From: Candidatus Hydrogenedentales bacterium
GTDB taxonomy: Bacteria; Hydrogenedentota; Hydrogenedentia; Hydrogenedentales; SLHB01
DNA length: 64,000 nucleotides
Reading direction: 5' to 3'
Assembly (NCBI GenBank): GCA_050950105.1
Contig: JBMNGZ010000005.1
Location: 684,168-748,167 of the forward strand
The position numbers and the translations under genes were made by a program. Below are positions 1-64,000 of this stretch, piece after piece. Within the stretch, counting starts at the first letter, position 1. The number at the start of each line of letters is the position of its first letter. The notes below the pieces were generated by a model that worked only from the letters and a program-made list of their open reading frames with translations, had not been told where the DNA came from and searched no databases.

Positions 1-927
1 GCAGCGGGTGGGGGGCCGGCTCCATCGCTTCAAACGACACATCTTTGCGGTGATTCGGGAAACTGATGAGATCTTTCATGTTGTGGTAGCGCGCCCCCGC
101 GATCAGCGTGTCGTATTGGGTGATTTTCATCCGTTCCTCGCAGCAATTGCAGCAGTTCCATCGGCATGGTGGCGTCGTGCACCAGCCGGGTGGGGCGGCC
201 CGCTTTCCGCTGCTTCAGCACGCGCTCCATCTTGCGCACGTGGCCTTCAGAGAAATCGTTGTCGATATCCAGCTGGGCGTCGCGGGAGATCTTGAACTCG
301 TAGGCGCCGATGCGTTCGTAGTCGAAGATGTAGAAGATGTCGTTCAGCGCATGCCGGATGAGATCGTCCACGTACATGATCGCGCCGTTGGGCAGCTCCA
401 CGAAGCGCGGGATGCTCGGGCGGGATCTCGAGAATCGCATAGCGCACCGGGTCCCCCCACATCTTCACTCCGAAATAGAGGGCGCCGTCCGTCAGCTGGG
501 GGAATGGCTGCGATTTGCGGAGAATGATCGGCACGAGGCTCGGCAGCACGTGTTCTCTGAAATAGTCGTCCAGCCAGGGGCCGAATTCCTGGGCGCAGTG
601 TTCAATGTCGTGCTCATTCAGGATCCGGATCCCCTGGGATGCAAGCTCGGACGCGATGTCTCCGTAGGCGGCGCGGAACCGTTCGTCCAGTTCTCGGGCC
701 TTGTGCGCGAGGACCTCGAGCACGTCCTGCATGCCGCTGTGCCCCAGCTCGATCCGGCGCTGCACGCTGGCAACACGCACCTTGAAGAATTCGTCCATAT
801 TGGAGGAAAAGATACCCAGGAATTTCAGACGCTCCATGGACGGGTTACGCCGGTCCTCGGCTTCCTGAAGCACCCGTTCGTTGAAGGAGAGCGCTGACAC
901 CTCGCGAATCTGATGGACGTTTTGCAT
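1..927 (-). CDS. ppk: Polyphosphate kinase 1, N-terminal ~300 codons. The gene runs off the window start. Frame break near 420-440 joins ORFs 247..927 and 30..440.
   Basis: N-terminus MQNVHQIREVSALSFNERVLQEAEDRRNPSMERLKFLGIFSSNMDEFFKVRVA matches the PPK1 N-domain. The continuation in a second frame (FVELPNGAIMYVDDLIRHAL...) shows a frameshift. Confidence 0.8.
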
Positions 928-1043
928 GCCGTTTCCTGCCCAGGGGCCCGCTTCAACAACCGGGCACGGGCTGGATGAATGCTGCGCTCTCAGGTTGCTA
1001 TGATAAGCGCTGCGATAGCCCGTTCCGGTGGGCGGAGGACTTT

Positions 1044-2107
1044 ATGAGACACCATTTTACTGCTGAATACAAGCCGTTACCGAGGTATGGGCGGTGGATA
1101 CTGCTGGCACTGGCCTTTGCGACAGTCCCTCTGGCCGGGGCACAGCCGCCGGCAGCGGCCCGGGCCGCCGGGCAGCCACAGATGTCCGGCCCGCTGGTGT
1201 GTGATGCACCGGTCTACGATTTTGGCGAACGCGACAATTTCACCCGGGTGACTCACCGGTTTCAATTGAGAAACACGGGTTCCGAGCCGCTGGACATCAA
1301 TCGCGTCTTGACCACCTGCGGATGCACCGTCGCGAACCTTAAACAAAGAACACTCGCCCCGGGGGAATCCGTTCCCCTGGAGGTCGAAGTGTCATTCGAG
1401 GGACGCACGGGCGTGTTCGAAAAGCATCTCTTCGTCCTGTATGGCGGGAAGGCCCAGAACAGAGTACAGCTCACCATGAAAGGCATGGCGGTGGAACACC
1501 TCCGTATCACCCCGCCGACAGTCAATCTGAGCAATTCCGCGATGGACCACGCCAGTGAGAGCAGCACAACCATCGAGCGCTGGAGGGGGCCTCTGCATTC
1601 AAACTGCGCGAGGTCAAGACAAATAGCCCCTACCTCGAGCTGACCGCTGAAACCAGCCCGGATGGCCTGAAACATACCATTCATGTGCGGACCCGGCCGC
1701 CCCTCCCTCTGGGCGTCTCTCCGGCGCAAATTCACGTTTTCACCGACAGCGACGCATACCCCGTGCTGGAGATCCCCGTGGCGCTCCGCGGAGTCGACAA
1801 GATCGAGGTGGTGCCTAAAGAAGTCGTGGTGTATGACAAAGGGACCGGCGATGCCGACACCGCAATCCGGTTCTTGAACGTGATACCCGGCAGCGTGTCC
1901 CAATTCACGGTAACTGGAGTCGAAACGCCCGGAGCAGGCATCGTCTCAGAGGTCATCCCACGCCCGGAGAACCGCTACCTCATCAGGCTGCAGAATCTTC
2001 CGGCGGATCCGGCCTTCGAGGGCAAAGACATCGTGATTTTGACCGATGTCCCCGGCCGGGAACGAGTTTCTGTGCCGTTGCACATCAAAAAATATCCCGC
2101 TCCATGA
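1044..2107 (+). CDS. Secreted DUF1573-domain protein. Frame break near 1575-1590; the ORF 975..1643 continues in the 1685..2107 frame.
   Basis: Signal-peptide-like RWILLALAFATVPLAGA, then FDFGE...TGSEPL...TTCGCT (the DUF1573 hallmark). The downstream frame reads KLREVKTNSPYLELTAETSPDG. A homopolymer 'aggggg' sits at the junction. Confidence 0.6.
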
Positions 2108-2206
2108 ATCGGGCCCTCTCCAAGCCGTCCAGGCCAAATCTCTGCTGCGCTGGCCCACGTTTCGGACGGGGCGGCTCATTTATTCACGGAAAGCGGGGAG
2201 GGCGGT

Positions 2207-3430
2207 TTACGGGGCGCTGTCTTTGAATACCCGTCGCAGCGCCTCCAGATAGGCCATGCCGTTGCGGGTGTCCGGTTCAAGATAGCTGCCTTCGGTCCAT
2301 TCGTTCCAGCAATTGATGGTGATGATGCGCTTCGACGGAGGCAGCGTATCCGCGAGCGCTCTGACCGCACGCAGCCCCTCTTCGAAGGCCTGGGGGTCAT
2401 TCTCCGAGATCGTCGCCATGAAGGGGTACCCGGAGTACGTAAACTCATTGTCCAAATGGCAGCGGGGCGACGAGTCCCAGCCCATGGTCACGTTGGGGAA
2501 ATACGGCACGGGATACCGCGGGGCGGCCTCGTTCCAATGTTCGACGTATTGGTCCCGCACGTAAGCGTAGGGCGTTTGAGGAAATTGCGGCAGCGGGACG
2601 TGGTGGATCCAGACATACGACGTGACGCTGTCGAAGCCCAGCAGCGGCACAAGCTCCTCCGGTTTGGATACCGCGGTCTCACCCGGCAGGATGCGCACGC
2701 CAAAGGTCACGGCGTTCAGATGCAGGCCCGCGAACCCCGCCGCGATGGTCTTTTCGCGGAACCGCTCGAGCGCCGCGCGGGTGGCCTCGAGACTTCCGAA
2801 GCTCTGGATGAGGGTATGCAGTTCATAGACCGAAAAGTAAGGGCAGCCGTCGATTTGCCAGTGGCAGGGGTGTTTGAAATAGGTCTCGATAATGTAGTCG
2901 GTCATCTGCTCAAACGTTTCCGGCGTCACCGTGCCCGGATACAGCACGGCGCTCGGTTTGTCAGAGCGCGCGGGATGGATGTCCAGCCAGTCGTGATTGG
3001 CCCACATCAGGGCGAATTTCATGCGATCGCGGTTCGTGGCCTTCATGAAGCCGTCTTCCAGGCCTCGCTGCAGGAACGGACCGTCGTCATACCAGTACCA
3101 GTCAAAGATAAACACGTCGACCCCGTGGTCGGCCGCGGCCGTGATCTTTGCGGCCATCGCTTCGGGATCGGATTCGTCGGTATAGCCCCAGAGCGGCACA
3201 TTCGGCTGTTGATGGCCCTCGAAGCGCGGCCGGGACGTTTTGACCAATTCCCATTCTGTCCAGCCTTCGCCGTGCTGCTTCGCGTTGCGCGCGTCCGGAT
3301 GGTAGTTGGGGAAATAATAGGCGGCAACCGTATACCTGTTGGGCATGGACTGTTCCGTTTCGGGTGTTTGCGCCGATTCAACTGCGCCGTGCGTGTAGAA
3401 AATAGTCAAGGTCAACAGTGCGGTATACAT
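2207..3430 (-). CDS. Secreted WbsX-like / GH99-fold protein (PF14307-like)
   Basis: Signal peptide present. N-terminal AAYYFPNYHPDARNAKQHGEGWTEWELV resembles the WbsX 'YLPQFH...WWGKGFTEW' motif. Assignment from memory of motifs only. Confidence 0.5.
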   Translation of the reverse strand: MYTALLTLTIFYTHGAVESAQTPETEQSMPNRYTVAAYYFPNYHPDARNAKQHGEGWTEWELVKTSRPRFEGHQQPNVPLWGYTDESDPEAMAAKITAAADHGVDVFIFDWYWYDDGPFLQRGLEDGFMKATNRDRMKFALMWANHDWLDIHPARSDKPSAVLYPGTVTPETFEQMTDYIIETYFKHPCHWQIDGCPYFSVYELHTLIQSFGSLEATRAALERFREKTIAAGFAGLHLNAVTFGVRILPGETAVSKPEELVPLLGFDSVTSYVWIHHVPLPQFPQTPYAYVRDQYVEHWNEAAPRYPVPYFPNVTMGWDSSPRCHLDNEFTYSGYPFMATISENDPQAFEEGLRAVRALADTLPPSKRIITINCWNEWTEGSYLEPDTRNGMAYLEALRRVFKDSAP

Positions 3431-3568
3431 GGTGTTTCTCCCTGCCAGCGTTGGGCATTAGCTTAGCCGCTGGAACAACCGTAAGCAAACCGCCGAATGC
3501 GGCATAATTGAGCGCAAAACACACGAGAAACAGCATCGTATCGGCCAAATAGCCGGGAACGGCTGGCA

Positions 3569-3989
3569 CATTCACGTTCTAAGTGCACTGGAAGCGATTT
3601 TTCGTTTCTGCAGGAAGATTTCAGTGGGTGCTTGCTATCCGAGGCATTTTGGGGGCGATTGTTGAGTTCATCGACTATTTCCAGGAGTTTTTCTAATGTA
3701 GGGGTGGCCCACCGAGGCCGCGTATCCGGATCGTCCCTGCGGCTGCGTTAAAGAAGGGAAGACCCCGTGTCTGCCCATCCGGATAGCCCCAGCACATCTG
3801 GCGATCCCCTGGCGTTCGCGCTCCGGTTGTAGGGGCAGACCCCTGTGTCTGCCCATCCGGATAGCCCCAGTGGCTGCCTTTAAGAAGGGCAGACACAGGG
3901 GTCTGCCCTTACGCGCGGCGTAACTCCCGAACAAGACTCATCTACAGAAATGGGCCCAACCCAAAAACCGTGCACTTTAGTATTAGAAT
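3569..3989 (-). mobile_element. Degenerate IS30-family element, ~420 bp, transposase gene deleted. Structure: IRR (CATTCACGTTCTAAGTGCAC), antisense remnant of the last ~40 transposase codons (frameshifted), three GTAG-initiated REP-like palindromes, ~60 bp of 5' UTR, and IRL (rc CATTCTAATACTAAAGTGCACGG).
   Basis: Imperfect terminal inverted repeats, 16/21 match. Minus-strand translation gives TLEKLLEIVDELNNRPQN..., which matches the IS30 transposase C-terminal LNNRPRK motif region. The ends are shared with locus 2 at 43343 and 43679. Confidence 0.55.
3700..3912. repeat. Cluster of REP-like GC-rich palindromic units, consensus GTAGGGGCAGACCCC(C)GTGTCTGCCCATCCGGATAGCCCCAG plus inverted variants
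   Basis: A direct ~37-bp repeat occurs twice (3756-3792 and 3833-3869), with an inverted copy at 3873-3910. Each unit has an 8-bp stem GGGCAGAC/GTCTGCCC. The same units recur at 43.8-45.0 kb. Confidence 0.75.
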
Positions 3990-4085
3990 GCGCGGCTTTT
4001 GTCGGTGGAAGAAATCTTACGTCGAGACTGCTACAATGCCCTCGATGACATCTCGGAAAAATCCACCATCGGGGAGGACGGATAA

Positions 4086-7000
4086 ATGCTCGTGCAATGG
4101 ACGCGTTTCACATTAATTCTGGGGGCCGTGGCAGCGTTCACATTGCCGGTCAGTCTGGCGCAAACCGTGGATGTGCCCAACGCATCTTTTGAGGAAGGAC
4201 AGGACGGGCCGGCTGCCTGGACGCTGTCCGGCGGCTCGGGCCAATGGCTCGACGGCGAGGCGTCCAGTGGCTCGCGCGCCATCCAGGTGACGGGCACCAG
4301 CGACAGCAGCAACTTCTGGCGTTCCGGCCCGATCGCGCTCGAACCGTCATCCGTGTACATGGTGAAATTCGACGCACGAAACTGGGGCGGCAGCGGCGGG
4401 ACGGCTATCACCGGCCCGAGCTTCTGCAACCGGGATCTGGGCGCGCTCACTGGCGAATGGAAGCCATACAGCTCGGTCTTCTTCACTCCGGAGAAAGAAG
4501 CGCCGGGGGAGGAGGGACTCCGGTTTGGCCAATGGCAGCATGGGGGAGCGATGGCGTTCGACAATGTGACCGTCTTTGCCGTGCAGCCTCTATACGTCGA
4601 CCAGGAAGGCATACGTTTAGGAGAGGGTGAGCGCATCGATGGCCTCACCTACACTTTTACTGCGCCGCATTATTCGGTTTCACGTAATCAGAGCCGGCCG
4701 TTGATCAGGCAGCAGTGCCATTTCAACACCAATCGATGGAGCTTTGGCGCCGGTAGTGAACTCGTCTACCGCCATCAGTTGGCTGGCCGCCACCAGGTCG
4801 ATGCCGGCATCGAGGTAAGCCTTTCCTATCATTCGGCCGGCCGTCTGACCGCAGAAGCCTCTTTGGATGGAAAGGATTGGACGCCCATCGGAGAGGCTGC
4901 CGAAGATGGCGGCGGGTCCTTTACCCTACCGGAAAATCTCTTCCCTGCGAATGAAATCTACGTCCGGTTGCGGGGAGTGGTGGGCGACGCTGCTGAAGGC
5001 CGCGCCGGTTCCTGTTCCTTCACGCTGAACGGCTATACGTACCGGGCAACACTGGACGGCTCCCCCGTCATGGCTCAAGGCGGGACCCGCTTCGTCGCCG
5101 TGACGGACGCAACCCCGGGCGCGAACGTGACCGTCGACTCCCTCGGCGATGCCCTGCCCGGCGGCGCGAACACAATCCGCCTGCTGGTAGACAACCGCGC
5201 CGATGCCCCGGTCTCCGTTACGCCCACGGTTTCGCTTACGGGGGACGGCGGAAGACTGGAGCAGGACTGCCCTTCGGTAGAGCTGTCCGCCGGAGCCAGC
5301 GTTCTGGAGATCCCCTATGAAGTGCCGGGTTCGGGCTCCTTCGCTCTCGAAGTCGCACTCGAGCCGGGGCCGGTGTTTGCATTCCACGCCGATTTCCACG
5401 TGCCCCACCTTTTTGAGACCGGCTACGGAGAGCGTGTGCCCGGGTCTACGGCCGATGTCGCGTTGTGGCGCGCTTCCTCCGGATGGAAGATCGCCCAGAC
5501 CCGCCCTGCACCGACCCGTCAAGCCGATGCGGTCCAAGTGCGCCTCGCCCGGAATGAGGCCGAGGCCGTCCAGTTTGTGATTACGCCCCAGCGGCCGCTG
5601 ACGGGATTGACCGTCACGGCTGGCGATCTGGCCGGTCCCGCCGGCGCGCTGCTTCCCGCATCCGCCGTGGAGGTGTTGCGGGTGCGTTATGTCGATGTCG
5701 TGTACCCCACCGACGAGACCGGTGTGGCCGCGCCGTGGCCCGATCCATTGCCGCCGTTCCGTGGCCCTATCGACGTAGCGGCGGGCATGAACCAGCCTGT
5801 CTGGGTTCGAGTGAACACGCCCAAAGATCAACCCGCGGGCATCTATCGCGGTTCGCTTCGTGTGACTGCGGATGGATTTACGGCGGAAACGCCCCTGGAA
5901 GTCGAGGTTTACGATTTTGAACTCCCGGATCGAATGACCTGCGTCTCGGCCTTTGGTTTCTCACCCGGGCTCGTGTTCGAGTATCAGAAGCTCAGCGACC
6001 CGGAGCAACGGCGCGAAGTCATGGACAAATACCTCAGCAACTTCAGCCGGCACCATATTTCGCCCTATGACCCGGTGCCTCTGGATGCCATCGGGCTGAC
6101 ATGGAGCGGTTTACCCAAGTGGCAGGGCGGCGAGACGGATACGGAAACAAAAAAGAGCGGCCATGCCTCGCGCTTCTTGAATGACCCGCATACGGACCAG
6201 AATGTCTCGCTCAATTATGCCGATCGCCTATCCATACCCGAGAAGGGGCTGCGCGTGCGTTTCTGGTACAAAACGAAGGAACCCGGCCAGCGCTTCCTGA
6301 CCTCGATCCGGCATTTCGACGCCTCGGGCACGTGGATGTCCGGCCGAAATCTCGATATCATCAGCACCGGAGACGGTTCATGGCAGTCCTTCGAGCGCAC
6401 GATCTCGACATTCCCCGAGGGGGCGCACTCCTGTGCCTTTGCCGTGTTTCCCACCCTGTGGAGCGATGCCGGCGAAACCACCGGAGCCCTATGGCTCGAT
6501 GAGATCGTTATTGAAGATGCGGGGACGGGCCAGGCGCTAAGCGATGAAGAGGGATTCGAGGGTACCGCGCCCGACCGCATTCAGCCTGTTTTCGATTGGA
6601 CCAACTGGGATCGCGCCATGACCCACGCGATCGACGAACTGGGCTTCAACTCATTCAAGTTGCCGGTTCAGGGTCTGGGCGGCGGCACATTCCACTCCCG
6701 CTACGAGCCGTCCTTGCTCGGGTATGCCGAAGACACCCCGGAGTATCAACACATCTTCCGGACCTATGTGCAGGGTCTACAGGAACATCTCCGTGAAAAA
6801 GGCTGGCTCGACGAGGCCTATGTCTACTGGTTTGACGAACCGGATCCCAAAGACTATGAATTTGTCATGAACGGGTTCCGTAAGCTCAAGGAAAACGCGC
6901 CCGATATCAACCGCATGCTCACCGAGCAGATCGAACCCGAGCTGATCGGCGGACCCAACATCTGGTGCCCGCTGACGCCCGCCTACGATTTCGAGGCCGC

Positions 7001-7604
7001 GGAAGAGCGCCGCGCCGCAGGCGACAAGTTCTGGTGGTATGTCTGCACCGGGCCCAAAGCCCCGTATGCGACCCTGTTCATAGACCATCCGGGGACCGAA
7101 CTGCGCGTCTGGCTCTGGCAGACCTGGGAAAATAAGGTCGAGGGCATCCTCGTGTGGCAGAGCAACTATTGGACCAGCTCCGTCGCCTATCCGGATGCGC
7201 GACAGAACCCGTATGAAGATCCGATGGGTTGGGTGACCGGCTACAGCACCCCCGCAGGCACCCGGCGGCCTTGGGGGAACGGGGACGGACGATTCATCTA
7301 TCCGCCCGAAGCCGCCGCTGACGGCGCCTCTGCGGAGCCGGTGCTGGAGGGGCCCGTCGACAGCATCCGCTGGGAGATGTTGCGCGATGGCGTCGAGGAT
7401 TACGAATACTTTGTCATTCTCGAGAGGCTCTTCGAGGCGCGCCGGGAACAGATCCCCCTGGAAGAACGGGGGCTCTATGAAGGACTGCTGGAGGTTCCGG
7501 ACAGCATTTCAAAGAGCCTGACGGAGTTCACGAAAGATCCGACCCCGCTGGAGACGCGCCGCGATGCGATCGCCCGGGCTATCGAGGCGCTGAGCCGCCG
7601 CTAG
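4086..7604 (+). CDS. Large secreted DUF4091-domain protein, putative GH123-like glycoside hydrolase with N-terminal carbohydrate-binding-like region
   Basis: Signal peptide present. C-terminal region WWYVCTGP...ILVWQSNYW...GDGRFIYPP...SIRWEMLRDGVEDYEYFVIL matches the DUF4091 signature. Confidence 0.6.
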   Translation: MLVQWTRFTLILGAVAAFTLPVSLAQTVDVPNASFEEGQDGPAAWTLSGGSGQWLDGEASSGSRAIQVTGTSDSSNFWRSGPIALEPSSVYMVKFDARNWGGSGGTAITGPSFCNRDLGALTGEWKPYSSVFFTPEKEAPGEEGLRFGQWQHGGAMAFDNVTVFAVQPLYVDQEGIRLGEGERIDGLTYTFTAPHYSVSRNQSRPLIRQQCHFNTNRWSFGAGSELVYRHQLAGRHQVDAGIEVSLSYHSAGRLTAEASLDGKDWTPIGEAAEDGGGSFTLPENLFPANEIYVRLRGVVGDAAEGRAGSCSFTLNGYTYRATLDGSPVMAQGGTRFVAVTDATPGANVTVDSLGDALPGGANTIRLLVDNRADAPVSVTPTVSLTGDGGRLEQDCPSVELSAGASVLEIPYEVPGSGSFALEVALEPGPVFAFHADFHVPHLFETGYGERVPGSTADVALWRASSGWKIAQTRPAPTRQADAVQVRLARNEAEAVQFVITPQRPLTGLTVTAGDLAGPAGALLPASAVEVLRVRYVDVVYPTDETGVAAPWPDPLPPFRGPIDVAAGMNQPVWVRVNTPKDQPAGIYRGSLRVTADGFTAETPLEVEVYDFELPDRMTCVSAFGFSPGLVFEYQKLSDPEQRREVMDKYLSNFSRHHISPYDPVPLDAIGLTWSGLPKWQGGETDTETKKSGHASRFLNDPHTDQNVSLNYADRLSIPEKGLRVRFWYKTKEPGQRFLTSIRHFDASGTWMSGRNLDIISTGDGSWQSFERTISTFPEGAHSCAFAVFPTLWSDAGETTGALWLDEIVIEDAGTGQALSDEEGFEGTAPDRIQPVFDWTNWDRAMTHAIDELGFNSFKLPVQGLGGGTFHSRYEPSLLGYAEDTPEYQHIFRTYVQGLQEHLREKGWLDEAYVYWFDEPDPKDYEFVMNGFRKLKENAPDINRMLTEQIEPELIGGPNIWCPLTPAYDFEAAEERRAAGDKFWWYVCTGPKAPYATLFIDHPGTELRVWLWQTWENKVEGILVWQSNYWTSSVAYPDARQNPYEDPMGWVTGYSTPAGTRRPWGNGDGRFIYPPEAAADGASAEPVLEGPVDSIRWEMLRDGVEDYEYFVILERLFEARREQIPLEERGLYEGLLEVPDSISKSLTEFTKDPTPLETRRDAIARAIEALSRR

Positions 7605-7699
7605 CGGAGGTCATAGGGACCGCCGCAGAAGAGCCGTTTGGGAAACCGGCGCGGTACTCTCTTCGTGGCGCCCAGGATTGAGCGCTGCCCGCGGAAAGA

Positions 7700-8779
7700 T
7701 CAGAGCGTGGCAACCCGGTTGGCGATCTCGTCACCGATCTGGGTGGTCGAGAGCCCGCATTCCTGGATCTCTCGGGCCGACATGCCCGAAAGCCGGCCGC
7801 TCTTCAAAAAGTCGACGCAGGCCGTTTCAACCAGCTGCGCGGCCTCCTGCTCGCCCAGGTAATCAAGCATCATCTGCCCGGCGAAAATGCACGCCAGCGG
7901 GTTGATCACGTTTAAGCCCGTGTATTTCGGCGCGCTGCCGCCGATAGGCTCAAACATCGATACGCCCTCAGGATTGATGTTGCCGCCCGCGGCGATGCCC
8001 ATGCCGCCCTGTACCATGGCGCCCAGGTCCGTGATGATGTCGCCGAACATGTTGCCGGTCACGATCACATCGAACCATTCGGGGTTTTTAACCATCCACA
8101 TGGTGATGGCGTCGACGTGGGCGTATTCGCGCTTGATATCAGGATACCGGGCCGCGCCCATCTCATGAAACGCGCGTTCCCAGAGGTCGTATACGTAGGT
8201 GAGCACGTTGGTTTTTCCGCACAGGGTCAGCGTGTTTGTCTTATTCCGCTTGCGGGCGATGTCGAACGCGAACTTCAGGCAGCGGTCCACTTCAAAGCGG
8301 GTATAGACCATGCACTGCTCGGCCACCTCGTGGGGAGTGCCCTTCTTTTGGACTCCGCCAAAGCCCGTGTAGAGCCCCGCGGAATTCTCTCGAATGACCA
8401 CAAAATCGATGTCTTCCGGGCCCTTGTTCTTGATCGGGGTCTCGATGTTTGGATAGAGCTTGACCGGGCGCAGATTGATATATTGATCCAGCTCAAAGCG
8501 GGTCCGCAGAAGGATGCCTTTTTCCAGAATGCCGGGTTTGACGTCGGGATGTCCGATCGCGCCCAGAAGGATCGCGTCGTGCCGGCGGAATTCGTCCAAC
8601 GCGGAATCCGGCAGGATCTCGCCGGTCGCCAGGTAGCGCTCGCCGCCGAAATCGTAATCCGTCGTTTCCAGGGTGATGTTGCAGCGGGCAGCGGCCGCGC
8701 GGACGACTTTCATCGCTTCCGCCAGCACTTCCGGGCCCGTCCCGTCTCCGCCTATCAAAGCCACCGTGTAGTTTGACAT
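7700..8779 (-). CDS. leuB: Isopropylmalate / tartrate dehydrogenase family (beta-decarboxylating dehydrogenase), leuB-like
   Basis: MSNYTVALIGGDGTGPEV ... YINLRPV ... IRENSAGLY ... NMFGDIITDLGA ... GSAP. Classic IDH/IMDH motifs, ~360 aa. Symbol uncertain; tartrate dehydrogenase is possible. Confidence 0.75.
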   Translation of the reverse strand: MSNYTVALIGGDGTGPEVLAEAMKVVRAAAARCNITLETTDYDFGGERYLATGEILPDSALDEFRRHDAILLGAIGHPDVKPGILEKGILLRTRFELDQYINLRPVKLYPNIETPIKNKGPEDIDFVVIRENSAGLYTGFGGVQKKGTPHEVAEQCMVYTRFEVDRCLKFAFDIARKRNKTNTLTLCGKTNVLTYVYDLWERAFHEMGAARYPDIKREYAHVDAITMWMVKNPEWFDVIVTGNMFGDIITDLGAMVQGGMGIAAGGNINPEGVSMFEPIGGSAPKYTGLNVINPLACIFAGQMMLDYLGEQEAAQLVETACVDFLKSGRLSGMSAREIQECGLSTTQIGDEIANRVATL

Positions 8780-8929
8780 GCTCGACTCCCCTTCCCGTTG
8801 ATGACGAATGACTCTCGGGCGTGCAGCGCCGCCAGGAAGACGAAATGGTAGCACGCAGCGGGGAGGGATGCAAAAGGAGGAGGGTGGCGAAAATCCAAGC
8901 GCGCCGCATCCGAAGCTTTGGCGAAGGCG

Positions 8930-10231
8930 TTATCCTCTTCCGACGCTGAAATACTGAAACCCGTTCTGCTTCAGGGTGGCGGGAGTATATAAGTTGCGGC
9001 CATCGAAAATGACGCGTTCGCGCATGAGTCCGGCCATTCGGTCGTAGTCCGGGCGGCGGAATTCGTTCCATTCGGTGCAGATGACGAGCCCGTCGGCGTC
9101 TGCCAGCGCGTCGTAATTTTTGGCGGCCACCCGGATGCGATCACCGTACAGCGCCGCCAGTTGTTTGCCCGCGACGGGGTCATAGGCGTGGATGGTCATC
9201 CCGGCATCCAGCAGGGCATCAATCACGCGCAGGGCCGGCGCGCCGCGCAGGTCGTCGGTACGGGGTTTGAATGTCGCCCCCCAGACGGCGATCTGCTTCT
9301 GCGCGACCGCGTCCCCATAAAACGACAGAATACGCTCGATGAAGCGGCGCAATGCCGTGTCGTTTACAGCGGCGGCGGCATGCAGCATGGACGCGTCGAG
9401 CCCCATCGATTTGGCCCAGGCCGCGCTGGCGATCACGTCTTTGGGCAGGCAGGAGCCCCCAAAACCCAGCCCGGGAAAGAGGTAGCCGGCGCCGATCCGT
9501 CCATCCGCGGCGACCGCTTCCCTCACATGCGACACGTCGGCGCCGGCGGCTTCGCAGAAGATGGCGAATTCGTTCATCACGGAGATGCGGGCGGCAAGCA
9601 TGGCGTTTACGGCGAGTTTGCTCATTTCGGCGCTGGCGAGGTCCATCGCCAGGAAGGGTTTGCCGGTACGCAGGAACGGCGCGTACAGCTCGCGCATGAT
9701 CTCCAGCACACGGACATCTTTGCACCCGATCACGATGCGGTCGGGTCGCAGAAAATCGTCAACCGCGGCGCCTTCCTTGATGAACTCGGGATTGGCCACG
9801 ACATCAAATTCGTGGGAGGTGAGTTCTCTCATGCGCTTGGCGAGCCGCGCGGTAGAACCGGCAGGCCCCGTGCTTTTGTTGACGATGATGCGGTAGCCAT
9901 CCATGACCTGGGCCACCTGTTCGGCCGCGCCAATCAAGGCGGAGAGGTCGTGTTCGCCAGATTCCAGTAGCGGTGTGCCCACACAGAGGACTACCAGAAG
10001 AGACTGGGACACGGCCTCCCTGAGGTCGCAGGTGAAGCTGAGGCGTTCTTCCTCGATGTTACGGGTGAGCAGTTCCTCCAATCCCGGCTCGTAAATGGGC
10101 ATTTCGCCCCGTTTGAGCCGGTCGATCCGGTTTTCGTCGACATCGACGCAGATGACGCGGTGGCCCGTATCGGCAAGGCAGGTGCCGACTACAAGACCCA
10201 CATAGCCCGTCCCAATGACCGAAATCTGCAT
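8930..10231 (-). CDS. ugd: UDP-glucose 6-dehydrogenase
   Basis: MQISVIGTGYVGLVVGTCLADTGHRVICVDVD ... GGSCLPKDV ... YDPVA. UDPG/GDP-mannose dehydrogenase family. Confidence 0.85.
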   Translation of the reverse strand: MQISVIGTGYVGLVVGTCLADTGHRVICVDVDENRIDRLKRGEMPIYEPGLEELLTRNIEEERLSFTCDLREAVSQSLLVVLCVGTPLLESGEHDLSALIGAAEQVAQVMDGYRIIVNKSTGPAGSTARLAKRMRELTSHEFDVVANPEFIKEGAAVDDFLRPDRIVIGCKDVRVLEIMRELYAPFLRTGKPFLAMDLASAEMSKLAVNAMLAARISVMNEFAIFCEAAGADVSHVREAVAADGRIGAGYLFPGLGFGGSCLPKDVIASAAWAKSMGLDASMLHAAAAVNDTALRRFIERILSFYGDAVAQKQIAVWGATFKPRTDDLRGAPALRVIDALLDAGMTIHAYDPVAGKQLAALYGDRIRVAAKNYDALADADGLVICTEWNEFRRPDYDRMAGLMRERVIFDGRNLYTPATLKQNGFQYFSVGRG

Positions 10232-10367
10232 GGATTGGTTTCCTCCGAGGAGCGCAGACTGTTCCGGGAGCCTCAACGGCCGCGTGGCGTGGTCCCGGAT
10301 GCGGTAAAAAGGCTTGCGGGAGCCCGCGCCGAGCGGGCTCCCGCATCAACGACGCCGGATTCGGGCA

Positions 10368-11330
10368 TCAAGCCCAGGTTATCGCGGTAACTTCTTCCGA
10401 AATGATGGCCTGCTTAAGGCATTCCACGGCCTTGCGCAGCCCTTCATTGTTGGACATGAGCGAGTCTTCGTGCTCGATGCTCAACACATAGTCATAGCCG
10501 ACCATGCGCAGGGTCGACACGAAATCCTTCCACCACTCGATGCTGTGGCCGTAGCCGCAGGTGCGGAAGAGCCACGAACGGTTGATCTCGTCGCCGTAGT
10601 GTTTGGTGTCGAGCACGCCATTGAGTCGGGCGTTCTGTTCGTATACCAGCACATCCTTGGCATGCACGTGGAAGATCGCCTCGCCCAGAGCGCGCACGAC
10701 GTCGATCGGATCCATGCCCTGCCAGAACAGATGGCTCGGGTCGAGGTTTGCGCCCAGATTGTTGCCGCAGGCTTCGCGGAGCTTCAGCATGGTCTCGGTG
10801 TTGTACACCACAAAGCCCGGGTGCAGCTCAAAGGCCACCTGAACGCCGTGATCTTTGGCGAATTTCGCCTGCTTGGTCCAGTACGGAATGACTTTCTCGT
10901 CCCACTGCCATTCCAAGGCTTCCAGGAAGTCCGGCGGCCAGGGGCAGGTGATCCACGAGGGGCGCTTGGCGCCTTCATCGGAACCCGGGCAGCCCGAAAA
11001 ATCGATGACGGTCTTCACGTCCATCATCTCCGCCAGCTTGATGGTGTCGGTCTGCACCTGCTGGCATTTCTGGGCGTATTCTTCGTCGGGGTGGAGGCAG
11101 TTGCCGTGGCAGCTCAGCGCGCTGAGGATCATGCCCTCGCCTTTGAGCATGGCCAGCAACTCGTCGCGCTTGGGCTTGGATTGCAGCAGTTCCTGAAGCG
11201 GCGCGTGCGGGTCGCCCGGGAAATTACCCGTGCCCAGCTCGACTGCTTCAAGGCCCAGCGGCCGCGTCAGTTCAAGGACTTTCTGAAGCGGCATGTCGCT
11301 ATACATCGCTGTGAGAAAACCCAGTTTCAT
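10368..11330 (-). CDS. Sugar phosphate isomerase/epimerase (xylose isomerase-like TIM barrel)
   Basis: LGLEAVELG ... FELHPG ... HVHAKD ... SIEHED pattern typical of the AP endonuclease 2 / xylose isomerase-like TIM barrel family. Confidence 0.7.
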   Translation of the reverse strand: MKLGFLTAMYSDMPLQKVLELTRPLGLEAVELGTGNFPGDPHAPLQELLQSKPKRDELLAMLKGEGMILSALSCHGNCLHPDEEYAQKCQQVQTDTIKLAEMMDVKTVIDFSGCPGSDEGAKRPSWITCPWPPDFLEALEWQWDEKVIPYWTKQAKFAKDHGVQVAFELHPGFVVYNTETMLKLREACGNNLGANLDPSHLFWQGMDPIDVVRALGEAIFHVHAKDVLVYEQNARLNGVLDTKHYGDEINRSWLFRTCGYGHSIEWWKDFVSTLRMVGYDYVLSIEHEDSLMSNNEGLRKAVECLKQAIISEEVTAITWA

Positions 11331-11588
11331 AGTCGTTCTCCCTCCTCTGGTTTAAATCTTCGCGGACATGACAACGCACCGTGCATCCAGCCGGGCGTTT
11401 TCCATGTTCATGCCCTCAGCCCGTGCAGTTCATCCAGTGTAATCAGACCTTCCCCAAATTTCACCCATAAAAGCCCGGCCAGACGCTGACGCAGCCGGAC
11501 CGGCGTATGCGTCGCGCCGGGATGGACACAAGATCCGGCCATCCCGGCGCGGCTGCTTGCTGTTCTGAGGCCCGGTTCCGAACTCAAG

Positions 11589-12755
11589 TCACTTCACCGT
11601 GACCCAACGCTTGGTCTTCGCGGCCTCTTCGACCGCGTCGAGCACCTTCTGGCATTTCACCGCGTCCTCGAAGGTCGGGTAATCATTCTTTTTGCGCCGG
11701 AGGCCCCGAAGGAATTCGTAAATCTCATGCACAAAGAGATGTTCGTAGCCAATCAGGTGTCCCGGCGGCCACCAGGCCTGGGTGTAGGGATGGCCGGAAT
11801 CCGTTGCCAGCACTTTCCGGAAGCCCTGCGTGGTCGCGGAGTCGGCGCAGTTGAAATAGTGGAACACGTTCATGTCTTCCTTGTTCCACAGCACCGAACC
11901 CTTACTGCCGTAGATCTCGATCGCGTTGTAATTGCGTCGGCCGGGAGCAAAACGCGTCGCTTCGAAGGTCGCCAGGGTGTTCGCCCCTTTGATGCGGGCC
12001 ACATAGGCCACCGCGTCGTCCACGTCCACCGTGTCGTATTTTTTCTGTTTCTTCCGGCCTTTCGCGCCCCACGCGCCCACGTCGCTGTCCGCGATAACGC
12101 GTTTCTTGACGAAGGTCTCCATCGTGGCCGCGAGTTCCGATACATCCCCCACCAGGAAATGGCACAGGTCGGTGATGTGGGCTCCGATGTCGCCCAGCGC
12201 TCCGCTGCCCGTGTGTTTCTTCTTCAGACGCCAGACCATCGGGAATTCGGGATCGGCGATCCAGTCCTGCTGGTACGCGGCACGGAAATGATAGATGTCG
12301 CCCAGCTCTTTTTTCGCGATCATGTTCTTGATCGTCTGTACCGCCGGCGCAAAGCGGTACGAGAATCCGCACATGTGCTTCACGCCCGCCTTTTCGGCGG
12401 CTTTCAGCATGTCCTGTGCTTCGGTCAGCGTGTTTGCCAGCGGCTTTTCGCACACGATGTGTTTCCCCGCTTTGGCCGCTTCGATGGCAATGGCCGGATG
12501 CAGGAAGTTCGGGGTGCAGATGTCCACGATGTCGATATCCGGACGGTTGACCACTTCTTTCCAGTCCAGCGAGGATTCCTGCCAGCCCCATTTCTCGGCG
12601 ACCGCTACCTCTTCCTCGAATTTTCCGCACAAGACCTTCATCACCGGCTCGACCGGGGCGTCGAAGAACATCCCGACCTGCCGCCAGGCGTTGCTGTGGG
12701 CTTTGCCCATGAACTGGGCGCCCACCAGGGCCACATTCACTTTTTTCTTGGCCAT
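11589..12755 (-). CDS. Gfo/Idh/MocA family NAD(P)-dependent oxidoreductase
   Basis: N-terminal Rossmann VNVALVGAQFMGKAHSNAW ... EKPLA motif. Confidence 0.85.
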   Translation of the reverse strand: MAKKKVNVALVGAQFMGKAHSNAWRQVGMFFDAPVEPVMKVLCGKFEEEVAVAEKWGWQESSLDWKEVVNRPDIDIVDICTPNFLHPAIAIEAAKAGKHIVCEKPLANTLTEAQDMLKAAEKAGVKHMCGFSYRFAPAVQTIKNMIAKKELGDIYHFRAAYQQDWIADPEFPMVWRLKKKHTGSGALGDIGAHITDLCHFLVGDVSELAATMETFVKKRVIADSDVGAWGAKGRKKQKKYDTVDVDDAVAYVARIKGANTLATFEATRFAPGRRNYNAIEIYGSKGSVLWNKEDMNVFHYFNCADSATTQGFRKVLATDSGHPYTQAWWPPGHLIGYEHLFVHEIYEFLRGLRRKKNDYPTFEDAVKCQKVLDAVEEAAKTKRWVTVK

Positions 12756-13052
12756 ACTTCTCCCTCCTCCACGGTTATTCGGTTGCTGCCTTTGCAGGAC
12801 TTCCTATTATAGGAACGCTTGTCTCGAATGCCAAGTGCCATTTGATTCGAAATTCTGCTTCAGACCGCGCTGGGCGACCCCGCAATATTTCCTGGCTCCA
12901 ACGCGGCATTTTTCCTGCTGCGCAGACGCTTGGGCGTTGTGTGCCATGAGCGCAACAGCTATACTTCGCCGTATCACACGATGTACCCCCGCCAGTTTTC
13001 TCTGTTGGATGCTAAGCGGGCGGTTGCCTCGAAAAAGACGGGCGATGCGCAC

Positions 13053-13856
13053 ATGGATGTCGTGAAAGTCATTATTTTTGCTGTGGTCGAAGGGATAACC
13101 GAGTTTCTGCCCATCAGCAGCACCGGCCACATGATTCTGCTCGAGCGAGTGCTGCAATTCCGGCAGAGCGAGCGCTTTCCGGCCGTGTTCATGGTGGTCA
13201 TTCAGCTGCCGGCCATACTGGCGGTGGTGCTCTATTTCTGGTCGACCCTGTGGCCGTTCGGAAAGTCGCGAGAAGAGTGCGCCGCTGCCTTCGGACTCTG
13301 GGCCCGGATCGTTGTGGCCGTTCTTCCTGCGGTGGTGCTGGGGCTCCTGTTCGATGATTTTATCGAGGAAAAACTGTTTAATCCCCTGGTTGTGGCGAGT
13401 GCCCTGTTCGTTGGTGGCGTGGTCTTGATCCTGCTCGAGCGCGGCGATCGTAAGCCTCGCTTTGAACACGCGGGGGAGGCAGGATTCGGCCGCGCGCTGG
13501 CCGTCGGATTCTTTCAATGCCTGGCCATGATTCCCGGTACCTCTCGCTCTGCCGCCACCATCATTGGCGGCATGCTGCTGGGGGCAAGCCGTTCGGCAGC
13601 CGCAGAATTTTCCTTCTTCCTCGCCATTCCCACCATGTTAGGCGCCACCACGCTGAAAATCGCAAAAACCGGCGCTGCTTTTGCTCCCATGGAATGGGTG
13701 CTGCTGGCCATCGGCTCCGTGGTTGCGTTCGGGGTGGGATATGCCGTCGTGGCCTTTTTTATGAACTACATCCGCCGGCACGATTTCAAAGTGTTTGGCT
13801 ACTACCGAATTGTATTGGCCCTGGCGGTGTTTGCATACTTCTACTTCACAGGGTAA
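13053..13856 (+). CDS. uppP: Undecaprenyl-diphosphatase (BacA/UppP)
   Basis: VVEGITEFLPISSTGHMIL ... multi-TM ... GTSRSAATIIGGMLLG motif. Confidence 0.85.
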   Translation: MDVVKVIIFAVVEGITEFLPISSTGHMILLERVLQFRQSERFPAVFMVVIQLPAILAVVLYFWSTLWPFGKSREECAAAFGLWARIVVAVLPAVVLGLLFDDFIEEKLFNPLVVASALFVGGVVLILLERGDRKPRFEHAGEAGFGRALAVGFFQCLAMIPGTSRSAATIIGGMLLGASRSAAAEFSFFLAIPTMLGATTLKIAKTGAAFAPMEWVLLAIGSVVAFGVGYAVVAFFMNYIRRHDFKVFGYYRIVLALAVFAYFYFTG

Positions 13857-14111
13857 TGTTCACGCGTATGCATGACACCAGACGACGCGGGACGTTTTCA
13901 TGAATACCAACACCGCGAGACACGTCCTTAACGTGATGGCGGTGCTCCGGCTGGCAGCTTCGCGAATGTCGGCGAGTTCTTCTGCAAGCAGGCTGACAAC
14001 GCGGAAGGGTCTAGAAGGTAGAATGAACGTGTTTGGTCGTGACTGTACAGGGATTTCCTCAAAGGCGCCGCGATCGCGCGGATGTGATTTTGAAAGATTT
14101 CTTCGGAGACT

Positions 14112-15344
14112 TTGATGATGCGAACACTCCTTTTCCCGTCATTCCTGCTCGCCCTGGCCCTGACTCTGTCTCTCTCTGCGGCAGCGGCCTCGCTGCTGGA
14201 AAGCGAGGAAACCACCAAGGCGGAGACCCTCAAACTTCTTGATGGGTCCACCGGGAAGGCTCGTTTTGTTGGCTTGGCCACGGTTAACTCCGATCAGGAC
14301 TTACTCCAGGATATCCTTCTCGTGGATGAGCTGGGGACGGTCTGGGTTCTGTTGAACGAAGGCGAATGCAATTTCGCCAAACCGCGGCGGATCGCAGGCC
14401 CGGTGAATTCGGTACCGGGCCCCGTTTCACTGGAGCTGTCCGATGTGGACCTCGACAACGACGAGGATATCATGATCGCGAACAGCCTGGGTGCGATCTA
14501 TCTGGTCATGGCCGAAGGGCGGGGCCGGTATCGCGACATGGTAAAAATATCGCAGGAACTCAATGCCGTGAGCGGGCCTGTGCATGTTCGTGCGTCGGAC
14601 ATCGACCTCGATAACGATGAGGACATCATCGTCGGCAACACCGAGGGGATTTTATACAAAATCGAAAACGTCGGCCTGGGGAAATTTGGAGGCGCCACGC
14701 TGCTCACCCGGATCCCCGGCATGGCGCCCGGCCCATACAATTTCGTGCTGACCGACTTGGATTTTGACAACGACGACGAGATTATCCTGGTCGATTCCCA
14801 GGAGAACGTGTTCCTGCTGGAAAATCTCCGGGGCCGCTTCGCTTCCCCCAAAAAAATTGCCGGACCGCTCACCAAACAGCCGGGACCCGTGCAGATCGAG
14901 GTGGCTGACTACAATTACAACGGTCACGACGATTTGATCATCATGGGCGGCTCAGGGGCGGTGGTGCTTCTCGAAAACAAAGGAAAGGGGGCGTTTTCTT
15001 CGACCCCGAAGCAGCTCGTGCCCCCCCTCGGTCCAGAAGGCGGCGAACGCATCATGGCGATGTCAGACATGGATACCGCCACCAGCGAAGACATCGTCGT
15101 CGTGAACACCAAAGGCTGGGTATTTCTCATCGAAAACGATGGCCAGGGAGGAGCGCAAAAACCGCAGTGCCTGACCGATTCACTCGCGATGGCCCCGGGG
15201 CCCGCTTCCGTTACACGTGAAGATCTGAATGGCGATGGTTTCGAAGACACGCTGATTCTCGACGGAGCGGGTAACCTGTTTCTCGTGCTGGGCATCTTCG
15301 ATCCGCTGGAAGAACGGCTGCGCGGCATGGAAGATGACCTGTAA
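14112..15344 (+). CDS. Secreted FG-GAP/VCBS-type beta-propeller repeat protein
   Basis: Signal peptide present. At least 5 repeats of D(L/I)D(N/F)DxDxDI...GxxxG (SDVDLDNDEDIMIANSLG, SDIDLDNDEDIIVGNTEG, TDLDFDNDDEIILVD, EDLNGDGFED). Confidence 0.6.
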   Translation: MMMRTLLFPSFLLALALTLSLSAAAASLLESEETTKAETLKLLDGSTGKARFVGLATVNSDQDLLQDILLVDELGTVWVLLNEGECNFAKPRRIAGPVNSVPGPVSLELSDVDLDNDEDIMIANSLGAIYLVMAEGRGRYRDMVKISQELNAVSGPVHVRASDIDLDNDEDIIVGNTEGILYKIENVGLGKFGGATLLTRIPGMAPGPYNFVLTDLDFDNDDEIILVDSQENVFLLENLRGRFASPKKIAGPLTKQPGPVQIEVADYNYNGHDDLIIMGGSGAVVLLENKGKGAFSSTPKQLVPPLGPEGGERIMAMSDMDTATSEDIVVVNTKGWVFLIENDGQGGAQKPQCLTDSLAMAPGPASVTREDLNGDGFEDTLILDGAGNLFLVLGIFDPLEERLRGMEDDL

Positions 15345-15607
15345 TTCGAGCCAGGACCTCCAAATGGCACAGCGCAGGCGCCATACAGCAAGTTCTGTCG
15401 TAGGATGGGCGCCTCTCCGCGCCGAGTCACAGTCTTGAATCCTGACCCGTCGGCATGCTCCAGCGCCATGTTCCCGGTTGCTCCGGGGCGTCATTCCCGG
15501 CCGCTTGCCGTGTCTTCGATTTGCCGCTGCCATGACTTGAGAAACGGGCAATTGCTTCCGTAGACTGAAGCCGGGCCGCAATCGCAACATTCAGGGGATG
15601 ACACGCC

Positions 15608-16867
15608 ATGAAAGATCGCTGTAAGGCACTGCTCAAAGAAGTGCAGCACCACCTCCGCGAAGAGTTGATTCCATTCTGGATGACCCACGGGGTCGACGAG
15701 GAATATGGGGGATACCTGACGTATTTTGACAAAGACGGCAATCCCACGGGCGAAACCCTCAAAACCCTCGTGTGCCAGACCCGAATGATCTTCACATTTT
15801 CGTCCATGTTCCGCGCGGGATACGGCGGACAAAAGGCCCTCGAAATCGCCCGGCAGGGGGTCGATTTCCTGCTTGAATACATGTGGGACAACACGCATGG
15901 CGGCTGGTACTGGACCGTCGAGCGCGATGGCAGCCCTGCCAACCGGAGCAAGCTGGGCTACGGCCATTCGTTCGGCGTCTACGCGCTGAGCGAGTATCAG
16001 ATGGCCACAGGCGACCCGCGCGGGCTCGAGTGGGCCATGCGAAACTACGAAATCCTGCAGACCCACATGGCCGACAATTGCTACGGCGGCTACTACGAGT
16101 TTCTCGAGGAAGACTTTCAAAAAAAACGCCCCGGCAAATACGGCGGCGACCGAAAGTCCTTCGATATTCACATGCACCTGATGGAGGCCTTTACCAACCT
16201 CTATGAGGCCTCAGGCGCGCACGTGATTCACGACCGAACCGAAGAGATGATCCAGCTTCTGTTCGCTCGTATCATCGACCCCGAGTTCGGCACCGGTATC
16301 GCCCAGTTTGCGCTGGACTGGACGCCGCTGAGGGCGATCCTCTTCGCCGATGTCTGGGGCTCGGATCGCGACGTGGGCGACGAAGCGGGGCGGCCCATGA
16401 ACAACACCAGCTTCGGACACAATGTCGAGTTCGCATGGCTCTTGAACCACACGCTGAACATCCTGGGCAAAGAGCGCAGCGGCTACCTCGAGGCCTTCCG
16501 GAAAATCTACGATCATTGCCACCGCTATGGCATCGACTGGGAGCGCGGCGGCGTCTACTGTGAAGGCCCCCACGACGGGCCGGCCCGAGAGAAAAACAAG
16601 GAATTCTGGCAACAGGCCGAATGCCTGGTGGGCATGCTCGACGCCTACCTTCTCTTTGGCGACGAAAAATATCTTGATGCCTACGAGAATGTCCACCGCT
16701 TCGTGATGGATCACGTTATCAACCACGAGGTCGGCGAGTGGTATCCGCTCTTCGACGAAAACAATAACCGGCTGTGGGATTACATGGGACATGCGTGGAA
16801 GATCAACTATCACACCGTGCGTTCCATGATTCAGTGCGAGAAACGTCTCATGAAGATTGTGGGGTAA
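15608..16867 (+). CDS. N-acylglucosamine 2-epimerase (AGE) superfamily protein (AGE / cellobiose 2-epimerase / sulfoquinovose isomerase-like)
   Basis: (alpha/alpha)6 barrel motifs: LIPFWMTHGVDEEYGGYLTYFDKDG ... KTLVCQTRMIFTFS ... GGWYW ... HSFGVYALSEY. Confidence 0.7.
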   Translation: MKDRCKALLKEVQHHLREELIPFWMTHGVDEEYGGYLTYFDKDGNPTGETLKTLVCQTRMIFTFSSMFRAGYGGQKALEIARQGVDFLLEYMWDNTHGGWYWTVERDGSPANRSKLGYGHSFGVYALSEYQMATGDPRGLEWAMRNYEILQTHMADNCYGGYYEFLEEDFQKKRPGKYGGDRKSFDIHMHLMEAFTNLYEASGAHVIHDRTEEMIQLLFARIIDPEFGTGIAQFALDWTPLRAILFADVWGSDRDVGDEAGRPMNNTSFGHNVEFAWLLNHTLNILGKERSGYLEAFRKIYDHCHRYGIDWERGGVYCEGPHDGPAREKNKEFWQQAECLVGMLDAYLLFGDEKYLDAYENVHRFVMDHVINHEVGEWYPLFDENNNRLWDYMGHAWKINYHTVRSMIQCEKRLMKIVG

Positions 16868-17052
16868 GGAGGCGCGCGTCACGTCCCTCACTCTGTGTGC
16901 GCTGTACCTCTATGGGAGGCGTTCGGAAGCAATCAGCCACAGAGAACACAGAGAACGCGCAGGTAGAGAGGGGGAGGCGTGAGTGCGGGGTAGCGACCCG
17001 TCATGAACAGGGCGCCCATGTCGCTGCGAAGGCCACGCCGCCGTGACTGCGG

Positions 17053-19086
17053 GTGGAGGAGATGTTTATGACGGAACCTCAATCGGATGCCGTTGACGCA
17101 CGCGCGACCCTTTTGGGCGCGTCGGTCTTTCTCTTTTTCATTCAACTGCTGACACTGTGGATCGAGAGCATCTACCGGCTGAGTCTGGTTGAACTGCGCC
17201 CCGGAAAAGAGGTGTTGGGACTGCTCTTTGTGCTGTCTCCGCTGGTGGCGCTGTCTGCCGGGCGAGGCGCGCAGCGCTGGCTGTTCCCGGGCAGTCTCGT
17301 CGTGATGTTTGTGGCGCGAGCGCTCTGTCCAGTCCTCGGTGGGCCGGCCCTGATCCTTGTCGCAGGAGCGGGCACGGGCGCTTTTCTCGTTGCGGTCTGC
17401 TGTCTGCCGCTCGAGGGGTCCCGAGTCTCGCCAAAGAGCCTTGGTCTCGGCCTGGCGATAGCCGTGCTCCTGTCGATCGTGTTGCGGGCGTGGGGGTCCT
17501 CGCTCGACATCTCGATGGGGAGGCAGGGAGATGTTCTGGCGTGGGCCCTTGTGGCCTGCGCGGCATTTCTGTGCAAGGGTACGCTTTCCGGCCCCGGAAC
17601 CGGCGAAACGGCGTCATCCGGCACGCTGCTCGGTCGTCTGGCCGCATCCATTCTCCTCTTCTCAAACCTTGCGGTCGTCTATCTCGTCCTGTCGAGCCCT
17701 GTCGTGGTGACGGCCTGGTCGGGAAGCAGTTATCTCACCGGCCTGTTCCTCATCTCACTCTCCTTCGGATTGACCCTGCTTTTTTGCGCCGGCGGGCTGC
17801 GCAGCCCGGTCCCGTTGTCCCGCGGCGTGCTGGTCATCTGGAATGGGGCGTTCCTGGCAGCCCTTCTGAGCGGCATACTGCTGCACCGGGTGGACTTTCC
17901 GGATTCTCCGACTGCCCCGGTGCTGATAGTGCATCCCACGGCGTGGCCGTATCACATCCCCTTTTATCTCATGTTTCTGTTGTCTCCGGTCGTCATATTT
18001 AACGTCATGGCCGCGTTCAGGCGGGCGGCGGGTGCGAGTCCGCGCGCACAGGCGCTGCCCGTCCTGTTGGGCGCGTTCTTCCTCGTCGTGATCACGCTGC
18101 TCTTGATCTTCACCAACACGTGGGGCTACACAGGCGCCCTGGGACACGCGCTCCGGAACCGGTTTTACCTGCCCTTTGCCCTGTTGGGCGCGGGGATGCT
18201 CGTCCCCTGGCTGCTCCCCGTGTGGCCGACTGCGTTTTCGCTTCGCCAAGCCGGCCCGCGGTGCATTCCTCTCGGGGTTTTCGCGCTGGCCATTGGCCTG
18301 TTTGCCATCGCCGGCGCGGCGTATCGGAGCGCAGGGGCGCGCCATCCCCCGACCCGCCCCGACACCGTGACCGTGCTTACGTACAACATGCAGCAGGGAA
18401 CAGATGTGGAAGGCCATCAAAGCCTGCAGCGCCAGCTCGCATTTCTCCGAATGGTGGATGCGGACATCATCGGTCTGCAGGAGAGCGACGCGGCGCGGCC
18501 GTCGCTGGGTCACACGGATGCACCGAGATTTTTCGCCGAGGGATTGGGATACCACGTGTATTATGGTCCCAACACCATCTCGGGGACATTCGGGACCGCC
18601 ATCCTCTCGCGCTATCCCCTGGAAAACCCGCGAACGTTCTTCACCTACAGCACCATCGATGAAATCGGTACCGCGGTGGCCGAGATCCAGGTCGGCGACC
18701 GCCGCATCGGCCTGTTCAACAACCACCCGGCCGGGCCGGAGGAGGTCAAACGCGCCCACGCCGAGGCCCTCGTGAACGAATGCGCCCCATATAAACACGT
18801 GATCACCATGGGCGACCACAACACGCGCCCCGACAGTCCCGCCTATGCCATAGTGGCGGACGTGCTGTCGGAAACCTGGCTGCAGAGGTATCCCGACGGC
18901 AATGGACCACCGCACCCGAGCTGGCCGGGAAGTACGCCCGAGAATCGCGGCTACGACATCCGCACGAGACGCATCGACTACGTGTTCGCATCGCCCGGCT
19001 TCGAGGTTCTCGAGTCGTATTATGTGCTTTCCCCCGATTCAGAAACCGACCACCCGGCCCACTGGTCCGTCTTGCGGTGGAAATAG
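17053..19086 (+). CDS. Polytopic membrane protein (~10-12 TM) with C-terminal endonuclease/exonuclease/phosphatase (EEP) domain
   Basis: N-terminal 430 aa hydrophobic. C-terminal VTVLTYNMQQG ... GLQE ... NNHP ... MGDHNT ... IDYVFASP ... DHPAHW are EEP-family catalytic motifs. Confidence 0.65.
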   Translation: MEEMFMTEPQSDAVDARATLLGASVFLFFIQLLTLWIESIYRLSLVELRPGKEVLGLLFVLSPLVALSAGRGAQRWLFPGSLVVMFVARALCPVLGGPALILVAGAGTGAFLVAVCCLPLEGSRVSPKSLGLGLAIAVLLSIVLRAWGSSLDISMGRQGDVLAWALVACAAFLCKGTLSGPGTGETASSGTLLGRLAASILLFSNLAVVYLVLSSPVVVTAWSGSSYLTGLFLISLSFGLTLLFCAGGLRSPVPLSRGVLVIWNGAFLAALLSGILLHRVDFPDSPTAPVLIVHPTAWPYHIPFYLMFLLSPVVIFNVMAAFRRAAGASPRAQALPVLLGAFFLVVITLLLIFTNTWGYTGALGHALRNRFYLPFALLGAGMLVPWLLPVWPTAFSLRQAGPRCIPLGVFALAIGLFAIAGAAYRSAGARHPPTRPDTVTVLTYNMQQGTDVEGHQSLQRQLAFLRMVDADIIGLQESDAARPSLGHTDAPRFFAEGLGYHVYYGPNTISGTFGTAILSRYPLENPRTFFTYSTIDEIGTAVAEIQVGDRRIGLFNNHPAGPEEVKRAHAEALVNECAPYKHVITMGDHNTRPDSPAYAIVADVLSETWLQRYPDGNGPPHPSWPGSTPENRGYDIRTRRIDYVFASPGFEVLESYYVLSPDSETDHPAHWSVLRWK

Positions 19087-19228
19087 AGCCCGGGCCGCGA
19101 TTTGGGAAGGTTGCGCTTACTTCCGATGTCAGCCCCCATGGGCCAGGGCGCACCGGCCTCGAGTATCCTTGATTTTCCGCGGGGAAAACCCCACGATACG
19201 TTTGGGCACGCAACCAGGAGGACGAAGC

Positions 19229-20824
19229 ATGCGCAGGACGGTTTTGCTTGTTTGTGTTGGCGTTATCGTGGGATGCCTTGCCGCCGGGGCGGCGGAAACG
19301 GCCGCGCTGGAAAAAGCCCGATTCCTCGACAAATGCCGCGGCGCGTGGGCCGGGCAGATGTTCGGCGTATGCTTTGGCGCGCCGTACGAGTTCCGCTTCA
19401 ACGGAATGACCATCGACGAAGAACTGCGCCCCTGGAAACCGGAATATATCGCGGGCGCCCTCCAGCAGGATGATTGCTATGTCGAGATGACCTTTTTGAA
19501 GGCGCTGGAGGACCACGGCCTGGACATCACCTACGAGCAGGCCGGGCTGGCCTTCGCACAAACGGAATATCCCCTCTGGCACGCCAACTACTACGGCCGG
19601 GAAAACGTGCGGGCCGGCATCATGCCGCCGATGTCCGGCCATCCACTGTACAACCGACATGCCGACGACATCGACTTCCAGATCGAGGCCGATCTCTTCG
19701 GGATCTTGTGCCCGGGGCTGCCCGGCGAATCGAACCGGCTCTGTGACATCTTCGGCCGTATCATGAACTACGGCGACGGCCTGTACGGCGGCATGTTCGT
19801 GGCGGGAATGTATGCGGCGGCGTATTTTGAAGACGAAGACGTTCATGCCGTTCTCCGTGCTGGCCTGGACTGCATACCGCCCGAATCGCAGTATCGGAAA
19901 TGCATCGAGGATGTGATCGCGTGGCATGAGCGGTCGCCCGGCGACTGGCGGGCGACGTGGCAGCGGATCGAGGACAAATGGCAGGACGATATCGACTGCA
20001 TGCCGGGTAACCCTTTCAATATTGACGCAAAGCTCAACGGAGCGTATATCGCTGTGGGGCTTCTCTACGGAGAAGGCGACCTGCTGCGCACGGCCGAAAT
20101 CGCCACGCGTTGTGGCCAGGACACCGACTGCAATGCATCCAACGCGGCGGGCGTTTTGGGCTGCATGAAGGGCTTCCATGCGATGGGGGCCGAGTTCACC
20201 TCCGGCATCGAAGCCATTCGACACGAGAAGTTCATCCATACCGACTACGGCTTTGACACGCTGATCGAGGCCTGCCAGGCCGTCACAGAAAAAATCATCG
20301 CACGAACCGGCGGACGCGTTGAAGGCGACGTGTACCATATCCGGCGGCAGCCGCCTTCGCCTCCCATTACGCTGGAACAATGGGTGCATCAGGAAGAAGT
20401 GCTGCGAACCGTGATCACGCCCACCGAAATGCGCCTGTGGAACCCCGAATGGCGCGTTGTCGCCTGTGGTTTTGATATGGACCCGGGGGTTCGAGGTAGT
20501 TGGGGCGGCGTAGACAAGGTACTGGTCCTGCATCCTGTAAACGAGGAGGAGCCCGCCGCGATTGACGCCGTGCTCGAGGTGCCCGCCGACGCGAAAGAGC
20601 TCGTAGCAACGGTGGCATCGGACCGCCGAGGCGATTTCCTGCTCCGGGTGCTTATAGACAGCGAACTGGCATTTGAGTCGCTCATCGACAGCCAGGGAGA
20701 ATGGCAGGAAGTGGCCGTCGAGCTGGCCCCGTACGCAGGCAAGGCCGTCCCGGTTCGCATCGAGAATGTCGCCAACGACTGGCGCTTTGAGGCCGCCTAC
20801 ATCGCTTCGATCACGGTGCGGTAA
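19229..20824 (+). CDS. Secreted ADP-ribosylglycohydrolase (ARH/DraG) family protein with long C-terminal extension
   Basis: RBS aggagga upstream. Signal peptide MRRTVLLVCVGVIVGCLAAGAA. Motifs DKCRGAWAGQMFGVCFGAPYEF and CGQDTDCNASNAAGVLGCMKG match ARH-family N- and C-terminal motifs. Confidence 0.65.
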   Translation: MRRTVLLVCVGVIVGCLAAGAAETAALEKARFLDKCRGAWAGQMFGVCFGAPYEFRFNGMTIDEELRPWKPEYIAGALQQDDCYVEMTFLKALEDHGLDITYEQAGLAFAQTEYPLWHANYYGRENVRAGIMPPMSGHPLYNRHADDIDFQIEADLFGILCPGLPGESNRLCDIFGRIMNYGDGLYGGMFVAGMYAAAYFEDEDVHAVLRAGLDCIPPESQYRKCIEDVIAWHERSPGDWRATWQRIEDKWQDDIDCMPGNPFNIDAKLNGAYIAVGLLYGEGDLLRTAEIATRCGQDTDCNASNAAGVLGCMKGFHAMGAEFTSGIEAIRHEKFIHTDYGFDTLIEACQAVTEKIIARTGGRVEGDVYHIRRQPPSPPITLEQWVHQEEVLRTVITPTEMRLWNPEWRVVACGFDMDPGVRGSWGGVDKVLVLHPVNEEEPAAIDAVLEVPADAKELVATVASDRRGDFLLRVLIDSELAFESLIDSQGEWQEVAVELAPYAGKAVPVRIENVANDWRFEAAYIASITVR

Positions 20825-20912
20825 GCTTATCTCGCGGTGCAACCGCGCCCCTGCACCTGTGCTGTGAATTGCGGTTGCCGAGCCGGAATGTCCACGACAG
20901 GAGAACGCGGAT

Positions 20913-23900
20913 ATGCACTTTTTGACCCTCGCCTTGATACTCTCGGCAGCTGCGGCGGAACCGCATATCTATGTGGAAAATCTCAGCGTGTCCGCTTCGT
21001 CGCAAACCGGTGGCGCGTATGCGGTGGAAATGGCGATCGACGGTCAGCCCACAACCCGGTGGGCCAGCGCGGGCAAGGCTTCCATGCCGCAGTGGTTCGA
21101 ACTGCGTTTCGCCAAACCAGTCGAGCTGGACACCCTGCTCCTGCACATCCCCGCAGATCATCTGTATGCGGCCTGGAAGGACGTCGAAATCTCCTTTTCC
21201 GACGGTAACCCCGTCTTGCTGACCCTGGACGTCAGGGATTCGCGCCCTGTTATCCGGTTTGAAGCGCGTACAACGCAGACGGTGCGCATGACGATCCGCT
21301 CGGTGTATGAAGCCCGCCATTATGTCGGCCTTTTCGAGATTCAGGCGGCCCTTGACCCCGACCACCAGCTCGAAAGCCCGGGCGCCCCGCCACGGCCGAA
21401 ACAGAAGGACGATATTGTCGTGCGTGGCCGGACAGAGCATCCCTGCGTGAACCTCCTGCAGGCGGATGTGGATGCCGCGCGGAAACGATGCGAAGAATTC
21501 GAATGGGCCAGAGCCAGAAGGGATGCCATCATCGAGGCTGCGGAGCCCTGGTTGCGCGAGTCGGATGACTACTGGCTGCAGTTTCTTCCCGAGCCGGGCG
21601 CCGCCTATGCCTATGGATTCACGGGCGACCCATCGACGGGCGCCCGGTTTGGCAGTGCCTGGTCCGGCGCCCCCTGTACCTGGGGCCGCCCCCGGCAGGT
21701 CCGGGGCGCCAAAGGCCGCTGGTTCCCCAACGAGGAGTATCCGGATCCGGGGACGGGCTACCAGGCCGAAGACGGACGCATCCACTATTTCGTGGGCATC
21801 TACAATGCCTGGGTGACCGAGCAGTGGACCCTTAAGGCCTTGCCCGCGCTGTCGGAAGCGTATCTGCTGACCGGGGAGGAGCGCTATGCTGAGCGCGGCA
21901 TACTGCTGCTGGATGCCCTGGCATCGATCTATTCGGAGTCTACTTCCGGCTCATGGGATTATCCGAGCACCCCCCCGAGCGGACGCCTGGCCCGGCCCTG
22001 GTATCAGGTGGCCCGGACGCTCGTCATGTATGTCGACCACTTCGATTTCATGTACCACAGTCCGGCCATGGACAAACCCTCGCTCCGGCAAGGCATGACG
22101 CGCCGCGAGAACATCGTGAACCATATGCTTCTGGATGGCGCGTACTACTGCTACGAGCACAGCTATCAAGGTGCCTTGCATAACGGACACGCGGATTATG
22201 TGCGGGGCGCCCTGGCCGTAGGCTGCCTGCTCGACATCCCCACCTACATCGACAACGCGGTCACCAGCGCTTTTTCAATCTATACCATGCTCGAGAACAA
22301 CATTGACCGCGACGGGCGGTATCACGAGACGGCGCTCGGCTACGCCATCCATGCGCGAAGCCTGTATCTGACTTTCGCTGATCCGTTGTACAACCTCCGA
22401 AATGCGGAGTATCCCGAGGGCATTAACCTCTACGACGACCCAAAGATGCAGTCAACGCTATGTCTCCCCGAGCTGACGGTCATGTTGGCGGGGCGTATGC
22501 CCAATTTTGGCGATACCGCTCCCGATTTCAAGCATAAACCGATGCCTGCGCGGCCCATGTCGGCCACCGATTACGGGTATCTGGAGCGGCTCTATGCGAG
22601 AACCACAAACGCCGAGCAGCGCGAGGCGTACGGCGCAACGTTGCTGTGGCTCGCAGACGGTGATCTGGCCCGGTTGCGGAGAGAGCAGCGCGAGCCGTGG
22701 CTGCTCTGGCATGCCGCCCCAGAACCCGAAGGGAACCCGGACTTGCCGCCCGAGCTGGCTGCCCGTGTAACAGGTTCCTGGGTGGCCGGCATGAAAGGCA
22801 TGGCCATGCTCCGCTCAGGCGATCAGGCGGCACTCCTTCGCTTCGGACCCAGTCTGAACCACGGCGATCCCGATGATCTGGGCCTCTTATATTACGCAAA
22901 CGGTTACGAACTCACCTACGACATCGGCTATGGCCTGGGCAGTACCCACGTCCACTGTGGCTGGGCCTCGAGCACCGTCAGCCACGCTCTCGTCACCGTC
23001 GACGAATCCAACCAGTTCGAAGAACCCGGTTCCGGCGGCAGCCTGCTCCTCTTTGCCGATCTGCCGGCATCAAACTGGTCCAGGCCACCAGTGAAATGAG
23101 TTATCTGGCCTCCGATGTGAGCGAATACCGCCGTACCCTGGCGCTCATGGGCCGAAGCGGCTATCTTGTGGACCTGTTCCGTGTAACGGGTGGAAAGACG
23201 CATGATTACAGTTTCGGCAGCATCGGCACGAATCTCGAACCCTTTGGCCTGGATGCACTGGAGTCTCGTGAAGGCAGTCTCGCCGAGGGGTATGACTGGG
23301 GCCACCAGATCGGCATGGACGGCGATATCCGCGGCTATCCCAACAAACCGTACTGGAATCCGCCACCCGGAAATGGCTACGGTTTCTTCTTTGACGTGCG
23401 GACCGGCACGCCGCCCGCACTCTGGGGCGGCATCTGGACCCTCGATGGCGAGGAGCCGACCACTTTCCGCATGCACGTGGCCGGAGACCCGGCACAGGCC
23501 ATCTTCGCATCCGCCCCAGGCCTCTATCCCCACATGCCGCTGTCCAGCTACGTGATCGCCCGGCGCCAGTCCAGCGACGGAGCGCCTCTTGCAAGCACGT
23601 TTCTCTCGGTATACGAGCCCGCTGTCCCAGATTCACCATCGCCGCGACTGAGTTCGGTGAAACGGCTTGGTGAACAAGCCGTCGAGATGCTCCCGCGCCG
23701 ACGGTTTTGTCGATGTGCTGCTTGTGGGCGACGGCAGCTTTGACACGTCCTGTGGCCGGGTCGTTTTTCGCGGGGATGCGCTTCACTTGGAAGGAAGAGG
23801 CCGGGAGCTGACCCTCGTCGAGACGCTCGGATGCGCTTATCTGGAACTTGAGGAGCAAAATCCTCCACGAAGGTCCCGCAGCTTTTGAGGCCACGGTGCT

Positions 23901-24369
23901 GGAGGTGGACTCGCCGGGGCGGTCGGTCACGCTCGATGCCGATGTTCCGGAAGGCCTCGAGGATTTTGTGGCTGTCTTTTCAAATCCCGCCTGGACGCGA
24001 AGCGCCGCGTATCACGTTGCGGGGGCTGAGGGCGCGAATCTTCTACTGCGCGCCAATACCTTGACCCTCGGCATCGGCCGCGTCAGCGGGATACTGGGTA
24101 AACAGAGTATCGCCAGCGAGATCACCCACGAATACACCCGAACCGTCAAAAAAGGCCATTCCACCAGATTTTTCGACGGAAAACGTATTGTGGGCGCCAA
24201 TGGAGGGGAAACGCGCGTGACCACCACCGTGCCCGGAACACCCTTGATGGTCGATGTCGAGGACAGCACGGTGCTGTCGGTGGGCGAAACGTTTACCTAT
24301 TACGATCTCGGACCTGGCGACACGGTGCGCATTGCGTGGCCGCGCGTGCATTTGGCGCCGGCTGACTGA
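20913..24369 (+). CDS. Polysaccharide lyase: N-terminal F5/8-type-C (discoidin/CBM32-like) domain plus alginate-lyase/heparinase II/III-like catalytic region. Broken into at least 4 frames, with shifts near 23070, 23695 and 23860.
   Basis: Signal peptide present. AIDGQPTTRWASAG is discoidin-like. NHMLLDGAYY...HNGHADY and YYANGYELTYDIGYGLGSTHVHCGWASSTVSHALVTVDE match heparinase II/III motifs. ORFs 23096..23743, 23667..23888 and 23848..24369 continue the same protein in shifted frames. Confidence 0.6.
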
Positions 24370-24436
24370 AGCGCTTTGAGTCAGATAACGGCGTTCCTGC
24401 CGGGCTCGATGTGCTGGCAGGCCAATCACGCCATCT

Positions 24437-25025
24437 TTGAGTAGACGGGAATCAGTTGACTTCGACGCCCACGCGTGCGAGTGCGCGGCGCAGGTCGTCC
24501 GGAGTGAAGGGTTTTCTGAGGCAAAGGGCGGCGCCATTCTCGATGGCGCCCTCCATCATGCCCGAATCCTCCGAATTGACCATCGCGATGATCTGTGTGC
24601 TGGCGTAGTCGGGGTTGCCTTTGATGCGTCCGCAGATGTTGCCGCCACTGAAACCGGGCATATGCAGGTCGACGAACAGCACATCCGGCCGGAACAGAGC
24701 GATCTGGTGCCCCGCCTCGAAGCCATCCGTCGCAACCCGCCACCTGAAACGAATTCTGAGACCGCTCGAGAAAGCGCTGGATCACGGTTACGACCGATTT
24801 TTCCGTATCGGCAACCAGGATTTTCGTGCCTGCGTCGCGCAGGTCGGCGTGGATAGGGATCTTGTTGTCGCGTAAAAACAGAATCAGGTCTTCGTGTCGG
24901 ATGCGGCGGTGTCCGCCGGGCGTTTTGAACACGTGTATGCGGCCGGCTTCAGCCCATTTGCGGATGGTGTCCGGGGTGACGTGGCAATATTTGGCAACTT
25001 CTGACGTGCTGAATGACTGTTTCAT
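24437..25025 (-). CDS. Response regulator with N-terminal excisionase/MerR-type HTH and REC domain. Frame break near 24700.
   Basis: MKQSFSTSEVAKYCHVTPDTIRKWAEAGRIHVFKTPGGHRRI is an Xis/AlpA-type HTH. KILVADTE ... (frame 2) LFVDLHMPGFSGGNICGRIKGNP...TQIIAMV is a receiver domain. Confidence 0.55.
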
Positions 25026-25643
25026 CGTAACCGTTTAACCAGGGTTCGCTGCTTCGCCAAAGCAACAGGCTGCTCCAGGCGCCGCAAACATGCATTGTAT
25101 ATCCTACCAAAAAGGGATGGCAAATCCGAAAACCGCGGCGAACTCCGCAGTAAACTCACGGAAAGAAAACCCATCCCCAAGCTCAGTCTCGGGCTGGAAA
25201 TATCGGGCTGCCCACGTTTGACGCGCAAAACGGCATGCTAGCATACCGGTTAGATAAAAACAATCACAACGCCAGTGATTTAAGGGTTTTTTATGCTGTT
25301 TTCTTGCCGTATGCCTTCATGGGGTCAATGGTTGCATCTTTTGAGGCGGGATCGGTGAAATTCGATGAAGGGAAGGAAAAGTATGAAATCAAGAGACGGA
25401 AGGTTCGATTGGAAGCGCTCGCAACGAAAAACGAAGATTCGGCGCGCCTTGAGAAGGGGCAGGGTTTCGCCACTGCGTAGCCCGTCCAACGCACTGTATC
25501 GAGCATCGTGCCCTCATGCGGCGGCATCGCAACAGATACAGGTAGAGAGCCTCCCGTAATTTCTGGTAAGGTGTGACGCAAATTCCAGACCATCCGGGGG
25601 CGCCGCGGTGTGGGGCAAAACGGCGCACAGGCATGTACGCACG

Positions 25644-26619
25644 ATGAATTGGGACGGCAACAATACTGAGGATGAGCGCCGCGCCCGGCACTCGGGACCA
25701 GGCGCATGGCGGCGCTTTGGCCTGCTGCTCGCGCTGCTGGCCGTCAGCCTGATTCTCGCGGCGGCCAGGCCCCGGGCAATGTCCGTCGATTACGTCCTGA
25801 CCCTGCTTCGCCAGGTGTCCATCAACGGGATCCTGGCGGTGGGAGTGACCCATGTACTGCTGACGGGGGGCGTCGACTTGTCGCTGGGTTCGGTGGTGGC
25901 GCTGGCGGGCGTGGTCGCGGCCACCTTTGCCCATCCGGGCGACTATGCGCTGGCCCTGCCTCTGCTGCTGGGCCTCTGCACCGGGGCGCTTTGTGGCGCC
26001 GTGAACGGCCTGGTCGTAACCTGGGGGCGGGTCGCACCGTTCATTGCCACCCTGGGCATGATGACGGCGGCGCGCGGGCTTGCCTACATCATCAGTGGCG
26101 GCCGCCCCGTTTCACGCCTGCGGCCGGAATTCAATGCTATTGGCAGCGGCAGTCTCTTGGGGATCCCGGTTCCGGTGGTCCTTCTGGCGGTGGTGGCGTT
26201 GCTATCGATGATCTTCCTGAGATATACCCGGGCGGGACGGCACCTGTACGCGACGGGCGGGAACGAGGTCGCGGCGTATGCGTCGGGCATCAATACGCAT
26301 CGGGTCAAAGTGTTGGCGTACCTCCTGTGCGGCACCCTGGCAGGTCTGGCGGGCATCGTGCAGGGCCGCCCGTAGCACCACGGGCCAGGCCAACGCCGGG
26401 ATGATGTATGAACTCGACGCTATCGCCTCGGTAGTCATCGGCGGAACCAGCCTCGCGGGCGGGGTTGGCGGTGTTGGTGGAACGCTTTTGGGGGCCCTGC
26501 TGATGGGGATGATCAGCAGTGGACTGGATATGCTGAATGTCCCCTCGTATTACCAGCAGGTAGCGAAGGGACTTATCATTATTGGCGCGGTTATGCTGGA
26601 TCGGTGCGGATCAAAGTGA
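25644..26619 (+). CDS. Sugar ABC transporter permease (RbsC/branched-sugar type). Frame break near 26300-26375.
   Basis: Multi-TM protein with ...GGVDLSLGSVVALAGVVAA... and C-terminal ...DAIASVVIGGTSLAGGVGGVGGTLLGALLMGMISSGL in a second frame. Confidence 0.65.
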
Positions 26620-26656
26620 AACGGCCCGAAACGGGCACTACAGGGGAAGAGAGACG

Positions 26657-27620
26657 ATGGGGATTGTGCGAAAAACCGGGGTTATTGCAGTGATCGCCGC
26701 GTTAGCGGCTGGGACGCTCCAATGCGGCCAGGGCGGCCCTGCGCCGGACGGCGAAAGGGCCGCTGCTGCGGACGGCAAGCGTGTCATTGGCGTGTCGCTT
26801 TTGAATCTGTCGAACGAATTCATCGTGCTGCTTGAACAGGCGATGAAGGAGGAAGCGGCGAAGCAGGGCGTGCGCCTGATCGTGAATGACGGCAATCGCA
26901 GCGCCGAGCGGCAAGTGCAGCAGATCGAAAATTTCCTGCTTCAGAAGGTGGATGCCATCCTCCTCAACCCGTGTGAACACGAGGCCAGCTCACCGGCCGT
27001 CGATAAGGCCCTCGCCGCCGGCGTCCCCATCGTCAATGTGAATTCCCAGACCCGTTCCACGCCCACGGCCTTTGTAGGGTCTCGGGACGAAGAATCCGCC
27101 CAGCTTGCCATGCAGTACATCGCGGAGCGCCTGGATGGCTCAGGCCATATCGTCATGATGCAGGGATTTATGGGCCAGACGGCTCAAATTGACCGCGAAC
27201 GCGGCGCACAGGAGGTGCTGGCCCAGTATCCCCAGCTGAACCTGCTGGCGGCCCAGACCGCCGAATGGGACCGCGCAAAGGCCGTCACCTTGATGGAAAA
27301 TTGGCTTCAATCTTACGGGGAGCAGATTAACGCGGTCTTTGCACAGAACGATGAGATGGGCATGGGCGCAGTCCTGGCCCTCGAACAGGCTGGAATGAAA
27401 GAGCGGGTGGTGGTCGCGAGTGTCGACGCCATCGCCGACGCGCTGGAGGCGGTCCGGGCCGGCCGCCTCGATGCGACGGTATTTGCAAGACGCGCGAAGC
27501 CAGGGAAGCACAGCCGTGCAGACCGCCTGTGCGATTGTGTCGGGTCAACCCTTCGAAAAGGAGGTCTTCATTCCATTCCGCCTGGTCACTCTCGACAACG
27601 TCGACGCCTATCTGCCGTAA
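26657..27620 (+). CDS. Sugar ABC transporter periplasmic substrate-binding protein (RbsB-like). Frame break near 27480.
   Basis: Lipoprotein-like start. VIGVSLLNLSNEFIVLLEQAMKEEAAKQGVRLIVNDGN ... AILLNP ... the C-terminus continues in ORF 27420..27620 (QPFEKEVFIPFRLVTLDNVDAYLP). Confidence 0.65.
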
Positions 27621-27634
27621 CCGGGCGTGGGTAT

Positions 27635-29457
27635 TTATTTCGAGATCGAGAGGCGGTCGCGTTCCTCGCCATCCGCGCTGAACGTGCGCAGTTCGAGCGT
27701 ATTTCCGTCGAGACGCAGGGTCTGGTAAAGCGCGGGCCCAGAGAAGATGACATCGGCGTAGGGGGGGGCCTCGCCGCTCCAGTCGCGTGAGGGGATACCT
27801 ACGGAAACCAGGTAGATCGTGCCCTCCGCAGGAGAGGCGACCGGCTCGCCCCCATACAGCGGTTTGCTGCGCAGGTAATGGTGCACGTGGCCGGCGAAGA
27901 CCATGTCGACATGGTAGGCGTCGAAGACGGGTCCCCAGATGGCGCGCAGGCGCGGGTAATCTTCGGTGGGCGCGTACGGCGGGAAATGCACCATGGCGAA
28001 TTTCCAGGTGGCGGAGCTGTTCGCCAGACGCGTTTCCATCCAGGCCGCCTGGGTTTCCAGCGGCGTGGCGATGTCCAGTATGAGGAACAGGGCGTTCCCG
28101 TATTCAACGCTGTACATGCGTTCCGGTTCGACCCCGTCGGGTCCATTTCGGGGCAGGCCGAACATATCGAGATACATCCCCGCCCCCAAACCGTCCTGGT
28201 CGTCGTGGTTGCCGATACAGGGCACGACGGGGCACTGCCGGAACACTTCTGTAGACAGCGCGAAAAACTGGTCCCAGTCATCCCGGTAGAGGGCCCGTGT
28301 TGACCAGGTCGCCACCGAGGAGGTAGAACGCGGTCTCGGGATGACGGGCATAGGCCTGGCCCAGCAATCTCACCCCAGTGCGGTGAGCAGTGTGTGTCGC
28401 CGATGAAAACAAACGTGAACGGGGCGGAGGATGCAGGCGCCGTGGTAAACACGGTTTCGTCCGACCAGGCGCCGGTCGCGGGGTCCCCGGCCCGATACGT
28501 GTACGCGGTTCCCGGCTGGAGCCCGGTCAATGTAGCGGTAAATCGGTGGCAAACGGGGTCATTGGCGAGCAAGCGGTCCTTGATAAGCGCCCGTTCAGCA
28601 GGGACCGTTTGCCAGGGTGTGCTGTCCGAAGCCTGTTGCGGGCGATACTGGACTGCGCCGCGTTCGATGGCCGTCGTGTTTCGCCACTGGATTGTCTGGG
28701 TGGTGGTGGGCTCGTCGCTCCAGGTCAGCACCACGTGGTCAGGCTGTTCACTGGCGGGATAGCTCGTCTGCCGGAATGCGCCGATGAGATGCGCTTCACG
28801 GGCGCGCCCCCGCACCGTAGTGAGCAGGACATGCCCCGTGAGTTCGGGGGGGACCTCTTCGAGGACAAGCTCGGTCCAGTCGTGATAGGTCAACGCGCCT
28901 ACACTCATGAGGCTTTTGGAATATTCGGCGGGCATAAGGTTGGTCACGCGCAGTGGCGTGCCCGTGCGTTGCGGCCCCACGGCGACGAAGTAGTGCGGGC
29001 GGTGTTTGTCGAATCCATTGATGCCCAGCTCAACGCGGCCCGCATCGAAACGTTTCTGCCAGACCTCGTAGGTATAGTGATCGTTTCGGACGGTAAGCGC
29101 GGTTTTTTGGAACCCTGCCTCAGTCAGCCAGAACGGCATCACCGCCTGTTCATTGTGGCGCATTACCGATACCACCACAGGGACATTCACATCGAAGGTC
29201 CAGTATTTCGTGGCAAGTACCGTTCGCTCTTCCGGGGTGATGAAGGTCCCGATGGCTTCGTTGTCAAGCGCGGCCAATTCATCGATATTTAACGATTGAT
29301 ACATGCGTTCGACGACCCGATCCATGACCGTGGCCACTTCGGGGGCCGGCTCGGCCTGCACAGCAACTGACAGGCATATGAAAGAAAGGCCGGCAACGAG
29401 GGCGGCCTTTCGCAGAAAATGTGATCTCGAAGGCATCGCTGTTCTCCTTGATTGCAC
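27635..29457 (-). CDS. Secreted purple-acid-phosphatase-like metallophosphoesterase. Frame break near 28300-28350.
   Basis: Signal peptide present. N-terminal FN3-like region ... FVFIGDTH (ORF 27799..29457), then in a second frame CIGNHDD ... AMVHFPPY ... FAGHVHHY metallophosphatase motifs (ORF 27635..28351). Confidence 0.65.
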
Positions 29458-29598
29458 ACCAGTATCGGAACGCCTCTCAGTATAGCGGATTCTGCGGCCC
29501 GGCCGAACCGGCCTCAGGTGTATACTTTGGGGGCGCCGCCGTTCTGAACCCGGAGGAATGCAGACGCAGGCATCTCGGCGGGCTTTACGGCACTGCGT

Positions 29599-30333
29599 TT
29601 GAATTCAATGAGCCTGTTTACAGGAGTTTTGTCAATGACCGGCCAAGCCACCTGGCAGTACGATGAGTTTACCTGCACCGGTACCGATTACGGAGACCCG
29701 GAAGAGGTGTCGCACTACGAAGCGCGGATGAGCGAACTCCGCGATTTTGATGTGGAGGCCGGGGAGATTATGACCGCGATTGGTCTTGCCCCCGGGCACA
29801 CGCTTCTCGAAATGGGCATGGGTACGGGATGGTTTGCCCTGCGGGCCACGGCGCACTGCCGGTTTGTGTATGCCTGCGACGTGTCCCGGGCGATGATCGA
29901 GCACGCTCGCCGGCGGGCGGATCGGGAAGGCATCCAAAACATTGCCCTCCATCATGCGGGTTTTTTGACCTATGAACACGAAGGCGGCCCGGTCGACGCA
30001 GTGGTTTCGCAGCTTGCCCTGCACCACATTCCCGATTTCTGGAAAGCCATTGCGCTGCAGCGCATCGCGGCAGCCATGAAACCCGGCGGCATGTTCTGGT
30101 TCAAGGACGTGGTCTTCGGGTTTGATCCCGGCGACTACACGCGGGCATTCGACGAGGCGCTAGCGTCATTCCCGGCCGCATTTCATGATCCATGGGTCGG
30201 GCACGTTAATCGCGAATTCAGCACGCAATCGTGGATCATGGAGGGACTTCTCGAGCGGGCGGGGTTCCGCATCGAGTCCGTTGCGCCAGGCCCGCTCCTG
30301 GCAATAAGCTACCTGTGCCGCAAACCGGGATAA
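29599..30333 (+). CDS. Class I SAM-dependent methyltransferase
   Basis: LEMGMGTGWFALRA (motif I) ... YACDVS ... GMFWFKDVV. Confidence 0.7.
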   Translation: MNSMSLFTGVLSMTGQATWQYDEFTCTGTDYGDPEEVSHYEARMSELRDFDVEAGEIMTAIGLAPGHTLLEMGMGTGWFALRATAHCRFVYACDVSRAMIEHARRRADREGIQNIALHHAGFLTYEHEGGPVDAVVSQLALHHIPDFWKAIALQRIAAAMKPGGMFWFKDVVFGFDPGDYTRAFDEALASFPAAFHDPWVGHVNREFSTQSWIMEGLLERAGFRIESVAPGPLLAISYLCRKPG

Positions 30334-30345
30334 ACCCGCCCGCCG

Positions 30346-33300
30346 TTACTGGGCGGCAAGCTCTACCACAGCCTCCGTGGATGTTCCCGTGGCGGTGTCG
30401 CGAAAGACCAGGCGCCAGGCCCCCGCGGGATCATTGAGTGCAAACGGAATCGTGCCTTTCCCCCGGCCGAGCGCACAGGCGAGGTTCTGGCTGTATTCTC
30501 GGTGCGGGCGTTCGCTTTCAGGTGCGAAAACGTCCACGCGCACCACGTGAAACTGAGGCTGTACGCCTTCTACGGAAACGGCCGCGGCCATTTCGAGCGT
30601 GCCTCCAAGAGCGCATTCCGGCGCAACGTCAACTTCGAGACCGGCCACCGCATACGGCATAAGCGCGAAGAGTCTTGGGTTTCCCCGTGAGATGGTTGTC
30701 TTCCAGTTCGCGGTCGGCGTATTCGATACGGAGCGTCCCGCCCGCACATCGTAGACATACGCCGGCGCGTCAATGGTCACGATGAATTCCTGTGGCTCGA
30801 GGTTGCGAACCAGGATGTCTTGCTGCAGGGCCAGGTAGCGCAGCGCGCCGTCCTCGAAGAGGATCTGTTCGATGCAACGGGCCGGCTGCCCCTCGACGGC
30901 CAATTGTGCGGAAGGATTGACTCCCGCCAGCGCCAGATAGCGCGTTAATGGGTCCAGCAGCGTGCGTTCGCGCCCCTCGGCCCGCAGGGCCGTGGCGGTC
31001 GTGAACGGCACATTGAGCAGCACGGCATGCCCGTCGCCAACGGCATGGATGATGAAGCAGGGCGCTTTTCCGGCTGCCTCTGCACGACCATCCGCCGGCG
31101 TGATGCCTGGCTCCAGTACGCTTGCTTCCATCGGCTCGCCCATCAGTTCAAAAGTGCCGGTCTCCGGAGGCGCCTTGAAGGCTTCCAGACCCGCCGGAGA
31201 TTGCACGCCAAATAGCGCGTCCAACGGCCGCTGCTCCCGAATTTCGCCGTTGCCCGTAAGCAGCGCGCTGCGACCGTCTGCAATGACCACCCCGCCTCGC
31301 TGTGCAAAGGCGTGCACGGACTGCACCAGGCTGTCGGACAGGCAGGTGGCGAGCGGCAGGACCAGCGTCCGGTACTCTTCCAGGCAGGCCGGATCCGCCT
31401 CGATTTCCGCGGCAGCGACGAAGGTATACTGGTATCCGGCGTCTTCGAGCGCATGCATGACGCCAATCAGATTCCTCTGCCAATCGGGAAGAGGCTTATC
31501 GTGCGGCATGGCGTTGAGGAGTCTGGCCGCGAAGAGATCGGCCTGGTTGTAGAGGACCGCGATCCCCGAATCATCCCGCTGGGCGTGGAGCAGCAAACGG
31601 CCCGGCCCCGCCTTGATCTTCGCCGCGCTGTCGAAAAACCATTTTCCCATGTGCGAGATGGACATGTCCGGGTTGAAGGGGATGTAGTCGCAGCCCCACG
31701 AGGTCCACCACCAGCCGGAATTGTGCCCGCGAAACAGGGTGTGCCAGAGGATCGCAGAAAAGCCGTCTTCCTTGTCCGCGACCGCATTGCCCCATTCGCC
31801 GGTAAGTGCGCCGGGCTGTTTGAATGAACGCACGAGTTCGCCCTGGAGTGGATAGGAGGTGTACACCTGGTTAAGCTCAAGATTGCGCGAGAGTTTGTAG
31901 AAATCGTATCCGGCCTGCCAGTGGTAGGTCAGGAATCCGTCCCAGCCAACTTTTGCGCCCGCATCTTCGCCGCGCACAACGTCGGCAAAGGTCTCGTGCA
32001 GGTCCGCAAACGCGTCATCCATGAAGCAGCGGAAGTCGAACCACGCTGCGAAAGAGGCGGTCTGGTCCCGGGCTTCTTCGAGCAACATTGGCTCGCCGAG
32101 GGCATCGAAACTGGCGTGGCCGGTCCTCCAGGCCGCGTTCAGGGCGTCGATGTCGGGATAGCGCTGTTGCAGCCACGTCTTGAATGCCGCCGTGCTCTCC
32201 GGCGACACGTCGACCTCCGTGCCGCTGCGGGCCAGGTAATTCTCGTCGCCCAGGGTGTACGCCGGTGGCTGATACGGCGCGGCTTGGCGGCAACTGATTT
32301 CCATCGAAGCCTGTTCACGCTGAATCCACCCCTGGTCGAAGAGGCTGGGTTTCAGGATATGGTCCTCGGTGGCCTCTCCGGCAATGCGCGTCACGTAGGG
32401 GACGATCCGCTGGCCCGATTCGGCCGCCAGGGCATATTCGCGCGCGGCGCCCGCATCGCTGTAGCCGCGCATATGGCAGAGATCCATCATGTCCGAACCG
32501 AGTTCGTAGCAGAGGCGGTTTTCGGTGCGCAGGGTGAGATCTCCTTCCGCATAAGACCACATCAAGACGGTGAAATCGTCGTAGGGGTAGGGCACTGTGG
32601 CCGTGAACCGCAGCTGAGCCGTCGCCAGCAGCTCTCCTTCTCCCCAGAGACGCGCGCTAAGGCGATGAGGGACGGCCATCGGACGCGGGAAGTGGACATC
32701 GAGCGAGGCCTGTCCATCCGCCGTTACAAGGCTTTCTCCACGCGCGGTGATCCGGTCCAGACAGTCCTGAATCTCGAATTCCACGCGCAGTGTACCGTCT
32801 TCAGGCGCCGGAGTGACGGCGGCCGTGAGGGTCAGTGGGCCGCCTTCCGGCAGATCCACCCGCGGCGGCGCAGTTTCGTGATTTTGACCGGACGGGGTCA
32901 CCTCGAGCGAGGCCAGGGCGTATTCCGGTGCGATCTGCAGGATCGTGCCTCCTATCCCGACACATTCGTTGGAGTCGTTCAGCGCGACGATGTCGAGATA
33001 ATAGGCGTGCATGGCGGGCAAGGGGGGAATCCGGAGACAGGTTCGGGTTTCATCGAGCAGATCGTCCCCCAGGGCCAGCACGGCGTCAGTTTCGTCCTGA
33101 ATGCGTACGCGCACTTGAGTGAATTCAGCGCCGGAGAAATCCACCGGCAATTCGCTCGCGGTAGCCGCCATGGTCGGCGCCAGCGATTCGCCGAAGGTGA
33201 TGCGGGAGGGGAGAGGCCGTTTCGCCGCGGCGGTCCAGAGCAGAGCATGCAGGGCGAGCAGACGATCATCCGCGCCGTCCAGTCCCTGCTTTAGAGAATT

Positions 33301-34905
33301 GAGCGGCAGCAGGGCGCTGTAATGGGCCAGCTTGGCCTGGAACACGAACACTCGTCCCTCGCCGTAGGGGTAGGTGCGCAACGGCGGCGCGTCGTCCAAG
33401 CGTCCGCGGCTGCCTTTTCGCAGGCTGGGCATTTTCTCCCAAGGAAAATACGACAGGAGCTTCGCCGCGAACTCCGTGTCCTCGTCCGCGAACAGCTCCT
33501 GCGGCCACCCTGCGGTGGCATCCGCAGCACTGGTGATGATGAGCCCTTTTCCGTCACGGATTTGCTCGAGAATGATCTGCTGCAGGCGCGGGCCAATGGC
33601 TTCACTCTTCAGCTTTGCCACGACGATGACTTCGCGCTCGGGATCCAGACAGATGGCGGCGGCGTTGCGCATGGCCAGGCTGGGACTGAGCGGTCCGATG
33701 CCGGTGTGCGCCCGGTAGTACCATACGTTGGGATTGGTGATGACGTCCCTGGAGTCGAAGTATTGATGCCGCACATCGAGAGCCAGGCGGCGCGCGAGTT
33801 CCATGGTGTCGTAGGCCATCCATCTGGGCGACAAGAGCGCCGCGCGAACCGGTCCTCCGGGCAGATCCACGGCCCATGGAAATTCAAGCGGCTCGGGGCA
33901 GGGGCGCCAGAGTTCCGCAGGACGGTTCAGCTGGGCCTCATCTTCCGAACGCACTTGGGCCAGGCGCTCTTCGTCGACTGGAAGGACTGCGAGAGGCTGA
34001 TCCCAATCCGCGCCGGCCAGGGTGGCGAGGGCATTGGATTCGGCCTCGGCACTCCGGCGGAAATACGCGCGGACGGCCTCAAAATCCTGCAGGGACGGGT
34101 CTTCGTAGAATCCGAGAACAAAATCGCGCCGGCCGGGGCTGAGGGTGATGTCCGTATATTCGGCGTAGCCTCCGATCGCGCTGACGGTCACGCGCGCGAA
34201 GGCGGAGGCATCGCCCAGCAGCAGTCCCGCTGAGCCCGTGCCCGCCCGCCCGGGTTCAACGTCCTCGAATAAGAGCCAGCGTTCCTGTTCCAGGTCGATG
34301 TCGGCGGCGCCGTCTGCGAGCGTGCGCGTTTGGGTGGTCACGCGCCGGTTCCAGGGTTTTTGGAATGTGGCCGGATACGCCATCAAGCGGAGCCGGACGT
34401 CGCGGATTTCCTCTTTGGGCTCATAGCGGCCGAAGAAAAGCAGTTTGTCACTTCGCGACGTGACGGCAAAGCGCGCAACGGCCGTTACTTTGGGCGTGTC
34501 CCAGAGGTACTCGATCATGGCGTCCTGCCCGAATTCCCGGATGATCCGGAATTGTGGCTTGAACTCATGGATGTTGAATCCGTCGAAGGTCCACTGGAAA
34601 AAGCCCTGGTTGTACCAGTTTTCCATGGAGGGTTTGGCGATGCCCACGGGTACATATCCGATTGTGGGCGCCCATTTCGAAAACCCGATGCGGGCGGGAT
34701 CATCCTCGCGCTCGAGATATTCGCAGCGCAGTGTATATCCGGCCGAGGCGGTTTCGAAGGTCACGTCCTGTACGATATGCAGCCCATCATCCGTGGGTTC
34801 CGAGCGTTGGTTCAGTGTGGCGCTGGCATCCAGCATCGCGGCGTAGGCGCAGGAAAACACGGCGGGCAATGTCAGAGCGAAAAACCGGACTATCTGGCTG
34901 ATCAT
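30346..34905 (-). CDS. Very large (1519 aa) secreted multidomain protein. Putative glycoside hydrolase with ThuA/beta-galactosidase-trimerisation-like module.
   Basis: Signal peptide present. Uninterrupted 4.56-kb ORF. Segment VIVVAKLKSEAIGPRLQQIILEQIRDGKGLIITSAADATAGW resembles the class-I glutamine amidotransferase-like / GH42 trimerisation fold. Family not resolved. Confidence 0.45.
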   Translation of the reverse strand: MISQIVRFFALTLPAVFSCAYAAMLDASATLNQRSEPTDDGLHIVQDVTFETASAGYTLRCEYLEREDDPARIGFSKWAPTIGYVPVGIAKPSMENWYNQGFFQWTFDGFNIHEFKPQFRIIREFGQDAMIEYLWDTPKVTAVARFAVTSRSDKLLFFGRYEPKEEIRDVRLRLMAYPATFQKPWNRRVTTQTRTLADGAADIDLEQERWLLFEDVEPGRAGTGSAGLLLGDASAFARVTVSAIGGYAEYTDITLSPGRRDFVLGFYEDPSLQDFEAVRAYFRRSAEAESNALATLAGADWDQPLAVLPVDEERLAQVRSEDEAQLNRPAELWRPCPEPLEFPWAVDLPGGPVRAALLSPRWMAYDTMELARRLALDVRHQYFDSRDVITNPNVWYYRAHTGIGPLSPSLAMRNAAAICLDPEREVIVVAKLKSEAIGPRLQQIILEQIRDGKGLIITSAADATAGWPQELFADEDTEFAAKLLSYFPWEKMPSLRKGSRGRLDDAPPLRTYPYGEGRVFVFQAKLAHYSALLPLNSLKQGLDGADDRLLALHALLWTAAAKRPLPSRITFGESLAPTMAATASELPVDFSGAEFTQVRVRIQDETDAVLALGDDLLDETRTCLRIPPLPAMHAYYLDIVALNDSNECVGIGGTILQIAPEYALASLEVTPSGQNHETAPPRVDLPEGGPLTLTAAVTPAPEDGTLRVEFEIQDCLDRITARGESLVTADGQASLDVHFPRPMAVPHRLSARLWGEGELLATAQLRFTATVPYPYDDFTVLMWSYAEGDLTLRTENRLCYELGSDMMDLCHMRGYSDAGAAREYALAAESGQRIVPYVTRIAGEATEDHILKPSLFDQGWIQREQASMEISCRQAAPYQPPAYTLGDENYLARSGTEVDVSPESTAAFKTWLQQRYPDIDALNAAWRTGHASFDALGEPMLLEEARDQTASFAAWFDFRCFMDDAFADLHETFADVVRGEDAGAKVGWDGFLTYHWQAGYDFYKLSRNLELNQVYTSYPLQGELVRSFKQPGALTGEWGNAVADKEDGFSAILWHTLFRGHNSGWWWTSWGCDYIPFNPDMSISHMGKWFFDSAAKIKAGPGRLLLHAQRDDSGIAVLYNQADLFAARLLNAMPHDKPLPDWQRNLIGVMHALEDAGYQYTFVAAAEIEADPACLEEYRTLVLPLATCLSDSLVQSVHAFAQRGGVVIADGRSALLTGNGEIREQRPLDALFGVQSPAGLEAFKAPPETGTFELMGEPMEASVLEPGITPADGRAEAAGKAPCFIIHAVGDGHAVLLNVPFTTATALRAEGRERTLLDPLTRYLALAGVNPSAQLAVEGQPARCIEQILFEDGALRYLALQQDILVRNLEPQEFIVTIDAPAYVYDVRAGRSVSNTPTANWKTTISRGNPRLFALMPYAVAGLEVDVAPECALGGTLEMAAAVSVEGVQPQFHVVRVDVFAPESERPHREYSQNLACALGRGKGTIPFALNDPAGAWRLVFRDTATGTSTEAVVELAAQ

Positions 34906-35109
34906 CGTAGCATCTCCTCCAGGATACGGCGGGAATGGATGCGCTGCGAGCGCATTTTGCCAGTCTGCCTGATTGAAATCCTTTGGGCAAGCTCGTAAGG
35001 TGACGGCCGCAGCCTGGTTGAAAGGCAGAGACAGATCTTCGAAGCCAGCCGGGCCGCGAGAAACTGCAAACCGGAGCGCGAAGTCTATTCGCGCGGATCT
35101 GAGGCGCCC

Positions 35110-37488
35110 ATGACATTCACCCTGTTTTTTCTGGCGCTCTGTGCTTCCCTGTCCGAGTCGGCGGCGCCTGCGAACGCTCCAGCGTCATCGGAGAGGACTG
35201 AGCTTCCCCTGGAGTTGTGGTATCCGAAACCCGCGGACGACTGGGTGGAGGCGCTGCCCGTCGGCAACGGCCGCCTGGGCGGCATGGTGTTTGGTGGGGC
35301 ACTCCACGAGCGAATCCAGCTCAACGAAGAGACGGTCTGGGCCGGTAACTGCGAGACATACGCCGATAAATGGAACGGAGCCCCCAAGATCGAGGAGGCG
35401 CGCAGGTTGTTCTTTGCGGGCCGCTACGCGGAAGGCGAGGAACTCATCCAGCGCGAGATCATGAACAAGCACATCACACCGCGCAGTTACCAGACCCTGG
35501 GCGATTTGCGGCTTGTCATGAAAGACGCGGGACACAAGGTCTCGGATTACCGCCGAAGCCTGGACCTCGATACGGCAACGGCTACGACTCAGTTCATCCT
35601 GGATAGTGTCACGTACACACGTGAGGTGTTTGTGTCGGCGGCGGACGATGTGCTCGTTGTGCGGATTACCGCCTCCCAGCCCGGCGCGCTCGACCTGGAA
35701 ATTGCCCTGGATCGCCCGGCAGATTCCGTGACCAGCGTGCTGGACGGACACCTTCTGGCGATGTCGGGACAGGCCTCGCAAAACGGGGAGCAGAAAGGCG
35801 TCCGCTTCATGGCGCTGCTCCGCGCGCTCCCTGAAGGAGGAGTCCTGAAGGCCGCGGACGGGCGCCTGATGCTCGAGAAGACCGACGCCCTTACCCTGCT
35901 CCTTTCGGCTGCCAGCGATTACAACCGTCGGCAACCGAATGCTCCCCTCAAGCACGACTTGACGTCAGCCTGTTTGGATATCCTGGCCCGCGCCGCCGTA
36001 AAACCGTACGAAGAATTGCGGCGTGCGGCGCTCACCGAACACCAGCGGCTGTTTCGCCGTGTGGCCCTGGATCTCGGCTCGTCGTCGGTTCAAAACCTGC
36101 CCACCAGCCAGCGGCTCGAGCACTTCAGGCGCGGCGAGGCGGATCCCGGCCTGGAAGCGCTCTATTTCCAATTTGGCCGCTATCTCCTGATTTCGTCGTC
36201 GCGTCCGGGCACTCTGCCCGCCAATCTGCAGGGCCTCTGGAATGAGCATCTCGAGGCGCCCTGGGACAGCGACTACCACATCAACATCAACCTTCAAATG
36301 AATTACTGGCCGGCAGAAGTGACAAATCTCGCCGAGTGCCATGGCCCGTTCTTCGACTTCATCGAGGGCGTTGCCCGCCGCGGGCGCGATACGGCCCGTG
36401 TCACGTACGGCTGTGGCGGATTCACCGCCCACCATACAACCGACGCCTGGCAGTCGACCGCGCCTCACGGCCTGGTGGTGTGGGGGATGTGGCCCATGGC
36501 GGGCGGCTGGTGCGCTCAGCATTTCTTCGAGCATTTCCGGTACACCGGGGATCGGAGCTTTCTGTCGGAACGCGCCTATCCCATAGTGAAAGATGCCGCG
36601 CTGTTCTATCTCGACTGGCTGACTGAAGACCCCGTCAGTGGGCAGCTGGTCTCGGGACCCGGCGTATCGCCTGAAAACACCTTCATTACCCCGGAAGGAC
36701 AGCGTGTCAGCCTGTCCATGGGATGCGCTATGGATCAGGAGATCATCTGGGACACCTTTACCAACTGCCTGGAAGCCGCCAAAATCCTGGGTATCGACGA
36801 TGATTTCACGAAACGCGTGGCCGCCGCCCTCCAACGGCTCGCTTTGCCCGAGATTGGCGCGGACGGGCGTCTGAAAGAATGGCGGCACAGTCTCGAGGAG
36901 GCGGAACCGGGCCACCGCCACATGTCGCATCTTTTCGGGCTGCATCCCGGCCGGCAATTCACCCTGACTGGCACGCCCGAATTCGCTGCCGCCGCACGGG
37001 CATCGCTGGATTACCGTCTGGCTCATGGTGGAGGGCATACCGGATGGAGCCGGGCGTGGCTCATCAATTTCTTCGCGCGGCTTCACGACGGCGAGGCGGC
37101 TTACGAAAATCTGCGCTTGCTCCTGACTAAGTCGACGCTCGATAACTTGTTCGATAACCACCCGCCATTCCAGATCGACGGCAATTTCGGTGGCGCCGCC
37201 GGTATCGCGGAGATGTTGCTCCAAAGCCACACGGATGAAATTGTGCTGCTGCCTGCCCTCCCCAAAGCCTGGAAAGACGGGGCCGTCACGGGTCTGGTTG
37301 CGCGCGGGGGATTCGAAATTGGCCTGAGATGGCGTGAGGGCCGGCTCGTGAGCGCAGCGGTGCACTCGCGATCAGGCAATCCCGGGACGCTGCGGTATGG
37401 ACCGTATACCGCCGTGCTGGCCGGAGAAAAAGGCGAGCATGCCTTGTTCGACGGGACACTCCAGCCCGCAGCCAGCGGAACGCGTTGA
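35110..37488 (+). CDS. Glycoside hydrolase family 95 alpha-L-fucosidase
   Basis: LWYPKPADDWVEALPVGNGRLGGMVFGG...ERIQLNEETVWAG is the GH95 N-terminal signature. Length ~790 aa with signal peptide. Confidence 0.85.
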   Translation: MTFTLFFLALCASLSESAAPANAPASSERTELPLELWYPKPADDWVEALPVGNGRLGGMVFGGALHERIQLNEETVWAGNCETYADKWNGAPKIEEARRLFFAGRYAEGEELIQREIMNKHITPRSYQTLGDLRLVMKDAGHKVSDYRRSLDLDTATATTQFILDSVTYTREVFVSAADDVLVVRITASQPGALDLEIALDRPADSVTSVLDGHLLAMSGQASQNGEQKGVRFMALLRALPEGGVLKAADGRLMLEKTDALTLLLSAASDYNRRQPNAPLKHDLTSACLDILARAAVKPYEELRRAALTEHQRLFRRVALDLGSSSVQNLPTSQRLEHFRRGEADPGLEALYFQFGRYLLISSSRPGTLPANLQGLWNEHLEAPWDSDYHININLQMNYWPAEVTNLAECHGPFFDFIEGVARRGRDTARVTYGCGGFTAHHTTDAWQSTAPHGLVVWGMWPMAGGWCAQHFFEHFRYTGDRSFLSERAYPIVKDAALFYLDWLTEDPVSGQLVSGPGVSPENTFITPEGQRVSLSMGCAMDQEIIWDTFTNCLEAAKILGIDDDFTKRVAAALQRLALPEIGADGRLKEWRHSLEEAEPGHRHMSHLFGLHPGRQFTLTGTPEFAAAARASLDYRLAHGGGHTGWSRAWLINFFARLHDGEAAYENLRLLLTKSTLDNLFDNHPPFQIDGNFGGAAGIAEMLLQSHTDEIVLLPALPKAWKDGAVTGLVARGGFEIGLRWREGRLVSAAVHSRSGNPGTLRYGPYTAVLAGEKGEHALFDGTLQPAASGTR

Positions 37489-37571
37489 ATCCTCCCAAGG
37501 CCTGCCGTACCCTTTCCCATTGAAGGCCAGTGAACGGCAAAAATGGCGCGCGAACGCGCAAGGATCGGGGC

Positions 37572-38591
37572 ATGGCATCAACATCGCGGGAACGGGTATA
37601 TCAGGCCCTGCAGTTCGAGGACCCGGATCGTGCGCCACGGCACCTGTGGACCCTGCCCTGGGCAGAACTGCATTACCCTGAAGATTTGAGCAAGCTTCGG
37701 GCCGACTATCCCGACGATCTGGTCAGCGCTCCCGGGTTTTGCCGGGAGATCGCCAGAACTGACGGAAGCGAGTACGCGCCTGGGCGCTATACGGATCCGT
37801 GGGGTTCTGTCTTTGAAAATATTCAGCCCGGCGTCATTGGTGAGGTGAAGGAACCCCTCATCAGGGACTGGGCCGCCGACGCCGCCAAAGTGCACATCCC
37901 GCGCGAATGGCTGACCATTGATACCGAGCGCGTGAACGAGTTCTGCGGGGCAACGCAACAATTCGTGACCGGCGGCTGTTGCCCGCGGCCGTTCGAACGG
38001 CTGCAATTCCTGCGGGGAACGGCCAATCTGTATATGGAGCTGTTGGAACCTCCGCCGGGGATGGCCGAGTTCGTGCGTGAAATGCACGCATTCTACTGCC
38101 AATGGATGGAGGTCTGGGCGGCCACCGATGTCGATGCGCTGAATGTCATGGATGACTGGGGGGCGCAGAACGCGCTCTTAATCGACCCCGTGCTCTGGCG
38201 CGACGTGTTCAAACCCCTCTATCGCGACTACATCCATATCGCCCACGGAGCGGGCAAAAAGATCTTTCTGCACAGTGACGGCCACATCCTCGCCATCTAC
38301 CCGGACCTCCTCGAGCTTGGGTTTGACGCCATCAACTCGCAGCTTTTCTGCATGGGAGTGGAGAATCTCGCCCCTTACGCCGGCAAAACGACGTTCTGGG
38401 GGGAGATCGATCGCCGGCATCTTCTGCCTCAGGCAACTCCCGAGGAAATCGACCGGGCCGTCTGCCGGGTTCACAAAACCCTCTGGGAAAAAGGCGGATG
38501 CATCGCGCAGTGCGAGTTCGGTCCCGGCGCAAAACCAGAAAACGTGCGCCAGGTTTTCACTTCGTGGGACCGACTCACTCTTCGCGGATAA
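37572..38591 (+). CDS. Uroporphyrinogen decarboxylase (URO-D/MtaA-like) family protein
   Basis: ~340 aa with start RERVYQALQFEDPDRAPRHLWTLPW. URO-D-like TIM-barrel pattern. Weaker assignment. Confidence 0.55.
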   Translation: MASTSRERVYQALQFEDPDRAPRHLWTLPWAELHYPEDLSKLRADYPDDLVSAPGFCREIARTDGSEYAPGRYTDPWGSVFENIQPGVIGEVKEPLIRDWAADAAKVHIPREWLTIDTERVNEFCGATQQFVTGGCCPRPFERLQFLRGTANLYMELLEPPPGMAEFVREMHAFYCQWMEVWAATDVDALNVMDDWGAQNALLIDPVLWRDVFKPLYRDYIHIAHGAGKKIFLHSDGHILAIYPDLLELGFDAINSQLFCMGVENLAPYAGKTTFWGEIDRRHLLPQATPEEIDRAVCRVHKTLWEKGGCIAQCEFGPGAKPENVRQVFTSWDRLTLRG

Positions 38592-38703
38592 ACACATCGC
38601 AGAATGAAACGGCAGGGGAGAGGCCTGGTTCAAGGGTTTTTCGTGGCGCAACGGGACAATCCCGGAGTGGGACGGCCGGCAACGCCTTGGAGAGGCAGGT
38701 GGG

Positions 38704-39546
38704 TCAGGCGCGGAGCCGTTTTGCCGCGAGGACGGCCAGATAAACGGCCGCGCCGGTGACAATGATCATGGGCCCGCTCGGAAGATCATAGGGGTAACTT
38801 AAGGCGATGCCGGCGGTCGAGAACACCATGCACAACAGGACCGCCATGACCATAATCCAGGCCATGCGCCGCGAAAACTGCCCCGCCACCGCAGCGGGCA
38901 GGGTCAGCAGGGCGATGACCAGGACAATCCCCACAAGGTAAACCAAAAGGACGATAGTCACCGCGATCAGGCACAGGAGGAGGAGGTAATAGTAGTCGAC
39001 GGCCAGGCCTCGTGTGCGCGCGAATTCTTCGTCGAAACAGACCGCCAGCAGCTTGTTGTAAAAAAACACCGCGACGGCCGTCACCAGGATGTCCAATCCC
39101 GCGACCATCCAGACGTCTCGCTTGGTGATCAGGAGGATGTCGCCGAAAAGGTAGCTCATGGTGTCTTTGTTGTAGCCGGGGGTCTTGGCGAGCAACAAGA
39201 GGCCCAGAGCCATGCCGACAGCCCACACGGCGCCGATGACGGTGTCCTCGCGCTCTTTGGCGCGCAGGCTGACGAGCCCGATGATGAGGGAGGAGAGCAA
39301 AGCCGCGGGCAGGGCCCCGTGGATCGGTTCGAGCCAGGTCAATCCGGTGCGGGCACGCAGATACAGCACGGCCCCGATGCCTCCCAGCACGGAATGCGCG
39401 ATCGCCGCGGCGATAAACGTGACCCGCCGGGTGACCACAAAGGCGCCCACAATGCCAAACGCTACGCTCGACAGCAGGCCCACCAGTACGGCATGGCGCA
39501 AGACCGGAATGTCTGGATGCAGCAACGCTTTCAGAAACTCATGCAT
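38704..39546 (-). CDS. znuB: Metal ABC transporter permease (ZnuB/MntB, ABC-3 family)
   Basis: 8-TM ABC-3 pattern VLVGLLSSVAFGIVGAFVVTRRVTFIAAAIAHSVLGG. Overlaps the upstream ATPase gene by 8 nt. Confidence 0.75.
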   Translation of the reverse strand: MHEFLKALLHPDIPVLRHAVLVGLLSSVAFGIVGAFVVTRRVTFIAAAIAHSVLGGIGAVLYLRARTGLTWLEPIHGALPAALLSSLIIGLVSLRAKEREDTVIGAVWAVGMALGLLLLAKTPGYNKDTMSYLFGDILLITKRDVWMVAGLDILVTAVAVFFYNKLLAVCFDEEFARTRGLAVDYYYLLLLCLIAVTIVLLVYLVGIVLVIALLTLPAAVAGQFSRRMAWIMVMAVLLCMVFSTAGIALSYPYDLPSGPMIIVTGAAVYLAVLAAKRLRA

Positions 39547-40339
39547 GGTCGTGGTCCGTTTCCTCGCCGCGCTGGTCATGCCGGATAAGACGGGCATCTT
39601 CGCCGTACAACTCACGCAGGCGGGCCGTGGTCAGCTCGCTGGTGGGATGGATGTGCGCGCGTTGATTGACGCAGATCACTCGCGAGACCAGGTCGTAAAT
39701 GAAGGTTGGGTCATGCGAAACCATGATGATGGTCCTGCGTTGCGCGATCGTTCGAAGGGTCTGCATCAGGCGTTTCGCGGCCGCGAGGTCCACGCTGGCC
39801 GTGGGTTCATCCAGAAGCAGCAAGTCCGGGGAGGAAATCAGGGCTCGGGCAATAAGCACTCGCTGGCGCTGGCCTCCCGACAAGTCAGAAAATGGCCGGT
39901 GCCACAGCTCTTCAATGCCCATCTCGTCGAGCACGCGCCGGGCCGCATCTTTCTCCTCGAGCGTATAACGGCCGCCCCAATGGCGCTCCGCCAGGCCCAT
40001 CAGCGTCACGTCCAGCACCGACACAGGGAATAGTGGGTCGTACTGGGCGAATTGCGGCGTGTAGCCGACGCGCCCGCGGACGCTCGCGGGTGCTTGACCA
40101 AAAACCCGCACCTGGCCTTCATCCGGGGTCAGGAGCCCGAGGATGAGCTTAAGCAGCGTCGACTTGCCGCCGCCGTTCGGGCCGATCACACTCGAAAACA
40201 CTCCGAAGGGAATATCGAGGTTCACATCCCGGAGCACGGGCTGGGCGTTGTAGGCAAACGACACGTTATGAAGGCACACCGCCGGCGGAACGCTGTCACG
40301 GCTCGCGGCGGCATCCTCCGCTGGGATACGCGGGGTCAT
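39539..40339 (-). CDS. znuC: Metal ABC transporter ATP-binding protein (ZnuC-like)
   Basis: Walker A GPNGGGKST, signature LSGGQRQR, Walker B LLLLDEPT. Start codon ATG overlaps the znuA stop (ATGA). Confidence 0.8.
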   Translation of the reverse strand: MTPRIPAEDAAASRDSVPPAVCLHNVSFAYNAQPVLRDVNLDIPFGVFSSVIGPNGGGKSTLLKLILGLLTPDEGQVRVFGQAPASVRGRVGYTPQFAQYDPLFPVSVLDVTLMGLAERHWGGRYTLEEKDAARRVLDEMGIEELWHRPFSDLSGGQRQRVLIARALISSPDLLLLDEPTASVDLAAAKRLMQTLRTIAQRRTIIMVSHDPTFIYDLVSRVICVNQRAHIHPTSELTTARLRELYGEDARLIRHDQRGEETDHDHA

Positions 40340-41277
40340 GGCGCGGGCTCCGCCCGCAACGCGTGGGCGAGCGCGTCGCCGATCGCGCGCAGGTTGTCGA
40401 GTACCTCTTCCCGCAGTGGATCCAGCGCGACTACAGTGCCCTGAATCGCGTCGGCTACCGATTGGGCGCTGCGCTGGTCGAATTGCGGTTGCACGAAGAT
40501 GGTATGCACGCCGTCTGCCTGCGCCTGCTCGATGAGTTCCTGGAGCTGTCGAGGCGTTGGCTTTTTGCCGTCCATTTCCACGGATTTCTGGCGCAGCCCG
40601 TACGTCTCCGCAAAATAACCGAGCGCCGGGTGGTAGATGTAGAACGTGCGCCCCGTGAAGGGCGCGAGCTGTTCCCGCAAATGATGATCCAGGGCGTCCA
40701 GCTCTCCCTGGGTTGCCGCGAGGTTCTGCGCGTAATCGTCTGCGTGCGCGGGGTCGAGCCGCAAGAACGTCTCGGCGATCGTGGCCGCCATGGCCTTCAG
40801 CATGACGGGTGACATCCACACGTGCGGATCCATATCGTCGGCATGGGCGTGTCCGGCCGCGTCCTCACCGTGCTCGTGCGAAGTGTCCGCAATACGCGCT
40901 AAGCCGTCGGCAAGATCTTGAATTACCAGCGACGGAAAGTTGGCTTCGATCCGTTTGGCAAGCTCCAGTTCAAACGGAAATCCACCCACATGGAAATACG
41001 CCGACGCACCGCCAAGCGCCATCACCTGTTTCGGCGTGGTGCTGAAGGTGTGGGGACCCTCTCCAGGGGCAAGAAGGGTCGTGACGTGCACCTGATCTCC
41101 ACCGAGCGCTCCAGCAAGCGCGGCCAGCGGCGGGATGCTGACAAATACCTCAAACGGCCCATCACCTGAAGCGCCGTGCCTGGCCGGTGCAGGCGCAGGG
41201 CCGCATCCGCACACGAATAGCAGCGCCGCGAACAATACGGGCAGCGCTCCGCCGGCCATTAAACGTTTAGCGTTCAT
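40336..41277 (-). CDS. znuA: Metal ABC transporter substrate-binding protein (ZnuA/TroA family) with His-rich loop
   Basis: Lipoprotein signal ...LFVCGCG. His/Asp/Glu-rich loop DTSHEHGEDAAGHAHADDMDPHVW is typical of ZnuA. Confidence 0.75.
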   Translation of the reverse strand: MNAKRLMAGGALPVLFAALLFVCGCGPAPAPARHGASGDGPFEVFVSIPPLAALAGALGGDQVHVTTLLAPGEGPHTFSTTPKQVMALGGASAYFHVGGFPFELELAKRIEANFPSLVIQDLADGLARIADTSHEHGEDAAGHAHADDMDPHVWMSPVMLKAMAATIAETFLRLDPAHADDYAQNLAATQGELDALDHHLREQLAPFTGRTFYIYHPALGYFAETYGLRQKSVEMDGKKPTPRQLQELIEQAQADGVHTIFVQPQFDQRSAQSVADAIQGTVVALDPLREEVLDNLRAIGDALAHALRAEPAP

Positions 41278-41560
41278 GATGCCCCGTGGCCTCCGGCGCC
41301 TCCTCGGCCATACACACAATGCGAATCGCATGGCAGTCCTCACACTGTTCCACATTGTGCGTGGTCGCGAAATGATCCCAGTGTTTCCGCTGTTTGGGCG
41401 ACAAGGTGCCCGCGCCCAGGCAAAGCGGGCAGACGTTCTCAAGCGCAGCCAGAATCGCCCGGCGGATGAATTCCGAACGGTTCCCGATGCCCTGCATCGC
41501 CTGCGACAGGCCTTCATCGACTTTGAAGGTGATGATCTCCTGCTTCTTTGCTGAAGACAT
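41267..41560 (-). CDS. Ribbon-helix-helix (CopG/NikR-like) regulator with Cys/His-rich C-terminal metal-binding tail. First gene of the znu-type operon.
   Basis: MSSAKKQEIITFKVDEGLSQAMQGIGNRSEFIRRAILAAL is the RHH. CPLCLGAGTLSPKQRKHWDHFATTHNVEQCEDCHAIRIVCM...GHH is the Cys/His-rich tail. RBS ggagg 7 nt upstream. 3' end overlaps the znuA start. Confidence 0.55.
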   Translation of the reverse strand: MSSAKKQEIITFKVDEGLSQAMQGIGNRSEFIRRAILAALENVCPLCLGAGTLSPKQRKHWDHFATTHNVEQCEDCHAIRIVCMAEEAPEATGHHER

Positions 41561-41819
41561 GCGCGCCCTCCGGGTTCTTTTCTCGTAACTATAATACTTT
41601 TTATTACCAAACGCAACGGCGGCTCCGACTATTCCAGGAAAGGCCCGAAATCTGGCGCCCGCAATCGCCATTGAAGAGCTGCTCGTAAATTTGCGTTCAC
41701 CGCACTTTTTGCTGTTTAATCAAATCGATCACAAGCCCACTAAGTTGAAGAAAGCCAAAGTGCGCCGGGAAAAGCCGAAAAATCGGGTTGCTGGCGCACG
41801 AACGCGGGGAGGACGCACC

Positions 41820-42705
41820 ATGACTACGACTCGAATGCTTTCCGTTGCCTTACTGGGAGCTGTCTTGTGCTTTTCGATCCTGGCTGCAGAGTCAGAGCCG
41901 GCCGTAGAACATGTGGTCGTCATTGGCGTGGACGGCATGACGGCCAAATCGCTCGAGGCTGCCGAGACGCCCAACATGCACGCGCTGATGGCAACGGGCT
42001 CATACACGCGTGCGGCGCACGCGGTCAAACCGACCGTGAGCGGCCCGAACTGGGGTTCCATGCTCATGGGGAGCAAACCCGAAACCCACGGCGTGGTGAA
42101 TAACAACTGGACGCTCGACACGGAGAATCCGTTTCCAACCGTCTTTACGGCCTTGCGCGCGGCCGAGCCGGAGGCCACCGTGGTCGCGGCCTACGAATGG
42201 GGCTCTTTTGGCCGCTTGTTCGTCGATGAAGACGTGACCCCAGCGTATCGGCGTGGATAAGGAAGCCATTGAAAACGATACCTCAGAAAACGCGGCTTCC
42301 CGCTACATCGCCACGCAGGTGGCCGAGTGCATCAAAGAGAAAAAACCTCGGCTGACCTTTATCCATCTCGACCTGGTCGATCACGCGGGCCATTCCCATG
42401 TCTACGATTCGGAAAAATATAACGCGACGGTTGGCGAAGCGGACAAGCTCGTCGGCCTCATTGTGAAAGGCATCGACGACGCCGGCATCCGAAAAAACAC
42501 CGCCATCTTCGTCGTCTCCGATCACGGCGGCATCGACAAAGGCCACGGCGGCGATACGCCCGAAGAAACCATCGTGCCGTGGATCGTGTCGGGGCGCGGG
42601 CATAGCCCAGGGCGCCGCCATCCCCGACGGCATCAGCGTCGCCCCAGACCGGGCCCACCATCGCGGCCCTCCTGGGCGCCGAATTGCCCGCGCGCTGGAC
42701 CATGA
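41820..42705 (+). CDS. Secreted type I phosphodiesterase / nucleotide pyrophosphatase (AlkP-core superfamily). Frame break near 42250.
   Basis: Signal peptide present. VVIGVDGMTAKSLE...TPNMHALMATGSYT ... (second frame) IHLDLVDHAGHSHVYDSEKYNATVGEADKLVG...VVSDHGG matches the PF01663 pattern. Confidence 0.6.
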
Positions 42706-42757
42706 AGCCCGTGACCCAGATTTTGAAAAAGTAAAAATCTCCCGACACCACCCGCAC

Positions 42758-42960
42758 GACATCGCCCCGGGGACTGCGACATAACGGCACTCCCCGGGGT
42801 ATTACGACAGGACATCGCTCCCGGGGACTGCGGCATAGCGGCACTCCTCGGGGCATTACGACATGACATCGCCCCCGGGGACTGCGGTATAACGACACTC
42901 CTCGGGGCATTACGACCCGACATTGCCCCCGGGATGGCTCCGCACGGAGCCTCCCGGGCC
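42758..42960. repeat. 54-bp tandem hairpin minisatellite, ~3.7 copies. Unit GACATCGCCCCGGGGACTGCGACATAACGGCACTCCCCGGGGTATTACGA.
   Basis: Copies at 42758-42808, 42809-42862 and 42863-42916, plus a partial copy. Each unit carries an inverted repeat CCCCGGGGACTGCG...GCACTCCCCGGGG. No unique spacers. Confidence 0.8.
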
Positions 42961-43195
42961 TCAACTAATTGCCCACAGACCATTCCTGCTTTTGATGGCG
43001 CGCACGCGGTCCGCCTCGCGGAAACCTCTGCTCTGTCATCCGGTCCGCCATCTGCCCCGGCCACCACACGGAGATCAGCCTACGCAGCTCGGAACCTCTG
43101 GGTGACCGTGTTTTTCGACCGGCGTCTGCGCACAGTTGTGCAGATTGGCGCGGAGGGCGATGGAGATGGGGGAGAGGTGATTTGAGGGAAGAAAC

Positions 43196-43274
43196 TGGTC
43201 GGGGCGGCGGGATTCGAACCCGCGACCTCCTGCTCCCAAAGCAGGCACGCTAAACCGGGCTGCGCTACGCCCCG
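43196..43274 (-). tRNA. tRNA-Pro (anticodon UGG)
   Basis: Reverse complement CGGGGCGTAGCGCAGCCCGGTTTAGCGTGCCTGCTTTGGGAGCAGGAGGTCGCGGGTTCGAATCCCGCCGCCCCGACCA. 7-bp acceptor stem, anticodon stem CCTGC/GCAGG, loop TTTGGGA with TGG at positions 34-36, T-loop GGTTCGAATCC, encoded CCA. Confidence 0.85.
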
Positions 43275-43342
43275 ACCGGATTGAGACGGAAGATAGGATA
43301 CCATAGAGGACGGGTGCGAAGCACGCGTTTCGTTGGGCGCGG

Positions 43343-43678
43343 CATTCTAATACTGAGTGCACGGTTCCTGGGTTTAGCCCTTTCCCGTCGGAGCCGTCCG
43401 TCGCTCACCGTGAGCGGCGGCGGACGATGACAGAGGGAAGGACGGCCTTTTTCCTGTTGGTGAGTCTTGAGCGAGGAGGTGGAAAAGAAAAAGACATCGG
43501 GACCCATTCGGTATTCTTGGAGATAGCAACCAACCAAGAGCGAAAGGAATCCCGATGTCCTACACCCATCTTACCCCAATGGAGCGCGCGAAGATCGAGT
43601 TTTTTTTCGCACAGGGATGGAGCTACACTGCGATTGCCTGCCAATTGGGCCGGCATCGCATGACCATTAGCCGCGGTA
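43343..43678 (+). mobile_element. IS30-family IS, 5' portion only: IRL CATTCTAATACTGAGTGCACGG, ~190-bp leader, first 39 transposase codons
   Basis: The IRL matches the rc of the locus-1 right end (21/23). The leader is ~75% similar to locus-1 internal sequence. It is truncated by insertion of the next element at 43679. Confidence 0.55.
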
Positions 43679-43691
43679 CATTCACGTTTTA
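43555..43691 (+). pseudogene. IS30-family transposase N-terminal HTH fragment (truncated after the TISR motif)
   Basis: MSYTHLTPMERAKIEFFFAQGWSYTAIACQLGRHRMTISR|GTFTF*. Matches the IS30-family N-terminal consensus MxYxHLTxxER...LGR..STISRE. Diverges exactly where the second element's IRR begins. Confidence 0.65.
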
Positions 43692-45040
43692 AGTGCGCGC
43701 AAGGCGATTTTCCGTTTTTGCAGGAAGATTTCATTGGCTGTTCGATATCCGAGGCATTTTGGGGGCCGGTTGTTTAGTCCATAGACTATCTCCTGAAGTT
43801 TCTCTAATGTAGGGGCAACCTCCTGGGTCGCCCATCCGGATTGTATTGGCAACCCCCACGCGCTGCAGTAACCTGGATGCACCAGGGCAACCCCAACGCG
43901 GCAGCGTTCCGGAATGTAGGGGCAGACCCCCGTGTCTGCCCATCCGGATCGCCCCTGCGGCTGCGTTAAAGAAGGGCAGGCACAGGGGCCTGCGCCTACG
44001 CGCTGCGCAAAGCAGTCCCCGCGCGGCCGGCCATCCGGATCGCTCACGCACTTCGACGGGACGCTGTGAGCTGGAAGTCACACCCCCCAAAATCCAAGCT
44101 GCAAAACTCCACCTCCGAATCGGTTGACGCCGATTCTCCTCTGCCCGCGGAGGATGGGTAGCCTGGGAGCGCCGACGTCCTCGTCGGCACACGGTTCAGC
44201 CCCGCCCGCGTGGGACAGGTGCGCCGCATCTCAATCTCCAGTTCGGGTTCTTATGTCCCCCGCTGATGGAGCAAAGTATGCCTCGCTGGCCAGCACCGGT
44301 TCCGGGTCTTCTGTCCCCCGCGGGCGGGGGTGGACACGCGCCCCGCGTGGCCGGGGGTGGATTGTGCGGGCAGACACGGGGGTCTGTCCCTACGCGCTGC
44401 GTAAAGCAGTCCCCCGCGGTTGCCGTCCGGATTATTTGGGCAACCCCCACGCGCTGCACAACCTGGGTATGTCGCGGCAACCACAACGCGGCAGCGTTCC
44501 GGAATGTAGGGGCAGACCCCCGTGTCTGCCCATCCGGATCGCCCCTGCGGCTGCGTTTAAGAAGGGCAGGCACAGGGGCCTGCCCTATGCGCTGCGCAAA
44601 GCAGTCCCCGCGCGGCCGGCCATCCGGATCGCTCACGCACTTCGACGGGACGCTGCGAGCTGGAAGTCACACCCCAAAATCCAAGCTGCAAAACTCCACC
44701 TCCGAATCGGTTGACGCCGATTCTCCTCTGCCCGCGGAGGATGGGTAGCCTGGGAGCGCCGACGTCCTCGTGCGGCACACGGTTCAGCCCCGCCCGCGTG
44801 GGACAAGTGCGCCGCATCTCAATCTCCAGTTCGGGTTCTTATGTCCCCCGCCTGATGGAGCAAAGTATGCCTCGCTAGCCACCACCGGTTCCGGGTCTTG
44901 TGTCCCCCGCGGGCGGGGGTGGACACGCGTCCCCGCGTGGCCGGGGGTGGATTGTGCGGACAGACACGGGAGTCTGCGCCTACGCGCTGCGCAAAGCAGC
45001 CCTCGCGGTTGCCGTCCGGATTACTTGGGCAAGCCCAACG
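43679..45040 (-). mobile_element. IS30-derived non-autonomous element inserted into the IS30 copy above. Structure: IRR CATTCACGTTTTAAGTGCGC, antisense remnant of the last ~43 transposase codons (…LEKLQEIVYGLNNRPPKCLGYRTANEIFLQKRKIALRALKT*), and a ~1.2-kb array of REP-like palindromes. Right boundary degenerate.
   Basis: The 130-bp IRR plus C-terminal-remnant 'leader' (43679-43812) is ~85% identical to 3569-3705. Its junction with the REP array is identical in both loci (…TCTAATGTAGGGG). LNNRPPKCLGY matches IS30 LNNRPRKTLGF. Confidence 0.55.
43849..45029. repeat. Two tandem copies of a 590-bp unit (43849-44438 and 44439-45029, ~95% identical). Each unit is built from GTAG-initiated REP-like palindromes and CATCCGGAT motifs.
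   Basis: Direct read-through alignment; period 590 bp. Sub-elements include GTAGGGGCAGACCCCCGTGTCTGCCCATCCGGATCGCCCCTG, GAAGGGCAGGCACAGGGGCCTGCGCCTACGCGCTGCG and GCGGGCAGACACGGGGGTCTGTCCCTACGCGCTGCG. A third unit starts and is truncated (GGGCAAGCCCAACG). Confidence 0.8.
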
Positions 45041-45173
45041 TGGTTGCGTTCCTGCTGGCGGATCGGCCAAAATGGGTCGTCCGGGTGGTTTTTGATTTCA
45101 CGGTTCGCCATACAATGAGGCGCGGGATGTTTTGTACGGAATCCCGGCGTCTGTCTGGCTGAAGGAGACGGGT

Positions 45174-45772
45174 GCATGAGGAAGGTGTTGACGTTTATCG
45201 GAGTGGTGGTGGTGGTCGGCGTCGTGGCCTCGTTTAATCACTGGGGTACCGCTTGAACAATGTCATCAATCTCCATACTGAGATGGCGAAGAACGTGCGG
45301 CAATCGCTGGTTGACCGGGGTATGCGCCCGATCCCCTGGGAATTGCTGGCGAAGACCCAGGGCGAATTCGAGTCGGTGCCCGTCTATCCGCCGGAATTGA
45401 AGGAACACGAGGGGGAAACAAGTTATGTTTGTGGGCTACGGCATGCCGCTGAGCGGCGATCTGCCGTCGCATGATCATGACCATGATCATGCCCACGCGT
45501 CGATGCTGCCGCGTGTTCTGCCGCTTCTCGAGCTTTTCAAAGGGCATGTCCACACGCAGAAATATAACGGGGTGCCGGAGGTGATGCTGACCCCTCTGCC
45601 GCTTGAATGCTATAGGAAACGCTTGCCGCCACTAAACCAGGCCGTCTATGTACGCCCGGCCGAGCCTATTGATTTTGCGGACGGCTCGGTGATCGGATTT
45701 CGAGGCACGCTGGAACTGCGGGGAAATGGAAGGCCCAAGTTTTTCTTCGTCCTCACGAACGCCGAATGTTGA
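45174..45772 (+). CDS. DUF3299-domain protein with N-terminal TM segment. At least 2 frame breaks (~45250, ~45420).
   Basis: MRKVLTFIGVVVVVGVVASF (TM), then MRPIPWELLAKTQGEFESVPVYPPELKEHEGE, then GYGMPLSGD...VPEVMLTPLPLECYRKRLPPLNQAVYVRP. This resembles the DUF3299 core 'GYMVPL...EFLLVP...PPPPNQIVHV'. Confidence 0.5.
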
Positions 45773-45853
45773 AATAATGTCGCGTGGGGGAGGGGCGTTG
45801 CGTCTCCGGCTGTGTGGGCTGGCTGCTCCGGCGCCGGGGGATGAGGAATCTCG

Positions 45854-47961
45854 TTGACCGCCAGGACGTGCACGAATCCAAACGAGGCGTTCGAGCCCGG
45901 AACGTCGTCGCTGGAGCAAACGGTGGCCGCGTTGCCCGGAATTGGCGACAAACGCGCTGAACTGCTCCGTAATCTCGACATCGTCACAATCCGCGATCTG
46001 CTGTTTTATTTACCCCGGACGTATGAAGATCGCCGCCGGGCTTGCCCGATTGCGCGCCTGAAGGAAGGCGACACCGCGACCATCCGGGCCGTGGTGGTGC
46101 GCTCGGCCACCCGGCGCCTGCGCCGCAGGCTCGCCGCCACCGAAGCCCTGCTGCGCGACGACTCGGGCGAAATCAAGGCCATCTGGTTTGGATTGGGGTT
46201 TCTCTCGCGCACGTTGACCTCCGGCAGGGAAGGGTTTTTCACGGGGACGGCCGGGAAATGGAACGGTCTGAGCCTGCGGAATCCCGACTACGAATTGTTG
46301 TCACATGACGACGAAGATCGGCTCCACACCGGCCGTATCGTGCCCGTCTACCGCCTCACCGAAAAGGTCTCCCAGCGGATGTTCCGCCGCTGGGTCCGCA
46401 TCGCTCTCGACGAAGCCCGGGATCTCGTCGAGGACCGGTTGCCTTCGGATATCGCCCGGCGCCAGGCCCATCGTGACGTGCGCCGGGCCATCGAGGCCGT
46501 CCATTTTCCCGGCAGCCTGGAAGAGGCCCGCAAAGCGCGCGACCGGTTCGCTTACGAAGAACTCCTCGGCATTCAACTCGGCATCCTTCAGGGCCGGGCG
46601 CGTCGTGCCCATGAGGAGGATGGCTACTGCCACGTTATCGACGGGCCGCGCCTGAACGCCCTGCGGCAATCGCTCCCGTTTGCGCTGACACGCGCCCAGA
46701 CGCGCGCCGTGGACGACATCCTGCGGGACATGGCGTCCGTTCGTCCGATGGTCCGGCTCCTTCAGGGGGACGTGGGTTGTGGAAAGACGGTCGTAGCCCT
46801 GCATGCGCTCGCGGCCGCCGCCGACGGAGGCTACCAGGCCGCGCTGATGGCCCCCACCGAGATCCTGGCCGAGCAGCACGCGCTGAACCTGCGTGAAACG
46901 CTCGAGCCGCTGGGCATGACGGTCGAGGTCCTGACCGGCTCGACGGGCGCCGCCCGCGCCGTCCGCCAACTCGCGGCTGCCGGCAGCGTCGACGTTCTCG
47001 TGGGCACCCAGGCGCTGATCCAGGAAAAGACCGGCTTCCGCAACCTGGGACTGGTTATCATCGACGAACAGCACCGCTTTCGGCGTCGTCCAGCGCGACG
47101 CCCTCGTGCAGAAGGGCGCTGCGCCCCGACATTCTCCACATGACCGCCACGCCCATCCCCCGCACCCTGGCCATCACGGTCTATGGCGGCATGGACATCA
47201 GCGTCATCGACGAACTGCCGCCGGGACGCCAGCCCGTCAAGACGCGCCGCGTCACCCCGGCCAAAGTCGAACGACTCTGTACGCCTACATCAGCCGAACA
47301 GGCCCGGAAAGGGTTCCAGACCTATATCGTGTGCCCGCTGGTCGAGGAATCCGACAAGCGCGCCCTCACCTCCGTGGTCCACCATTTCGAGGAGCTGTCC
47401 GCCGGACCCTTCTCGCGAACTTCGCACGGGGCTCCTCCACGGGCGTCAAGGCCTTCGCGGAGAAGGACGCGGTCATGCGCCGTTTCAAGCGAGGGCGAAC
47501 TCGACGTCCTCTTCACCACCACCGTCATCGAGGTCGGCATCGACTGTCCCTAACGCCACCACCATCGTGATTGAAGACGCGCCCCAGTTCGGGCTCACCC
47601 AGCTCCACCAGCTTCGGGGCCGGGTCGGGCGGGGCGCCGAGCCGTCCCACTGCTTTCTGCTGGGCAAGCACACGCCACGCCCGACGGCAAGAAGCGCGTC
47701 GAGGTCATGTGCGCCACCGGCAGCGGCTTCGACATCGCCGAGGCCGACCTCGAACTCCGCGGGCCCGGCGAATTCCGCGGCGTGCGCCAGTCCGGCCTGA
47801 GCGACCTGCGCATGTCGCCGACCTGCTCCGCGACGTGCGCCTGCTCGAGCAGGCCCGCCGCGAAGCCGAGGCCATCCTGCAGCACGATCCCGGCCTTGCC
47901 GCGCCCGAATATCCAGGCCCTGGCCCGGCTCGCCCAACGCTACGACGGAATGGCCCTCTGA
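45854..47961 (+). pseudogene. recG: ATP-dependent DNA helicase RecG. Full-length homology but at least 6-7 frame disruptions (~47083, ~47410-47470, ~47552, ~47690, ~47810, ~47900).
   Basis: Wedge domain present. Helicase motifs LLQGDVGCGKTVVA, IIDEQHRF|, [31 protein letters not shown]|[28 protein letters not shown] and [19 protein letters not shown] are spread over at least 6 ORFs in three frames. The 47083 shift sits in a T-run (cgctttcgg). Confidence 0.8.
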
Positions 47962-48211
47962 TCCGGGACCTGCGCGGCGGACCAGCGCAAAGTCCTGGAC
48001 GCGATGGACAAGATGGACAAGAGGGATGCCCCGGCCCCTGACGATTCCGCTGGAATCGAGGCCGCGGGCACGGCCCCTTTCGCCCATACCGCCCATGGGG
48101 TCCACACGTCCACCGCCGATGGCCACCATCCGCCGAGCGGGGCCAGGCATGACCCGTTGTCCTCCCCCGGGGTGTCTGCTATAGTAGATCCGCGGGAAGG
48201 AGGGGCTTTCC

Positions 48212-48771
48212 ATGCAACGGCCAACGGCTGTGACGGTATTCGGGGCCTTGAACATCGTTTTCGGGGTGATGGCGGTCACGCTTACGCCGCTTGTGCTCAT
48301 CACAATCAAGCTTGGCAACATCTACTTGAAAGCCTGCCTGAAGCGTCGCAAATGGAGAGCCCGCTCCAGAGGATGGTGCAGTCTCCCAGTTTTATGGCCT
48401 ACACCCGCGTGAGTGTGGCGGCGACCATGGCGGTGGGGGCTCTCCAGATTGCCGCGGGCATCGGCTTGCTGAAATTGCGGCCGTGGGCGCGTCATGTGTC
48501 GATCGGCTATGCGGTGTACAGCTGGGTGGCTACCACTGCCGGGGCGGTGATCAACTATTTTCTGATCTATGCCCCGATGCTGCAGGCCCCCTCGGGCGAA
48601 TCCGCACGCATCGTATTCGCAAGCTCCATTGTATGCACGGCCGTCGGCACGTTCACGTCGTTGATCTATCCGACGATCCTGCTCATCTTCATGTTGCGGC
48701 CCGAGATCAGGGCGGCCTTTCAACCCGGCTGGGGCACACCGCCGCCCGTTTCGCCGGGTTCGGAGTCTTGA
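48212..48771 (+). CDS. Small polytopic membrane protein (hypothetical). Frame break near 48350.
   Basis: MQRPTAVTVFGALNIVFGVMAVTLTPLVLITIKLG (TM1) continues in the other frame as ...SFMAYTRVSVAATMAVGALQIAAGIGLLKLRPWARHV...IYPTILLIFMLRPEIRAAF. Confidence 0.4.
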
Positions 48772-48788
48772 CCGTCTCATCCCCCAAC

Positions 48789-48825
48789 AAAAAAGCCCCC
48801 TGCGGGCAGGGGGCTTTTGTTTTTG
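48789..48825. terminator. Bidirectional rho-independent terminator: AAAAAAGCCCCCTGC-GG-GCAGGGGGCTTTTGTTTTT
   Basis: Perfect 9-bp GC-rich stem with 2-nt loop, flanked by an A-run and a T-run. It lies between the convergent membrane gene (+) and the sORF/PEP-CTERM genes (-). An exact copy sits at 50609-50645. Confidence 0.75.
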
Positions 48826-48845
48826 CCGGCGACGGGCGGCGGCGG

Positions 48846-48977
48846 ACTAGCGGGACATCCAGAGCATATTGGCAATCAGCAGTTGTTCGAGGCCCACGAA
48901 AAGCTCGGACTGGCTATCCCCATTGCGGTTTTCCGCACGCTTGAGGCCGGCAGCGCCATTTGTGACGCTGCCGGCCA
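48846..48977 (-). CDS. Conserved small ORF (43 aa), 41 nt downstream of the PEP-CTERM gene: MAGSVTNGAAGLKRAENRNGDSQSELFVGLEQLLIANMLWMSR
   Basis: The C-terminal 30 codons plus the following terminator are conserved (~85% nt identity) with a second copy at 50665-50785. 3 of 8 codon differences are synonymous. Weak RBS (aagg). No family recognised. Confidence 0.3.
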
Positions 48978-49017
48978 TAAAGCCTTGCCAATACCTAAGT
49001 TGCGACCGCTGTCCGAA

Positions 49018-49725
49018 TCAGCTCCGGCTGCGTTTACGCGCGGCTTTGAACGCCAACGCGGCAACACCAAGCCCCAGGAGAGTCATCGACGCGGGTTCAG
49101 GAACCACTGCCGATTCGATGGTGAGGGAGGCGTTGTCCAGCGGACCGTAATACCCGCTGAAGTAGGTCCATGACGGCGAAGAGTACCAGGGATTGCCGCA
49201 CCAGGTCGGAGTCGGTACGCCGCTGTAGCTCAGCTCGAAGGTGGCGTAGAAGGGGTCCCCATTCTCTTCAAACAAGGCGGTGACTTGAGCTGCGAGATCC
49301 GCATGCCCGGCGATTTCGTTTCCATTGGCCCAATCGGGATCGGGCATGTAATACTCGCTGTAGTCCGCTGAGAAGTTGAAATCGACGATCGTTCCATAAT
49401 AGGCGTAACGAGACTCCGGATCGCTCGACGAATACCAGGGATCATCGGGCATGTTGGACAAATAGACCCAGCCCGAATCGAACCACCACTGAATGTCCCA
49501 CTGGGTATAGGCTCCCGTCCAGTTGTTGGCGAACACGAATCCAAACTGGTTGTCCCACTGAGTTCCGATTTCCCTGGTGTCAGGCAGGCCGGAGGGGCTG
49601 TTTGGGCTGGTCGACCAGGTCTGAGGCTCGGTGATGATGTTGTCATAGGTGCCGAAGATAGGCGCGGCGTGCGCCACGCCCAGGGTGATCAGACAGACAG
49701 CCAATGCCATACAGATGTTTTTCAT
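49018..49725 (-). CDS. PEP-CTERM sorting-domain protein (exosortase substrate), secreted
   Basis: Signal peptide MKNICMALAVCLITLGVAHA. W/Y/G/D-rich repeats. C-terminal VPEPASMTLLGLGVAALAFKAARKRSRS is the canonical PEP-CTERM motif (TM helix plus Arg cluster). Confidence 0.85.
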   Translation of the reverse strand: MKNICMALAVCLITLGVAHAAPIFGTYDNIITEPQTWSTSPNSPSGLPDTREIGTQWDNQFGFVFANNWTGAYTQWDIQWWFDSGWVYLSNMPDDPWYSSSDPESRYAYYGTIVDFNFSADYSEYYMPDPDWANGNEIAGHADLAAQVTALFEENGDPFYATFELSYSGVPTPTWCGNPWYSSPSWTYFSGYYGPLDNASLTIESAVVPEPASMTLLGLGVAALAFKAARKRSRS

Positions 49726-50282
49726 GCGAACTACTCCTCGTTACTCTGGCTACGCGAGGGGAATAACGTATGCCAGTAATGCATATCTCGGGCATTTCAG
49801 CGTGTCGTGGTCCCCCTACAACTTCGAATTACGCACGCCGACTTTCTGTCATGAAGATGCTGCAATATTCATGCCGTTTTTTGAGAAATTTCATAAGTGG
49901 CGACAATCCAGTCTTTTATGTTAACCATGCCACAGTGGCTGAATTAGCCATCTGGTCGTCTGTTAAGCAAACGTGAACACTCTATGGCCGATATAAAATT
50001 GCATTCTTTCGAGATAAACTTGGATATAGAAGGTCGATATCCGTATTTTGCGTAAAAATCGTGGTTCCGGGCCTTTCAGGCGTCTCCCTACGTTGCCTGT
50101 CAGGGTTTGGGGGGGACCTGCAAGCCAAAAAGAGGCGTACTGCGAATTATCGTTGAATTTCGCCCCGGCAGAGCCTGCCGCCAGCACATGAACCGAAAAT
50201 CTCGTTTGGAGGCACAGGCGGCAGCGCCTGTGCCGACGCTGCCGCCCATAAGTATAAAATCGGGTCAACAGTGTCGATATGT

Positions 50283-50600
50283 CCCGTAATCAGCCCGGGT
50301 TGCGCTTTCGTACGGCTTTGAACGCCAACGCGGCAACACCAAGCCCCGGGAGGGTCATCGACGCGGGTTTAAGAGCCACCGCCGATTCGATGGTGAGGGA
50401 GGCGTTGTCCAGCGGACCGTAATACCCGCTGAAGTAGGTCCATGACGGCGGAGAGTACCCGGGATTGCCGCAGCAGGTCGGAGTTGGTACGCCGCTGTAG
50501 CTCAGCTCGAAGGTGGCGTAGAAGGGGTCCCCATTTCTTCAAAGAGGGGAGTGACTTGAGCTGCGAGTTGCGCGTGCCCGGCGATTTTGCTTGCATTCTT
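50283..50600 (-). pseudogene. 3' fragment (~105 codons) of a PEP-CTERM paralog, 5'-truncated, with indel and degraded motif (…ALKPASMTLPGLGVAALAFKAVRKRNPG*)
   Basis: ~88% nt identity to 49021-49330. Has a 1-nt deletion (cccattctcttc > cccatttcttc). PEP changed to LKP. Homology ends at ~50600, where the terminator copy is fused. Confidence 0.6.
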
Positions 50601-50608
50601 CCGTTTAT

Positions 50609-50645
50609 CAAAAAAGCCCCCTGCGGGCAGGGGGCTTTTGTTTTT
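50609..50645. terminator. Second copy of the AAAAAAGCCCCCTGC-GG-GCAGGGGGCTTTTGTTTTT terminator
   Basis: Identical hairpin to the one at 48795-48814. Precedes the duplicated sORF tail in the same relative arrangement. Confidence 0.7.
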
Positions 50646-50664
50646 GCCGGCGACGGGCGGCGGA

Positions 50665-50841
50665 CTAGCGGGACATCCAGAGCATGTTGGCAATCAGCAG
50701 TTGTTCGAGGCTCATTAAAAGTTCGGACTGGCTGTCCCCATGGTGGTTTTCAGCGCGGGTTGACGCCGACAGCGGCACCGCACCTCGCGCCTGTTTCGCT
50801 GCGGTACACTCGTTCCAGAGCATCGTTTCTTCCCCTTTCAT
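50665..50841 (-). CDS. Second copy of the conserved small ORF (…RAENHHGDSQSELLMSLEQLLIANMLWMSR*). N-terminus uncertain.
   Basis: Shares the C-terminal ~38 codons and stop with the sORF at 48846. Lies downstream of the CDP-sugar epimerase gene. Only the M58 start (MKGEETMLWNEC...) was considered. Confidence 0.3.
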   Translation of the reverse strand: MKGEETMLWNECTAAKQARGAVPLSASTRAENHHGDSQSELLMSLEQLLIANMLWMSR

Positions 50842-50977
50842 CCGGCGCCATACCGGACTAAACAACGGGCGCGTTCTGACCAGAACGCGCCCGAATTGGC
50901 TCTTGATTCGCTTTGTCAACGTAAACAACCGGGGTGGGGCGGCTATTCCGAAGGTGTGCGTACGGCGGGACCGTGGT

Positions 50978-51973
50978 TTAGCGCAGGAACCACGGGTTCG
51001 TCTGGTACCACTGAATCGTTTTTTGCAGGGACTCCAAAAGTGGAGTGCGCGCCTGAAAGCCGAGGGATGTGGCCAGCGTTGTGTCCGGCCAGGCATCGAG
51101 CGGCTCATCCGCCCGTTTTGGCAGTGCGCCCGGGCGGAGCAGCTCCGTTGCGCCCAGCTGCCCGGCCAGCCGTTCCGCGAGCTTCCGGATGGAGACCGGG
51201 GGACAGGCCGGTGCGTTGATTAGCGGAGGGAAGGCCTCATCGGCGGCAAGGCGTGCGGCGGCTTCGAGGAGCAGCCCCGCCGCGTCTTCAACGTACAGGA
51301 ACGCCCGGCGCTGATTGCCTTCGGTCATGGGGATGGTCTCCCCGCGGAGGGCTTTTCCGATGAGTTCCGGCACGAACAGCGCTGGAGGCTGGCCCGGCCC
51401 AAAGACGATCGGCAAGCGCAGGACACACGCACGGAGCGCATGCCCCCGCACGGCCTCGAGTACATGCTCCGTGGCGGCAAGTTTCCCTGCTCCGTAGGCG
51501 TTGACTGGCTCACAAGGCCGGTCTTCGGTCCACGGCATGGGCGCCGCCCCGTATTCCATCTGCGAGCCGGGCAGGACCAGGACCGGGCGCTCATCGGCCG
51601 GCAGGGCGTGCAGGGCGTCGACCAGAGAGGCCGCCAAACCGGCGTTTCCCGCGAAGACCCGGGCCCAGTCTTCCACGCCGGTACTTCGCTCGATCGAGCC
51701 CGCGCAGTGCACGACCACCACGGGTCGCAGTTCCTGCAGGATGTGGAGGAGCGCCTGCTGGTCCATGAGGTCCGCGGCGTGCACTTCAACGGGACGCATG
51801 CCCAGCGATTCACGCACGCGCTGCGCCCGTGGGGATTCCTGGGTAAGGTCTATTCCCGCGATCTCTGCGCCCTGGCGCTGTGCCGACGCGGCCGTGTGAA
51901 TGCCAATGAAACCCTGAATGCCTGTAATCAGGACCCTGCGACCGGCCAGGGAAAAAAGCGCTGTGCTCGACAT
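50978..51973 (-). CDS. NAD-dependent epimerase/dehydratase (SDR) family. Likely the CDP-4-keto-6-deoxyhexose reductase/epimerase step.
   Basis: VLITGIQGFIGIH Rossmann motif. ~330 aa extended SDR. Last gene of the rfbF-rfbG-SDR operon. Confidence 0.75.
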   Translation of the reverse strand: MSSTALFSLAGRRVLITGIQGFIGIHTAASAQRQGAEIAGIDLTQESPRAQRVRESLGMRPVEVHAADLMDQQALLHILQELRPVVVVHCAGSIERSTGVEDWARVFAGNAGLAASLVDALHALPADERPVLVLPGSQMEYGAAPMPWTEDRPCEPVNAYGAGKLAATEHVLEAVRGHALRACVLRLPIVFGPGQPPALFVPELIGKALRGETIPMTEGNQRRAFLYVEDAAGLLLEAAARLAADEAFPPLINAPACPPVSIRKLAERLAGQLGATELLRPGALPKRADEPLDAWPDTTLATSLGFQARTPLLESLQKTIQWYQTNPWFLR

Positions 51974-51985
51974 GCCGCCTCCGGC

Positions 51986-53119
51986 CTATTGGGAATCAGC
52001 CCAGGGCAAGCCCCGGGCCGCCGCATCCTGCACGAAGCCCCGGATCTGGCCCTGGGTCTTGTTGAGCAATTCCGACGGATCAAACCCGGATTCATGCGCC
52101 CGCTTGTACCAGGATACCGTCTGCTCGACGGTCGCGGCGAAGTCCCAGACCGGTTGCCAGCCGAGGAAATGCCAGGCTTTGTCGATGGCGAGTTTCAGAA
52201 AGCGCGCTTCGTGCACCGCCTCGTGGTCGGGGGAATGGGCCCAGGCGCCACCGCCCCAGGCGGCCACGAGCGCGTCGCAAAGCTCTGCAACCGTTCGTTC
52301 CGATTCGCGGCCGGGGCCGAAATTCCACGCCGTGCAGTACTCTCGCGCTTTACGGCTGGTCATGAGTGCCGCGCCGATCTGAAGGTAGCCGGATAAGGGC
52401 TCGAGCACGTGCTGCCACGGACGAACAGAAAGCGGATTCCGCACGGGGACCACTTGCTCTTGCATCAACGCGTTCATGGCATCGACCATGATGCGGTCGG
52501 TCGACCAATCGCCGCCGCCGATCACATTCCCGGCCCGGCAGGTCGCGAGCCGGATGGCCGAAGCGCCTTCCGTCCCGCTGTGAAATGAGCGGCGCCAGGA
52601 GGCAGCCAGCAGTTCGGCCATGCCTTTGCTGACGCTGTACACGTCGTGGCCGCCCATGGGCTCGTCCTCGCGATAGGCCGAGTACGTTTCCCGATTTTCG
52701 TAGCATTTGTCCGAGGTGATGACGACGACGCCGCAGGGGCGCTCGGGCTCGTATCCCGCCCGGTCAATCGCACTGAGCACATGAGCCGTGCCCATGACGT
52801 TGGTCGCCAGTGTTTCGAGCGGAATTTCATACGATAGGCGCACCAGTGGCTGGGCGGCCAGATGAAACACCAGGTCCGGGCGGATGGCCGCTATCCGTTC
52901 CGCCAACGGCTCCGGTTCGCGAATGTCCAGAATGGTATGGTTCACGCGGTCTTCAAGCCGCAGCAGGGTGAACAGCGCGGGAACCGTGTTGGGCGCCAGG
53001 GCGATGCCGTAGACCTCCGCGCCCAAAAGCTCGAGCCAGGAGGCCAGCCACGAACCTTTGAACCCGGTATGCCCCGTGACCAGCACTCTTTTGCCCAGAT
53101 AATAATTGCCGAAAGGCAT
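51986..53119 (-). CDS. rfbG: CDP-glucose 4,6-dehydratase
   Basis: FWLGKRVLVTGHTGFKGSWLASWLELLGAEVYGIAL...PALF matches the RfbG/DdhB N-terminus. ~375 aa. Confidence 0.8.
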   Translation of the reverse strand: MPFGNYYLGKRVLVTGHTGFKGSWLASWLELLGAEVYGIALAPNTVPALFTLLRLEDRVNHTILDIREPEPLAERIAAIRPDLVFHLAAQPLVRLSYEIPLETLATNVMGTAHVLSAIDRAGYEPERPCGVVVITSDKCYENRETYSAYREDEPMGGHDVYSVSKGMAELLAASWRRSFHSGTEGASAIRLATCRAGNVIGGGDWSTDRIMVDAMNALMQEQVVPVRNPLSVRPWQHVLEPLSGYLQIGAALMTSRKAREYCTAWNFGPGRESERTVAELCDALVAAWGGGAWAHSPDHEAVHEARFLKLAIDKAWHFLGWQPVWDFAATVEQTVSWYKRAHESGFDPSELLNKTQGQIRGFVQDAAARGLPWADSQ

Positions 53120-53164
53120 GGGGGACTCTCCTTACCTGCAAGGGCGTCGACAACAGCGGCGGGG

Positions 53165-53944
53165 TCAGGCTCTCTTCAGCCAGGGTGCGTCGCCGCGGCT
53201 CCACATCTCGTTCAGCAACGTGTATTCGCGGAAGGTATCCATGGGCATCCAGAACCCGTCATGGTAATAGGTCATCATCTGACCGTCACGCGCGAGGCGT
53301 TGCAGCGGTTCGCGCTCGAAGGTGCACGCCTCATCCTCGCTCACGTAGTCAAAAACCCCCGGTTCGCAGACAAAAAATCCGCCGTTGATGTATCCGCCCG
53401 CGGCTTGCGGCTTCTCCTGAAACGAGGTGACCTGCTCTCCCTCGACCACCAGCTCGCCGAAGCGGGCCGGCGGCCGCACCGACGTGATCGTGATGAGTTT
53501 TCCGTGCGACCGGTGAAAATCCACCAGGGCGCCCACGTGGATATCGCCGACACCGTCGCCGTAGGTCAACAGGAACGGATTGTCGCCCACGTGCTTCTGG
53601 ATCCGTTTGATACGGCATCCCGTCATGGCGTCGAGGCCCGTCTCCGCGAGCGTCACTTTCCAGGGAGGCAGCACGGCGGCGTCGTTGTAGGTAACCGCGC
53701 CGTTCTGGGACATATCGATGGTGATGTCGGCCGTTCCCGCGCGAAAATTGAGAAAATACTCTTTGATCTTCCAGCCTTTGAAGCCGAGGCATAAGATGAA
53801 GTCCCGAAACCCGTAGAGGCTGTAGGTATCCATGATATGCTTCACGACAGGATATTCGCCGATGGGAATCATCGGTTTCGGAATCTCGCTCGACACGTCG
53901 CGGATGCGGGTGCCTTTTCCGCCGCACAAGATCACGGTCTTCAT
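53165..53944 (-). CDS. rfbF: Glucose-1-phosphate cytidylyltransferase
   Basis: MKTVILCGGKGTRIRDVSSEIPKPMIPIGEYPVVKHIM...FILCLGFKGWKIKEYFLN matches RfbF/DdhA. ~258 aa. Confidence 0.85.
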   Translation of the reverse strand: MKTVILCGGKGTRIRDVSSEIPKPMIPIGEYPVVKHIMDTYSLYGFRDFILCLGFKGWKIKEYFLNFRAGTADITIDMSQNGAVTYNDAAVLPPWKVTLAETGLDAMTGCRIKRIQKHVGDNPFLLTYGDGVGDIHVGALVDFHRSHGKLITITSVRPPARFGELVVEGEQVTSFQEKPQAAGGYINGGFFVCEPGVFDYVSEDEACTFEREPLQRLARDGQMMTYYHDGFWMPMDTFREYTLLNEMWSRGDAPWLKRA

Positions 53945-54095
53945 ACGTAGCCCCCTGGCCAGAAACGGGCGCCGCCTCGTCGCCCCGGTAAGTTGCGATC
54001 AACAGTCTGCTTCCATACTATACGCCGGTCAGAACACGTTCAAGGAAATCTCATCCGCCGACAAGGCGGTCGTCATACGGACACGGACAGGGATC

Positions 54096-55259
54096 ATGGA
54101 GCAACCAACGATCAAAACGCTTTATCCGGTTTTCTGCCGCAATGCGGGCGCCACGCACGCCTGTTACTCGCTCTTGAAAGCCATGCGAAACGAATCGCTG
54201 CCCGTCGAATACTGGTCGGCCCAATTCGCGCCGCAGCTCACGGACGACTTTCTCCGCCCCGGGATTCCGCGCACGATGTACCGCGGCCTCTGTTCCCTCC
54301 ACCTCTATGAGCAGTCGGCCGTGGCGTCGTGGAGTGCGCGGCGTCTCGAGCGGCGCTACCTGCGCAGCCTGCGCGACCAGGATATCGCCTATCTCTGGCC
54401 GTCGGTATCGCTCGCTCTCTACCGCGCGATCAAGAAACGGGGAAACACGATCGTCGCCGAGCGGATCAACTGCCACCGCAAGACCTCGATGCGGGTTTTA
54501 CGCGAGGCCTATGAACGGCTGGGGTGGCCTCCTGAACACGGCATTCCCACAGCGGATCTCGAGGTCGAAAACGAAAAGATGGCGTTGTCGGATTATATCT
54601 TCGCGCCCAGCAGTAATGTGGCCGAATCCCTGCTGGATGCGGGCATCCCGGAACGAAAATTGCTCCGCTCCAGCTACGGGTGGGAGCCCCGCAGGTTCCG
54701 TTTCGAAGATCGGGCCCCCGCCGCGCCCGACTGCCCGACCTTTCTCTTCGTGGGCCGGGGCTGCGTCCGAAAAGGGGTGCCCTGGCTGCTGGATATGTGG
54801 GAACGGGCCGGGATCCGTGGGCGCCTGCTCCTCTTTTTGTTGGGAACCATGGAAAAGACGGTGCGTCAGCACTACGGCCACTACTTTGAACGGGACGATA
54901 TCGTGCTCCCGACCGATACCAGCAACATCAACGAGGCGTACCGTCATGCCGACGTCTTCATTTTTCCGACCCACGAGGAAGGCAGCCCGCTGGTCAGCTA
55001 CGAGGCCCTGGGCTGGGGGCTGCCGTGCCTGGTGAGCCCGATGGGTGGCGGCGAAATCATCCGGGACGGCGTGGAAGGTTTCGTGATGAATCCGTATGAC
55101 ATTGAGCTTTGGGCGGAACGCATCCGGCAACTCGCGCAGGACCAGGCATTGAGAGAAACCATCGCCCGGGCCGCACGCGAACGTGCGGCGTCGTTCACCT
55201 GGGATCGCGTGGGCGTCCGTCGCCGGGAGCTTCTGAACTCTGTGCTTGTAAGCCGATGA
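54096..55259 (+). CDS. GT4-family glycosyltransferase
   Basis: C-terminal GT-B motifs: TFLFVGRGCVRKGVPWLLDMW ... ADVFIFPTHEEGSPLVSYEALGWGLPCLVS (the EX7E region). Confidence 0.8.
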   Translation: MEQPTIKTLYPVFCRNAGATHACYSLLKAMRNESLPVEYWSAQFAPQLTDDFLRPGIPRTMYRGLCSLHLYEQSAVASWSARRLERRYLRSLRDQDIAYLWPSVSLALYRAIKKRGNTIVAERINCHRKTSMRVLREAYERLGWPPEHGIPTADLEVENEKMALSDYIFAPSSNVAESLLDAGIPERKLLRSSYGWEPRRFRFEDRAPAAPDCPTFLFVGRGCVRKGVPWLLDMWERAGIRGRLLLFLLGTMEKTVRQHYGHYFERDDIVLPTDTSNINEAYRHADVFIFPTHEEGSPLVSYEALGWGLPCLVSPMGGGEIIRDGVEGFVMNPYDIELWAERIRQLAQDQALRETIARAARERAASFTWDRVGVRRRELLNSVLVSR

Positions 55260-55330
55260 TTTTCCTGGATTTATGGCCTTTATTCAGCTTCTTTGCGATG
55301 GCGCATCCGGAGTCTGACGCTCAACTTTAG

Positions 55331-55359
55331 TTGACAGTACGCATAATCGCCCCTACAAT
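55331..55359 (+). promoter_or_regulatory. Sigma70-like promoter TTGACA-N17-TACAAT upstream of smg-topA
   Basis: Consensus -35 at 55331-55336 and near-consensus -10 at 55354-55359, with 17-bp spacer. Lies 47 bp upstream of the smg start. Confidence 0.4.
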
Positions 55360-55405
55360 AAGAGCATCACATTGAGATGCCCGGTCGAGGCATCAGGAGC
55401 GGTGA

Positions 55406-55864
55406 ATGAAAGAATCCCTAATCGAATTGGTGGATGTCATCCTGAAACGCATTCAGGACCAGCCGGAACGGGCAAAATCAGAGTCAGGCCTGCGTAAGTG
55501 GCTTGCTGGACAAGGATATAAGAAACGCGATATCGATGCCGCCATGCAACTGGTGGGATCGCGGATCATGCCGCGCCGCCCTGGCGGCCCGTCGTTGGTA
55601 GTGCCTGTGCGCGCGCTGACGGAGAGTGAATTCCATAAAATGGCGCCCGAAGCGCGCGACGCGTTCGGCCGCCTCGACTATTACGGGCTGATATCTCCGC
55701 AAGAGCGCGAGACCATCCTCGAAAATGTGGTGCAGTTCGATGGCCGTATCGGCCTGGATGAGCTGGACTACCTGCTCTCTTGGATTGTGTGCGGCAATCG
55801 CGATTTCGAGTCCCAGCAGACGATTTACAGTGTCATGGAAGGGCAGGTAGAGACCCTCCATTGA
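55406..55864 (+). CDS. smg: Smg protein (DUF494)
   Basis: ~150 aa ending ...VMEGQVETLH (Smg proteins end in LH). The synteny smg-topA matches the enterobacterial dprA-smg-topA arrangement. Confidence 0.6.
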   Translation: MKESLIELVDVILKRIQDQPERAKSESGLRKWLAGQGYKKRDIDAAMQLVGSRIMPRRPGGPSLVVPVRALTESEFHKMAPEARDAFGRLDYYGLISPQERETILENVVQFDGRIGLDELDYLLSWIVCGNRDFESQQTIYSVMEGQVETLH

Positions 55865-55940
55865 CCTGCGGGCGATAGGCTTTGCTTGACGCCCTTCCCA
55901 GCGTCGGGAAGTGGCGTTGTTCTTTGATCGGGAGTCATGT

Positions 55941-58226
55941 ATGGCAAAGTATTTGGTTGTTGTTGAATCTCCTGCTAAAGCCAGGACCATCAATAAGTTT
56001 CTGGGGTCAAGCTATGTGGTGAAAGCCAGCTACGGCCACGTCCGGGATCTGCCCAAAAACAACCTGGGCGTAGATATCGAGAAGAATTTTGAACCCAAGT
56101 ACGTTGCGCTGAAAGATGCGCGAAAAGCGGTCAAAGAACTGAAGGAAGCCGCGAAAAAAGTCGATCGCATCCTGCTGGCCACCGACCCCGACCGGGAAGG
56201 GGAGGCCATCGGCTGGCATGTCGCTGAACTGCTGAAACAGTCTGACAAACCCGCTGATCGCGTCGTGTTCAATGAAATCACGAAACGCAGTGTGCGCGAG
56301 GCGACTCGTAACCCGCGGCCCATCGACGCAAATCTGGTCGATGCGCAGCAGGCGCGCCGCATTCTCGATCGCCTCGTAGGCTACAAAATCAGTCCGCTGC
56401 TCCAATTCGGCATGCAGCGCGGTCTGAGCGCGGGGCGCGTACAGTCCGTCGCCGTCCGCATTGTCTGCGAACGTGAGGAGGCGATCCGCGATTTCGTGCC
56501 GCGGGAGTACTGGACCCTCGATGCGGCGTTTTTGACGCCCCGTGAGGATGGATTTACGGCCCGCTTGAACCGCATCCGCGGCGAAAAGGCCGAGCTTGAC
56601 AACGAGGCTGCGGTGCAGACCGTGCTGGCGGCGCTCGAGGGCGCGGAATTCCACGTGGCAAGCGTCGAGCGGAAACAAGTCAGGCGCCGCCCGTACCCGC
56701 CCTTTATCACCAGTTCACTTCAGCAGGAGGCGTCGCGCAAACTCGGATTTTCCCCACGCCGGACCATGCAATTGGCCCAGCAGCTCTATGAGGGTCAGGC
56801 CATCGGCGAGGAAGGGCGCGTGGGCCTGATCACCTACATGCGAACCGATTCGACCCGGCTTGCCATGGAGGCGCTCGACGATGTCCGGCAGTATATCCAG
56901 GCCAATTTTGAAGCCGGCATGCTGCCCGACAAACCCAACTTCTACCGCAACAGAAAAAGTGCGCAGGACGCGCATGAAGCCATTCGGCCCACCCTTACGA
57001 GCCACACGCCGGACGCCATGGCCCGTTATCTGGAGCCCGACCAGCTCAAACTCTACACGCTCATCTGGAAACGTTTCGTGGCCTGTCAGATGATGCCTGC
57101 CGTGTTCGATCAGACTGCAATCGATATCGAGGCGCGCGGCCACCTGTTCCGGGCAACGGGCTCGGTGTTGAAGTTCAAGGGATTCCTGGCGATGTACGAG
57201 GAAACCCAGGAAGATCCTGCCGACGAGGGGCCCTCTGGAGGTCTCCTGCCTGAAGTGCATGAAGGTGAGAAAACCCCGCTGCAGGAGTTCAAGCCGGAAC
57301 AGCACTTTACCAAGCCCCCACCGCGCTTTACGGAGGCAACGCTCATCCGGACGCTCGAGGAAAACGGCATCGGACGCCCCAGTACCTACGCGCAGATCAT
57401 GAACACCATTTTGGAGCGCGGCTACGTGGTGCGGGAGAGAAGGCGACTCGCGCCCACACCCCTGGGGGAAGACGTCAACCGGACGCTCGTAGCCAACTTC
57501 CCGGACATACTGGACATCCATTTTACGGCCCAGCTCGAAACCGAGTTGGACGAAGTGGAAGAAGGGCAGCGAGAGTGGCACGACCTGCTGCGGAGCTTTT
57601 ACACGCAATTTGAGAGAGATTTGCTGGCTGCACAGCACAAAATCGTGGTCGAAACCGTCGGCGAGGACGCAAAGTGCCCGATCTGCGGCGGCGAACTCGA
57701 ATTCCAAACCGGGCGTTTCGGTCCATATCTTCGCTGCGCCAAGCACCCGGACTGCGAGGGGCGCGTCAGTGTGCCGCGCAAAAAGGTTGAAGAACCATCG
57801 GATGTCATCTGCCCCGAATGCGGCGCCCCCATGGTCTATCGCAGAAGCCGATTCGGGAAATTTCTCGGTTGTTCGCGCTATCCCGAATGCAAACACACCC
57901 TGAAAGAGGACGGGAAGAAAAAGACGCCGCCGGAGCCCGTCGGACTGAAATGTCCTCAATCCGACTGTGATGGAGATCTGGTCTGGCGTATGGGCCGTGG
58001 AAAACGGTTCATCGGCTGTTCGCGTTACCCCAAATGCCGGTTCAATGCGTTCGGCGAGCAGGATATGAAGACGCCCTGCCGCTCCTGCGGCCATCCCTGG
58101 ACCTTGCTGTCGAAACGAGGCAAGCAGATGACCCGCAAATGTGTGAAATGCGGTGAAGAGTATAAAGAAGCGGTCACCGAAGCGCCGAGCAAAGAATCGC
58201 CCACGACAGAACAGTCCGAGGTCTGA
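55941..58226 (+). CDS. topA: DNA topoisomerase I, with four C-terminal C4 zinc-ribbon modules
   Basis: MAKYLVVVESPAKARTINKFLG...YVVKASYGHVRDLP (TOPRIM). Active-site region ...GLITYMRTDS... Zinc ribbons: CPICGG, CPECGA, CPQSDC, CRSCGH. Confidence 0.9.
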   Translation: MAKYLVVVESPAKARTINKFLGSSYVVKASYGHVRDLPKNNLGVDIEKNFEPKYVALKDARKAVKELKEAAKKVDRILLATDPDREGEAIGWHVAELLKQSDKPADRVVFNEITKRSVREATRNPRPIDANLVDAQQARRILDRLVGYKISPLLQFGMQRGLSAGRVQSVAVRIVCEREEAIRDFVPREYWTLDAAFLTPREDGFTARLNRIRGEKAELDNEAAVQTVLAALEGAEFHVASVERKQVRRRPYPPFITSSLQQEASRKLGFSPRRTMQLAQQLYEGQAIGEEGRVGLITYMRTDSTRLAMEALDDVRQYIQANFEAGMLPDKPNFYRNRKSAQDAHEAIRPTLTSHTPDAMARYLEPDQLKLYTLIWKRFVACQMMPAVFDQTAIDIEARGHLFRATGSVLKFKGFLAMYEETQEDPADEGPSGGLLPEVHEGEKTPLQEFKPEQHFTKPPPRFTEATLIRTLEENGIGRPSTYAQIMNTILERGYVVRERRRLAPTPLGEDVNRTLVANFPDILDIHFTAQLETELDEVEEGQREWHDLLRSFYTQFERDLLAAQHKIVVETVGEDAKCPICGGELEFQTGRFGPYLRCAKHPDCEGRVSVPRKKVEEPSDVICPECGAPMVYRRSRFGKFLGCSRYPECKHTLKEDGKKKTPPEPVGLKCPQSDCDGDLVWRMGRGKRFIGCSRYPKCRFNAFGEQDMKTPCRSCGHPWTLLSKRGKQMTRKCVKCGEEYKEAVTEAPSKESPTTEQSEV

Positions 58227-58252
58227 TCCGGGCTGGCGGAGGGACGGATGGG

Positions 58253-59185
58253 ATGCCGGATCCGGAGCTTCAGCGCTTTTCAGAGTATCTCTCGGTCGAA
58301 CGCGGATTTTCAGATCATACGACCCGCGCGTATCTCACCGATATCGCACAGTTCTGCCGCTATCTTAAACAGGGTCCCGCCGCCTTAAGCCCCGAAGAAA
58401 CAGAGGAATCCGCTGAACCGCGGTTCGAAATCTTGCGGCGCGCCAGCCGGAATGATATCCGCGCGTTTCTCGGCCATCTTCGCACCCTCGGCGCATCGCC
58501 ACGCACGGCGGCACGGAAACTGTCTTCCATACGGGCCTTGTACCGGTTTTCCGTTCGCGCCGGCGCCATGGAAGAAAACCCGGCTCAGCCGATTCGTTCG
58601 CCCAGGCTGCCGCGCGACCTTCCCGTGGCGCTCAGCATTCCGGAAGTCACGGCCCTGATGGAAGCGCCTGATACCGCAACTCCATTGGGCAAACGAGATC
58701 GCGCCATTCTTGAGACTCTCTATTCCAGCGGCGTACGCTGCGCGGAACTGGCGGGCCTGACCCTGGATTCCATCGACCTCATCGGCGGGACGATGGTCGT
58801 GCTGGGCAAACGGAAAAAAGAACGGATCGCCCATCTGGGGAATTGGGCGCTCGATGCCTTGCAGGCGTATCTTTCCGTGAGACAGACCTTAGGGCATCCA
58901 GAGCACCGACGTCTCTTCGTCAACGCACGCGGAGGCCCGCTCACGACGCGAAGCGTGCAGCGCGTAATGGAAAAATACGTGCGGGCCGTGCTGCCGGGCC
59001 GGCGTGATGTATCTCCGCACACCTTGCGCCATACCTTCGCAACCCATATGTTGAATGGCGGCGCCGACCTCCGGGTAGTGCAGGAGATGCTGGGTCATGA
59101 GAGCCTTTCGACCACGCAGATCTACACGCATGTGAGCGTCGACCGTTTGAAAGCAGTCTACCGGCAGGCGCATCCTCACGCATGA
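58253..59185 (+). CDS. xerC: Tyrosine site-specific recombinase XerC/XerD
   Basis: [22 protein letters not shown] ... [22 protein letters not shown] ... [39 protein letters not shown] (R..HxxR...Y). Position before hslV matches Bacillus codV/xerC. Confidence 0.8.
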
Positions 59186-59214
59186 AGGAAGCGCTTCCCT
59201 TAGAGGAGGACGTA

Positions 59215-59748
59215 ATGGACACCTTTCACGCCACCACGGTGTGCGCCGTTCGCAAAGGGGATGCGGTCGCGCTCGGCGCCGACGGGCAGGTGACCCTCGG
59301 CAACACAATCATGAAGTCGACCGCCACAAAGATCCGCCGCCTGGCCGAGGGACGCGTCCTGGCTGGTTTTGCGGGCTCGGTATCCGATGCCATCTCGTTG
59401 TTCGAGCGCTTCGAAGGGAAATTGAGCCAATTCAACAACAATCTGTCCCGCGCCGCCGTAGAACTGGGCAAGGAATGGCGCACCGACAAGTACCTCCGCA
59501 ATCTGGACGCCCTCCTGGCCGTGTGCGATAAGGAGCAGTCGCTGCTCATCGCCGGCAGCGGCGAAGTCATCGAGCCCGACGATGGCATCCTTGCTATCGG
59601 TTCGGGAGGTCCCTTCGCGCTCGCAGCCGCCCGGGCCCTCCTGCTCCACACGGCGATGCCCGCCGAAGAGATCGTCCGGGAGTCCCTGCGCATCGCGGCC
59701 GGTATCTGCATCTACACCAACGAGAACATCCGCGTCGAGACCCTTTAG
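59215..59748 (+). CDS. hslV: ATP-dependent protease subunit HslV
   Basis: [42 protein letters not shown] (N-terminal Thr nucleophile) ... [14 protein letters not shown]. Confidence 0.85.
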
Positions 59749-59789
59749 GCTCAGCAACAGCCTACGTAATCCCCCCCGGGTGCGGCGGT

Positions 59790-60458
59790 TTACGAAGCAA
59801 GCGGCGTCTCGGTGACGCGGCCGTTGGTCAGTTCAAGCGCCCGGGACCCCAGTTCCAGGAGGCGTTCGTCATGTGAGGCGAGCACGATGGTCCGGCCTCG
59901 CCGATGCTCTTCGGCGAGGCACTCAGCGATGATGTTCCGGTTGGCGGCGTCCAGGTTTCCCGTGGGTTCATCGGCGAGGATGATGTCCGGCTCGCAAATG
60001 AGGGTACGCGCCATGGCCACGCGCTGTTGTTCACCCACGCTCAACTCTCCAGGACGGTGGGATAAGCGGTCCGTTATGCCGAGCCGTTCGGCGAGGGCGT
60101 GGATTTGGCCACGAGGGCGCGCGCGCCGCAACGCGATCGGTACGCGGATGTTGTCGTAGGCGCTCAGATACGGCATCAGATGGAATTGCTGAAAAATGAA
60201 CCCGATCTTGGAGCGCCGGAATCGGTTGCGGGCAATGCCCAGACCGCCGTAGAGATCGACGCCGTTGCATCGCACAATGCCGCTGGAAGGCGTCAGCATC
60301 CCCCCCAGGATGAGCAGAAGCGTTGTCTTGCCACTACCGCTCGCGCCGTGAAGCACCAGGAATTCGCAGGGCGCAATTCTCAGATGTAGGTCATCCAAGG
60401 CTCGAACGCGGTGTCCGGATTTACCGTAAATTTTTGAAAGATGCTGGACATCGTACAT
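59790..60458 (-). CDS. ABC transporter ATP-binding protein (LolD/MacB-ATPase/FtsE-like)
   Basis: GASGSGKTTLL (Walker A), LSVGEQQRVAMARTL (signature), IILADEPTGNLD (Walker B). Confidence 0.8.
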   Translation of the reverse strand: MYDVQHLSKIYGKSGHRVRALDDLHLRIAPCEFLVLHGASGSGKTTLLLILGGMLTPSSGIVRCNGVDLYGGLGIARNRFRRSKIGFIFQQFHLMPYLSAYDNIRVPIALRRARPRGQIHALAERLGITDRLSHRPGELSVGEQQRVAMARTLICEPDIILADEPTGNLDAANRNIIAECLAEEHRRGRTIVLASHDERLLELGSRALELTNGRVTETPLAS

Positions 60459-60463
60459 GAACG

Positions 60464-61648
60464 TTATTCTTCCACGAGGGTTTTACTGGGGTCAGTCCGT
60501 ATCAGCTGGATCATGGGCAAGAGCATGGCCGCCAGCGCGACCGCGACGCTCAAAAGGGCCACGGAGGGCAGGTCTCCCCACAGGATGCGCACCGTGCGGG
60601 TCTGCGTTACGAGAAATGTGGCCGTCATGTGCACCGCGAGTTCCGAGCCGATGAGGAAGCCCGTAACGGCCGCAGCCGCAGCCAAGGCGCAAATTTTGAC
60701 GAGATACAGGCCCACAATGTAGGGCAGGCCGGCTCCCATAGCCACCAGGATACCCACTTCGCGCCGCCGTTCGGTGACTTCCTGCATACCCGCGATGGCG
60801 ATGATGAGGACGGTGGCGCCCAGGACGATGCCGAGCACGTAATACAGGGTTTTAGACGTGGTCTCGCGAGCGAGGTAGCGCCCTCGCGCGATGGGCATGA
60901 TCGAGATGTGCTTGAACCCCGGCAGGGCTTCGGCGAGCATTTCTGCGTGAAGATCTTCGATTTCCTGCAACGGGCCGCCGTGATGCAGGCATTGGAACGC
61001 CCAGATGGCATTAATCTGCCCTTCCCGGCCCGAGAGCCTCTGCAATTCGTTCAAGGCAAGGTAGATGCGGTAATCTCGCTCGGTTCCCTGAGCCTGCAGG
61101 ATTTTTTCGACCCGAAAAGACTCTCCCATCAGTTCCAGTGCCGCGCCTTCCTGAAGTCCCAGCGCTTGCGCGGCCGCATGGCCCAGCCGCACCGTCCCGG
61201 GCGCTACGGGCTGCATCATGTTGCCTTTCTCACTGGTCTCATCGGTTCGTTCCACCGGTTGGATTCCCGTGAGCAGCAGATCGCTGTCGTTGAGGTTCCA
61301 ACGCTGTTGCAGCACGGATACATAGTATCGTGAAAACAGCTCGAGGCGCCCCGCCAGATTGCGCGTGGTTTCGTCGTCGAAGAGCGGCTGATTATCCGTG
61401 CACAGGAACGTGTCAAGCGGATTGGTCGTTTCGGGCAGAATGAACATGTTGTGTCCCATGTTCTTCATTACCAGCTGCATGGCGCGGTTTGTGAAGCGAT
61501 TGGTGTTGAGCAGATACACGTACAGCGTCACGAGAACCGTCATAGCGAGAAAAAGGAGCAGCGTAAACATCCAACGGTAACGCGCCTGACTGAGAATTAT
61601 CTTGAAAAACACGGTATTTTTGCCCCCGCGCTTGCCCAGCCGCCACAC
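60464..61648 (-). CDS. ABC transporter permease with FtsX/MacB-type domain
   Basis: N-terminal TM, large periplasmic domain, and a C-terminal 3-TM FtsX-like block (ILGIVLGATVLIIAIAGMQEVTERRREVGILVAMGAG). Adjacent to and co-oriented with the ATPase. Confidence 0.7.
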   Translation of the reverse strand: MWRLGKRGGKNTVFFKIILSQARYRWMFTLLLFLAMTVLVTLYVYLLNTNRFTNRAMQLVMKNMGHNMFILPETTNPLDTFLCTDNQPLFDDETTRNLAGRLELFSRYYVSVLQQRWNLNDSDLLLTGIQPVERTDETSEKGNMMQPVAPGTVRLGHAAAQALGLQEGAALELMGESFRVEKILQAQGTERDYRIYLALNELQRLSGREGQINAIWAFQCLHHGGPLQEIEDLHAEMLAEALPGFKHISIMPIARGRYLARETTSKTLYYVLGIVLGATVLIIAIAGMQEVTERRREVGILVAMGAGLPYIVGLYLVKICALAAAAAVTGFLIGSELAVHMTATFLVTQTRTVRILWGDLPSVALLSVAVALAAMLLPMIQLIRTDPSKTLVEE

Positions 61649-61688
61649 CGCGTACTTTTTCGCGGTGTGGCGGCGGCATCATTGGCGT

Positions 61689-62606
61689 TTAGTTGAACTC
61701 GCGGTCGTAGCGGCCCATGATCCGCGGTCCGTCAACCGTGATCATCCAGGGCGTATCTCCCGGGTATTTCGAGAAGGTGACATGGCCGTCCATGTACAGC
61801 ACATTGACACCAGACGGCACGTGCGTCGAGCCTTTGATCTGCGGCGTGAGGTGATCCCACATGACCGGCACGACGCTTTGTGAATTTGCCGACGAGGCCG
61901 GATTATTGATGTCGGTGATCATGAAGCGTTCGACGCCTTCGCGCAGCCGGTACAGAATGCTGCCGCCGCCGGCCTGGGTGCCGGGGAACGTAGACGTGTA
62001 ATTGTAGTCTTCATCAGACGCGACGCCCTCGGAGGCTGCGCTTGCCGCGCCCAATTCGCCCAACGGTGTATCGAGGTAGTCGGTCCCTTCGTAGCGTCCC
62101 CCGACGCCGCTGCCGGGAATGCCCGCCTTGTCAAAACCCAAAAAGTTTACGGCGTCCATGTAAAGCCACCCGGTGTAATTGAAGGGCGATTTGACCAGCT
62201 CTTCCGGCTGAATGATGCCGTCTTGGTTACCCGAACCGCGGGCGCCTCGGTCGTAGCGCTCCATGGGGGAGGTGCTTGCCATAGACGGGCACCAGACCAC
62301 CGTAAGGTCAGAAATGTATTCGGGATACATCGACGGACCATTAAAGATCATGGTGTCGGAAAGCTCACCCTGAATGTTGCGAATCATCCGCGGCGGCCAT
62401 TTTTCGCCCGGGGATTCGTTCGCGTACATTTTGAAGGACAGCCCTATTTGTTTGAGGTTATTGGCACACGCGGCGCGGCGAGCGGCCTCGCGGGCGCGTG
62501 CGAGTGCGGGCAACAGAATTGCAGCGAGGATACCGATAATTGCGATAACCACGAGCAGTTCAATCAATGTAAAACCTCTTTGCCTGGTGATATGTTTCTC
62601 CATCAT
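61689..62606 (-). CDS. Prepilin-type N-terminal cleavage/methylation (DUF1559) protein
   Basis: [54 protein letters not shown] plus C-terminal ...[10 protein letters not shown]... are the DUF1559 hallmarks. Confidence 0.8.
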
Positions 62607-62816
62607 TTGGATCCTCCGCGCGAAACCTATGTCGACGAGTCGTTGCGCCGTGAGTATCCCGCGCCATTGAACTCAAGAAACTTTCTGAATTATACGGGGC
62701 TGGAAAAAAAATGACAAATTAAAACCTGCACGCAAATTGAGCGCAAGTCACTCCCGTCGCGTTCTCGCGGCGGCGCCAATTACTGCTCAGCGAACGGCAA
62801 TGACCGGCAGGGCGGA

Positions 62817-63980
62817 TCACAACTTGATGATAATGCCGTCATTATAAAGTTTTCGGGCCGCCAGGTAACAAAAGGCGTACATGGCCACAAACCCGAGAAG
62901 AGCGGGCAGCACGCCACTGCTCTCCGGGATGTATGCCCCGTGAATTTCCATCAGCGAATACTGGAGCAGGTAGATGAACAGGGCGTTATGGCCGAGGATG
63001 GTCAGCGTGGGAAATTGAAATTCGCGGACCTGGCAGACGTAGTAAAAAAACGCAAAGGCCAAGAAGCACAGCCCCGTTGATAGGAGCATGGCCGGGGCGA
63101 TGCACCAGCGTTTGGACAGCGACCAGAATGCGCCGTAGTTGCTGCCGTAACCGGCCCAGTCCCTCGGGATCAGATACCAGGCCACCCAGCCGGCCAGGAT
63201 GAGCCCGATACCGCCGAGGATGGACCAGAGAAGCGCCCGGTTCGCGTCGCTTTCTGAGAGGAGATCATAGGCGAGCGTGCCGAAGAGAAGCACAAAGGCC
63301 CAGCTCAGCGGACCCAGCGGCCCGCCATTCATGCTGCGCATCATAAAAGTAGGCCCGTAGCTGGTGCCCATATAGAGCAACATGAACAGCGCGAGATACC
63401 CGACCGCCGCAGCTATCCGCACGCCGGCGTTCTTGTCGATAAATGGCAGGGAGAGTAGGCCTGCCAGAGCGATGTGGGTCAGCGCGTCCCACCAGTCTAT
63501 GCGCGCGTCCGGCCCGTAAAAGGCGAGCGCCACCACGAAGAGGACGAGGTAGCGGCGGGCCGTTTGCCATCGGGCGGCCCCAAGGCCGACTTTCTGAATC
63601 CGGCGCAGGAGCGAGAGGCGGAATCCCATGCCCACGACGAAGACGAACAGCGGCGCGATGGTGTCGGCATAACTGAAACCGGTCTTGTGATGCCGGAACG
63701 TCCAGGGCATGGAATCAAAATGTCCGAGATAATTGACGAGGATCATGCCGAAAATGGCATACCCTCGGAGCTGATCGAGCATGGGAAGCCGTCTGGCGGG
63801 TGAGCGGGCGCCGGACGGATTTTGCGCCGTCTGTGATGCTGCGGCGGGAACCGGCACGGTGTTCAACGGGGTAGCCGTGATGCTCTGGCCGCAGGAGGCA
63901 CAGGCCGTCGCTGCGCCCATCGATGAGGCGGGGATGCGTGTCTTATGGCCGCATGTGCACAGTAGCATGAGGTATTCCAT
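62817..63980 (-). CDS. DUF1624 / HGSNAT-like membrane acyltransferase-family protein with N-terminal zinc-ribbon
   Basis: CTCGHKTRIP...CASCGQ (Cys4). LDQLRGYAIFGMILVNY, then ~9 TM helices. Confidence 0.55.
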   Translation of the reverse strand: MEYLMLLCTCGHKTRIPASSMGAATACASCGQSITATPLNTVPVPAAASQTAQNPSGARSPARRLPMLDQLRGYAIFGMILVNYLGHFDSMPWTFRHHKTGFSYADTIAPLFVFVVGMGFRLSLLRRIQKVGLGAARWQTARRYLVLFVVALAFYGPDARIDWWDALTHIALAGLLSLPFIDKNAGVRIAAAVGYLALFMLLYMGTSYGPTFMMRSMNGGPLGPLSWAFVLLFGTLAYDLLSESDANRALLWSILGGIGLILAGWVAWYLIPRDWAGYGSNYGAFWSLSKRWCIAPAMLLSTGLCFLAFAFFYYVCQVREFQFPTLTILGHNALFIYLLQYSLMEIHGAYIPESSGVLPALLGFVAMYAFCYLAARKLYNDGIIIKL

Positions 63981-64000
63981 TACTTGATCTCCCAGAAGAT

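Follow-up and report, generated by a model that had tools for sequence, protein, structure and literature searches.

Anatomy and site of the element

A 655-bp intergenic region (3431-4085) between two divergently transcribed genes, in the 64-kb stretch of DNA that we analysed (the window), houses a 422-bp element at 3569-3990 (locus 1; Table 1). Both terminal inverted repeats of this element are present, and it contains no open reading frame with transposase homology. An earlier note on this DNA had described the segment 3569-3989 as a shell with IS30-family ends. The start was retained in our alignments, with an extra A at 3568 possible at the outer end of the right inverted repeat (IRR), and the end was moved to 3990. 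Both of the ends that it quoted were found in the window (chance expectation, 0.00 matches), and they are imperfect repeats as stated: the left inverted repeat (IRL) matches the IRR at only about 15 of 21 positions. The IRL of locus 1 also has a 1-nt insertion relative to other copies. The ends of this IS lineage follow the pattern CATTC, five variable bases and CTAAGTGCACG, which is the same in the full-length relative described below, and the low match between IRL and IRR is the natural pattern of the lineage.

The last transposase codons were likewise located where the earlier note had read about 40 of them, antisense and frameshifted. Minus-strand translation from 3697 to 3569 yields about 41 codons, consisting of TLEKLLEIVDELNNRP, a -1 frameshift, and then PKCLG, a stop codon, QAPTEIFLQKRKIASSALRT and a second stop codon. 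This tail is homologous to the C-terminus of the full-length transposase (...VEKINNRPRKCLEYRTPNEVF...ALRA, stop), and its stop codon falls within the IRR. The short 5' leader was also borne out, as 3924-3967 aligns with the leaders of other copies. Given the frameshift, the internal stop codon, the 1-nt insertion in the IRL and 83% identity to the other copy in the window, the copy at locus 1 looks old and is probably inert.

Table 1. Features of the two IS30-derived loci, of the genes flanking locus 1 and of the full-length relatives. Positions are those of the window unless a contig is named.
Feature	Position	Strand	Remarks
GH99/WbsX-like gene	2207-3430	-	one flank of the intergenic region of locus 1
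Complete IS30-derived shell, 422 bp (locus 1)	3569-3990	-	minus strand is the sense strand of the former IS
IRR, CATTCACGTTCTAAGTGCAC	3569-3588	-	aligns with the IRR of every shell and with that of the full-length IS
Transposase tail, last ~41 codons, with frameshift and in-frame stop	3569-3697	-	translation
Degenerate GTAG unit abutting the transposase tail	3698-3723	+	covariance model, 10 bits, not significant
Partial REP-A unit, no GTAG tag	3753-3776	+	covariance model, 13.3 bits
Head-to-head REP-A doublet (REPIN-like), 84 bp	3829-3912		29-nt arms, 93% complementary
Strong GTAG unit	3829-3854	+	covariance model, 47.9 bits
Strong GTAG unit	3887-3912	-	covariance model, 44 bits
5' leader remnant, 44 nt, start codon gone	3924-3967	-	alignment to leaders of other shells
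IRL, reverse complement of CATTCTAATACTAAAGTGCACGG	3968-3990	-	end alignments
GH123-like gene, 1172 aa	4086-7604	+	other flank of the intergenic region of locus 1
IRL of locus 2, CATTCTAATACTGAGTGCACGG	43343-43364	+	
IRL, full leader and first 41 transposase codons (locus 2)	43343-43677	+	
41-codon N-terminal stub, HTH_38 (locus 2)	43555-43677	+	HTH_38, E = 5.8e-10
IRR and 42-codon tail, frame intact (locus 2)	43679-43808	-	orientation opposite to that of the adjoining IRL piece
Mosaic of REP-A and other palindromic modules (locus 2)	43809-45040		no IRL at the far end
Full-length IS copy, 1231 bp	L018, 6-1236	-	
Full-length IS copy, 1231 bp	L024, 258-1488	+	

The closest syntenic relative of this region is contig L028, in which the neighbouring gene is 83% identical at the amino acid level and the same divergent GH123 gene is present. 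Its intergenic region is 215 bp long, compared to 655 bp in the window, and alignment detected neither shell nor REP sequence in it. When 3569-3990 was removed, the remaining window sequence aligned across the L028 intergenic region, with homology restarting at 3991, in CGCGGCT, the first base past the end of the IRL. From this alignment we regard L028 as an empty orthologous site and the element at locus 1 as an insertion. Conservation between the two intergenic regions (window, 3431-4085; L028, 2786-3000) extends over the 95 bp that precede the GH123-like gene, within which lies a TACAAT box. As this conservation holds for both the filled and the empty site, the shell lies just distal to the likely promoter region of the GH123-like gene. 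A promoter scan of 3431-4085 returned nothing.

GTAG-tagged palindromes in the interior

The interior of the element is occupied by palindromic units, designated REP-A here. The earlier note had counted three GTAG palindromes; such palindromes are present, and the count becomes two strong units, one partial unit that lacks the tag and one degenerate unit. The palindrome string that it quoted proved to be a blend of two units, the real unit reading ...CCCCTGTG... instead. The core GGGCAGAC-N6-GTCTGCCC occurs 7 times in the window, compared to 0.04 occurrences expected. Fifteen units were collected by hand as seeds for the stem analysis and the covariance model, one of them carrying a 1-nt transcription error. 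Across these units 95.8% of the cells of the 8-bp stem are paired, and two of the eight pairs show double changes (AU to GC or CG, 7 cells).

The two strong units are separated by a 32-nt spacer. Folded as DNA, the element as a whole has a predicted energy of -85.4 kcal/mol (z = -4.8 relative to shuffled sequences). The fold is dominated by the hairpin of this doublet, and the hairpin was retained in the centroid fold. Doublets with the conserved spacer are also found at locus 2 and in the shells from JGI metagenomes. The interior units therefore combine a GTAG tag with a GC-rich palindrome of 20-40 nt that shows compensatory stem variation, and 3829-3912 is an inverted doublet able to form a hairpin. 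This fits the published definition of GTAG REPs and REP doublets, and the claim that REP units lie inside IS30 termini holds. Comparison with Rfam returned only sub-threshold hairpin look-alikes for the element, and the miRNA and plastid models among them were rejected as such.

A covariance-model scan of the whole 64 kb placed every significant REP-A match within the two IS30-linked loci. A strict motif had suggested that these REPs were exclusive to shells; a looser scan and the covariance model ruled this out, as one REP-A doublet lies outside any shell in a related contig, between convergent genes (L001, 2621-2727). It is a tail-to-tail pair of REP-A type with compensatory stem variants (GGGAGGC/GCCTGCCC and GGGCGGCC/GGCCGCCC). 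We also considered whether this pair is a hidden shell remnant, which was ruled out since it has only REP modules in common with the shells and contains no IS30 sequence. The REP-A family, judged by this pair, also exists outside shells. A RAYT gene was not found by tblastn and motif scan of the window and related loci, using an approximate E. coli RAYT as the query; the roughly 241 kb searched are a small part of any genome.

A second IS30-derived locus in the window

The second locus (43343-45040), to which the motif searches led, begins 69 bp from a tRNA-Pro(tgg) gene (43196-43274, minus strand). Aligned to the full-length IS, its pieces span 51-276, with positions 1-22 for the IRL itself, as well as 1134-1231; they correspond to transposase residues 1-40 and 292-332 with 54-55% amino acid identity. 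Within the palindromic mosaic of about 1.2 kb, a segment of about 589 bp is tandemly duplicated (43870-44459 and 44460-45040). The tails of the two window loci are about 81-83% identical, and in both of them the junction between tail and palindromes, TCTAAT/GTAGGGG, falls at exactly the same base. The opposite orientation of the two IS pieces at locus 2 may have come about by inversion of the segment comprising array, tail and IRR within one shell; alternatively, a one-ended copy may have inserted into an older IS stub.

Two features in the neighbourhood were recorded. A 54-bp tandem repeat (42755-42933; 3.3 copies, 88% matches) lies just upstream of the region of tRNA-Pro and IS30 stub, and its sequence is unrelated to the REP-A units. 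Two overlapping plus-strand open reading frames in different frames (41691-42260 and 42253-42705) together resemble one phosphodiesterase or alkaline-phosphatase-type gene, and may represent a frameshift or a pseudogene.

Full-length relatives and sister copies

A full-length IS30-family relative is present in other metagenomes, where two 1231-bp copies at different sites (L018 and L024) are 97.6% identical to each other. The 333-aa transposase, in which HTH_38 and rve domains are present, matches the NCBIfam model transpos_IS30 with 281 bits, for a cut-off of 80. The IRL of the full-length IS is CATTCTAATACTAAGTGCACGG and the IRR is CATTCAAGCTCTAAGTGCACG. The IRL, leader, N-terminal and C-terminal pieces and IRR of the shells all align to this element, which substantiates the assignment to the IS30 family made in the earlier note: homology to a bona fide IS with an IS30 transposase extends over the ends, the subterminal sequence and both of the pieces retained. 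Locus 1 itself is too diverged to give a direct match to the full-length IS, and is tied to IS30 through locus 2 and the end alignments.

Locus 1 is not an autonomous IS30, since it retains only about 41 frameshifted C-terminal codons and no HTH plus DDE (rve) transposase. No intact IS30 transposase was found within the window, the only other IS30 coding sequence being the stub at 43555-43677. An intact IS30 with the same inverted repeats, which the earlier note had proposed to look for, was obtained from other metagenome records only. When the 41-aa N-terminal stub was scanned with HMMER against 1.84 billion representative proteins, the closest full-length proteins were 58-62% identical, none exceeding 62%, and no close intact parent was found. 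A protein query made by concatenating the N- and C-terminal pieces returned two short spurious ORFs and no full-length transposase.

Further shells were reached by several routes. P0002, a spurious 64-aa ORF from JGI metagenomes that spans the junction of REP array and tail, led to contigs with complete shells; a look-up of P0001 gave no contig, and an exact 20-mer of the tail (TATCCGAGGCATTTTGGGGG) had no match in genome_contigs. A scan with the IRL pattern picked up ten metagenome loci along with four contigs that belong to a single Hydrogenedentota MAG. Sorting by flanking sequence gave nine IRL-bearing sites with distinct flanks: the two full-length copies (L018 and L024), three complete shells, two solo-IRL stubs and the two window loci. 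Copies with the same ends therefore do occur at different sites in related Hydrogenedentota contigs as well as at locus 2, as the earlier note had anticipated, and their ends are not those of an ordinary REP/BIME structure without IS30 homology. One MAG accounts for four of the nine sites (two complete shells and two solo-IRL remnants), and a single 519-kb contig for three of them (two shells, one of which is cut by the end of the locus as retrieved, and one solo-IRL remnant). Two additional copies, L030 and L031, were reached through a REP-array ORF that gave two weak matches in a protein search, and not through the IRL pattern.

The three complete shells are 757-914 bp long and belong to one related organism. 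A JGI shell starts with the IRL and leader, continues with about 20 N-terminal codons and the REP mosaic, and closes with about 40 C-terminal codons and the IRR. Among the variants (757, 790, 815 and 914 bp), the differences in length correspond to entire REP modules, and the JGI arrays contain a further copy of 29 nt of the tail. Together with the tandem duplication at locus 2, these variants indicate that the arrays evolve by slippage and recombination. L030, from another NCBI MAG, is truncated at the 5' side as locus 1 is, with the leader truncation points agreeing within about 3 nt. L031 has the IRR, the tail, the shared junction and an array, and lacks an IRL. One-ended copies (locus 2, L031 and L009) and solo IRLs (L012 and L016) show that there has been much decay and rearrangement.

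Both window copies, L031 and the JGI shells of three sites agree in the tail position of the junction with the REP array (CCCCTAC/ATTAGA on the other strand). The bases at this junction vary slightly among other shells, with GCAGGGG (CTGC) in some and a diverged sequence in L011. The 5' junction, in contrast, differs among shells, which keep 41 codons, about 20 codons or the leader only. Shell tails are 80-97% identical to each other, compared to 65-70% identity to the full-length IS; the tail of locus 1 is 80-82% identical to shells elsewhere. The IRL is identical to that of the full-length IS at 21-22 of 22 positions in the window loci, L001 and L030, and the adjoining leader is highly diverged. 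Conservation of the IRL is a circular result for L011-L024, which were found by the IRL pattern, and is not so for the window loci, L001 and L030.

The earlier note had also proposed to look for target-site duplications of 2-3 bp, and we found none at any copy, including the two full-length ones, with several definitions of the ends. The flanks are GGCA and CGCG at locus 1, GCC and TGAG at JGI copies, and CCCA and TGGG at the full-length copies. In the latter case both L018 and L024 have GTCCCA on one side and TGGGG on the other, which constitutes a palindromic target with no direct duplication. As the duplication is missing even at intact copies, its absence may be a trait of the lineage.

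Origin and dispersal of the shells

We consider it probable, from comparison of the copies, that 3569-3990 arose by deletion from an IS30-family IS as a non-autonomous derivative, for which MITE or mobile insertion cassette would be a fitting name, and that it spread after having been filled with REPs. Copies at unrelated sites, together with presence and absence at one site (L028), are what is seen with such elements. The constant position of the junction between REP array and tail, the varying 5' junction and the clade formed by the shell tails point to one ancestral REP insertion at about codon 291, followed by dispersal and erosion. Loss of the transposase, as the earlier note had it, stands; in place of its wording that the transposase was replaced, a REP insertion at about codon 291 with subsequent progressive internal deletion is the better description.

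The order of events that we infer, mobilisation in trans included, would be as follows. First, a REP doublet of the GTAG type would have inserted at about codon 291 of the transposase gene. The catalytic core would then have been deleted as the palindromes recombined and slipped, the 5' side being trimmed to differing extents among descendants while the palindromic array grew or shrank. As neither terminal inverted repeat was lost, the shell would have stayed recognisable to the DDE transposase of a related IS30 supplied in trans, which could carry it and the REPs inside it to new sites. With 83% identity, the two window copies resemble each other no more than they resemble copies in other genomes, and there is consequently no sign of recent transposition here. 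Two copies in the JGI organism are about 97% identical, which suggests recent movement in that organism only.

It is quite improbable that locus 1 is instead a wreck formed in situ, in which an ordinary IS30 copy was inactivated after insertion, took up REPs and had its central part deleted in place, without ever moving as a shell, similar wrecks having arisen in parallel elsewhere. The clear decay of locus 1 (frameshift, stop codon and IRL indel) and the lack of a visible target-site duplication are compatible with such a history, and the solo-IRL and one-ended remnants indicate that decay in situ is common in the lineage. However, the junction of REP array and tail is identical in both window copies and lies at the same tail position at no fewer than five other sites, locus 1 shares its 5' truncation with L030, and the shell tails form a clade of their own. 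Parallel origin is unlikely because the same breakpoints would have been needed repeatedly.

That the REPs were the active party is very unlikely. According to this explanation a RAYT-type or other process inserted doublets after ...TCTAAT in IS30 copies, or REP clusters passively amplified the adjoining IS30 sequence, and the IS30 ends played no role. The pair outside shells in L001, the re-duplicated 29 nt of tail in the JGI arrays, and published REP clusters that reiterate pieces of flanking DNA (PMC3733652) would all be in keeping with it. Other REP-A units in the arrays, however, are preceded by the unrelated sequences CCGGAAT, CCGGTT and GCGC, and hence there is no conserved REP target. 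Moreover, complete copies are bounded exactly by IRL and IRR, the alignment with the empty site breaks at the IRL end, and no RAYT was detected in the 241 kb of window and related loci, although this is a weak test. An assembly or binning artefact, with repeats mis-joined in a metagenome-assembled genome, is hardly credible: some related metagenome contigs do end inside arrays or combine flanks inconsistently, but the whole 655-bp intergenic region is 100% identical, with the same genes on both sides, in contig L025 of an independent JGI metagenome assembly.

Relation to known mobile elements

IS30 of E. coli is bounded by inverted repeats, encodes a DDE transposase and transposes through a circular or dimer intermediate. 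Target duplications of 2-3 bp are expected in its family. The full-length relative resembles IS30 in size, in its HTH plus DDE transposase, in its imperfect inverted repeats of about 22 bp and in having the stop codon inside the IRR. The window element differs in lacking the transposase, and its lineage differs in lacking visible 2-3 bp duplications.

MITEs and mobile insertion cassettes, including the mosaic Tn3-derived TIMEs, are IS-derived non-autonomous elements (PMC4133298). The window element shares with them IS-like terminal inverted repeats, the absence of a transposase, an unrelated core, occurrence at several sites and presumed mobilisation in trans. It differs in that it is IS30-derived and in that its core is a variable array of REP-type palindromes. 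The shells also differ in ranging from 422 to over 1000 bp, in showing no visible target-site duplications and in their low copy number, with a handful per genome compared to tens to hundreds for a classical MITE. Neither an IS30-derived MITE nor an IS shell filled with REPs was found in the literature searched. The element is by homology an IS30 derivative and an uncommon variation on known MITEs, and structurally its filling belongs to the GTAG REP/REPIN class.

GTAG-tagged REPs consist of the tag and a stem of 6-13 bp, occur as head-to-head dimers 20-100 bp apart and form clusters that reiterate flanking DNA (PMC3733652); REP doublets are the basis of the REPIN concept (PMC3116915). Both are mobilised by RAYT (PMC3733652, PMC3116915). 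The window units likewise carry the GTAG tag, and compensatory changes are seen in their GC-rich stem of 8 bp. They are paired head to head across a 32-nt spacer into doublets that fold as a long hairpin, and their clusters are mosaics in which flanking DNA is reiterated. Unlike published REPs these units are confined within the window to two IS30-linked loci, rather than being scattered downstream of genes, and they are enclosed by the ends of a DDE transposon, with no RAYT found in the weak test described above.

Insertion sequences that target REPs form a third point of comparison, IS1397 being one of them. ISPpu9 of Pseudomonas putida is another that inserts into REPs (PMC12288879, PMC8450116). 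The intimate association of an IS with a REP family is the same here, but the topology is reversed: in that system the IS lies inside the REP, whereas here the REPs lie inside the IS.

In the shells, bacterial mobile DNA of two classes is physically merged, palindromes of REP/REPIN type lying within the shell of a DDE transposon; the understanding of either class is left unchanged. The shells come from a poorly studied candidate phylum, and their copies preserve successive stages, with a 41-codon stub, a 20-codon stub or the leader only. Two questions could be addressed with them as a concrete example: whether a cut-and-paste transposon can carry REP arrays along as hitch-hikers, and in what way arrays of palindromes wear down an element that they have invaded. 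A broader proposal, which we regard as rather unlikely, is that GTAG REP arrays in this Hydrogenedentota lineage are carried mainly by IS30-type shells, and that the shells would constitute a long-lived parasite-of-a-parasite lineage kept mobile by selection on the inverted repeats. If so, a DDE transposase rather than RAYT would be the main vehicle spreading a REP family.

In practice, metagenome assemblies are interrupted by shells of this kind, which also give rise to spurious ORFs (P0001, P0002 and P0124). Swapped flanks were also observed when L007, L013 and L017 were compared with L001. The left flank AGGGGCTCGGCC is joined via the shell to two different right flanks, and the right flank TGAGAACGCG is joined to two different left flanks, reflecting either homologous recombination between shell copies or chimeric metagenome assembly.

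Follow-up and report, generated by a model that had tools for sequence, protein, structure and literature searches.

How did two oppositely oriented fragments of an IS30-type insertion sequence, joined to each other and running on into a long array of palindromes, come to lie beside the tRNA-Pro(UGG) gene of a Candidatus Hydrogenedentales bacterium? We addressed this question in a contig stretch of 64,000 nucleotides, hereafter the window. Our preferred answer, to which we give a probability of roughly 60%, is that positions 43343-45043 (locus 2) are the fossil of a MITE-like IS30-family element: a copy inserted in a resident copy, a deletion followed, and the array was expanded by recombination. 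All features listed in the preliminary description (the tRNA-Pro gene, left inverted repeat (IRL), transposase N-terminus, right inverted repeat (IRR), transposase C-terminus, palindrome array, tandem repeat and a related locus 1) were found in the sequence (Table 1). The remnants are where that description placed them, with corrected sizes: the N-terminus spans 40 codons, the C-terminus 41 codons plus stop, and the array ends at 45043.

Table 1. Features of locus 2, its tRNA flank and locus 1 (window coordinates).
Feature	Position	Strand	Basis or details
tRNA-Pro(UGG)	43196..43274	-	ARAGORN; Rfam RF00005, 66.8 bits
Piece A, IRL CATTCTAATACTGAGTGCAC	43343..43362	+	tip at 43343, pointing right
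Piece A, untranslated leader from IRL to transposase start codon	43363..43554	+	sequence identity to L002 and L018
Piece A, IS30-family transposase codons 1-40 (HTH)	43555..43674	+	Pfam HTH_38, E=5.8e-10
Piece B, IRR CATTCACGTTTTAAGTGCGC	43679..43698	-	outer tip at 43679, element body rightward
Piece B, final 41 transposase codons (LEKLQEIVYGLNNRPPKCLGYRTANEIFLQKRKIALRALKT) and stop	43682..43807 (codons 43685-43807)	-	BLASTP and tblastn to L018 transposase
GTAG-palindrome array, BIME-like mosaic	43809..45043		BLAST-defined; repeat families D1-D9, I1-I9
Tandem unit 1	43832..44422		REPIN 43916-43999; core ~44040-44345; inverted REP 44368-44393
Tandem unit 2	44423..45011		REPIN 44506-44588; core ~44628-44935; inverted REP 44958-44983
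Third, partial D1 copy (to 45043) and joint to native DNA (from 45044)	45012..45056		alignment to relatives without the element
Locus 1, complete 422-bp non-autonomous copy	3569..3990	-	IRR, decayed C-terminal leader, REPs, ~60 bp of left-end sequence, IRL

The tRNA gene turns its 5' end toward the IS remnant across a gap of 68 bp, and the same adjacency occurs in L020 and L027-L029. The left part of locus 2, piece A, is a left IS30-type end. Its IRL agrees at 19/20 bases with that of a full-length IS30-family element (L018:258), likewise with L014 and with the complete MITE-like copies described below, and it matches the IRL of locus 1 (3990-3970); a further 2-4 bases on its outer side may form part of the end. 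The leader shares 79% identity with L002:4320-4488 and 76% with L018:308-533. The following codons share 55-56% identity with the first 40 residues of the L018 transposase (tblastn 55%, E=8e-9), a 333-aa protein with rve and HTH_38 domains that scores 281.5 bits against NCBIfam transpos_IS30 (NF033563; cut-off 80). As annotated, the open reading frame of piece A comprises 45 aa because it runs on into the adjoining IRR (…ISRGTFTF and stop), and the remnant protein is identical to P0001, which is named as a protein of a Hydrogenedentales MAG.

Piece B lies on the opposite strand. Its IRR begins four bases after codon 40 of piece A, and the intervening GGTA (43675-43678) possibly belongs to the IRR tip. 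This IRR agrees at 18/20 bases with the locus 1 IRR (3569) and at 15/20 with that of L018. The encoded C-terminus is 54% identical to residues 294-332 of the L018 transposase by BLASTP (E=3e-12), and tblastn extends the match to residues 292-332 (E=2e-8). Since NCBIfam and Pfam by themselves recognised neither the 41-aa fragment nor P0002, its identity comes from this match to L018. Both pieces are IS30-family remnants, as had been proposed.

Of the 333 transposase residues, tblastn recovered only 1-40 and 292-332. An autonomous IS has a transposase with both HTH and rve regions; locus 2 has no catalytic (rve) region, and a tblastn search with the L018 transposase found no active transposase gene anywhere in the window. 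The IRL at 43343 and the IRR at 43679 both point rightward, in contrast to the inverted pair that bounds an autonomous IS, and piece B has no IRL of its own. Correctly inverted pairs are present at locus 1 (3569/3990), L002, L017 and L018. Because its two ends face in the same direction, locus 2 is unable to transpose. It is an immobile, rearranged wreck of a small non-autonomous IS30-family element in which nothing points to a working system; we regard it as ordinary debris of mobile DNA that implies no cellular function.

The array takes the place of transposase codons ~41-291. It is a mosaic of REP hairpins of the GTAG type and inverted pairs resembling REPINs, together with direct-repeat motifs (D1/D2) and two cores rich in GC. 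With up to 3 mismatches allowed, the REP motif GTAGGGGCAGACCCC was found 8 times against 2.45 expected, confined to the two IS30-derived loci; we found no GTAG REP elsewhere in the window. The unit measures 26 nt and consists of GTAG and an 8-bp GC-rich stem. In the REP helix 93.2% of the cells are paired, two pairs are changed on both sides, and the covariation score was equalled or beaten by 1 of 500 shuffles. These are thus imperfect palindromes of 20-40 nt with a 5' GTAG that are kept as hairpins, the features by which GTAG REPs and REPINs are recognised. The array as a whole folds as DNA at -177 kcal/mol (z=-6.5). It resembles the RAYT-associated, GTAG-tagged REP/BIME/REPIN sequences (PMC3733652, PMC3116915) in the length and stem of the palindrome and its compensatory variants, in the short-spacer inverted pairs, in the mosaic clustering with other motifs and in variable copy number. 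Unlike these, the palindromes are not dispersed between the genes of the window, and some inverted pairs enclose 426 bp, core included. At the gathering score Rfam reported the tRNA only; its sub-threshold matches on the REPINs were to eukaryotic miRNA-hairpin models and are meaningless. We found no promoter-like sites, and terminator-like sites occurred in a chance number.

Most of the array is a tandem repeat, in which 43832-44451 aligns to 44423-45040 at 94.1% identity over 623 bp with a period of ~590 bp. TRF missed this repeat, since the longest period that it covers is 500. Unit 2 shares 94-95% identity with unit 1 and 96.9% with the only unit present in L027; its identity to a solo array in L025 is 83-91%. 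Unit 1 is present in L020 and its core segment is absent in L027; the copy number of the array varies between lineages. The second unit would have arisen by unequal recombination between the D1/D2 direct repeats (40-70 bp) that bracket each REP-core unit.

On the right, the sequence GGCAAGCCCAACGT joined to GGTTGCGTTCC at 45043/45044 resembles the internal GGCAACCCCAACGCGGCAGCGTTCC, which makes it a microhomology joint, as opposed to a transposon end. Relatives without the element align from 45044 onward, and the DNA to the right of the joint is thus native. The same joint occurs in L020, L021 and L027. A candidate continuation of the transposase on the minus strand at 45044-45102 (…ISR/EIKN…) raised the HTH_38 score from 38.7 to 45.8 bits and carried the BLASTP match to residue 43. 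We rejected it, as this native DNA is conserved in the element-free L019 and L022 and as neither protein nor DNA shuffles gave significance; another weak match of this kind, to the left of the IRL (…RNA…), was set aside on the same grounds.

Locus 2 belongs to a family with members at other sites. Positions 3565-3923 of locus 1 align to 43675-44010 (E=2e-54), the leaders of the two loci are 84% identical, and both contain the junction TCTAATGTAGGGG. The shared leader and junction are as stated in the preliminary description, and locus 1 turns out to be in addition a complete two-ended element. Further complete IRL…IRR copies of ~815-920 bp lie in different flanks in a related genome, at L002, L012 and L017, the latter two on one 519-kb contig. 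With the tips set by sequence common to the copies, 2-bp direct repeats flank L002 (AA) and L017 (CC); locus 1 is ambiguous in this respect and locus 2 has one end missing. The family ends are CATTCTAATACT…GTGCAC and CATTCA[AC]G…AGTGC. The copies have IS ends matching L018 and L014, encode no transposase and occupy several unrelated sites, which makes the family MITE-like and locus 2 a broken member of it. L018 and L014, from other metagenomes, represent an autonomous relative, an element of 1.23 kb whose IRs match and which lacks REPs. We found no similarity to plasmid records. A contig scan with the 19-mer ATCCGAGGCATTTTGGGGG gave a lone match in a cyanobacterial aminopeptidase gene, which we regard as chance.

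The composite of IRR, leader and REPs was held to have existed earlier and to have moved, and its recurrence at locus 1, L002, L012 and L017 bears this out. The junction of array and leader, CCCCTACATTAGA, ~130 bp inside the IRR, is identical at both loci of the window and in elements of the L002 type, whose flanks are unrelated; this requires that they descend from one composite. The second element of the preliminary description is indeed IS30-derived, but it is MITE-like with a ~300-bp GC-rich core, has lost its IRL, and its REP/core mosaic is found in L025 by itself, with no IS30 ends. Solo REPs are found at L002:2620-2730. Array, leader and IRR without an IRL recur in L010 and L026, and the array-leader junction of L026 is different; fusions of arrays with IS ends may thus have arisen more than once.

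IS30-family elements use a DDE transposase, and IS30 moves by copy-out/paste-in via an IR-IR junction. Members of the family retain both IRs, the 5' leader followed by a few codons of the N-terminus, and the final ~41 transposase codons; codons ~41-291 are replaced by the GTAG-REP mosaic and the core. For such non-coding copies, an IS30-type DDE transposase acting in trans on their ends could have provided the mobility. In IS30, IR-IR junctions attack inner IS30 sequence, and the resulting deletions and inversions begin at the IR edge (PMC9333248). An insertion into a resident copy would have joined the IRR tip of the minus-oriented piece B to codon 40 of the plus-oriented piece A. A later deletion would then have removed the IRL end of piece B and the rest of piece A, leaving as its right edge a short-homology joint to native DNA, the promoter region of the following gene. 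The joint at codon 40 fits an IR attack on inner IS sequence, in line with the insertion into another IS copy that had been put forward; the nesting itself is the simplest history and not a proven one, and it equals in number of events an inversion at a dimer junction followed by deletion. No un-rearranged allele was found, and we therefore infer the order of events.

That inversion deserves weighing as a possible, though not the probable, course. It would start from a single plus-oriented copy (IRL, untranslated leader, codons 1-40, array, C-terminal leader, IRR) or from a tandem dimer; the IRR of an IR-IR junction would have inverted the segment from array to IRR, and any second copy would later have been deleted. 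Compared with the complete L002, the left part of locus 2 is indeed on the plus strand and the remainder on the minus strand in colinear order. Moreover, no more than a few bases separate the array end at 45043 from the point at which array and N-terminal remnant meet in L002-type elements, which would be a coincidence under insertion and random deletion and favours the inversion of one element. IS30 junctions are known to yield inversions by targeting inner IS sequence (PMC9333248). However, the minus-strand transposase sequence ('REIKN') that such an inversion predicts at 45044-45102 failed to appear, the DNA there being native in element-free relatives. The dimer route further predicts a second copy or the remainder of the gene beside the IRL or past the array, and neither is present; it also requires a further deletion in addition to the dimer. 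We thus keep nested insertion and deletion as our reading.

The remaining explanations fare worse. The array could be a native repeat cluster upstream of the DUF3299-like gene into or beside which IS30-family elements, which prefer palindromic targets, inserted independently and decayed, the composite never having moved as a unit. The solo array in L025 and the differing junction of L026 would suit this idea, and REPs are established targets of IS elements (cited in PMC3733652). In the complete copies, however, the REPs lie between IRL and IRR and not outside them; the CCCCTACATTAGA junction is shared with elements that have their own flanks and 2-bp repeats; and no array lies in the matching intergenic position of the nearest relatives, L019, L022 and L024. 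A native origin is already contradicted for the leader-proximal part, and we consider it very unlikely overall. Still harder to maintain is a site-specific, island- or integrase-type event with the tRNA-Pro gene as integration hot spot, which the preliminary description had suggested. The DNA 3' of the tRNA does vary by lineage (a phosphodiesterase gene versus an MmeI-like restriction-modification gene), and the whole block, the tRNA-Pro gene included, is missing from L019, L022 and L024; for this reason the comparison with an empty tRNA flank that had been envisaged yields no empty site. But it is the 5' side of the tRNA on which the remnants are found, no further insertion site that we examined borders a tRNA gene (the smallest distance, in L012, is 5.4 kb), and we saw no integrase-like ORF among those inspected at 41-47.5 kb. 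We found no repeat of the tRNA, whereas a tRNA-targeted island is marked by an integrase and tRNA 3'-end repeats. No targeting of tRNA genes is known for IS30 transposases.

Least credible of all is an artefactual origin, in which assembly errors and partial chimerism of the MAG contig would have produced the 590-bp duplication or the odd joints. The window does carry many homopolymer indels that break genes, its sequence changes from L020-like to L019-like within recG, the L021 contig breaks within the array, and L027, at a coverage of only 1.5x, has one core unit. Yet L020, a JGI assembly of a different sample, is 99.56% identical over window positions 41200-46000 (4.8 kb); it contains the two units and the two joints, and its units differ from each other by the same 27 substitutions. 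Since this independent assembly has the same structure, an assembly artefact can be rejected for the duplication and for the joints alike, and the duplication noted earlier is real. L027-L029, a diverged lineage (96% identity), have both joints with one core unit, and the joint of codon 40 to the IRR was found in each of the three.

The relation to known systems follows from this anatomy. As in the IS30 family (IS30 of E. coli, IS1655 of Neisseria), the ends measure ~20-26 bp, two complete copies, L002 and L017, have candidate 2-bp target duplications where the family makes duplications of 2-3 bp, the transposase combines an N-terminal HTH_38 with a C-terminal …NNRPRK.LGYRTP.E.F motif, and an IR tip is joined to inner IS sequence, a product of IR-IR junctions (PMC9333248). 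In contrast to that family, locus 2 lacks the catalytic domain, has directly oriented ends and is not mobile, and L018, the nearest autonomous relative found, shares only about 75% DNA identity (74-76%) in its ends and ~55% in its protein. The terminal repeats of an autonomous IS, the lack of coding capacity, the several unrelated sites and the mosaic interior are shared with bacterial MITEs such as Correia/NEMIS, RUP and the Tn3-derived TIMEs (PMC4133298). Unlike in MITEs, the interior has been refilled by a separate repeat family (GTAG REPs and core) that also occurs alone, and at 420-920 bp the elements are larger than typical MITEs. In a limited literature search, we found no description of an IS30-derived MITE with REP content.

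For the uncultured phylum Hydrogenedentes, whose mobile DNA is little known, our results document a non-autonomous IS30-derived family together with an autonomous relative, and they show REP-type palindromes carried to new sites within IS ends. It is tempting, if speculative, to propose that in this Hydrogenedentales lineage the GTAG REP/REPIN and core sequences spread mainly as cargo of the IS30-ended element by way of its DDE transposase and not, or not only, in a RAYT-dependent manner. If true, this would be a chimeric transposable unit joining two repeat systems that are held to be mechanistically separate. Locus 2 also offers a natural example of the joints between IR tip and inner IS sequence previously described for plasmid-borne IS30.

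The proteins of the window gave no match in exact look-ups, on account of the indel errors. Word-indexed protein searches returned two matches for the remnants and three for an array ORF, and are a poor guide to the abundance of the element. The locus is a repeat-rich spot of variable copy number at which short-read assemblies break (L021, L028), and it is a source of spurious annotated ORFs, among them the 45-aa 'HTH protein' P0001, the 64-aa P0002 and a 215-aa ORF in L020.

Our analysis demonstrates that the locus beside tRNA-Pro (locus 2, 43343-45043) is a non-autonomous IS30 derivative whose interior is a REP array, and that it preserves a fossil joint between an inverted repeat (IR) and inner IS sequence. 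All features claimed for it in the preliminary description were found by ARAGORN, Rfam, Pfam, sequence reading and a repeat search (Table). It contains two oppositely oriented pieces: the plus-oriented piece A (IRL, leader and 40 codons), with nothing past codon 40, and piece B (IRR, C-terminal remnant and array), without an IRL. Locus 2 has no coding capacity and is unable to move, and nothing indicating a function was found there. Within the array, 43832-44451 and 44423-45040 are 94% identical over 623 bp; this tandem repeat, with a period of ~590 bp, was missed by TRF, for which the longest period was 500.

Table. Features of locus 2 and the adjoining tRNA-Pro region
Feature	Position	Length	Strand	Remark
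54-bp tandem repeat	42755-42933			3.3 copies, 88% matches; also in L020
tRNA-Pro(UGG)	43196-43274		minus	ARAGORN and Rfam
Spacer, tRNA-Pro to IRL		68 bp		rightward of tRNA
End sequence (IRL) CATTCTAATACTGAGTGCAC	43343			
Leader after IRL		192 bp		
N-terminal transposase ORF	start 43555			first 40 codons match Pfam HTH_38, E=5.8e-10
Second end sequence (IRR) CATTCACGTTTTAAGTGCGC	43679			four bases past codon 40
C-terminal remnant	43682-43807	41 codons + stop	minus	typical IS30 C-terminal motif
GTAG-tagged palindromes and other repeats	43809-45043			

The homology and common architecture claimed for locus 2 and the 3.57-kb locus were borne out: the latter aligns with 43675-44010 (E=2e-54), their leaders are 84% identical, and the junction TCTAATGTAGGGG is common to both. 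Since an IRL is also present at 3990, this element is complete, at 422 bp. A metagenome scan for a leader/start-codon pattern and a look-up of the 64-aa annotated ORF P0002 revealed further copies, complete but non-autonomous and ~815-920 bp long, at unrelated sites of a related genome. One copy (metagenome contig L002) has an Nramp gene on one side and a PBP gene on the other, and two (L012 and L017) lie on one shared 519-kb contig. These copies run in the order IRL, leader, ~20 N-terminal codons, REPIN, GC-rich core, REPIN, C-terminal leader and IRR, and their REP|leader junction is the same as in the window. With the tips set by sequence common to both copies, the flanking 2-bp repeats are AA at L002 and CC at L017; 2-bp target duplications are a known product of IS30. 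Because complete copies with the same junction and 2-bp flanks occupy unrelated sites, the 'composite', rightly described earlier as a pre-existing mobile unit, is a transposable MITE-like family derived from an IS30-family element.

On contigs L008 (2100-3000) and L010 (1800-2340), the right flank is as in L002 and the left flanks differ: L008 has a BcrAD_BadFG gene and an IRL, and in L010 the core abuts the CinA-side flank without an IRL. These differences could stem from recombination among copies within the population or from chimeric assembly of short reads across the repeat.

The scan also identified, in L018 and L014, a 1.23-kb element that has matching ends, lacks REPs and encodes a 333-aa protein with HTH_38 and rve domains; against NCBIfam transpos_IS30 (cut-off 80), this protein reaches 281.5 bits. 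The remnants at locus 2 correspond to residues 1-40 and 292-332 of this transposase, at 55% and 54% identity respectively, and no other fragments of it were found anywhere in the 64-kb window.

The palindromes of the array are 26-nt units with GTAG and an 8-bp stem, arranged as REPIN-like inverted pairs, and fit the published GTAG REP superfamily (PMC3733652). Their stems carry compensatory variants (93% of cells paired, two pairs changed on both sides), a covariation reached in only 1/500 shuffles, and a whole unit is far more stably folded than its shuffled counterparts (z=-6.5). Because a REP/core mosaic without IS30 ends occurs in L025 and solo REPs at L002:2620-2730, the REP/core is a separate repeat family that came to fill the IS30 derivative. 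REPs in the 64-kb window lie only inside the two IS30-derived loci. A further reading, in which IS30-ended units were the chief carriers of REPs to new sites in this lineage, is improbable. In related genomes, the GC-rich core (L002 4690-4830, L025 4430-4570) contains a ~61-bp unit with the hairpin TGCCGACGAGGACGTCGGCA repeated 2-2.5 times in tandem; the cores in the window carry this unit about once.

At the N40|IRR joint, codon 40 of piece A meets the IRR tip of piece B. This is exactly the product type known from IS30, whose IR-IR junctions, formed in circles or dimers, target hot spots and IRs as well as 'inner sequences of IS30 copies', with the resulting insertions, deletions and inversions beginning at the IR edge (PMC9333248). 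In relatives without the element (L019, L022 and L024), the 97-aa gene is followed directly by the DUF3299-like gene and recG, and homology to the window restarts at 45044; thus, 45043 is the last array position, and native promoter DNA follows. The joint at this right edge, GGCAAGCCCAACGT|GGTTGCGTTCC, resembles internal array sequence, which points to a short-homology deletion rather than a transposon end and would explain why piece B is without its IRL.

In the simplest history, one copy would have inserted into a resident copy, and a single deletion would have taken the contiguous block of the left end of B and the right part of A. We assign this nested insertion and deletion a probability of about 0.5-0.6. 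The proposed move into another IS copy is retained as this simplest history, which fits the junction attack, but it competes with an improbable rival, in which array, leader and IRR were inverted within one element or a dimer. Inversion is favored by the colinearity of locus 2 with L002, which is split between two strands, and by an array end within a few bases of the joining point of the N-terminal remnant in L002-type elements. However, a concrete version of it was refuted by the relatives without the element, since the sequence from 45044 onward is native, and inversion likewise requires one more deletion. The equivalent intergenic position in L019 (3820-3920) is occupied by an unrelated palindrome, cccgtttgaacgggga … tccccgttcaaacg.

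The window comes from a 1.16-Mb contig of a Candidatus Hydrogenedentales MAG, and the assembly is not clean. Relative to the independent JGI contig L020, bases are gained or lost in homopolymer runs at 42238, 42591, 42642, 43600, 44083-4, 45243-4, 45411 and others, splitting genes near locus 2: the phosphodiesterase gene, the DUF3299-like gene and recG are each broken into several ORFs. Several of the small indels that distinguish the two 590-bp units belong to this class as well and are likely sequencing errors. Locus 2 itself is corroborated independently. L020, 99.56% identical to window 41200-46000, shows the two joints and the two 590-bp units with identical between-unit substitutions, and the duplication is not an assembly artefact; the right joint is also covered by L021. 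Proteins that cluster with a 45-aa annotated ORF spanning the N40|IRR joint pointed to contigs L027-L029, which are 96% identical to the window and share the tRNA-Pro and both joints. Thus, the joints are old and common to two lineages, and array copy number alone varies: L027-L029 have one core unit versus two in the window, and their right edge carries an extra 56 bp of a small repeat.

Direct repeats of 40-70 bp (D1/D2), with three copies in the window and two in L002, lie on either side of each REP-core unit. Unequal recombination between them would account for the two units of the window and L020, the single unit and extra D1 copy of L027, and the duplication of REPIN and leader start in L002. 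Unit 2 shares 96.9% identity with the L027 unit and 94.4% with unit 1, so, judging from these identities, the duplication probably predates the split of the two lineages, and L027 would have lost or collapsed one unit.

The suggestion that tRNA-Pro served as an integration hot spot was not upheld: the remnants lie on its 5' side, and none of the other insertion sites examined adjoins a tRNA. The 3' side varies, which is a matter separate from the IS remnant. The window and L020 have a phosphodiesterase gene and, just downstream of it and upstream of the tRNA-Pro 3' end, the 54-bp tandem repeat; in L027/L028 (1-3565), this side is taken up by a large type IIG restriction-modification gene resembling MmeI/Eco57I. 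The tRNA is missing from L019, L022 and L024, together with everything between the 97-aa gene and the DUF3299-like gene. The block at window 41620-43119 differs between lineages, and the DNA 3' of tRNA-Pro looks like a variable island adjoining the tRNA.

Inside recG, the window switches its ~100% identity from the L020 population to the L019 population. Window 45100-46000 is 98.5-100% identical to L020 and ~73% to L019, window 46094-47093 is 98.5-100% identical to L019 and 80-85% to L020, and identity is intermediate beyond 47100. This mosaic of two populations (45100-48000) stems from either chimerism in the consensus assembly or genuine recombination within the gene.

Follow-up and report, generated by a model that had tools for sequence, protein, structure and literature searches.

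Probable GTAG-type REP clusters of the RAYT group 4 kind, partly within IS30 remnants, in a Candidatus Hydrogenedentales genome

REP hairpins, a familiar kind of selfish DNA in bacteria, are small palindromes. The described REPIN populations belong to RAYT groups 2 and 3 of Gammaproteobacteria and comprise hundreds of copies. REPINs were reportedly described by Bertels and Rainey in 2011. RAYT group 4, or TnpA_REP subclass 2.4, is scattered over at least 17 classes (PMC5581495, PMC6006769), with about 14 copies per replicon for group 4 (PMC5581495). The REPs of subclass 2.4 are long, are of the GT[AG]G type and have three G-C pairs at the stem base (PMC6006769). REPs in frame within subclass 2.4 tnpA genes have also been described (Quentin et al. 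2018, PMC6006769). GTAG REPs have already been reported in Planctomycetes, Verrucomicrobia, Chloroflexi and Cyanobacteria, their HH dimers were described by Di Nocera et al. in 2013, and REP clusters include dimers reiterated together with flanking DNA (PMC3733652). An association of insertion sequences with REPs is known from ISPpu9 in REPs (PMC12288879), and the Tn3-derived TIMEs are an example of transposon-derived MITEs (PMC4133298).

The window analysed here is a stretch of 64,000 nucleotides from a Candidatus Hydrogenedentales MAG. It contains 11 GTAG-footed, GC-rich hairpin units, all of which are located at 3698-3912 (in locus A, 3569-3990) and 43809-44983 (in locus B), and none was found elsewhere in the window. 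We read the clusters as mosaics of GTAG-type repetitive extragenic palindromes, partly within dead IS30 elements and linked to RAYT group 4, with a probability of roughly 0.7. The kind of REP hairpin is known, and the loci are one more example rather than a new kind of element. The features are collected in Table 1.

Table 1. Features of loci A and B, with positions in the window.
Position	Strand	Feature	Detail
3569..3990	-	Locus A: complete 422-bp IS30-derived shell, MITE-like	IRR ... REP units ... IRL
3569..3704	-	IS30 right inverted repeat and frameshifted remnant of last ~42 tnp codons	translation ...PTLEKLLEIVDELNNRPQNASDS...
3698..3723	+	Degenerate GTAG unit adjoining tnp remnant	GTAGGGGTGGCCCACCGAGGCCGCGT
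3756..3784	+	Truncated unit GGGAAGACCCCGTGTCTGCCC, then ATCCGGAT	sequence
3829..3912	.	Perfect 84-nt inverted dimer, REPIN-like	GTAG-hairpin, 32-nt spacer, hairpin-CTTAC
3913..3990	-	IS30 left-end remnant with IRL (3969-3990)	reverse complement CATTCTAATACTAAAGTGCACGG, as at 43343
43343..43675	+	IS30 left end: IRL (43343-43364), leader, first 40 tnp codons	ORF 43555-43692
43679..43815	-	Inverted IS30 right end: IRR and last 42 tnp codons	translation SGWATQEVAPTLEKLQEIVYGLNNRPPKCLGYRTANEIFLQKRKIALRALKT*
43809..43833	+	GTAG unit, one stem mismatch, then CATCCGGAT	fold -5.1 kcal/mol
43834..43915	+	82-nt spacer of 107/108-nt head-to-tail unit	
43916..43999	.	Inverted dimer 1: GTAG-hairpin, 32-nt spacer, hairpin-CTAC	fold -25.9 kcal/mol, z = -4.1
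43995..44367	+	Large inter-REP module, copy 1	hairpins GAATCGG/CCGATTC, GCCGACG/CGTCGGC; CCCCCGC..GCGGGGG palindromes
44368..44393	-	GTAG unit, one mismatch	fold -5.7 kcal/mol, z = -3.1
44394..44505	+	Spacer module, second copy of 43834-43915 type	
44506..44589	.	Inverted dimer 2	fold -24 kcal/mol, z = -4.1
44584..44957	+	Large inter-REP module, copy 2	96% identity to copy 1
44958..44983	-	Degenerate GTAG unit	fold -3.1 kcal/mol, z = -1.0
43835..45040	+	~590-bp segment, twice in tandem	dimer + module + single unit + spacer
3829+, 3912-, 43916+, 44506+, 44589-		Perfect units	n = 5
43809+, 43999-, 44393-		Units with one stem mismatch	n = 3
3698+, 3756+, 44983-		Degenerate or truncated units	n = 3

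The units follow the pattern GTAGGGGCAGAC-N6-GTCTGCCC, usually with ATCCGGAT next. With at most one mismatch, GTAGGGGCAGAC matched six times in the window, always in the two loci, against an expectation of 0.23 from shuffles, and all seven copies of CATCCGGAT in the window are inside them. The 26-nt core unit has GTAG as its unpaired foot, a G+C stem of 8 bp and a 6-nt loop C-N-N-N-G-T. Its stem base is formed by three G-C pairs (GTAG-GGG CAGAC ... GTCTG CCC), as is typical of subclass 2.4 / group 4 REPs (PMC6006769). The foot, GTAG or GTAA, stands unpaired 5' of the stem in every non-truncated unit. In the hairpin scan, perfect stems of 8 bp enclosing 6-nt loops appeared at 43920-43941 and 44510-44531 and a 9-bp stem at 44563-44586, together with stems of 8 bp (3833-3854) and 10 bp (3885-3910) in locus A. 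The units are G+C-rich stem-loops in the size range of REP palindromes (20-40 nt), with perfect stems of 8-10 bp and a 6-nt loop. A single hairpin folded as ssDNA at -8.6 kcal/mol (z = -4.5), and the degenerate unit at 3698-3723 folded weakly (-4.4 kcal/mol, z = -0.1). The truncated unit keeps its relation to the dimer beside it, since 3756-3792 and 3833-3870 are 95% identical in self-BLAST. Units of + and - orientation coexist in one array. The preliminary description of this DNA had claimed at least 10 GTAG-initiated hairpin repeats with perfect stems of 8-9 bp, in both orientations within one array, and these points were borne out. Its label BIME-like is also fair, considering the GTAG foot, the 26-nt GC-rich stem-loop, the inverted dimers and the mosaic clusters.

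The basic arrangement is an inverted dimer of 83-84 nt with a conserved 32-nt spacer, ATCCGGAT.GCCCC..GGCTGC.TT.AAGAA. It is REPIN-like and forms part of a BIME-like mosaic, along with conserved spacers and further conserved palindromic modules. Three such HH dimers are present in the window, and others are found in the flanking contig sequence and at several distinct metagenome loci. As in REPINs and in the HH dimers of GTAG repeats (PMC3733652), two inverted REPs with their GTAG feet outside are separated by a short conserved spacer, and the whole dimer can fold as one long hairpin. The dimer at 3829-3912 reached -33.5 kcal/mol as ssDNA (z = -8.7). In contrast to the described REPIN populations, the dimer goes with the group 4 type. 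The BIMEs of Escherichia coli share with these clusters the alternating orientation of palindromic units, the few conserved non-REP motifs between them and the enlargement by tandem reiteration. On the other hand, the unit sequences differ, the accessory modules are much larger here (230-370 nt), and the clusters lie partly inside IS remnants.

The preliminary description regarded the hairpins as unusual for this lineage. This view does not hold, because species-representative genomes of many bacterial phyla carry this 26-mer, at no fewer than 120 loci and often as inverted doublets, and GTAG REPs had been reported widely before. Of 238 matches to GTAGGGGC-N4-N6-N4-GCCC, 223, distributed among 10 stem types, had full complementarity at the four free stem positions, and the loop positions C1, G5 and T6 were kept. 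In 5 of the at least 120 loci listed, a Y1-transposase gene (PF01797) contains the hairpin in frame. The best NCBIfam match of these five genes is the REP-associated tyrosine transposase (E = 1e-16 to 1e-17). Their motifs include NH[IF]H and YIxNNP, joined in one gene by WQ (the subclass 2.4 signature). The peptide VGADxxVCP, which is the hairpin translated, was present in 102 of the best 120 RAYT matches. Judged by these sequence features, this type of hairpin is the 'canonical long REP' of RAYT group 4 / TnpA_REP subclass 2.4. The likeness to that system extends to the GT[AG]G foot directly beneath a long hairpin that starts with three G-C pairs, to the low-to-moderate copy number with a patchy spread over several phyla, and to the in-frame occurrence of the 26-mer within genes, between the HUH and Tyr motifs. 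The differences are that no cognate RAYT gene was seen in the sequence of the host organism examined, and that the local family has tails and spacers of its own (ATCCGGAT..., TTCTTAAAG...) and large accessory modules. In tblastn with three RAYT queries, no RAYT gene, of which NH[IFV]H, WQ and YIxNNP are the marks, was detected in the window, L121, L140 or L125-L139; about 76 kb of the organism and related metagenome loci totalling about 85 kb were covered. The association of hairpin and RAYT is seen in other genomes and, by analogy, would apply to the host genome. Searching the full text of the literature for GTAGGGGC yielded no relevant paper.

Locus A starts with CATTC (3569) and ends with GAATG (3990). 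Its terminal inverted repeats are imperfect (CATTCTAATACTGAGTGCACGG versus CATTCACGTTCTAAGTGCACTG) and of the IS30 kind. The segment 3568-3704 is 84% identical to 43678-43815 in locus B, and this homologue matches annotated IS30 family transposases in tblastn: the fragment at 43679-43815 showed 45-51% identity at E = 6e-3 to 1e-1 in 482 records. The N-terminal fragment of locus B matched IS30 family transposases with 57.5% identity over 40 aa (tblastn, E = 4e-6), and the matches of the first 40 codons ranged from E = 4e-6 to 4e-7. Its ORF, 43555-43692, is identical to P0122, a protein with PF13936 (HTH_38) from a Candidatus Hydrogenedentales MAG. NCBIfam gave nothing diagnostic for the short tnp fragments. 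Therefore, the IS30 identity was shown by tblastn against annotated plasmids. A full-length IS30 query detected no DDE core anywhere in the window, where only the first 40 and the last ~42 codons are left, and no DDE transposase with an N-terminal HTH is encoded there. In locus B, the outer end of the inverted right-end piece adjoins codon 41 of the N-terminal fragment. Both arrays had been placed inside IS30 shells. This is correct for locus A, which has both inverted repeats, but locus B has IS30 pieces on its left side only. On its right side no IS30 end or IRL was detectable, and the left-end search there performed no better than shuffles.

The junction between the REP-derived codons and the transposase remnant (...APT/LEKLQEIV..., more fully ...GQTQGSAPT/LEKLQEIV... 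in frame) is the same in loci A and B, in L125, L126, L128, L134 and L136 and in P0001 and P0123, and the flanks differ. The recurrence of one junction at no fewer than eight loci in related genomes points to the spread of a REP-carrying shell, derived from IS30, as a non-autonomous element. Identity among the IS30 ends of the various shells is only 79-84%, so that any transposition of the shells would be old. No target-site duplication was recognisable at the shells. An intact IS30 partner or parent was found neither in the window nor by a word-indexed protein search, which returned only ORFs of shells and fragments. In a bolder and rather unlikely reading, the chimera of REP clusters captured between IS30 ends would be a functional non-autonomous transposon. 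The recurrent in-frame junction could instead mark, by analogy, a preferred site of REP insertion in transposase genes. The in-frame REP insertions inside RAYT genes are a parallel to such a preferred site.

These data also bear on an alternative in which the clusters are purely an IS30-derived MITE family, the hairpins being the interior of a decayed IS30 derivative that owes all its spread in this lineage to recombination and the IS30 transposase, RAYTs being inactive in this genome. Like IS-derived MITEs, the shells have IS-family terminal inverted repeats, lack a functional transposase and occur in several copies with different flanks; the 422-bp locus A with both IRs and the junction at eight or more differently flanked loci would suit a MITE, whereas the identity of only 79-84% between copies and the failure to find a target-site duplication or an autonomous partner would not. 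The junction of IS30 remnant and REP is common to two of the three clusters on the contig and to most related metagenome loci, the two window loci have a gene context atypical for REPs, and no RAYT gene was seen in the sequence examined. However, the cluster near ppk and the loci L127, L132, L137 and L138 show no IS30 pieces, and in other genomes this type of hairpin goes with RAYT genes. In addition, loci with a 16-21% difference in their IS30 ends have almost the same hairpins, an argument for some separate process that maintains the hairpins. A pure MITE family is considered unlikely. Whereas in known IS-REP cases the IS enters the REP, here the REP cluster lies within IS30 ends and replaces the transposase core. 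No description of a REP cluster inside IS ends was found in a limited literature search.

The array of locus B contains a tandem duplication, in which 43835-44451 and 44426-45040 are 94% identical over 620 nt. An assembly artefact, affecting the duplication or the whole array, is extremely improbable. The window does have indel-type frameshifts relative to JGI contigs, which suggests an error-prone long-read assembly. Nevertheless, both 590-bp copies are collinear in L145, an independent JGI assembly of the same organism with about 17 differences in 2.5 kb, and the duplication is thus real. Locus A was likewise found in the independent assemblies L121, L122 and L123 and is identical in three assemblies other than that of the window. 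The array had been called recombinogenic, and this is supported by the duplication and by related metagenomes, which pair the same shell and right flank with different left flanks. The 107/108-nt head-to-tail unit occurs in three tandem copies in the metagenome contig L132, and the first ~230 nt of the large module are conserved in eight copies from the window, L121 and metagenome loci.

This conservation of a ~230-nt module, including an unpaired C/A-rich stretch, and the many stable local hairpins would be in line with one or more structured non-coding RNAs, as proposed in the preliminary description. In Rfam 15 only a tRNA-Pro at 43199-43274 reached the gathering threshold in the window, and the sub-threshold matches were eukaryotic miRNA models that fit any long hairpin. 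The RNAalifold covariation term of the large module was +0.63, with a double change in only 3 of 48 pairs over the eight copies. Promoter-like sites were not found in the array, terminator-like sites were no commoner than in shuffles, and the units occur in both orientations. The proposal is not sustained, and an RNA product is very unlikely. The high-GC ORFs over the array are even less likely to be real repeat-containing proteins. ORFs of 121-196 aa do exist, one of them (43682-44047, minus strand) joins REP-derived codons in frame to the IS30 C-terminus, and similar ORFs have been called in metagenomes (P0001, P0123). However, the array-spanning ORFs have no family matches at E <= 1, NCBIfam included, they overlap on both strands in several frames, and their sole database relatives are other shell ORFs. 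Furthermore, the tnp remnants are frameshifted in locus A and P0001. The antisense ORFs had been dismissed as repeat artefacts, and as repeat translations without family matches they appear to be so, but two and not three share the start (GTG)MSDPDGRPRGDCFAQR, at 44047 and 44636 on the minus strand. The array DNA is most likely non-coding, and selfish or structural. Other repeat-bearing systems were considered and dropped. For CRISPR, the spacing is not regular with unique spacers. In the vicinity of the loci, no cas genes were seen in the ORFs and gene calls, nor an integrase gene as for an integron attC or an RT gene as for a retron.

For the preferred reading, mosaics of GTAG-type REPs, the following mechanism is proposed. 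A TnpA_REP subclass 2.4 tyrosine (HUH) transposase would recognise the GTAG foot and hairpin on ssDNA, cut and rejoin. Dimers and single units, with two or three further conserved palindromic modules, are linked up into BIME-like mosaics that grow by tandem segmental duplication, here of ~590 bp twice. In the Hydrogenedentales MAG and its relatives, a REP cluster has taken the place of the catalytic core in an IS30-family transposase gene. The shell so formed consists of IRL, a short tnp N-terminus, the REP mosaic, the last ~42 tnp codons and IRR. Given the common junction and the distinct flanks, it was probably moved in trans by an intact IS30 elsewhere. Local effects may include cruciform or hairpin formation, recombination and rearrangement. 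Loci A and B, both between divergent genes, probably have no dedicated cellular function.

The GTAG REP / RAYT group 4 hairpin type is now extended to the candidate phylum Hydrogenedentota, which, their species lists aside, does not appear in two surveys (PMC3733652, PMC6006769). The loci also present a concrete nesting of two unrelated transposition systems, with HUH-type REPs lying in an IS30 of the DDE type. If the shells are mobile, RAYTs are not necessarily the sole means of REP dispersal, and if the chimera is indeed a transposon, a DDE transposase would be a second, RAYT-independent route for the spread of HUH-type REPs.

The units had been described from only two places. This is true of the window, but a third cluster follows ppk directly on the same contig (L121:14583-15653), 1.1-2.2 kb to the left of the first window position, and its visible side shows no IS30 piece. 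Across ~76 kb of the organism's sequence there are at least 14 units in three clusters, and a related 519-kb contig has only two strict matches. All three clusters are extragenic, between called genes with Pfam hits. The siting of the window loci between divergent genes is atypical for REPs. Since such clusters split short-read assemblies and yield spurious high-GC ORFs, they should be masked when MAGs of this kind are annotated. Short-read contigs of the same organism end at locus A (L123 and L149), at window position 43400 (L146) and inside the third cluster (L121), as is expected of contigs at multi-copy repeats.

Hairpins that are GC-rich and start with GTAG form a family at two sites of the window, 3698-3912 (in locus A) and 43806-45040 (in locus B). 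The 12-mer GTAGGGGCAGAC with at most one mismatch gave six matches, all at these two sites, against 0.23 expected. The hairpin scan returned perfect stems, 8-10 bp long, that close 6-nt loops, and imperfect copies were listed by a second, looser scan. Of the eleven units found in the window, five are perfect, three have a single stem mismatch and three are degenerate or truncated. Both orientations are represented, and CATCCGGAT follows the plus-oriented units (seven copies, all inside the two loci). As single-stranded DNA, the 26-mer has a predicted fold of -8.6 kcal/mol (z = -4.5) and the best dimer one of -33.5 kcal/mol (z = -8.7). The preliminary description proposed a family like repetitive extragenic palindromes (REPs) and their BIME mosaics. 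The feature is real and its class essentially correct. The further suggestion of a structured RNA was not upheld; an RNA gene is unlikely. A coding array is also unlikely, in agreement with the view of its ORFs as repeat artefacts; two of them, not three, start with MSDPDGRPRGDCFAQR.

The recurrent unit is an inverted dimer of 83-84 nt rather than a single hairpin. It consists of a GTAG-hairpin, a conserved 32-nt spacer (ATCCGGAT.GCCCC..GGCTGC.TT.AAGAA) and a hairpin-CTAC. The dimer was also found in several metagenome loci and in a third cluster, which lies on the same contig 1.1-2.2 kb beyond the window, directly after ppk. The earlier restriction of the hairpins to two places is therefore correct within the window, but not for the contig. 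The 107/108-nt head-to-tail unit occurs in three tandem copies in L132, a metagenome contig. The stretches 43835-44451 and 44426-45040 are 94% identical, and this duplication of ~590 bp (dimer, module, single unit and spacer) recurs collinearly in a JGI contig from a separate assembly of this organism. The duplication noticed earlier is thus real, and the array has grown via tandem duplication. An assembly artefact was excluded by independent assemblies. Just left of locus B, a separate 54-nt tandem repeat (42755-42933; 3.3 copies, 88% identity) lies between a sulfatase-family gene and tRNA-Pro.

Features of the two hairpin loci in the window
Feature	Position	Description
Locus A, complete shell	3569-3990	422 bp; IRR, transposase C-terminal remnant, REP units, left-end remnant, IRL
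Locus B	from 43343	IRL, leader, transposase codons 1-40; inverted IRR, outer end abutting codon 41; transposase C-terminal remnant; 1.2-kb REP mosaic; then ordinary DNA without IS30 end
Transposase N-terminal fragment	43555-43674	40 codons
Inverted dimer	3829-3912	
Inverted dimer	43916-43999	
Inverted dimer	44506-44589	
Head-to-tail unit	43809 to 43916	107/108 nt
Large module	43995-44367	230-370 nt, own small palindromes
Large module	44584-44957	230-370 nt, own small palindromes
Single inverted unit	44393	
Single inverted unit	44983	

The same ~137 nt (84% identical) precedes both window loci on the plus strand. On the minus strand it reads as the final ~42 transposase codons and then an inverted repeat. 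This C-terminal fragment matched annotated IS30 family transposases in tblastn. The match of the N-terminal fragment to the IS30 family was stronger (57.5% identity, E = 4e-6). A Candidatus Hydrogenedentales MAG has an NCBI protein, carrying an HTH_38 domain, to which the ORF of this fragment is identical, and this match gives the host lineage. A full-length IS30 query detected no DDE core in the window or the other loci analysed. Both sites had been placed inside IS30 shells. Locus A is indeed a complete shell; at locus B, however, IS30 pieces are confined to the left side. The layout of locus B fits an inversion from an intramolecular IS30 event, and it equally fits insertion of one element in another with later loss. 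The REP clusters are nested within IS30 remnants and share a junction.

A scan of metagenome contigs for the hairpin plus ATCCGGAT yielded 15 stretches. In most of them, the IS30-remnant junction ...ctggagtttttctaat|GTAGGGG (as protein, ...APT|LEKLQEIV...) stands ahead of the hairpin, and the called ORFs P0001 and P0123 carry the same junction. P0123 was found on 12 contigs, and its left flanks vary between samples. Judged by distinct flanks, the shell is present at at least 8 loci. Short-read contigs of the same organism terminate exactly at loci A and B and in the third cluster, and such contig ends are the usual signature of a multi-copy repeat. The IS30 ends of the shells are mutually only 79-84% identical, while the hairpins are almost all identical, including partner arms outside the search pattern. 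Therefore, the shells are old and of single origin, and another process appears to keep the hairpins uniform. The serious rival is that the hairpins are mere cargo of an IS30-derived MITE family in a genome without an active REP-associated tyrosine transposase (RAYT). This uniformity speaks against it, as do clusters without any IS30 piece (the ppk cluster and the metagenome stretches L127, L132, L137 and L138). In L151-L160, the P0123 shell and its right flank (a PBP-family gene) have at least three different left neighbours across samples (Nramp, BcrAD_BadFG, CinA), which may mean either that the shell was a site of rearrangement or that the repeat led to chimeric assembly.

The hairpin type is not confined to this organism. 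Scanning one genome per species with GTAGGGGCAGRC-N6-GYCTGCCC gave at least 120 loci. Hosts among the matches listed include Chloroflexota, Planctomycetota, Desulfobacterota, Bacteroidota, Bacillota, Cyanobacteria, Acidobacteriota, Nitrospirota, Campylobacterota and others, often with inverted doublets whose partner hairpins are related in sequence. Of 238 matches to GTAGGGGC-N4-N6-N4-GCCC, 223 showed full complementarity at all four free stem positions, with ten stem types; conserved in the loop are C as the first base and G-T at positions 5-6. Among the 120 matches listed, five hairpins fall within a Y1/HUH transposase gene, in its reading frame and just past the HUH motif. These proteins match PF01797, with REP-associated tyrosine transposase as top NCBIfam match. 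Their motifs are NH[IF]H and YIxNNP, plus WQ in one of them; this is the motif set of TnpA_REP subclass 2.4, which corresponds to RAYT group 4. For subclass 2.4, Quentin et al. describe long GT[AG]G REPs whose stem base consists of three G-C pairs, a patchy spread over many phyla and in-frame REP insertions within the tnpA gene (PMC6006769). A profile search returned at least 8000 such RAYT proteins. The direct hairpin translation VGADxxVCP is present in 102 of the best 120 of these, a share biased upwards since the query profile held the peptide. Group 4 occurs in 17 classes with ~14 copies of associated 16-mers per replicon (Bertels et al., PMC5581495), which fits the low hairpin density here. 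GTAG REPs were earlier reported from Planctomycetes, Verrucomicrobia, Chloroflexi and Cyanobacteria (PMC3733652). The hairpin, regarded at first as unusual for this lineage, thus belongs to the group 4 REP type, which is widespread and is present here in a Hydrogenedentales MAG.

In other phyla, full GTAG hairpins at L051:~710, L077:~110 and L117:~108 are followed by tandem 3' half-hairpins with a short spacer (for example aaatagacctatgtgtctgccc, repeated), as if copying had repeatedly aborted at the hairpin. In the subclass 2.4 RAYT genes L023:1907-2650, L085:270-830 and L117:389-988, the stretch between the HUH and Tyr motifs holds one to several inserts that derive from the hairpin and stay in frame (VGADLRVCP..., GEHTGSPV...); the insert region of L023 spans ~80 aa.

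At several loci, the sequence has the structure of a family of GTAG REPs, dimers and mosaics. The hairpins may have been made, and may be homogenised, by a group 4 RAYT of this genome or of an ancestor. Like E. coli TnpA_REP, for which this has been shown, it would recognise the foot plus hairpin in single-stranded DNA, and an IS30 transposase would have moved the shells in trans. Loci A and B both lie between divergent genes, and their DNA probably has no dedicated function. The family itself is not new in kind. Only for the recurrent packing of REP clusters inside IS30 ends did a limited literature search find no description.

Some other features were observed. The recG region (46000-47500, GC 0.68) shows ~227 differences (~15%) from the JGI contig L145, whereas elsewhere L145 and the window agree at 99.9% or more; the region may be a tract of strain-level recombination or may have been mis-polished. 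Here recG is split by a frameshift (45854-47143 / 47140-...), while L145 encodes it intact (697 aa). Genes at 41691-42705 and 1043-2107 are also frameshifted and are intact in JGI contigs (303-aa sulfatase-family and 354-aa DUF1573). At least 10 single-base gaps separate the window from short-read contigs; together with the frameshifts of these two genes, they suggest indel errors of long-read assembly rather than pseudogenes. In the region 48788-50774, a gene for a PEP-CTERM-type protein lies on the minus strand at 49018-49725, and its 3' part is partially repeated at 50288-50597 (91-93% identity). Two terminator-like hairpins with the same sequence, AAAAAAGCCCCCTGCGGGCAGGGGGCTTTTGTTTTT, both bidirectional, stand at 48788 and 50609 and are unrelated to the GTAG family. 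A lone 31-nt near-perfect palindrome without GTAG foot, GCGGGAGCCCGCGCCGAGCGGGCTCCCGC (10315-10345), lies between convergent or adjacent ORFs and is probably a terminator.

Follow-up and report, generated by a model that had tools for sequence, protein, structure and literature searches.

Frameshifts in recG and both neighbouring genes of a Candidatus Hydrogenedentales metagenome-assembled genome are very probably an assembly artefact

Introduction

Metagenome assemblies can contain a chimeric or collapsed consensus between co-occurring relatives, as seen at rRNA operons and in strain mixtures. The locus described here is similar in that the switch between parents lies in a conserved gene, both parental sequences are public and the mosaic is unique to the analysed DNA. 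It differs in that its two parents belong to separate species that share only about 82% identity in this gene, and that insertions retaining both alleles frameshift the gene.

Indels that break up genes are a documented fault of assemblies from long reads (PMC12007338). Like the false pseudogenes of such assemblies (Nanopore/PacBio), the locus shows 1-2-nt indels concentrated at short homopolymers and split open reading frames (ORFs) with amino acid similarity kept, it is part of a very long contig of a metagenome-assembled genome (MAG), and its errors are not shared by the other assemblies of this population. Unlike in those false pseudogenes, the errors are limited to three patches of an otherwise perfect contig, and those in recG appear to be a mixed-species consensus, not homopolymer miscounts. 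The frameshift-interrupted repair helicase also recalls the pseudogenisation of recG in reduced genomes, but the likeness is superficial only, since lineage-specific substitutions, a deletion bias and a recurrence in sister assemblies are all missing.

RecG of Thermotoga maritima (PDB 1GM5) is matched by P0002, the intact protein of species A as defined below (E = 2.7e-151, residues 24-681), and the ORF that results from repair of the deposited gene contains the four Pfam domains of RecG, namely wedge, DEAD, Helicase_C and the RecG domain-3 C-terminal domain. In contrast, the ORF of 429 aa present in the deposited sequence comprises the wedge and only a part of the first helicase lobe, which would be an artefact.

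We analyzed a stretch of 64 kb, called the window throughout, from a Candidatus Hydrogenedentales bacterium. The flanking genome is termed species A, and a second Hydrogenedentes species is termed species B. The MAG contig carrying the window is 1,164,570 bp long, which suggests a long-read assembly. The frameshifts in recG and in both neighbouring genes are very probably an artefact of the assembly and not mutations of the organism, a reading inferred from the comparison between assemblies. By this comparison the frameshifted recG block is to be regarded as no real feature, and nothing indicates a loss of the RecG repair helicase in this bacterium. The true recG of the organism is almost certainly the intact species A gene for a 697-aa protein, as present in the sister contigs L002 and L003.

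Results

Sister assemblies of the same population carry intact genes

Contigs from JGI and Logan are identical to the window, without a single mismatch or indel, across about 51 kb and represent the same population. The JGI contig L002 was compared with positions 35844-57961 and showed 0 mismatches and 0 indels except within 42241-48314; L003, which aligns from 44438 on, is likewise free of mismatches and indels outside this block. Both contigs encode an intact RecG of 697 aa, an upstream protein of 199 aa and a downstream protein of 186 aa. The JGI contigs might share the raw data of the MAG and would then be an alternative assembly instead of an independent sample. The disagreement between JGI contigs and MAG means that one of the assemblies is wrong, and the intact version is the one that agrees with all relatives. 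Coordinates of the features discussed below are collected in Table 1.

Table 1. Features and error patches in the 64-kb window
Feature	Position	Strand	Description
Third error patch	1..1576	.	18 substitutions and 2 insertions in ppk (5-748); 1-nt deletion at 1576
Second error patch of the same kind	23066..28367	.	8 indels (6 homopolymer run-length), 0 substitutions
Phosphodiesterase/sulfatase-like gene, 303 aa in relatives	41820..42734	+	three 1-nt homopolymer insertions: 42241, 42594, 42645
Error-dense block	42241..48314	.	32 indels and about 254 substitutions relative to otherwise identical contigs
Zone 1	42241..45767	.	18 indels, 1 substitution; nearly all short G/C (or A/T) homopolymer run-length changes
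Upstream gene, 199 aa in relatives	45176..45777	+	five homopolymer indels
recG coding region	45854..47961	+	2108 nt here versus 2094 nt in 17/17 reference genes
recG 5' part, species A type	45854..46039	+	identical to L002; 47/47 fixed A/B sites are A
recG core, species B type	46040..47076	+	1035/1037 identical to L001, L004 and L019; 81.9% to A
A/B fine-scale mosaic	47077..47914	+	838 nt; contains all 14 extra bases
recG 3' end, species A type again	47915..47961	+	parentage comparison
Downstream predicted membrane-protein gene, 186 aa in relatives	48212..48771	+	1-nt deletion at 48314 (TTT -> TT)

RecG homology is continuous but divided into twelve frame segments

The homology to RecG is unbroken over 697 codons, yet a reference-guided frame map divides it into 12 frame segments. 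The frame breaks result from 11-12 insertion events, adding up to 14 nt. Six listed ORFs with RecG homology were found in all three forward frames (45854-47143, 47106-47570, 47140-47553, 47183-47800, 47571-48041 and 47707-47961). A first-pass annotation had described RecG homology over about 700 codons in at least six ORFs and three frames, with well conserved amino acids in each piece, and both observations were confirmed, the latter by the frame map. Because gapped tblastn searches with intact RecG merged frames and were too coarse, three-way and 18-way DNA alignments were used instead. References were 17 recG genes, four of the A clade and 13 of the B clade, mostly from separate samples or assemblies. 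The 18-way alignment contains 14 columns occupied by the window only and no deletions in recG; none of these 14 extra bases is present in any of the 17 related genes.

Deletion of the 14 bases yields a single stop-free ORF of 697 aa. The wedge domain (PF17191) is detected with E = 1.2e-27 in the 429-aa ORF of the window and with E = 2.8e-27 in the repaired ORF. In the deposited sequence Helicase_C and RecG_dom3_C lie in frames other than that of the 429-aa ORF, and a complete superfamily-2 core is not found in a single frame; such a core is present after removal of the 14 bases as well as in the intact sister contigs. The gene is also intact in L057 and L058, and the disabling changes do not recur in these two contigs or in L002 and L003.

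The recG sequence alternates between two species

Species B is about 75-80% identical to species A in the flanks and 82% in recG, and both parental sequences occur separately in public assemblies. Along recG the parentage changes from A to B, then to an A/B mix and back to A. No indels are present in the species B tract (46040-47076), and a substitution unique to the window is located exactly at the A to B junction (46040). L001 proved imperfect as a species B reference, since the final ~100 nt of its recG diverge from the 12 other B sequences, and L004 together with JGI loci of the B clade was therefore used for the analysis of fixed differences.

In the mosaic zone, 101 fixed A/B sites could be scored, of which 26 carry the A allele and 75 the B allele, and a third base was found at none of the 101 sites. 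A runs test gave 41 runs compared to 39.6 ± 3.8 expected for a random order (z = 0.36), showing that the allele is chosen independently from site to site and not in tracts. In the whole of recG only 1-3 substitutions are unique to the window.

The extra bases (at 47077, 47120, 47272-3, 47292, 47413, 47446, 47492, 47551, 47675-6, 47811-2 and 47912) fall at A/B differences. At six of 11 insertion events the window holds the local strings of both parents; at one such site species A reads CCGCTTTGGC, species B CCGTTTCGGC and the window CCGCTTTCGGC. At most of the other events the extra base is the allele of the other parent. Event 47675 marks a change from B to A that includes a slip of 2 nt, and at 47446 the complete local string of neither parent is present. 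One frameshift had previously been assigned to a T homopolymer near 47083; this is not the case, since the T run is equally long (3 nt) in the window and its two parents, and the extra base is a C near 47081. A single 40-mer covering three insertion sites gave no match in genome and metagenome contig collections, evidently without the window's own record, which speaks for a variant unique to the window. Among the 23 listed of the 54 cluster members, P0128 alone joins an A-type N-terminus to a B-type core. The properties of a mixed haplotype were found: two separate parents exist, the product is their mosaic without changes of its own, and the extra bases mostly supply the allele of the other parent where the parents differ.

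A true interspecies recombination tract, in which species A would have gained about 1-1.9 kb of species B recG and only the indels would be sequencing noise, was considered and is very unlikely. The segment 46040-47076 is clean and almost completely of species B type inside a species A genome, so that viewed by itself it might be a real tract, and recombination could plausibly act on conserved genes; however, the adjoining 838 nt alternate randomly between A and B, unlike a conversion tract, and the extra bases are mostly alleles of the other parent, which requires both parents in one consensus step. The unique substitution right at the A to B junction also speaks against this explanation. Furthermore, the combination of A N-terminus and B core is present in none of the listed cluster members or the 17 loci, the window's own aside, and the sister assemblies, which are exact elsewhere, carry a pure A recG. 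There is likewise only a slight chance that the B tract reflects a real and very recent interspecies gene conversion carried by some members of the population, the mosaic arising from co-assembly of recombinant and non-recombinant genomes. Should this apply, Hydrogenedentes species of only ~80% identity would exchange homologous DNA preferentially at recG, as a hotspot.

Indels are confined to three patches of the window

Altogether, 43 non-redundant indels were found in the window, all inside the three patches 1-1576, 23066-28367 and 42241-48314. These patches span about 13 of the 64 kb, and the remaining ~51 kb contain no indels; this clustering is far beyond chance, in agreement with the earlier suggestion that it is informative. 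The first patch was scored against L037 and L039, and the Logan contig L038 is an exact match to the window from 3883 onward. The second patch cuts a gene for 1151 aa into ORFs of 728, 215 and 173 aa. Where species A is the sole parent, the ratio of indels to substitutions is 18:1 (42241-45767) and 8:0 (23066-28367). Outside the mosaic zone 24 of the 26 indels are run-length changes, affecting homopolymers no longer than 7 nt, and at these sites species A and species B agree on the run length. Zone 1 spans a 54-nt tandem repeat in three copies, a tRNA-Pro, a remnant of an IS30-like HTH and a tandem duplication of ~589 bp.

The first-pass annotation had delimited the broken block as 45174-48771 between flawless flanks. 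The breaks inside it are present, but the block of errors opens already at 42241 and also disrupts the phosphodiesterase/sulfatase-like gene; topA and the 4.5-kb ORF named as flawless are indeed identical to the references, while the other two patches are not.

That recG and its two neighbours were genuinely inactivated by very recent frameshifts, possibly favoured by the repeat-rich locus next to them, was one of two options offered in that annotation and is extremely unlikely. The frameshifts stand in the deposited sequence, NCBI annotated the truncated 429-aa product, and amino acid conservation inside each recG piece is high. In natural bacterial mutation, as known from mutation-accumulation studies, substitutions far exceed indels and the spectrum leans towards deletions. 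Here, 0 substitutions over ~51 kb in comparison to the sister assemblies stand against 43 indels in three patches, and all 12 of the 12 recG events are insertions at A/B differences, most of them adding the allele of the other species. In addition, the identical population has recG and its neighbours in intact form, in the very assemblies that match ~51 kb of the window, and similar breaks occur in unrelated genes 20 kb away. A biological connection of the recG breakage to the recombinogenic repeat locus next to it found no support; the connection is a technical one, as assembly and polishing are difficult here owing to repeats and strain-variable content.

The possibility that plain low-coverage homopolymer indel noise lies behind everything, recG included, is negligible: the run-length changes outside the mosaic zone and the long contig, pointing to long reads, would fit, but only three of the 12 recG insertions are of the homopolymer type, the T run at 47081 is unchanged, and the about 253 accompanying substitutions all match species B or species A alleles, which random noise would not produce. 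An assembly error, the second option of the annotation, is the correct class of explanation. Homopolymer indels explain the two neighbouring genes and the region 42.2-45.8 kb, but not recG itself, where the consensus appears to be of mixed species. Programmed frameshifting, diversity-generating retroelements and targeted hypermutation were dropped in view of 12 shifts in 838 nt at A/B differences and similar breaks in unrelated genes.

A probable origin of the errors

The artefact probably arose as follows. The source is probably a long-read-style MAG of species A, with a contig that would be base-perfect for the most part and a few patches of 1.5-6 kb left short of the final accuracy. The patch 42241-48314 would combine two types of error, run-length miscalls at short homopolymers and a cross-species consensus in recG. 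Errors of the first type probably broke the phosphodiesterase-like gene, the 199-aa upstream gene and the downstream membrane-protein gene. For the second type, species B sequence would have been drawn into the consensus within recG, which is more conserved than any other gene nearby, with the result of one pure B stretch followed by 838 nt in which A and B are mixed column by column. Wherever the alignment placed the A and B alleles as one insertion and one deletion instead of a mismatch, both bases would be retained, and such double alleles would explain why there are 14 extra bases and 12 frame segments. Candidate steps for creating the mosaic are the overlapping or collapsing of reads, polishing with reads mapped across species, and the filling of gaps. 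The proposal builds on direct observations, namely the mosaic, the extra bases from both parents at most events, the lack of these bases in every other assembly and the patchiness of the errors.

Consequences for the use of the assembly

The value of this locus is cautionary. The deposited MAG has a truncated 429-aa "DEAD/DEAH box helicase" (MGI6460346.1), which corresponds to the ORF of the window including its frameshifted tail, and at least 10 other fragmented genes in the 64-kb window. Comparative studies could misscore the lineage as lacking RecG, and pseudogene counts as well as gene-length statistics would be inflated. Such an artefact can be diagnosed by a two-parent mosaic that is random from site to site, extra bases representing both alleles, a large excess of indels over substitutions and confinement to patches. 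All four signs can be checked without reads where sister assemblies exist.

Genes flanking recG

Both neighbours of recG are broken, as the first-pass annotation had stated. The indels of the upstream gene are located at 45245 (+GG), 45415 (+G), 45723 (+G), 45737 (-C) and 45767 (-A), and an unbroken version of 199 or 200 aa is found in L002, L003, L057, L058 and the loci of the B clade. The previous label DUF3299 of the gene rests on a sub-threshold Pfam match (E = 0.087, 13.4 bits compared to a cut-off of 22). Further upstream, the phosphodiesterase/sulfatase-like gene is present as the split ORFs 41691-42260 and 42253-42705. On the other side of recG, the membrane-protein gene carries its single deletion, and an additional C is inserted at 48077, upstream of this gene.

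recG in the Window

The protein fragmented in the window was identified by database search as RecG of Candidatus Hydrogenedentes, whose relatives are uniformly 697 aa long. As the first-pass annotation had correctly described, the ORF listing (43-51 kb) and the database search place the RecG-like translation on six ORFs in all three forward frames. The first of these encodes 429 aa, with a nonsense tail directly after the DEQHRF motif, and its residues 1-409 show 94 and 87% identity to the best clusters, P0001 (species B) and P0002 (species A, to which the window flanks belong), respectively. Including the frameshifted tail, this ORF is identical to P0128 (NCBI MGI6460346.1), annotated as 'MAG: DEAD/DEAH box helicase [Candidatus Hydrogenedentales bacterium]' carried by a 1,164,570-bp contig; so large a MAG contig suggests a long-read or hybrid assembly. 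Long-read assemblies are known to suffer from indels that fragment genes (PMC12007338).

Deletion of the 14 window-only bases yields a stop-free 2094-nt ORF, whose 697-aa product contains the domains RecG_wedge, DEAD, Helicase_C and RecG_dom3_C and shares 94.4% identity with B and 90.5% with A. The A-type RecG matches T. maritima RecG (1GM5) with E = 2.7e-151. The gene at this locus is an ordinary RecG, and its breakage is no biological novelty. A species B MAG also carries recG in two pieces (P0125 and P0126; HPV37123.1 and HPV37122.1, on one 19,965-bp contig) of 354 and 343 aa, with a nonsense tail closing the first. Calls of a split recG are thus recurrent in Hydrogenedentes MAGs and should not be taken for gene loss.

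Comparison With Sister Assemblies

Two species A contigs, JGI 3300060803 Ga0591958_0000355 (L002) and one from JGI 3300060823 (L003), are collinear with the window and encode P0002. Window positions 35844-57961 match them with 0 mismatches and 0 indels except within 42241-48314, where 26 of the indels are insertions in the window and 253 of the substitutions lie between roughly 46040 and 47914. The comparison was extended to the whole window with further segments from the same JGI contig, together with Logan contigs (runs SRR31066172, SRR31066156, SRR31061295), which showed an exact match apart from three patches with 43 non-redundant indels. The sister contigs encode intact RecG (697 aa), upstream (199 aa), downstream (186 aa) and phosphodiesterase/sulfatase-like (303 aa) proteins; all four genes are broken in the window, which bears out the earlier observation that both recG neighbors are disrupted.

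Features and differences from the sister contigs in the window
Feature	Position	Strand	Remark
Error patch	1-1576		18 substitutions, 3 indels
Error patch	23066-28367		0 substitutions, 8 indels
Error patch	42241-48314		~254 substitutions, 32 indels
Phosphodiesterase-like gene	within 41618-45043
Tandem repeat	42765-42933		54 nt x3
tRNA-Pro(TGG)	43196-43274	minus
IS30-like HTH fragment	43555-43692
Tandem duplication	43832-45040		~589 bp, copies ~94% identical
Run-length change	45245		GG to GGGG
Run-length change	45737		CCCC to CCC
Run-length change	48314		TTT to TT
RecG-like ORF	45854-47143	forward	ORF listing
RecG-like ORF	47106-47570	forward	ORF listing
RecG-like ORF	47140-47553	forward	ORF listing
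RecG-like ORF	47183-47800	forward	ORF listing
RecG-like ORF	47571-48041	forward	ORF listing
RecG-like ORF	47707-47961	forward	ORF listing
Terminator-like hairpin with T run	48788-48842, 50609-50663		55 nt, two exact copies
PEP-CTERM gene 3' duplication	49016-49326, 50288-50597		~310 nt, ~91-93% identity

Alleles of Two Species in recG

The window was aligned with L002 (A) and L001 (B), and in a five-way alignment also with L004 (GTDB representative DAIQLC01) and L019 (bioreactor metagenome). A and B are different species, with ~79.5% identity over 38.7-41.6 kb and ~75% in the upstream gene. Up to 46039 the window recG is identical to A; positions 46040-47076 match B at 1035 of 1037 sites (A versus B only 81.9%), 47077-47914 lie about midway (91.6% identity to A, 92.4% to B; A versus B 83.3%), and from 47915 on the window is again identical to A. 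At 46040, exactly at the A-to-B switch, the window has a unique substitution (Pro to Ala, RRRPCPIA to RRRACPIA) where both parents share one base; it resembles a scar left at the junction by the consensus process.

In a wider set of separate assemblies, recG measures 2094 nt in 17 of 17 references (4 A-clade, 13 B-clade) and 2108 nt in the window, which has 14 columns of its own and no deletion. All insertion events are located at points of A/B difference, and in most of them both alleles were kept (A CCGCTTTGGC, B CCGTTTCGGC, window CCGCTTTCGGC; A GGCCTGCG, B GGCGCGCG, window GGCGCTGCG; A AGTGAACGCTCTG, B AGTCGAAGACCTG, window AGTCGAACGACTCTG), the local strings of both parents being present at 6 of 11. 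In most other events the added base is the allele of the other parent, next to a site settled in favour of one parent; at 47675 the window switches from B to A with a slip of 2 nt. The shift formerly assigned to a T homopolymer (~47083) has a different origin: the T run at 47081 comprises three bases in A, B and window alike, and the added base is a C. A 40-mer over three insertion sites had no match in the genome or metagenome collections.

At the 101 fixed A/B differences in 47077-47914 the window carries the A allele 26 times and the B allele 75 times, in 41 runs (39.6 ± 3.8 for independent draws, z = 0.36); the choice between successive informative sites is therefore random, unlike the pattern of a recombination tract. 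A genuine conversion tract between species, overlaid with noise, could explain the clean B segment alone, but is very improbable, since it leaves the random mosaic beside that segment, the both-allele insertions and the lack of any other A/B hybrid unexplained. Neither the 17 recG references nor the 23 listed members (of 54) of the cluster include another A/B hybrid, P0128 being the only listed member with an A-type N-terminus and a B-type core.

The recG of L001 (ENA ERZ15185539 NODE_3090, coverage 0.73) is identical to the 12 other species B sequences up to about window-equivalent 47330, followed by 5 scattered differences and, from ~47861, by 47 densely packed ones and a divergent 3' end. 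This contig, whose coverage is very low, may be a chimera in its own right or derive from a recombinant strain.

Errors Outside recG and Origin of the Frameshifts

In 42241-45767, 47915-48314 and 23066-28367, 24 of 26 indels lengthen or shorten runs of up to seven identical bases. A and B agree on run length at the error sites outside recG wherever B sequence is available, which marks these indels as plain miscounts rather than mixed alleles. Hardly any substitutions occur there (one in the stretches of 42241-48314 outside recG, none in 23066-28367). In bacteria, substitutions normally outnumber indels about tenfold and deletions prevail among indels, and the pattern outside recG is the reverse of this spectrum. 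The error zone contains features that are hard to assemble or polish, namely the tandem repeat, the tRNA gene, the IS30-like remnant and the tandem duplication.

Taken together, the frameshifts of the recG region are very probably an assembly artefact with two components, both of known classes of assembly error. Homopolymer miscounts would have been left unpolished over the repeat-containing patch, and a mixed A/B consensus across species would have formed in conserved recG. If an aligner merging two diverged sequences wrote each mismatch as a paired insertion and deletion, and both insertions survived into the consensus, both-allele insertions would be the expected outcome. Genuine pseudogenisation is even less probable than a conversion tract: identical sister assemblies carry intact genes, lineage-specific substitutions are absent, the recG indels are all insertions at A/B difference sites, and like damage affects unrelated genes 20 kb away. 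The recent recG inactivation considered in the first-pass annotation is thus unsupported, and nothing supports the neighboring repeat locus as its recombinogenic cause. The other option, homopolymer indel errors in a low-coverage stretch, was right in substance, but pure homopolymer noise throughout is almost certainly insufficient, since just 3 of 12 recG events are of this type and ~253 substitutions agree with one or other parent. This public MAG holds patches of false pseudogenes, and sister assemblies can reveal such patches without reads.

Further Patches and Neighboring Segments

The non-repetitive patch at 23066-28367 has one-base indels relative to the JGI and Logan contigs that break up a 1151-aa F5/8-type-C/DUF7402 gene, leaving ORFs of 728, 215 and 173 aa; response-regulator, ABC-permease, periplasmic-binding-protein and metallophosphatase genes are also disturbed. 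In the first patch, polyphosphate kinase (5-748) contains the 18 substitutions and two non-homopolymer insertions, and the third indel, a deletion of 1 nt at 1576, affects a DUF1573 gene; the patch has the look of a further conserved gene whose consensus mixes strains or species.

Species B (L001, L004, L019, L047-L056) lacks the ~3.4-kb segment 41618-45043; there, a 97-aa gene directly joins a 200-aa gene. The segment may be what is left of an element that integrated beside the tRNA gene. Downstream of recG, the hairpin and the 3' part of a PEP-CTERM protein gene, its copies 1.27 kb apart, form a local segmental duplication found in L002 as well.
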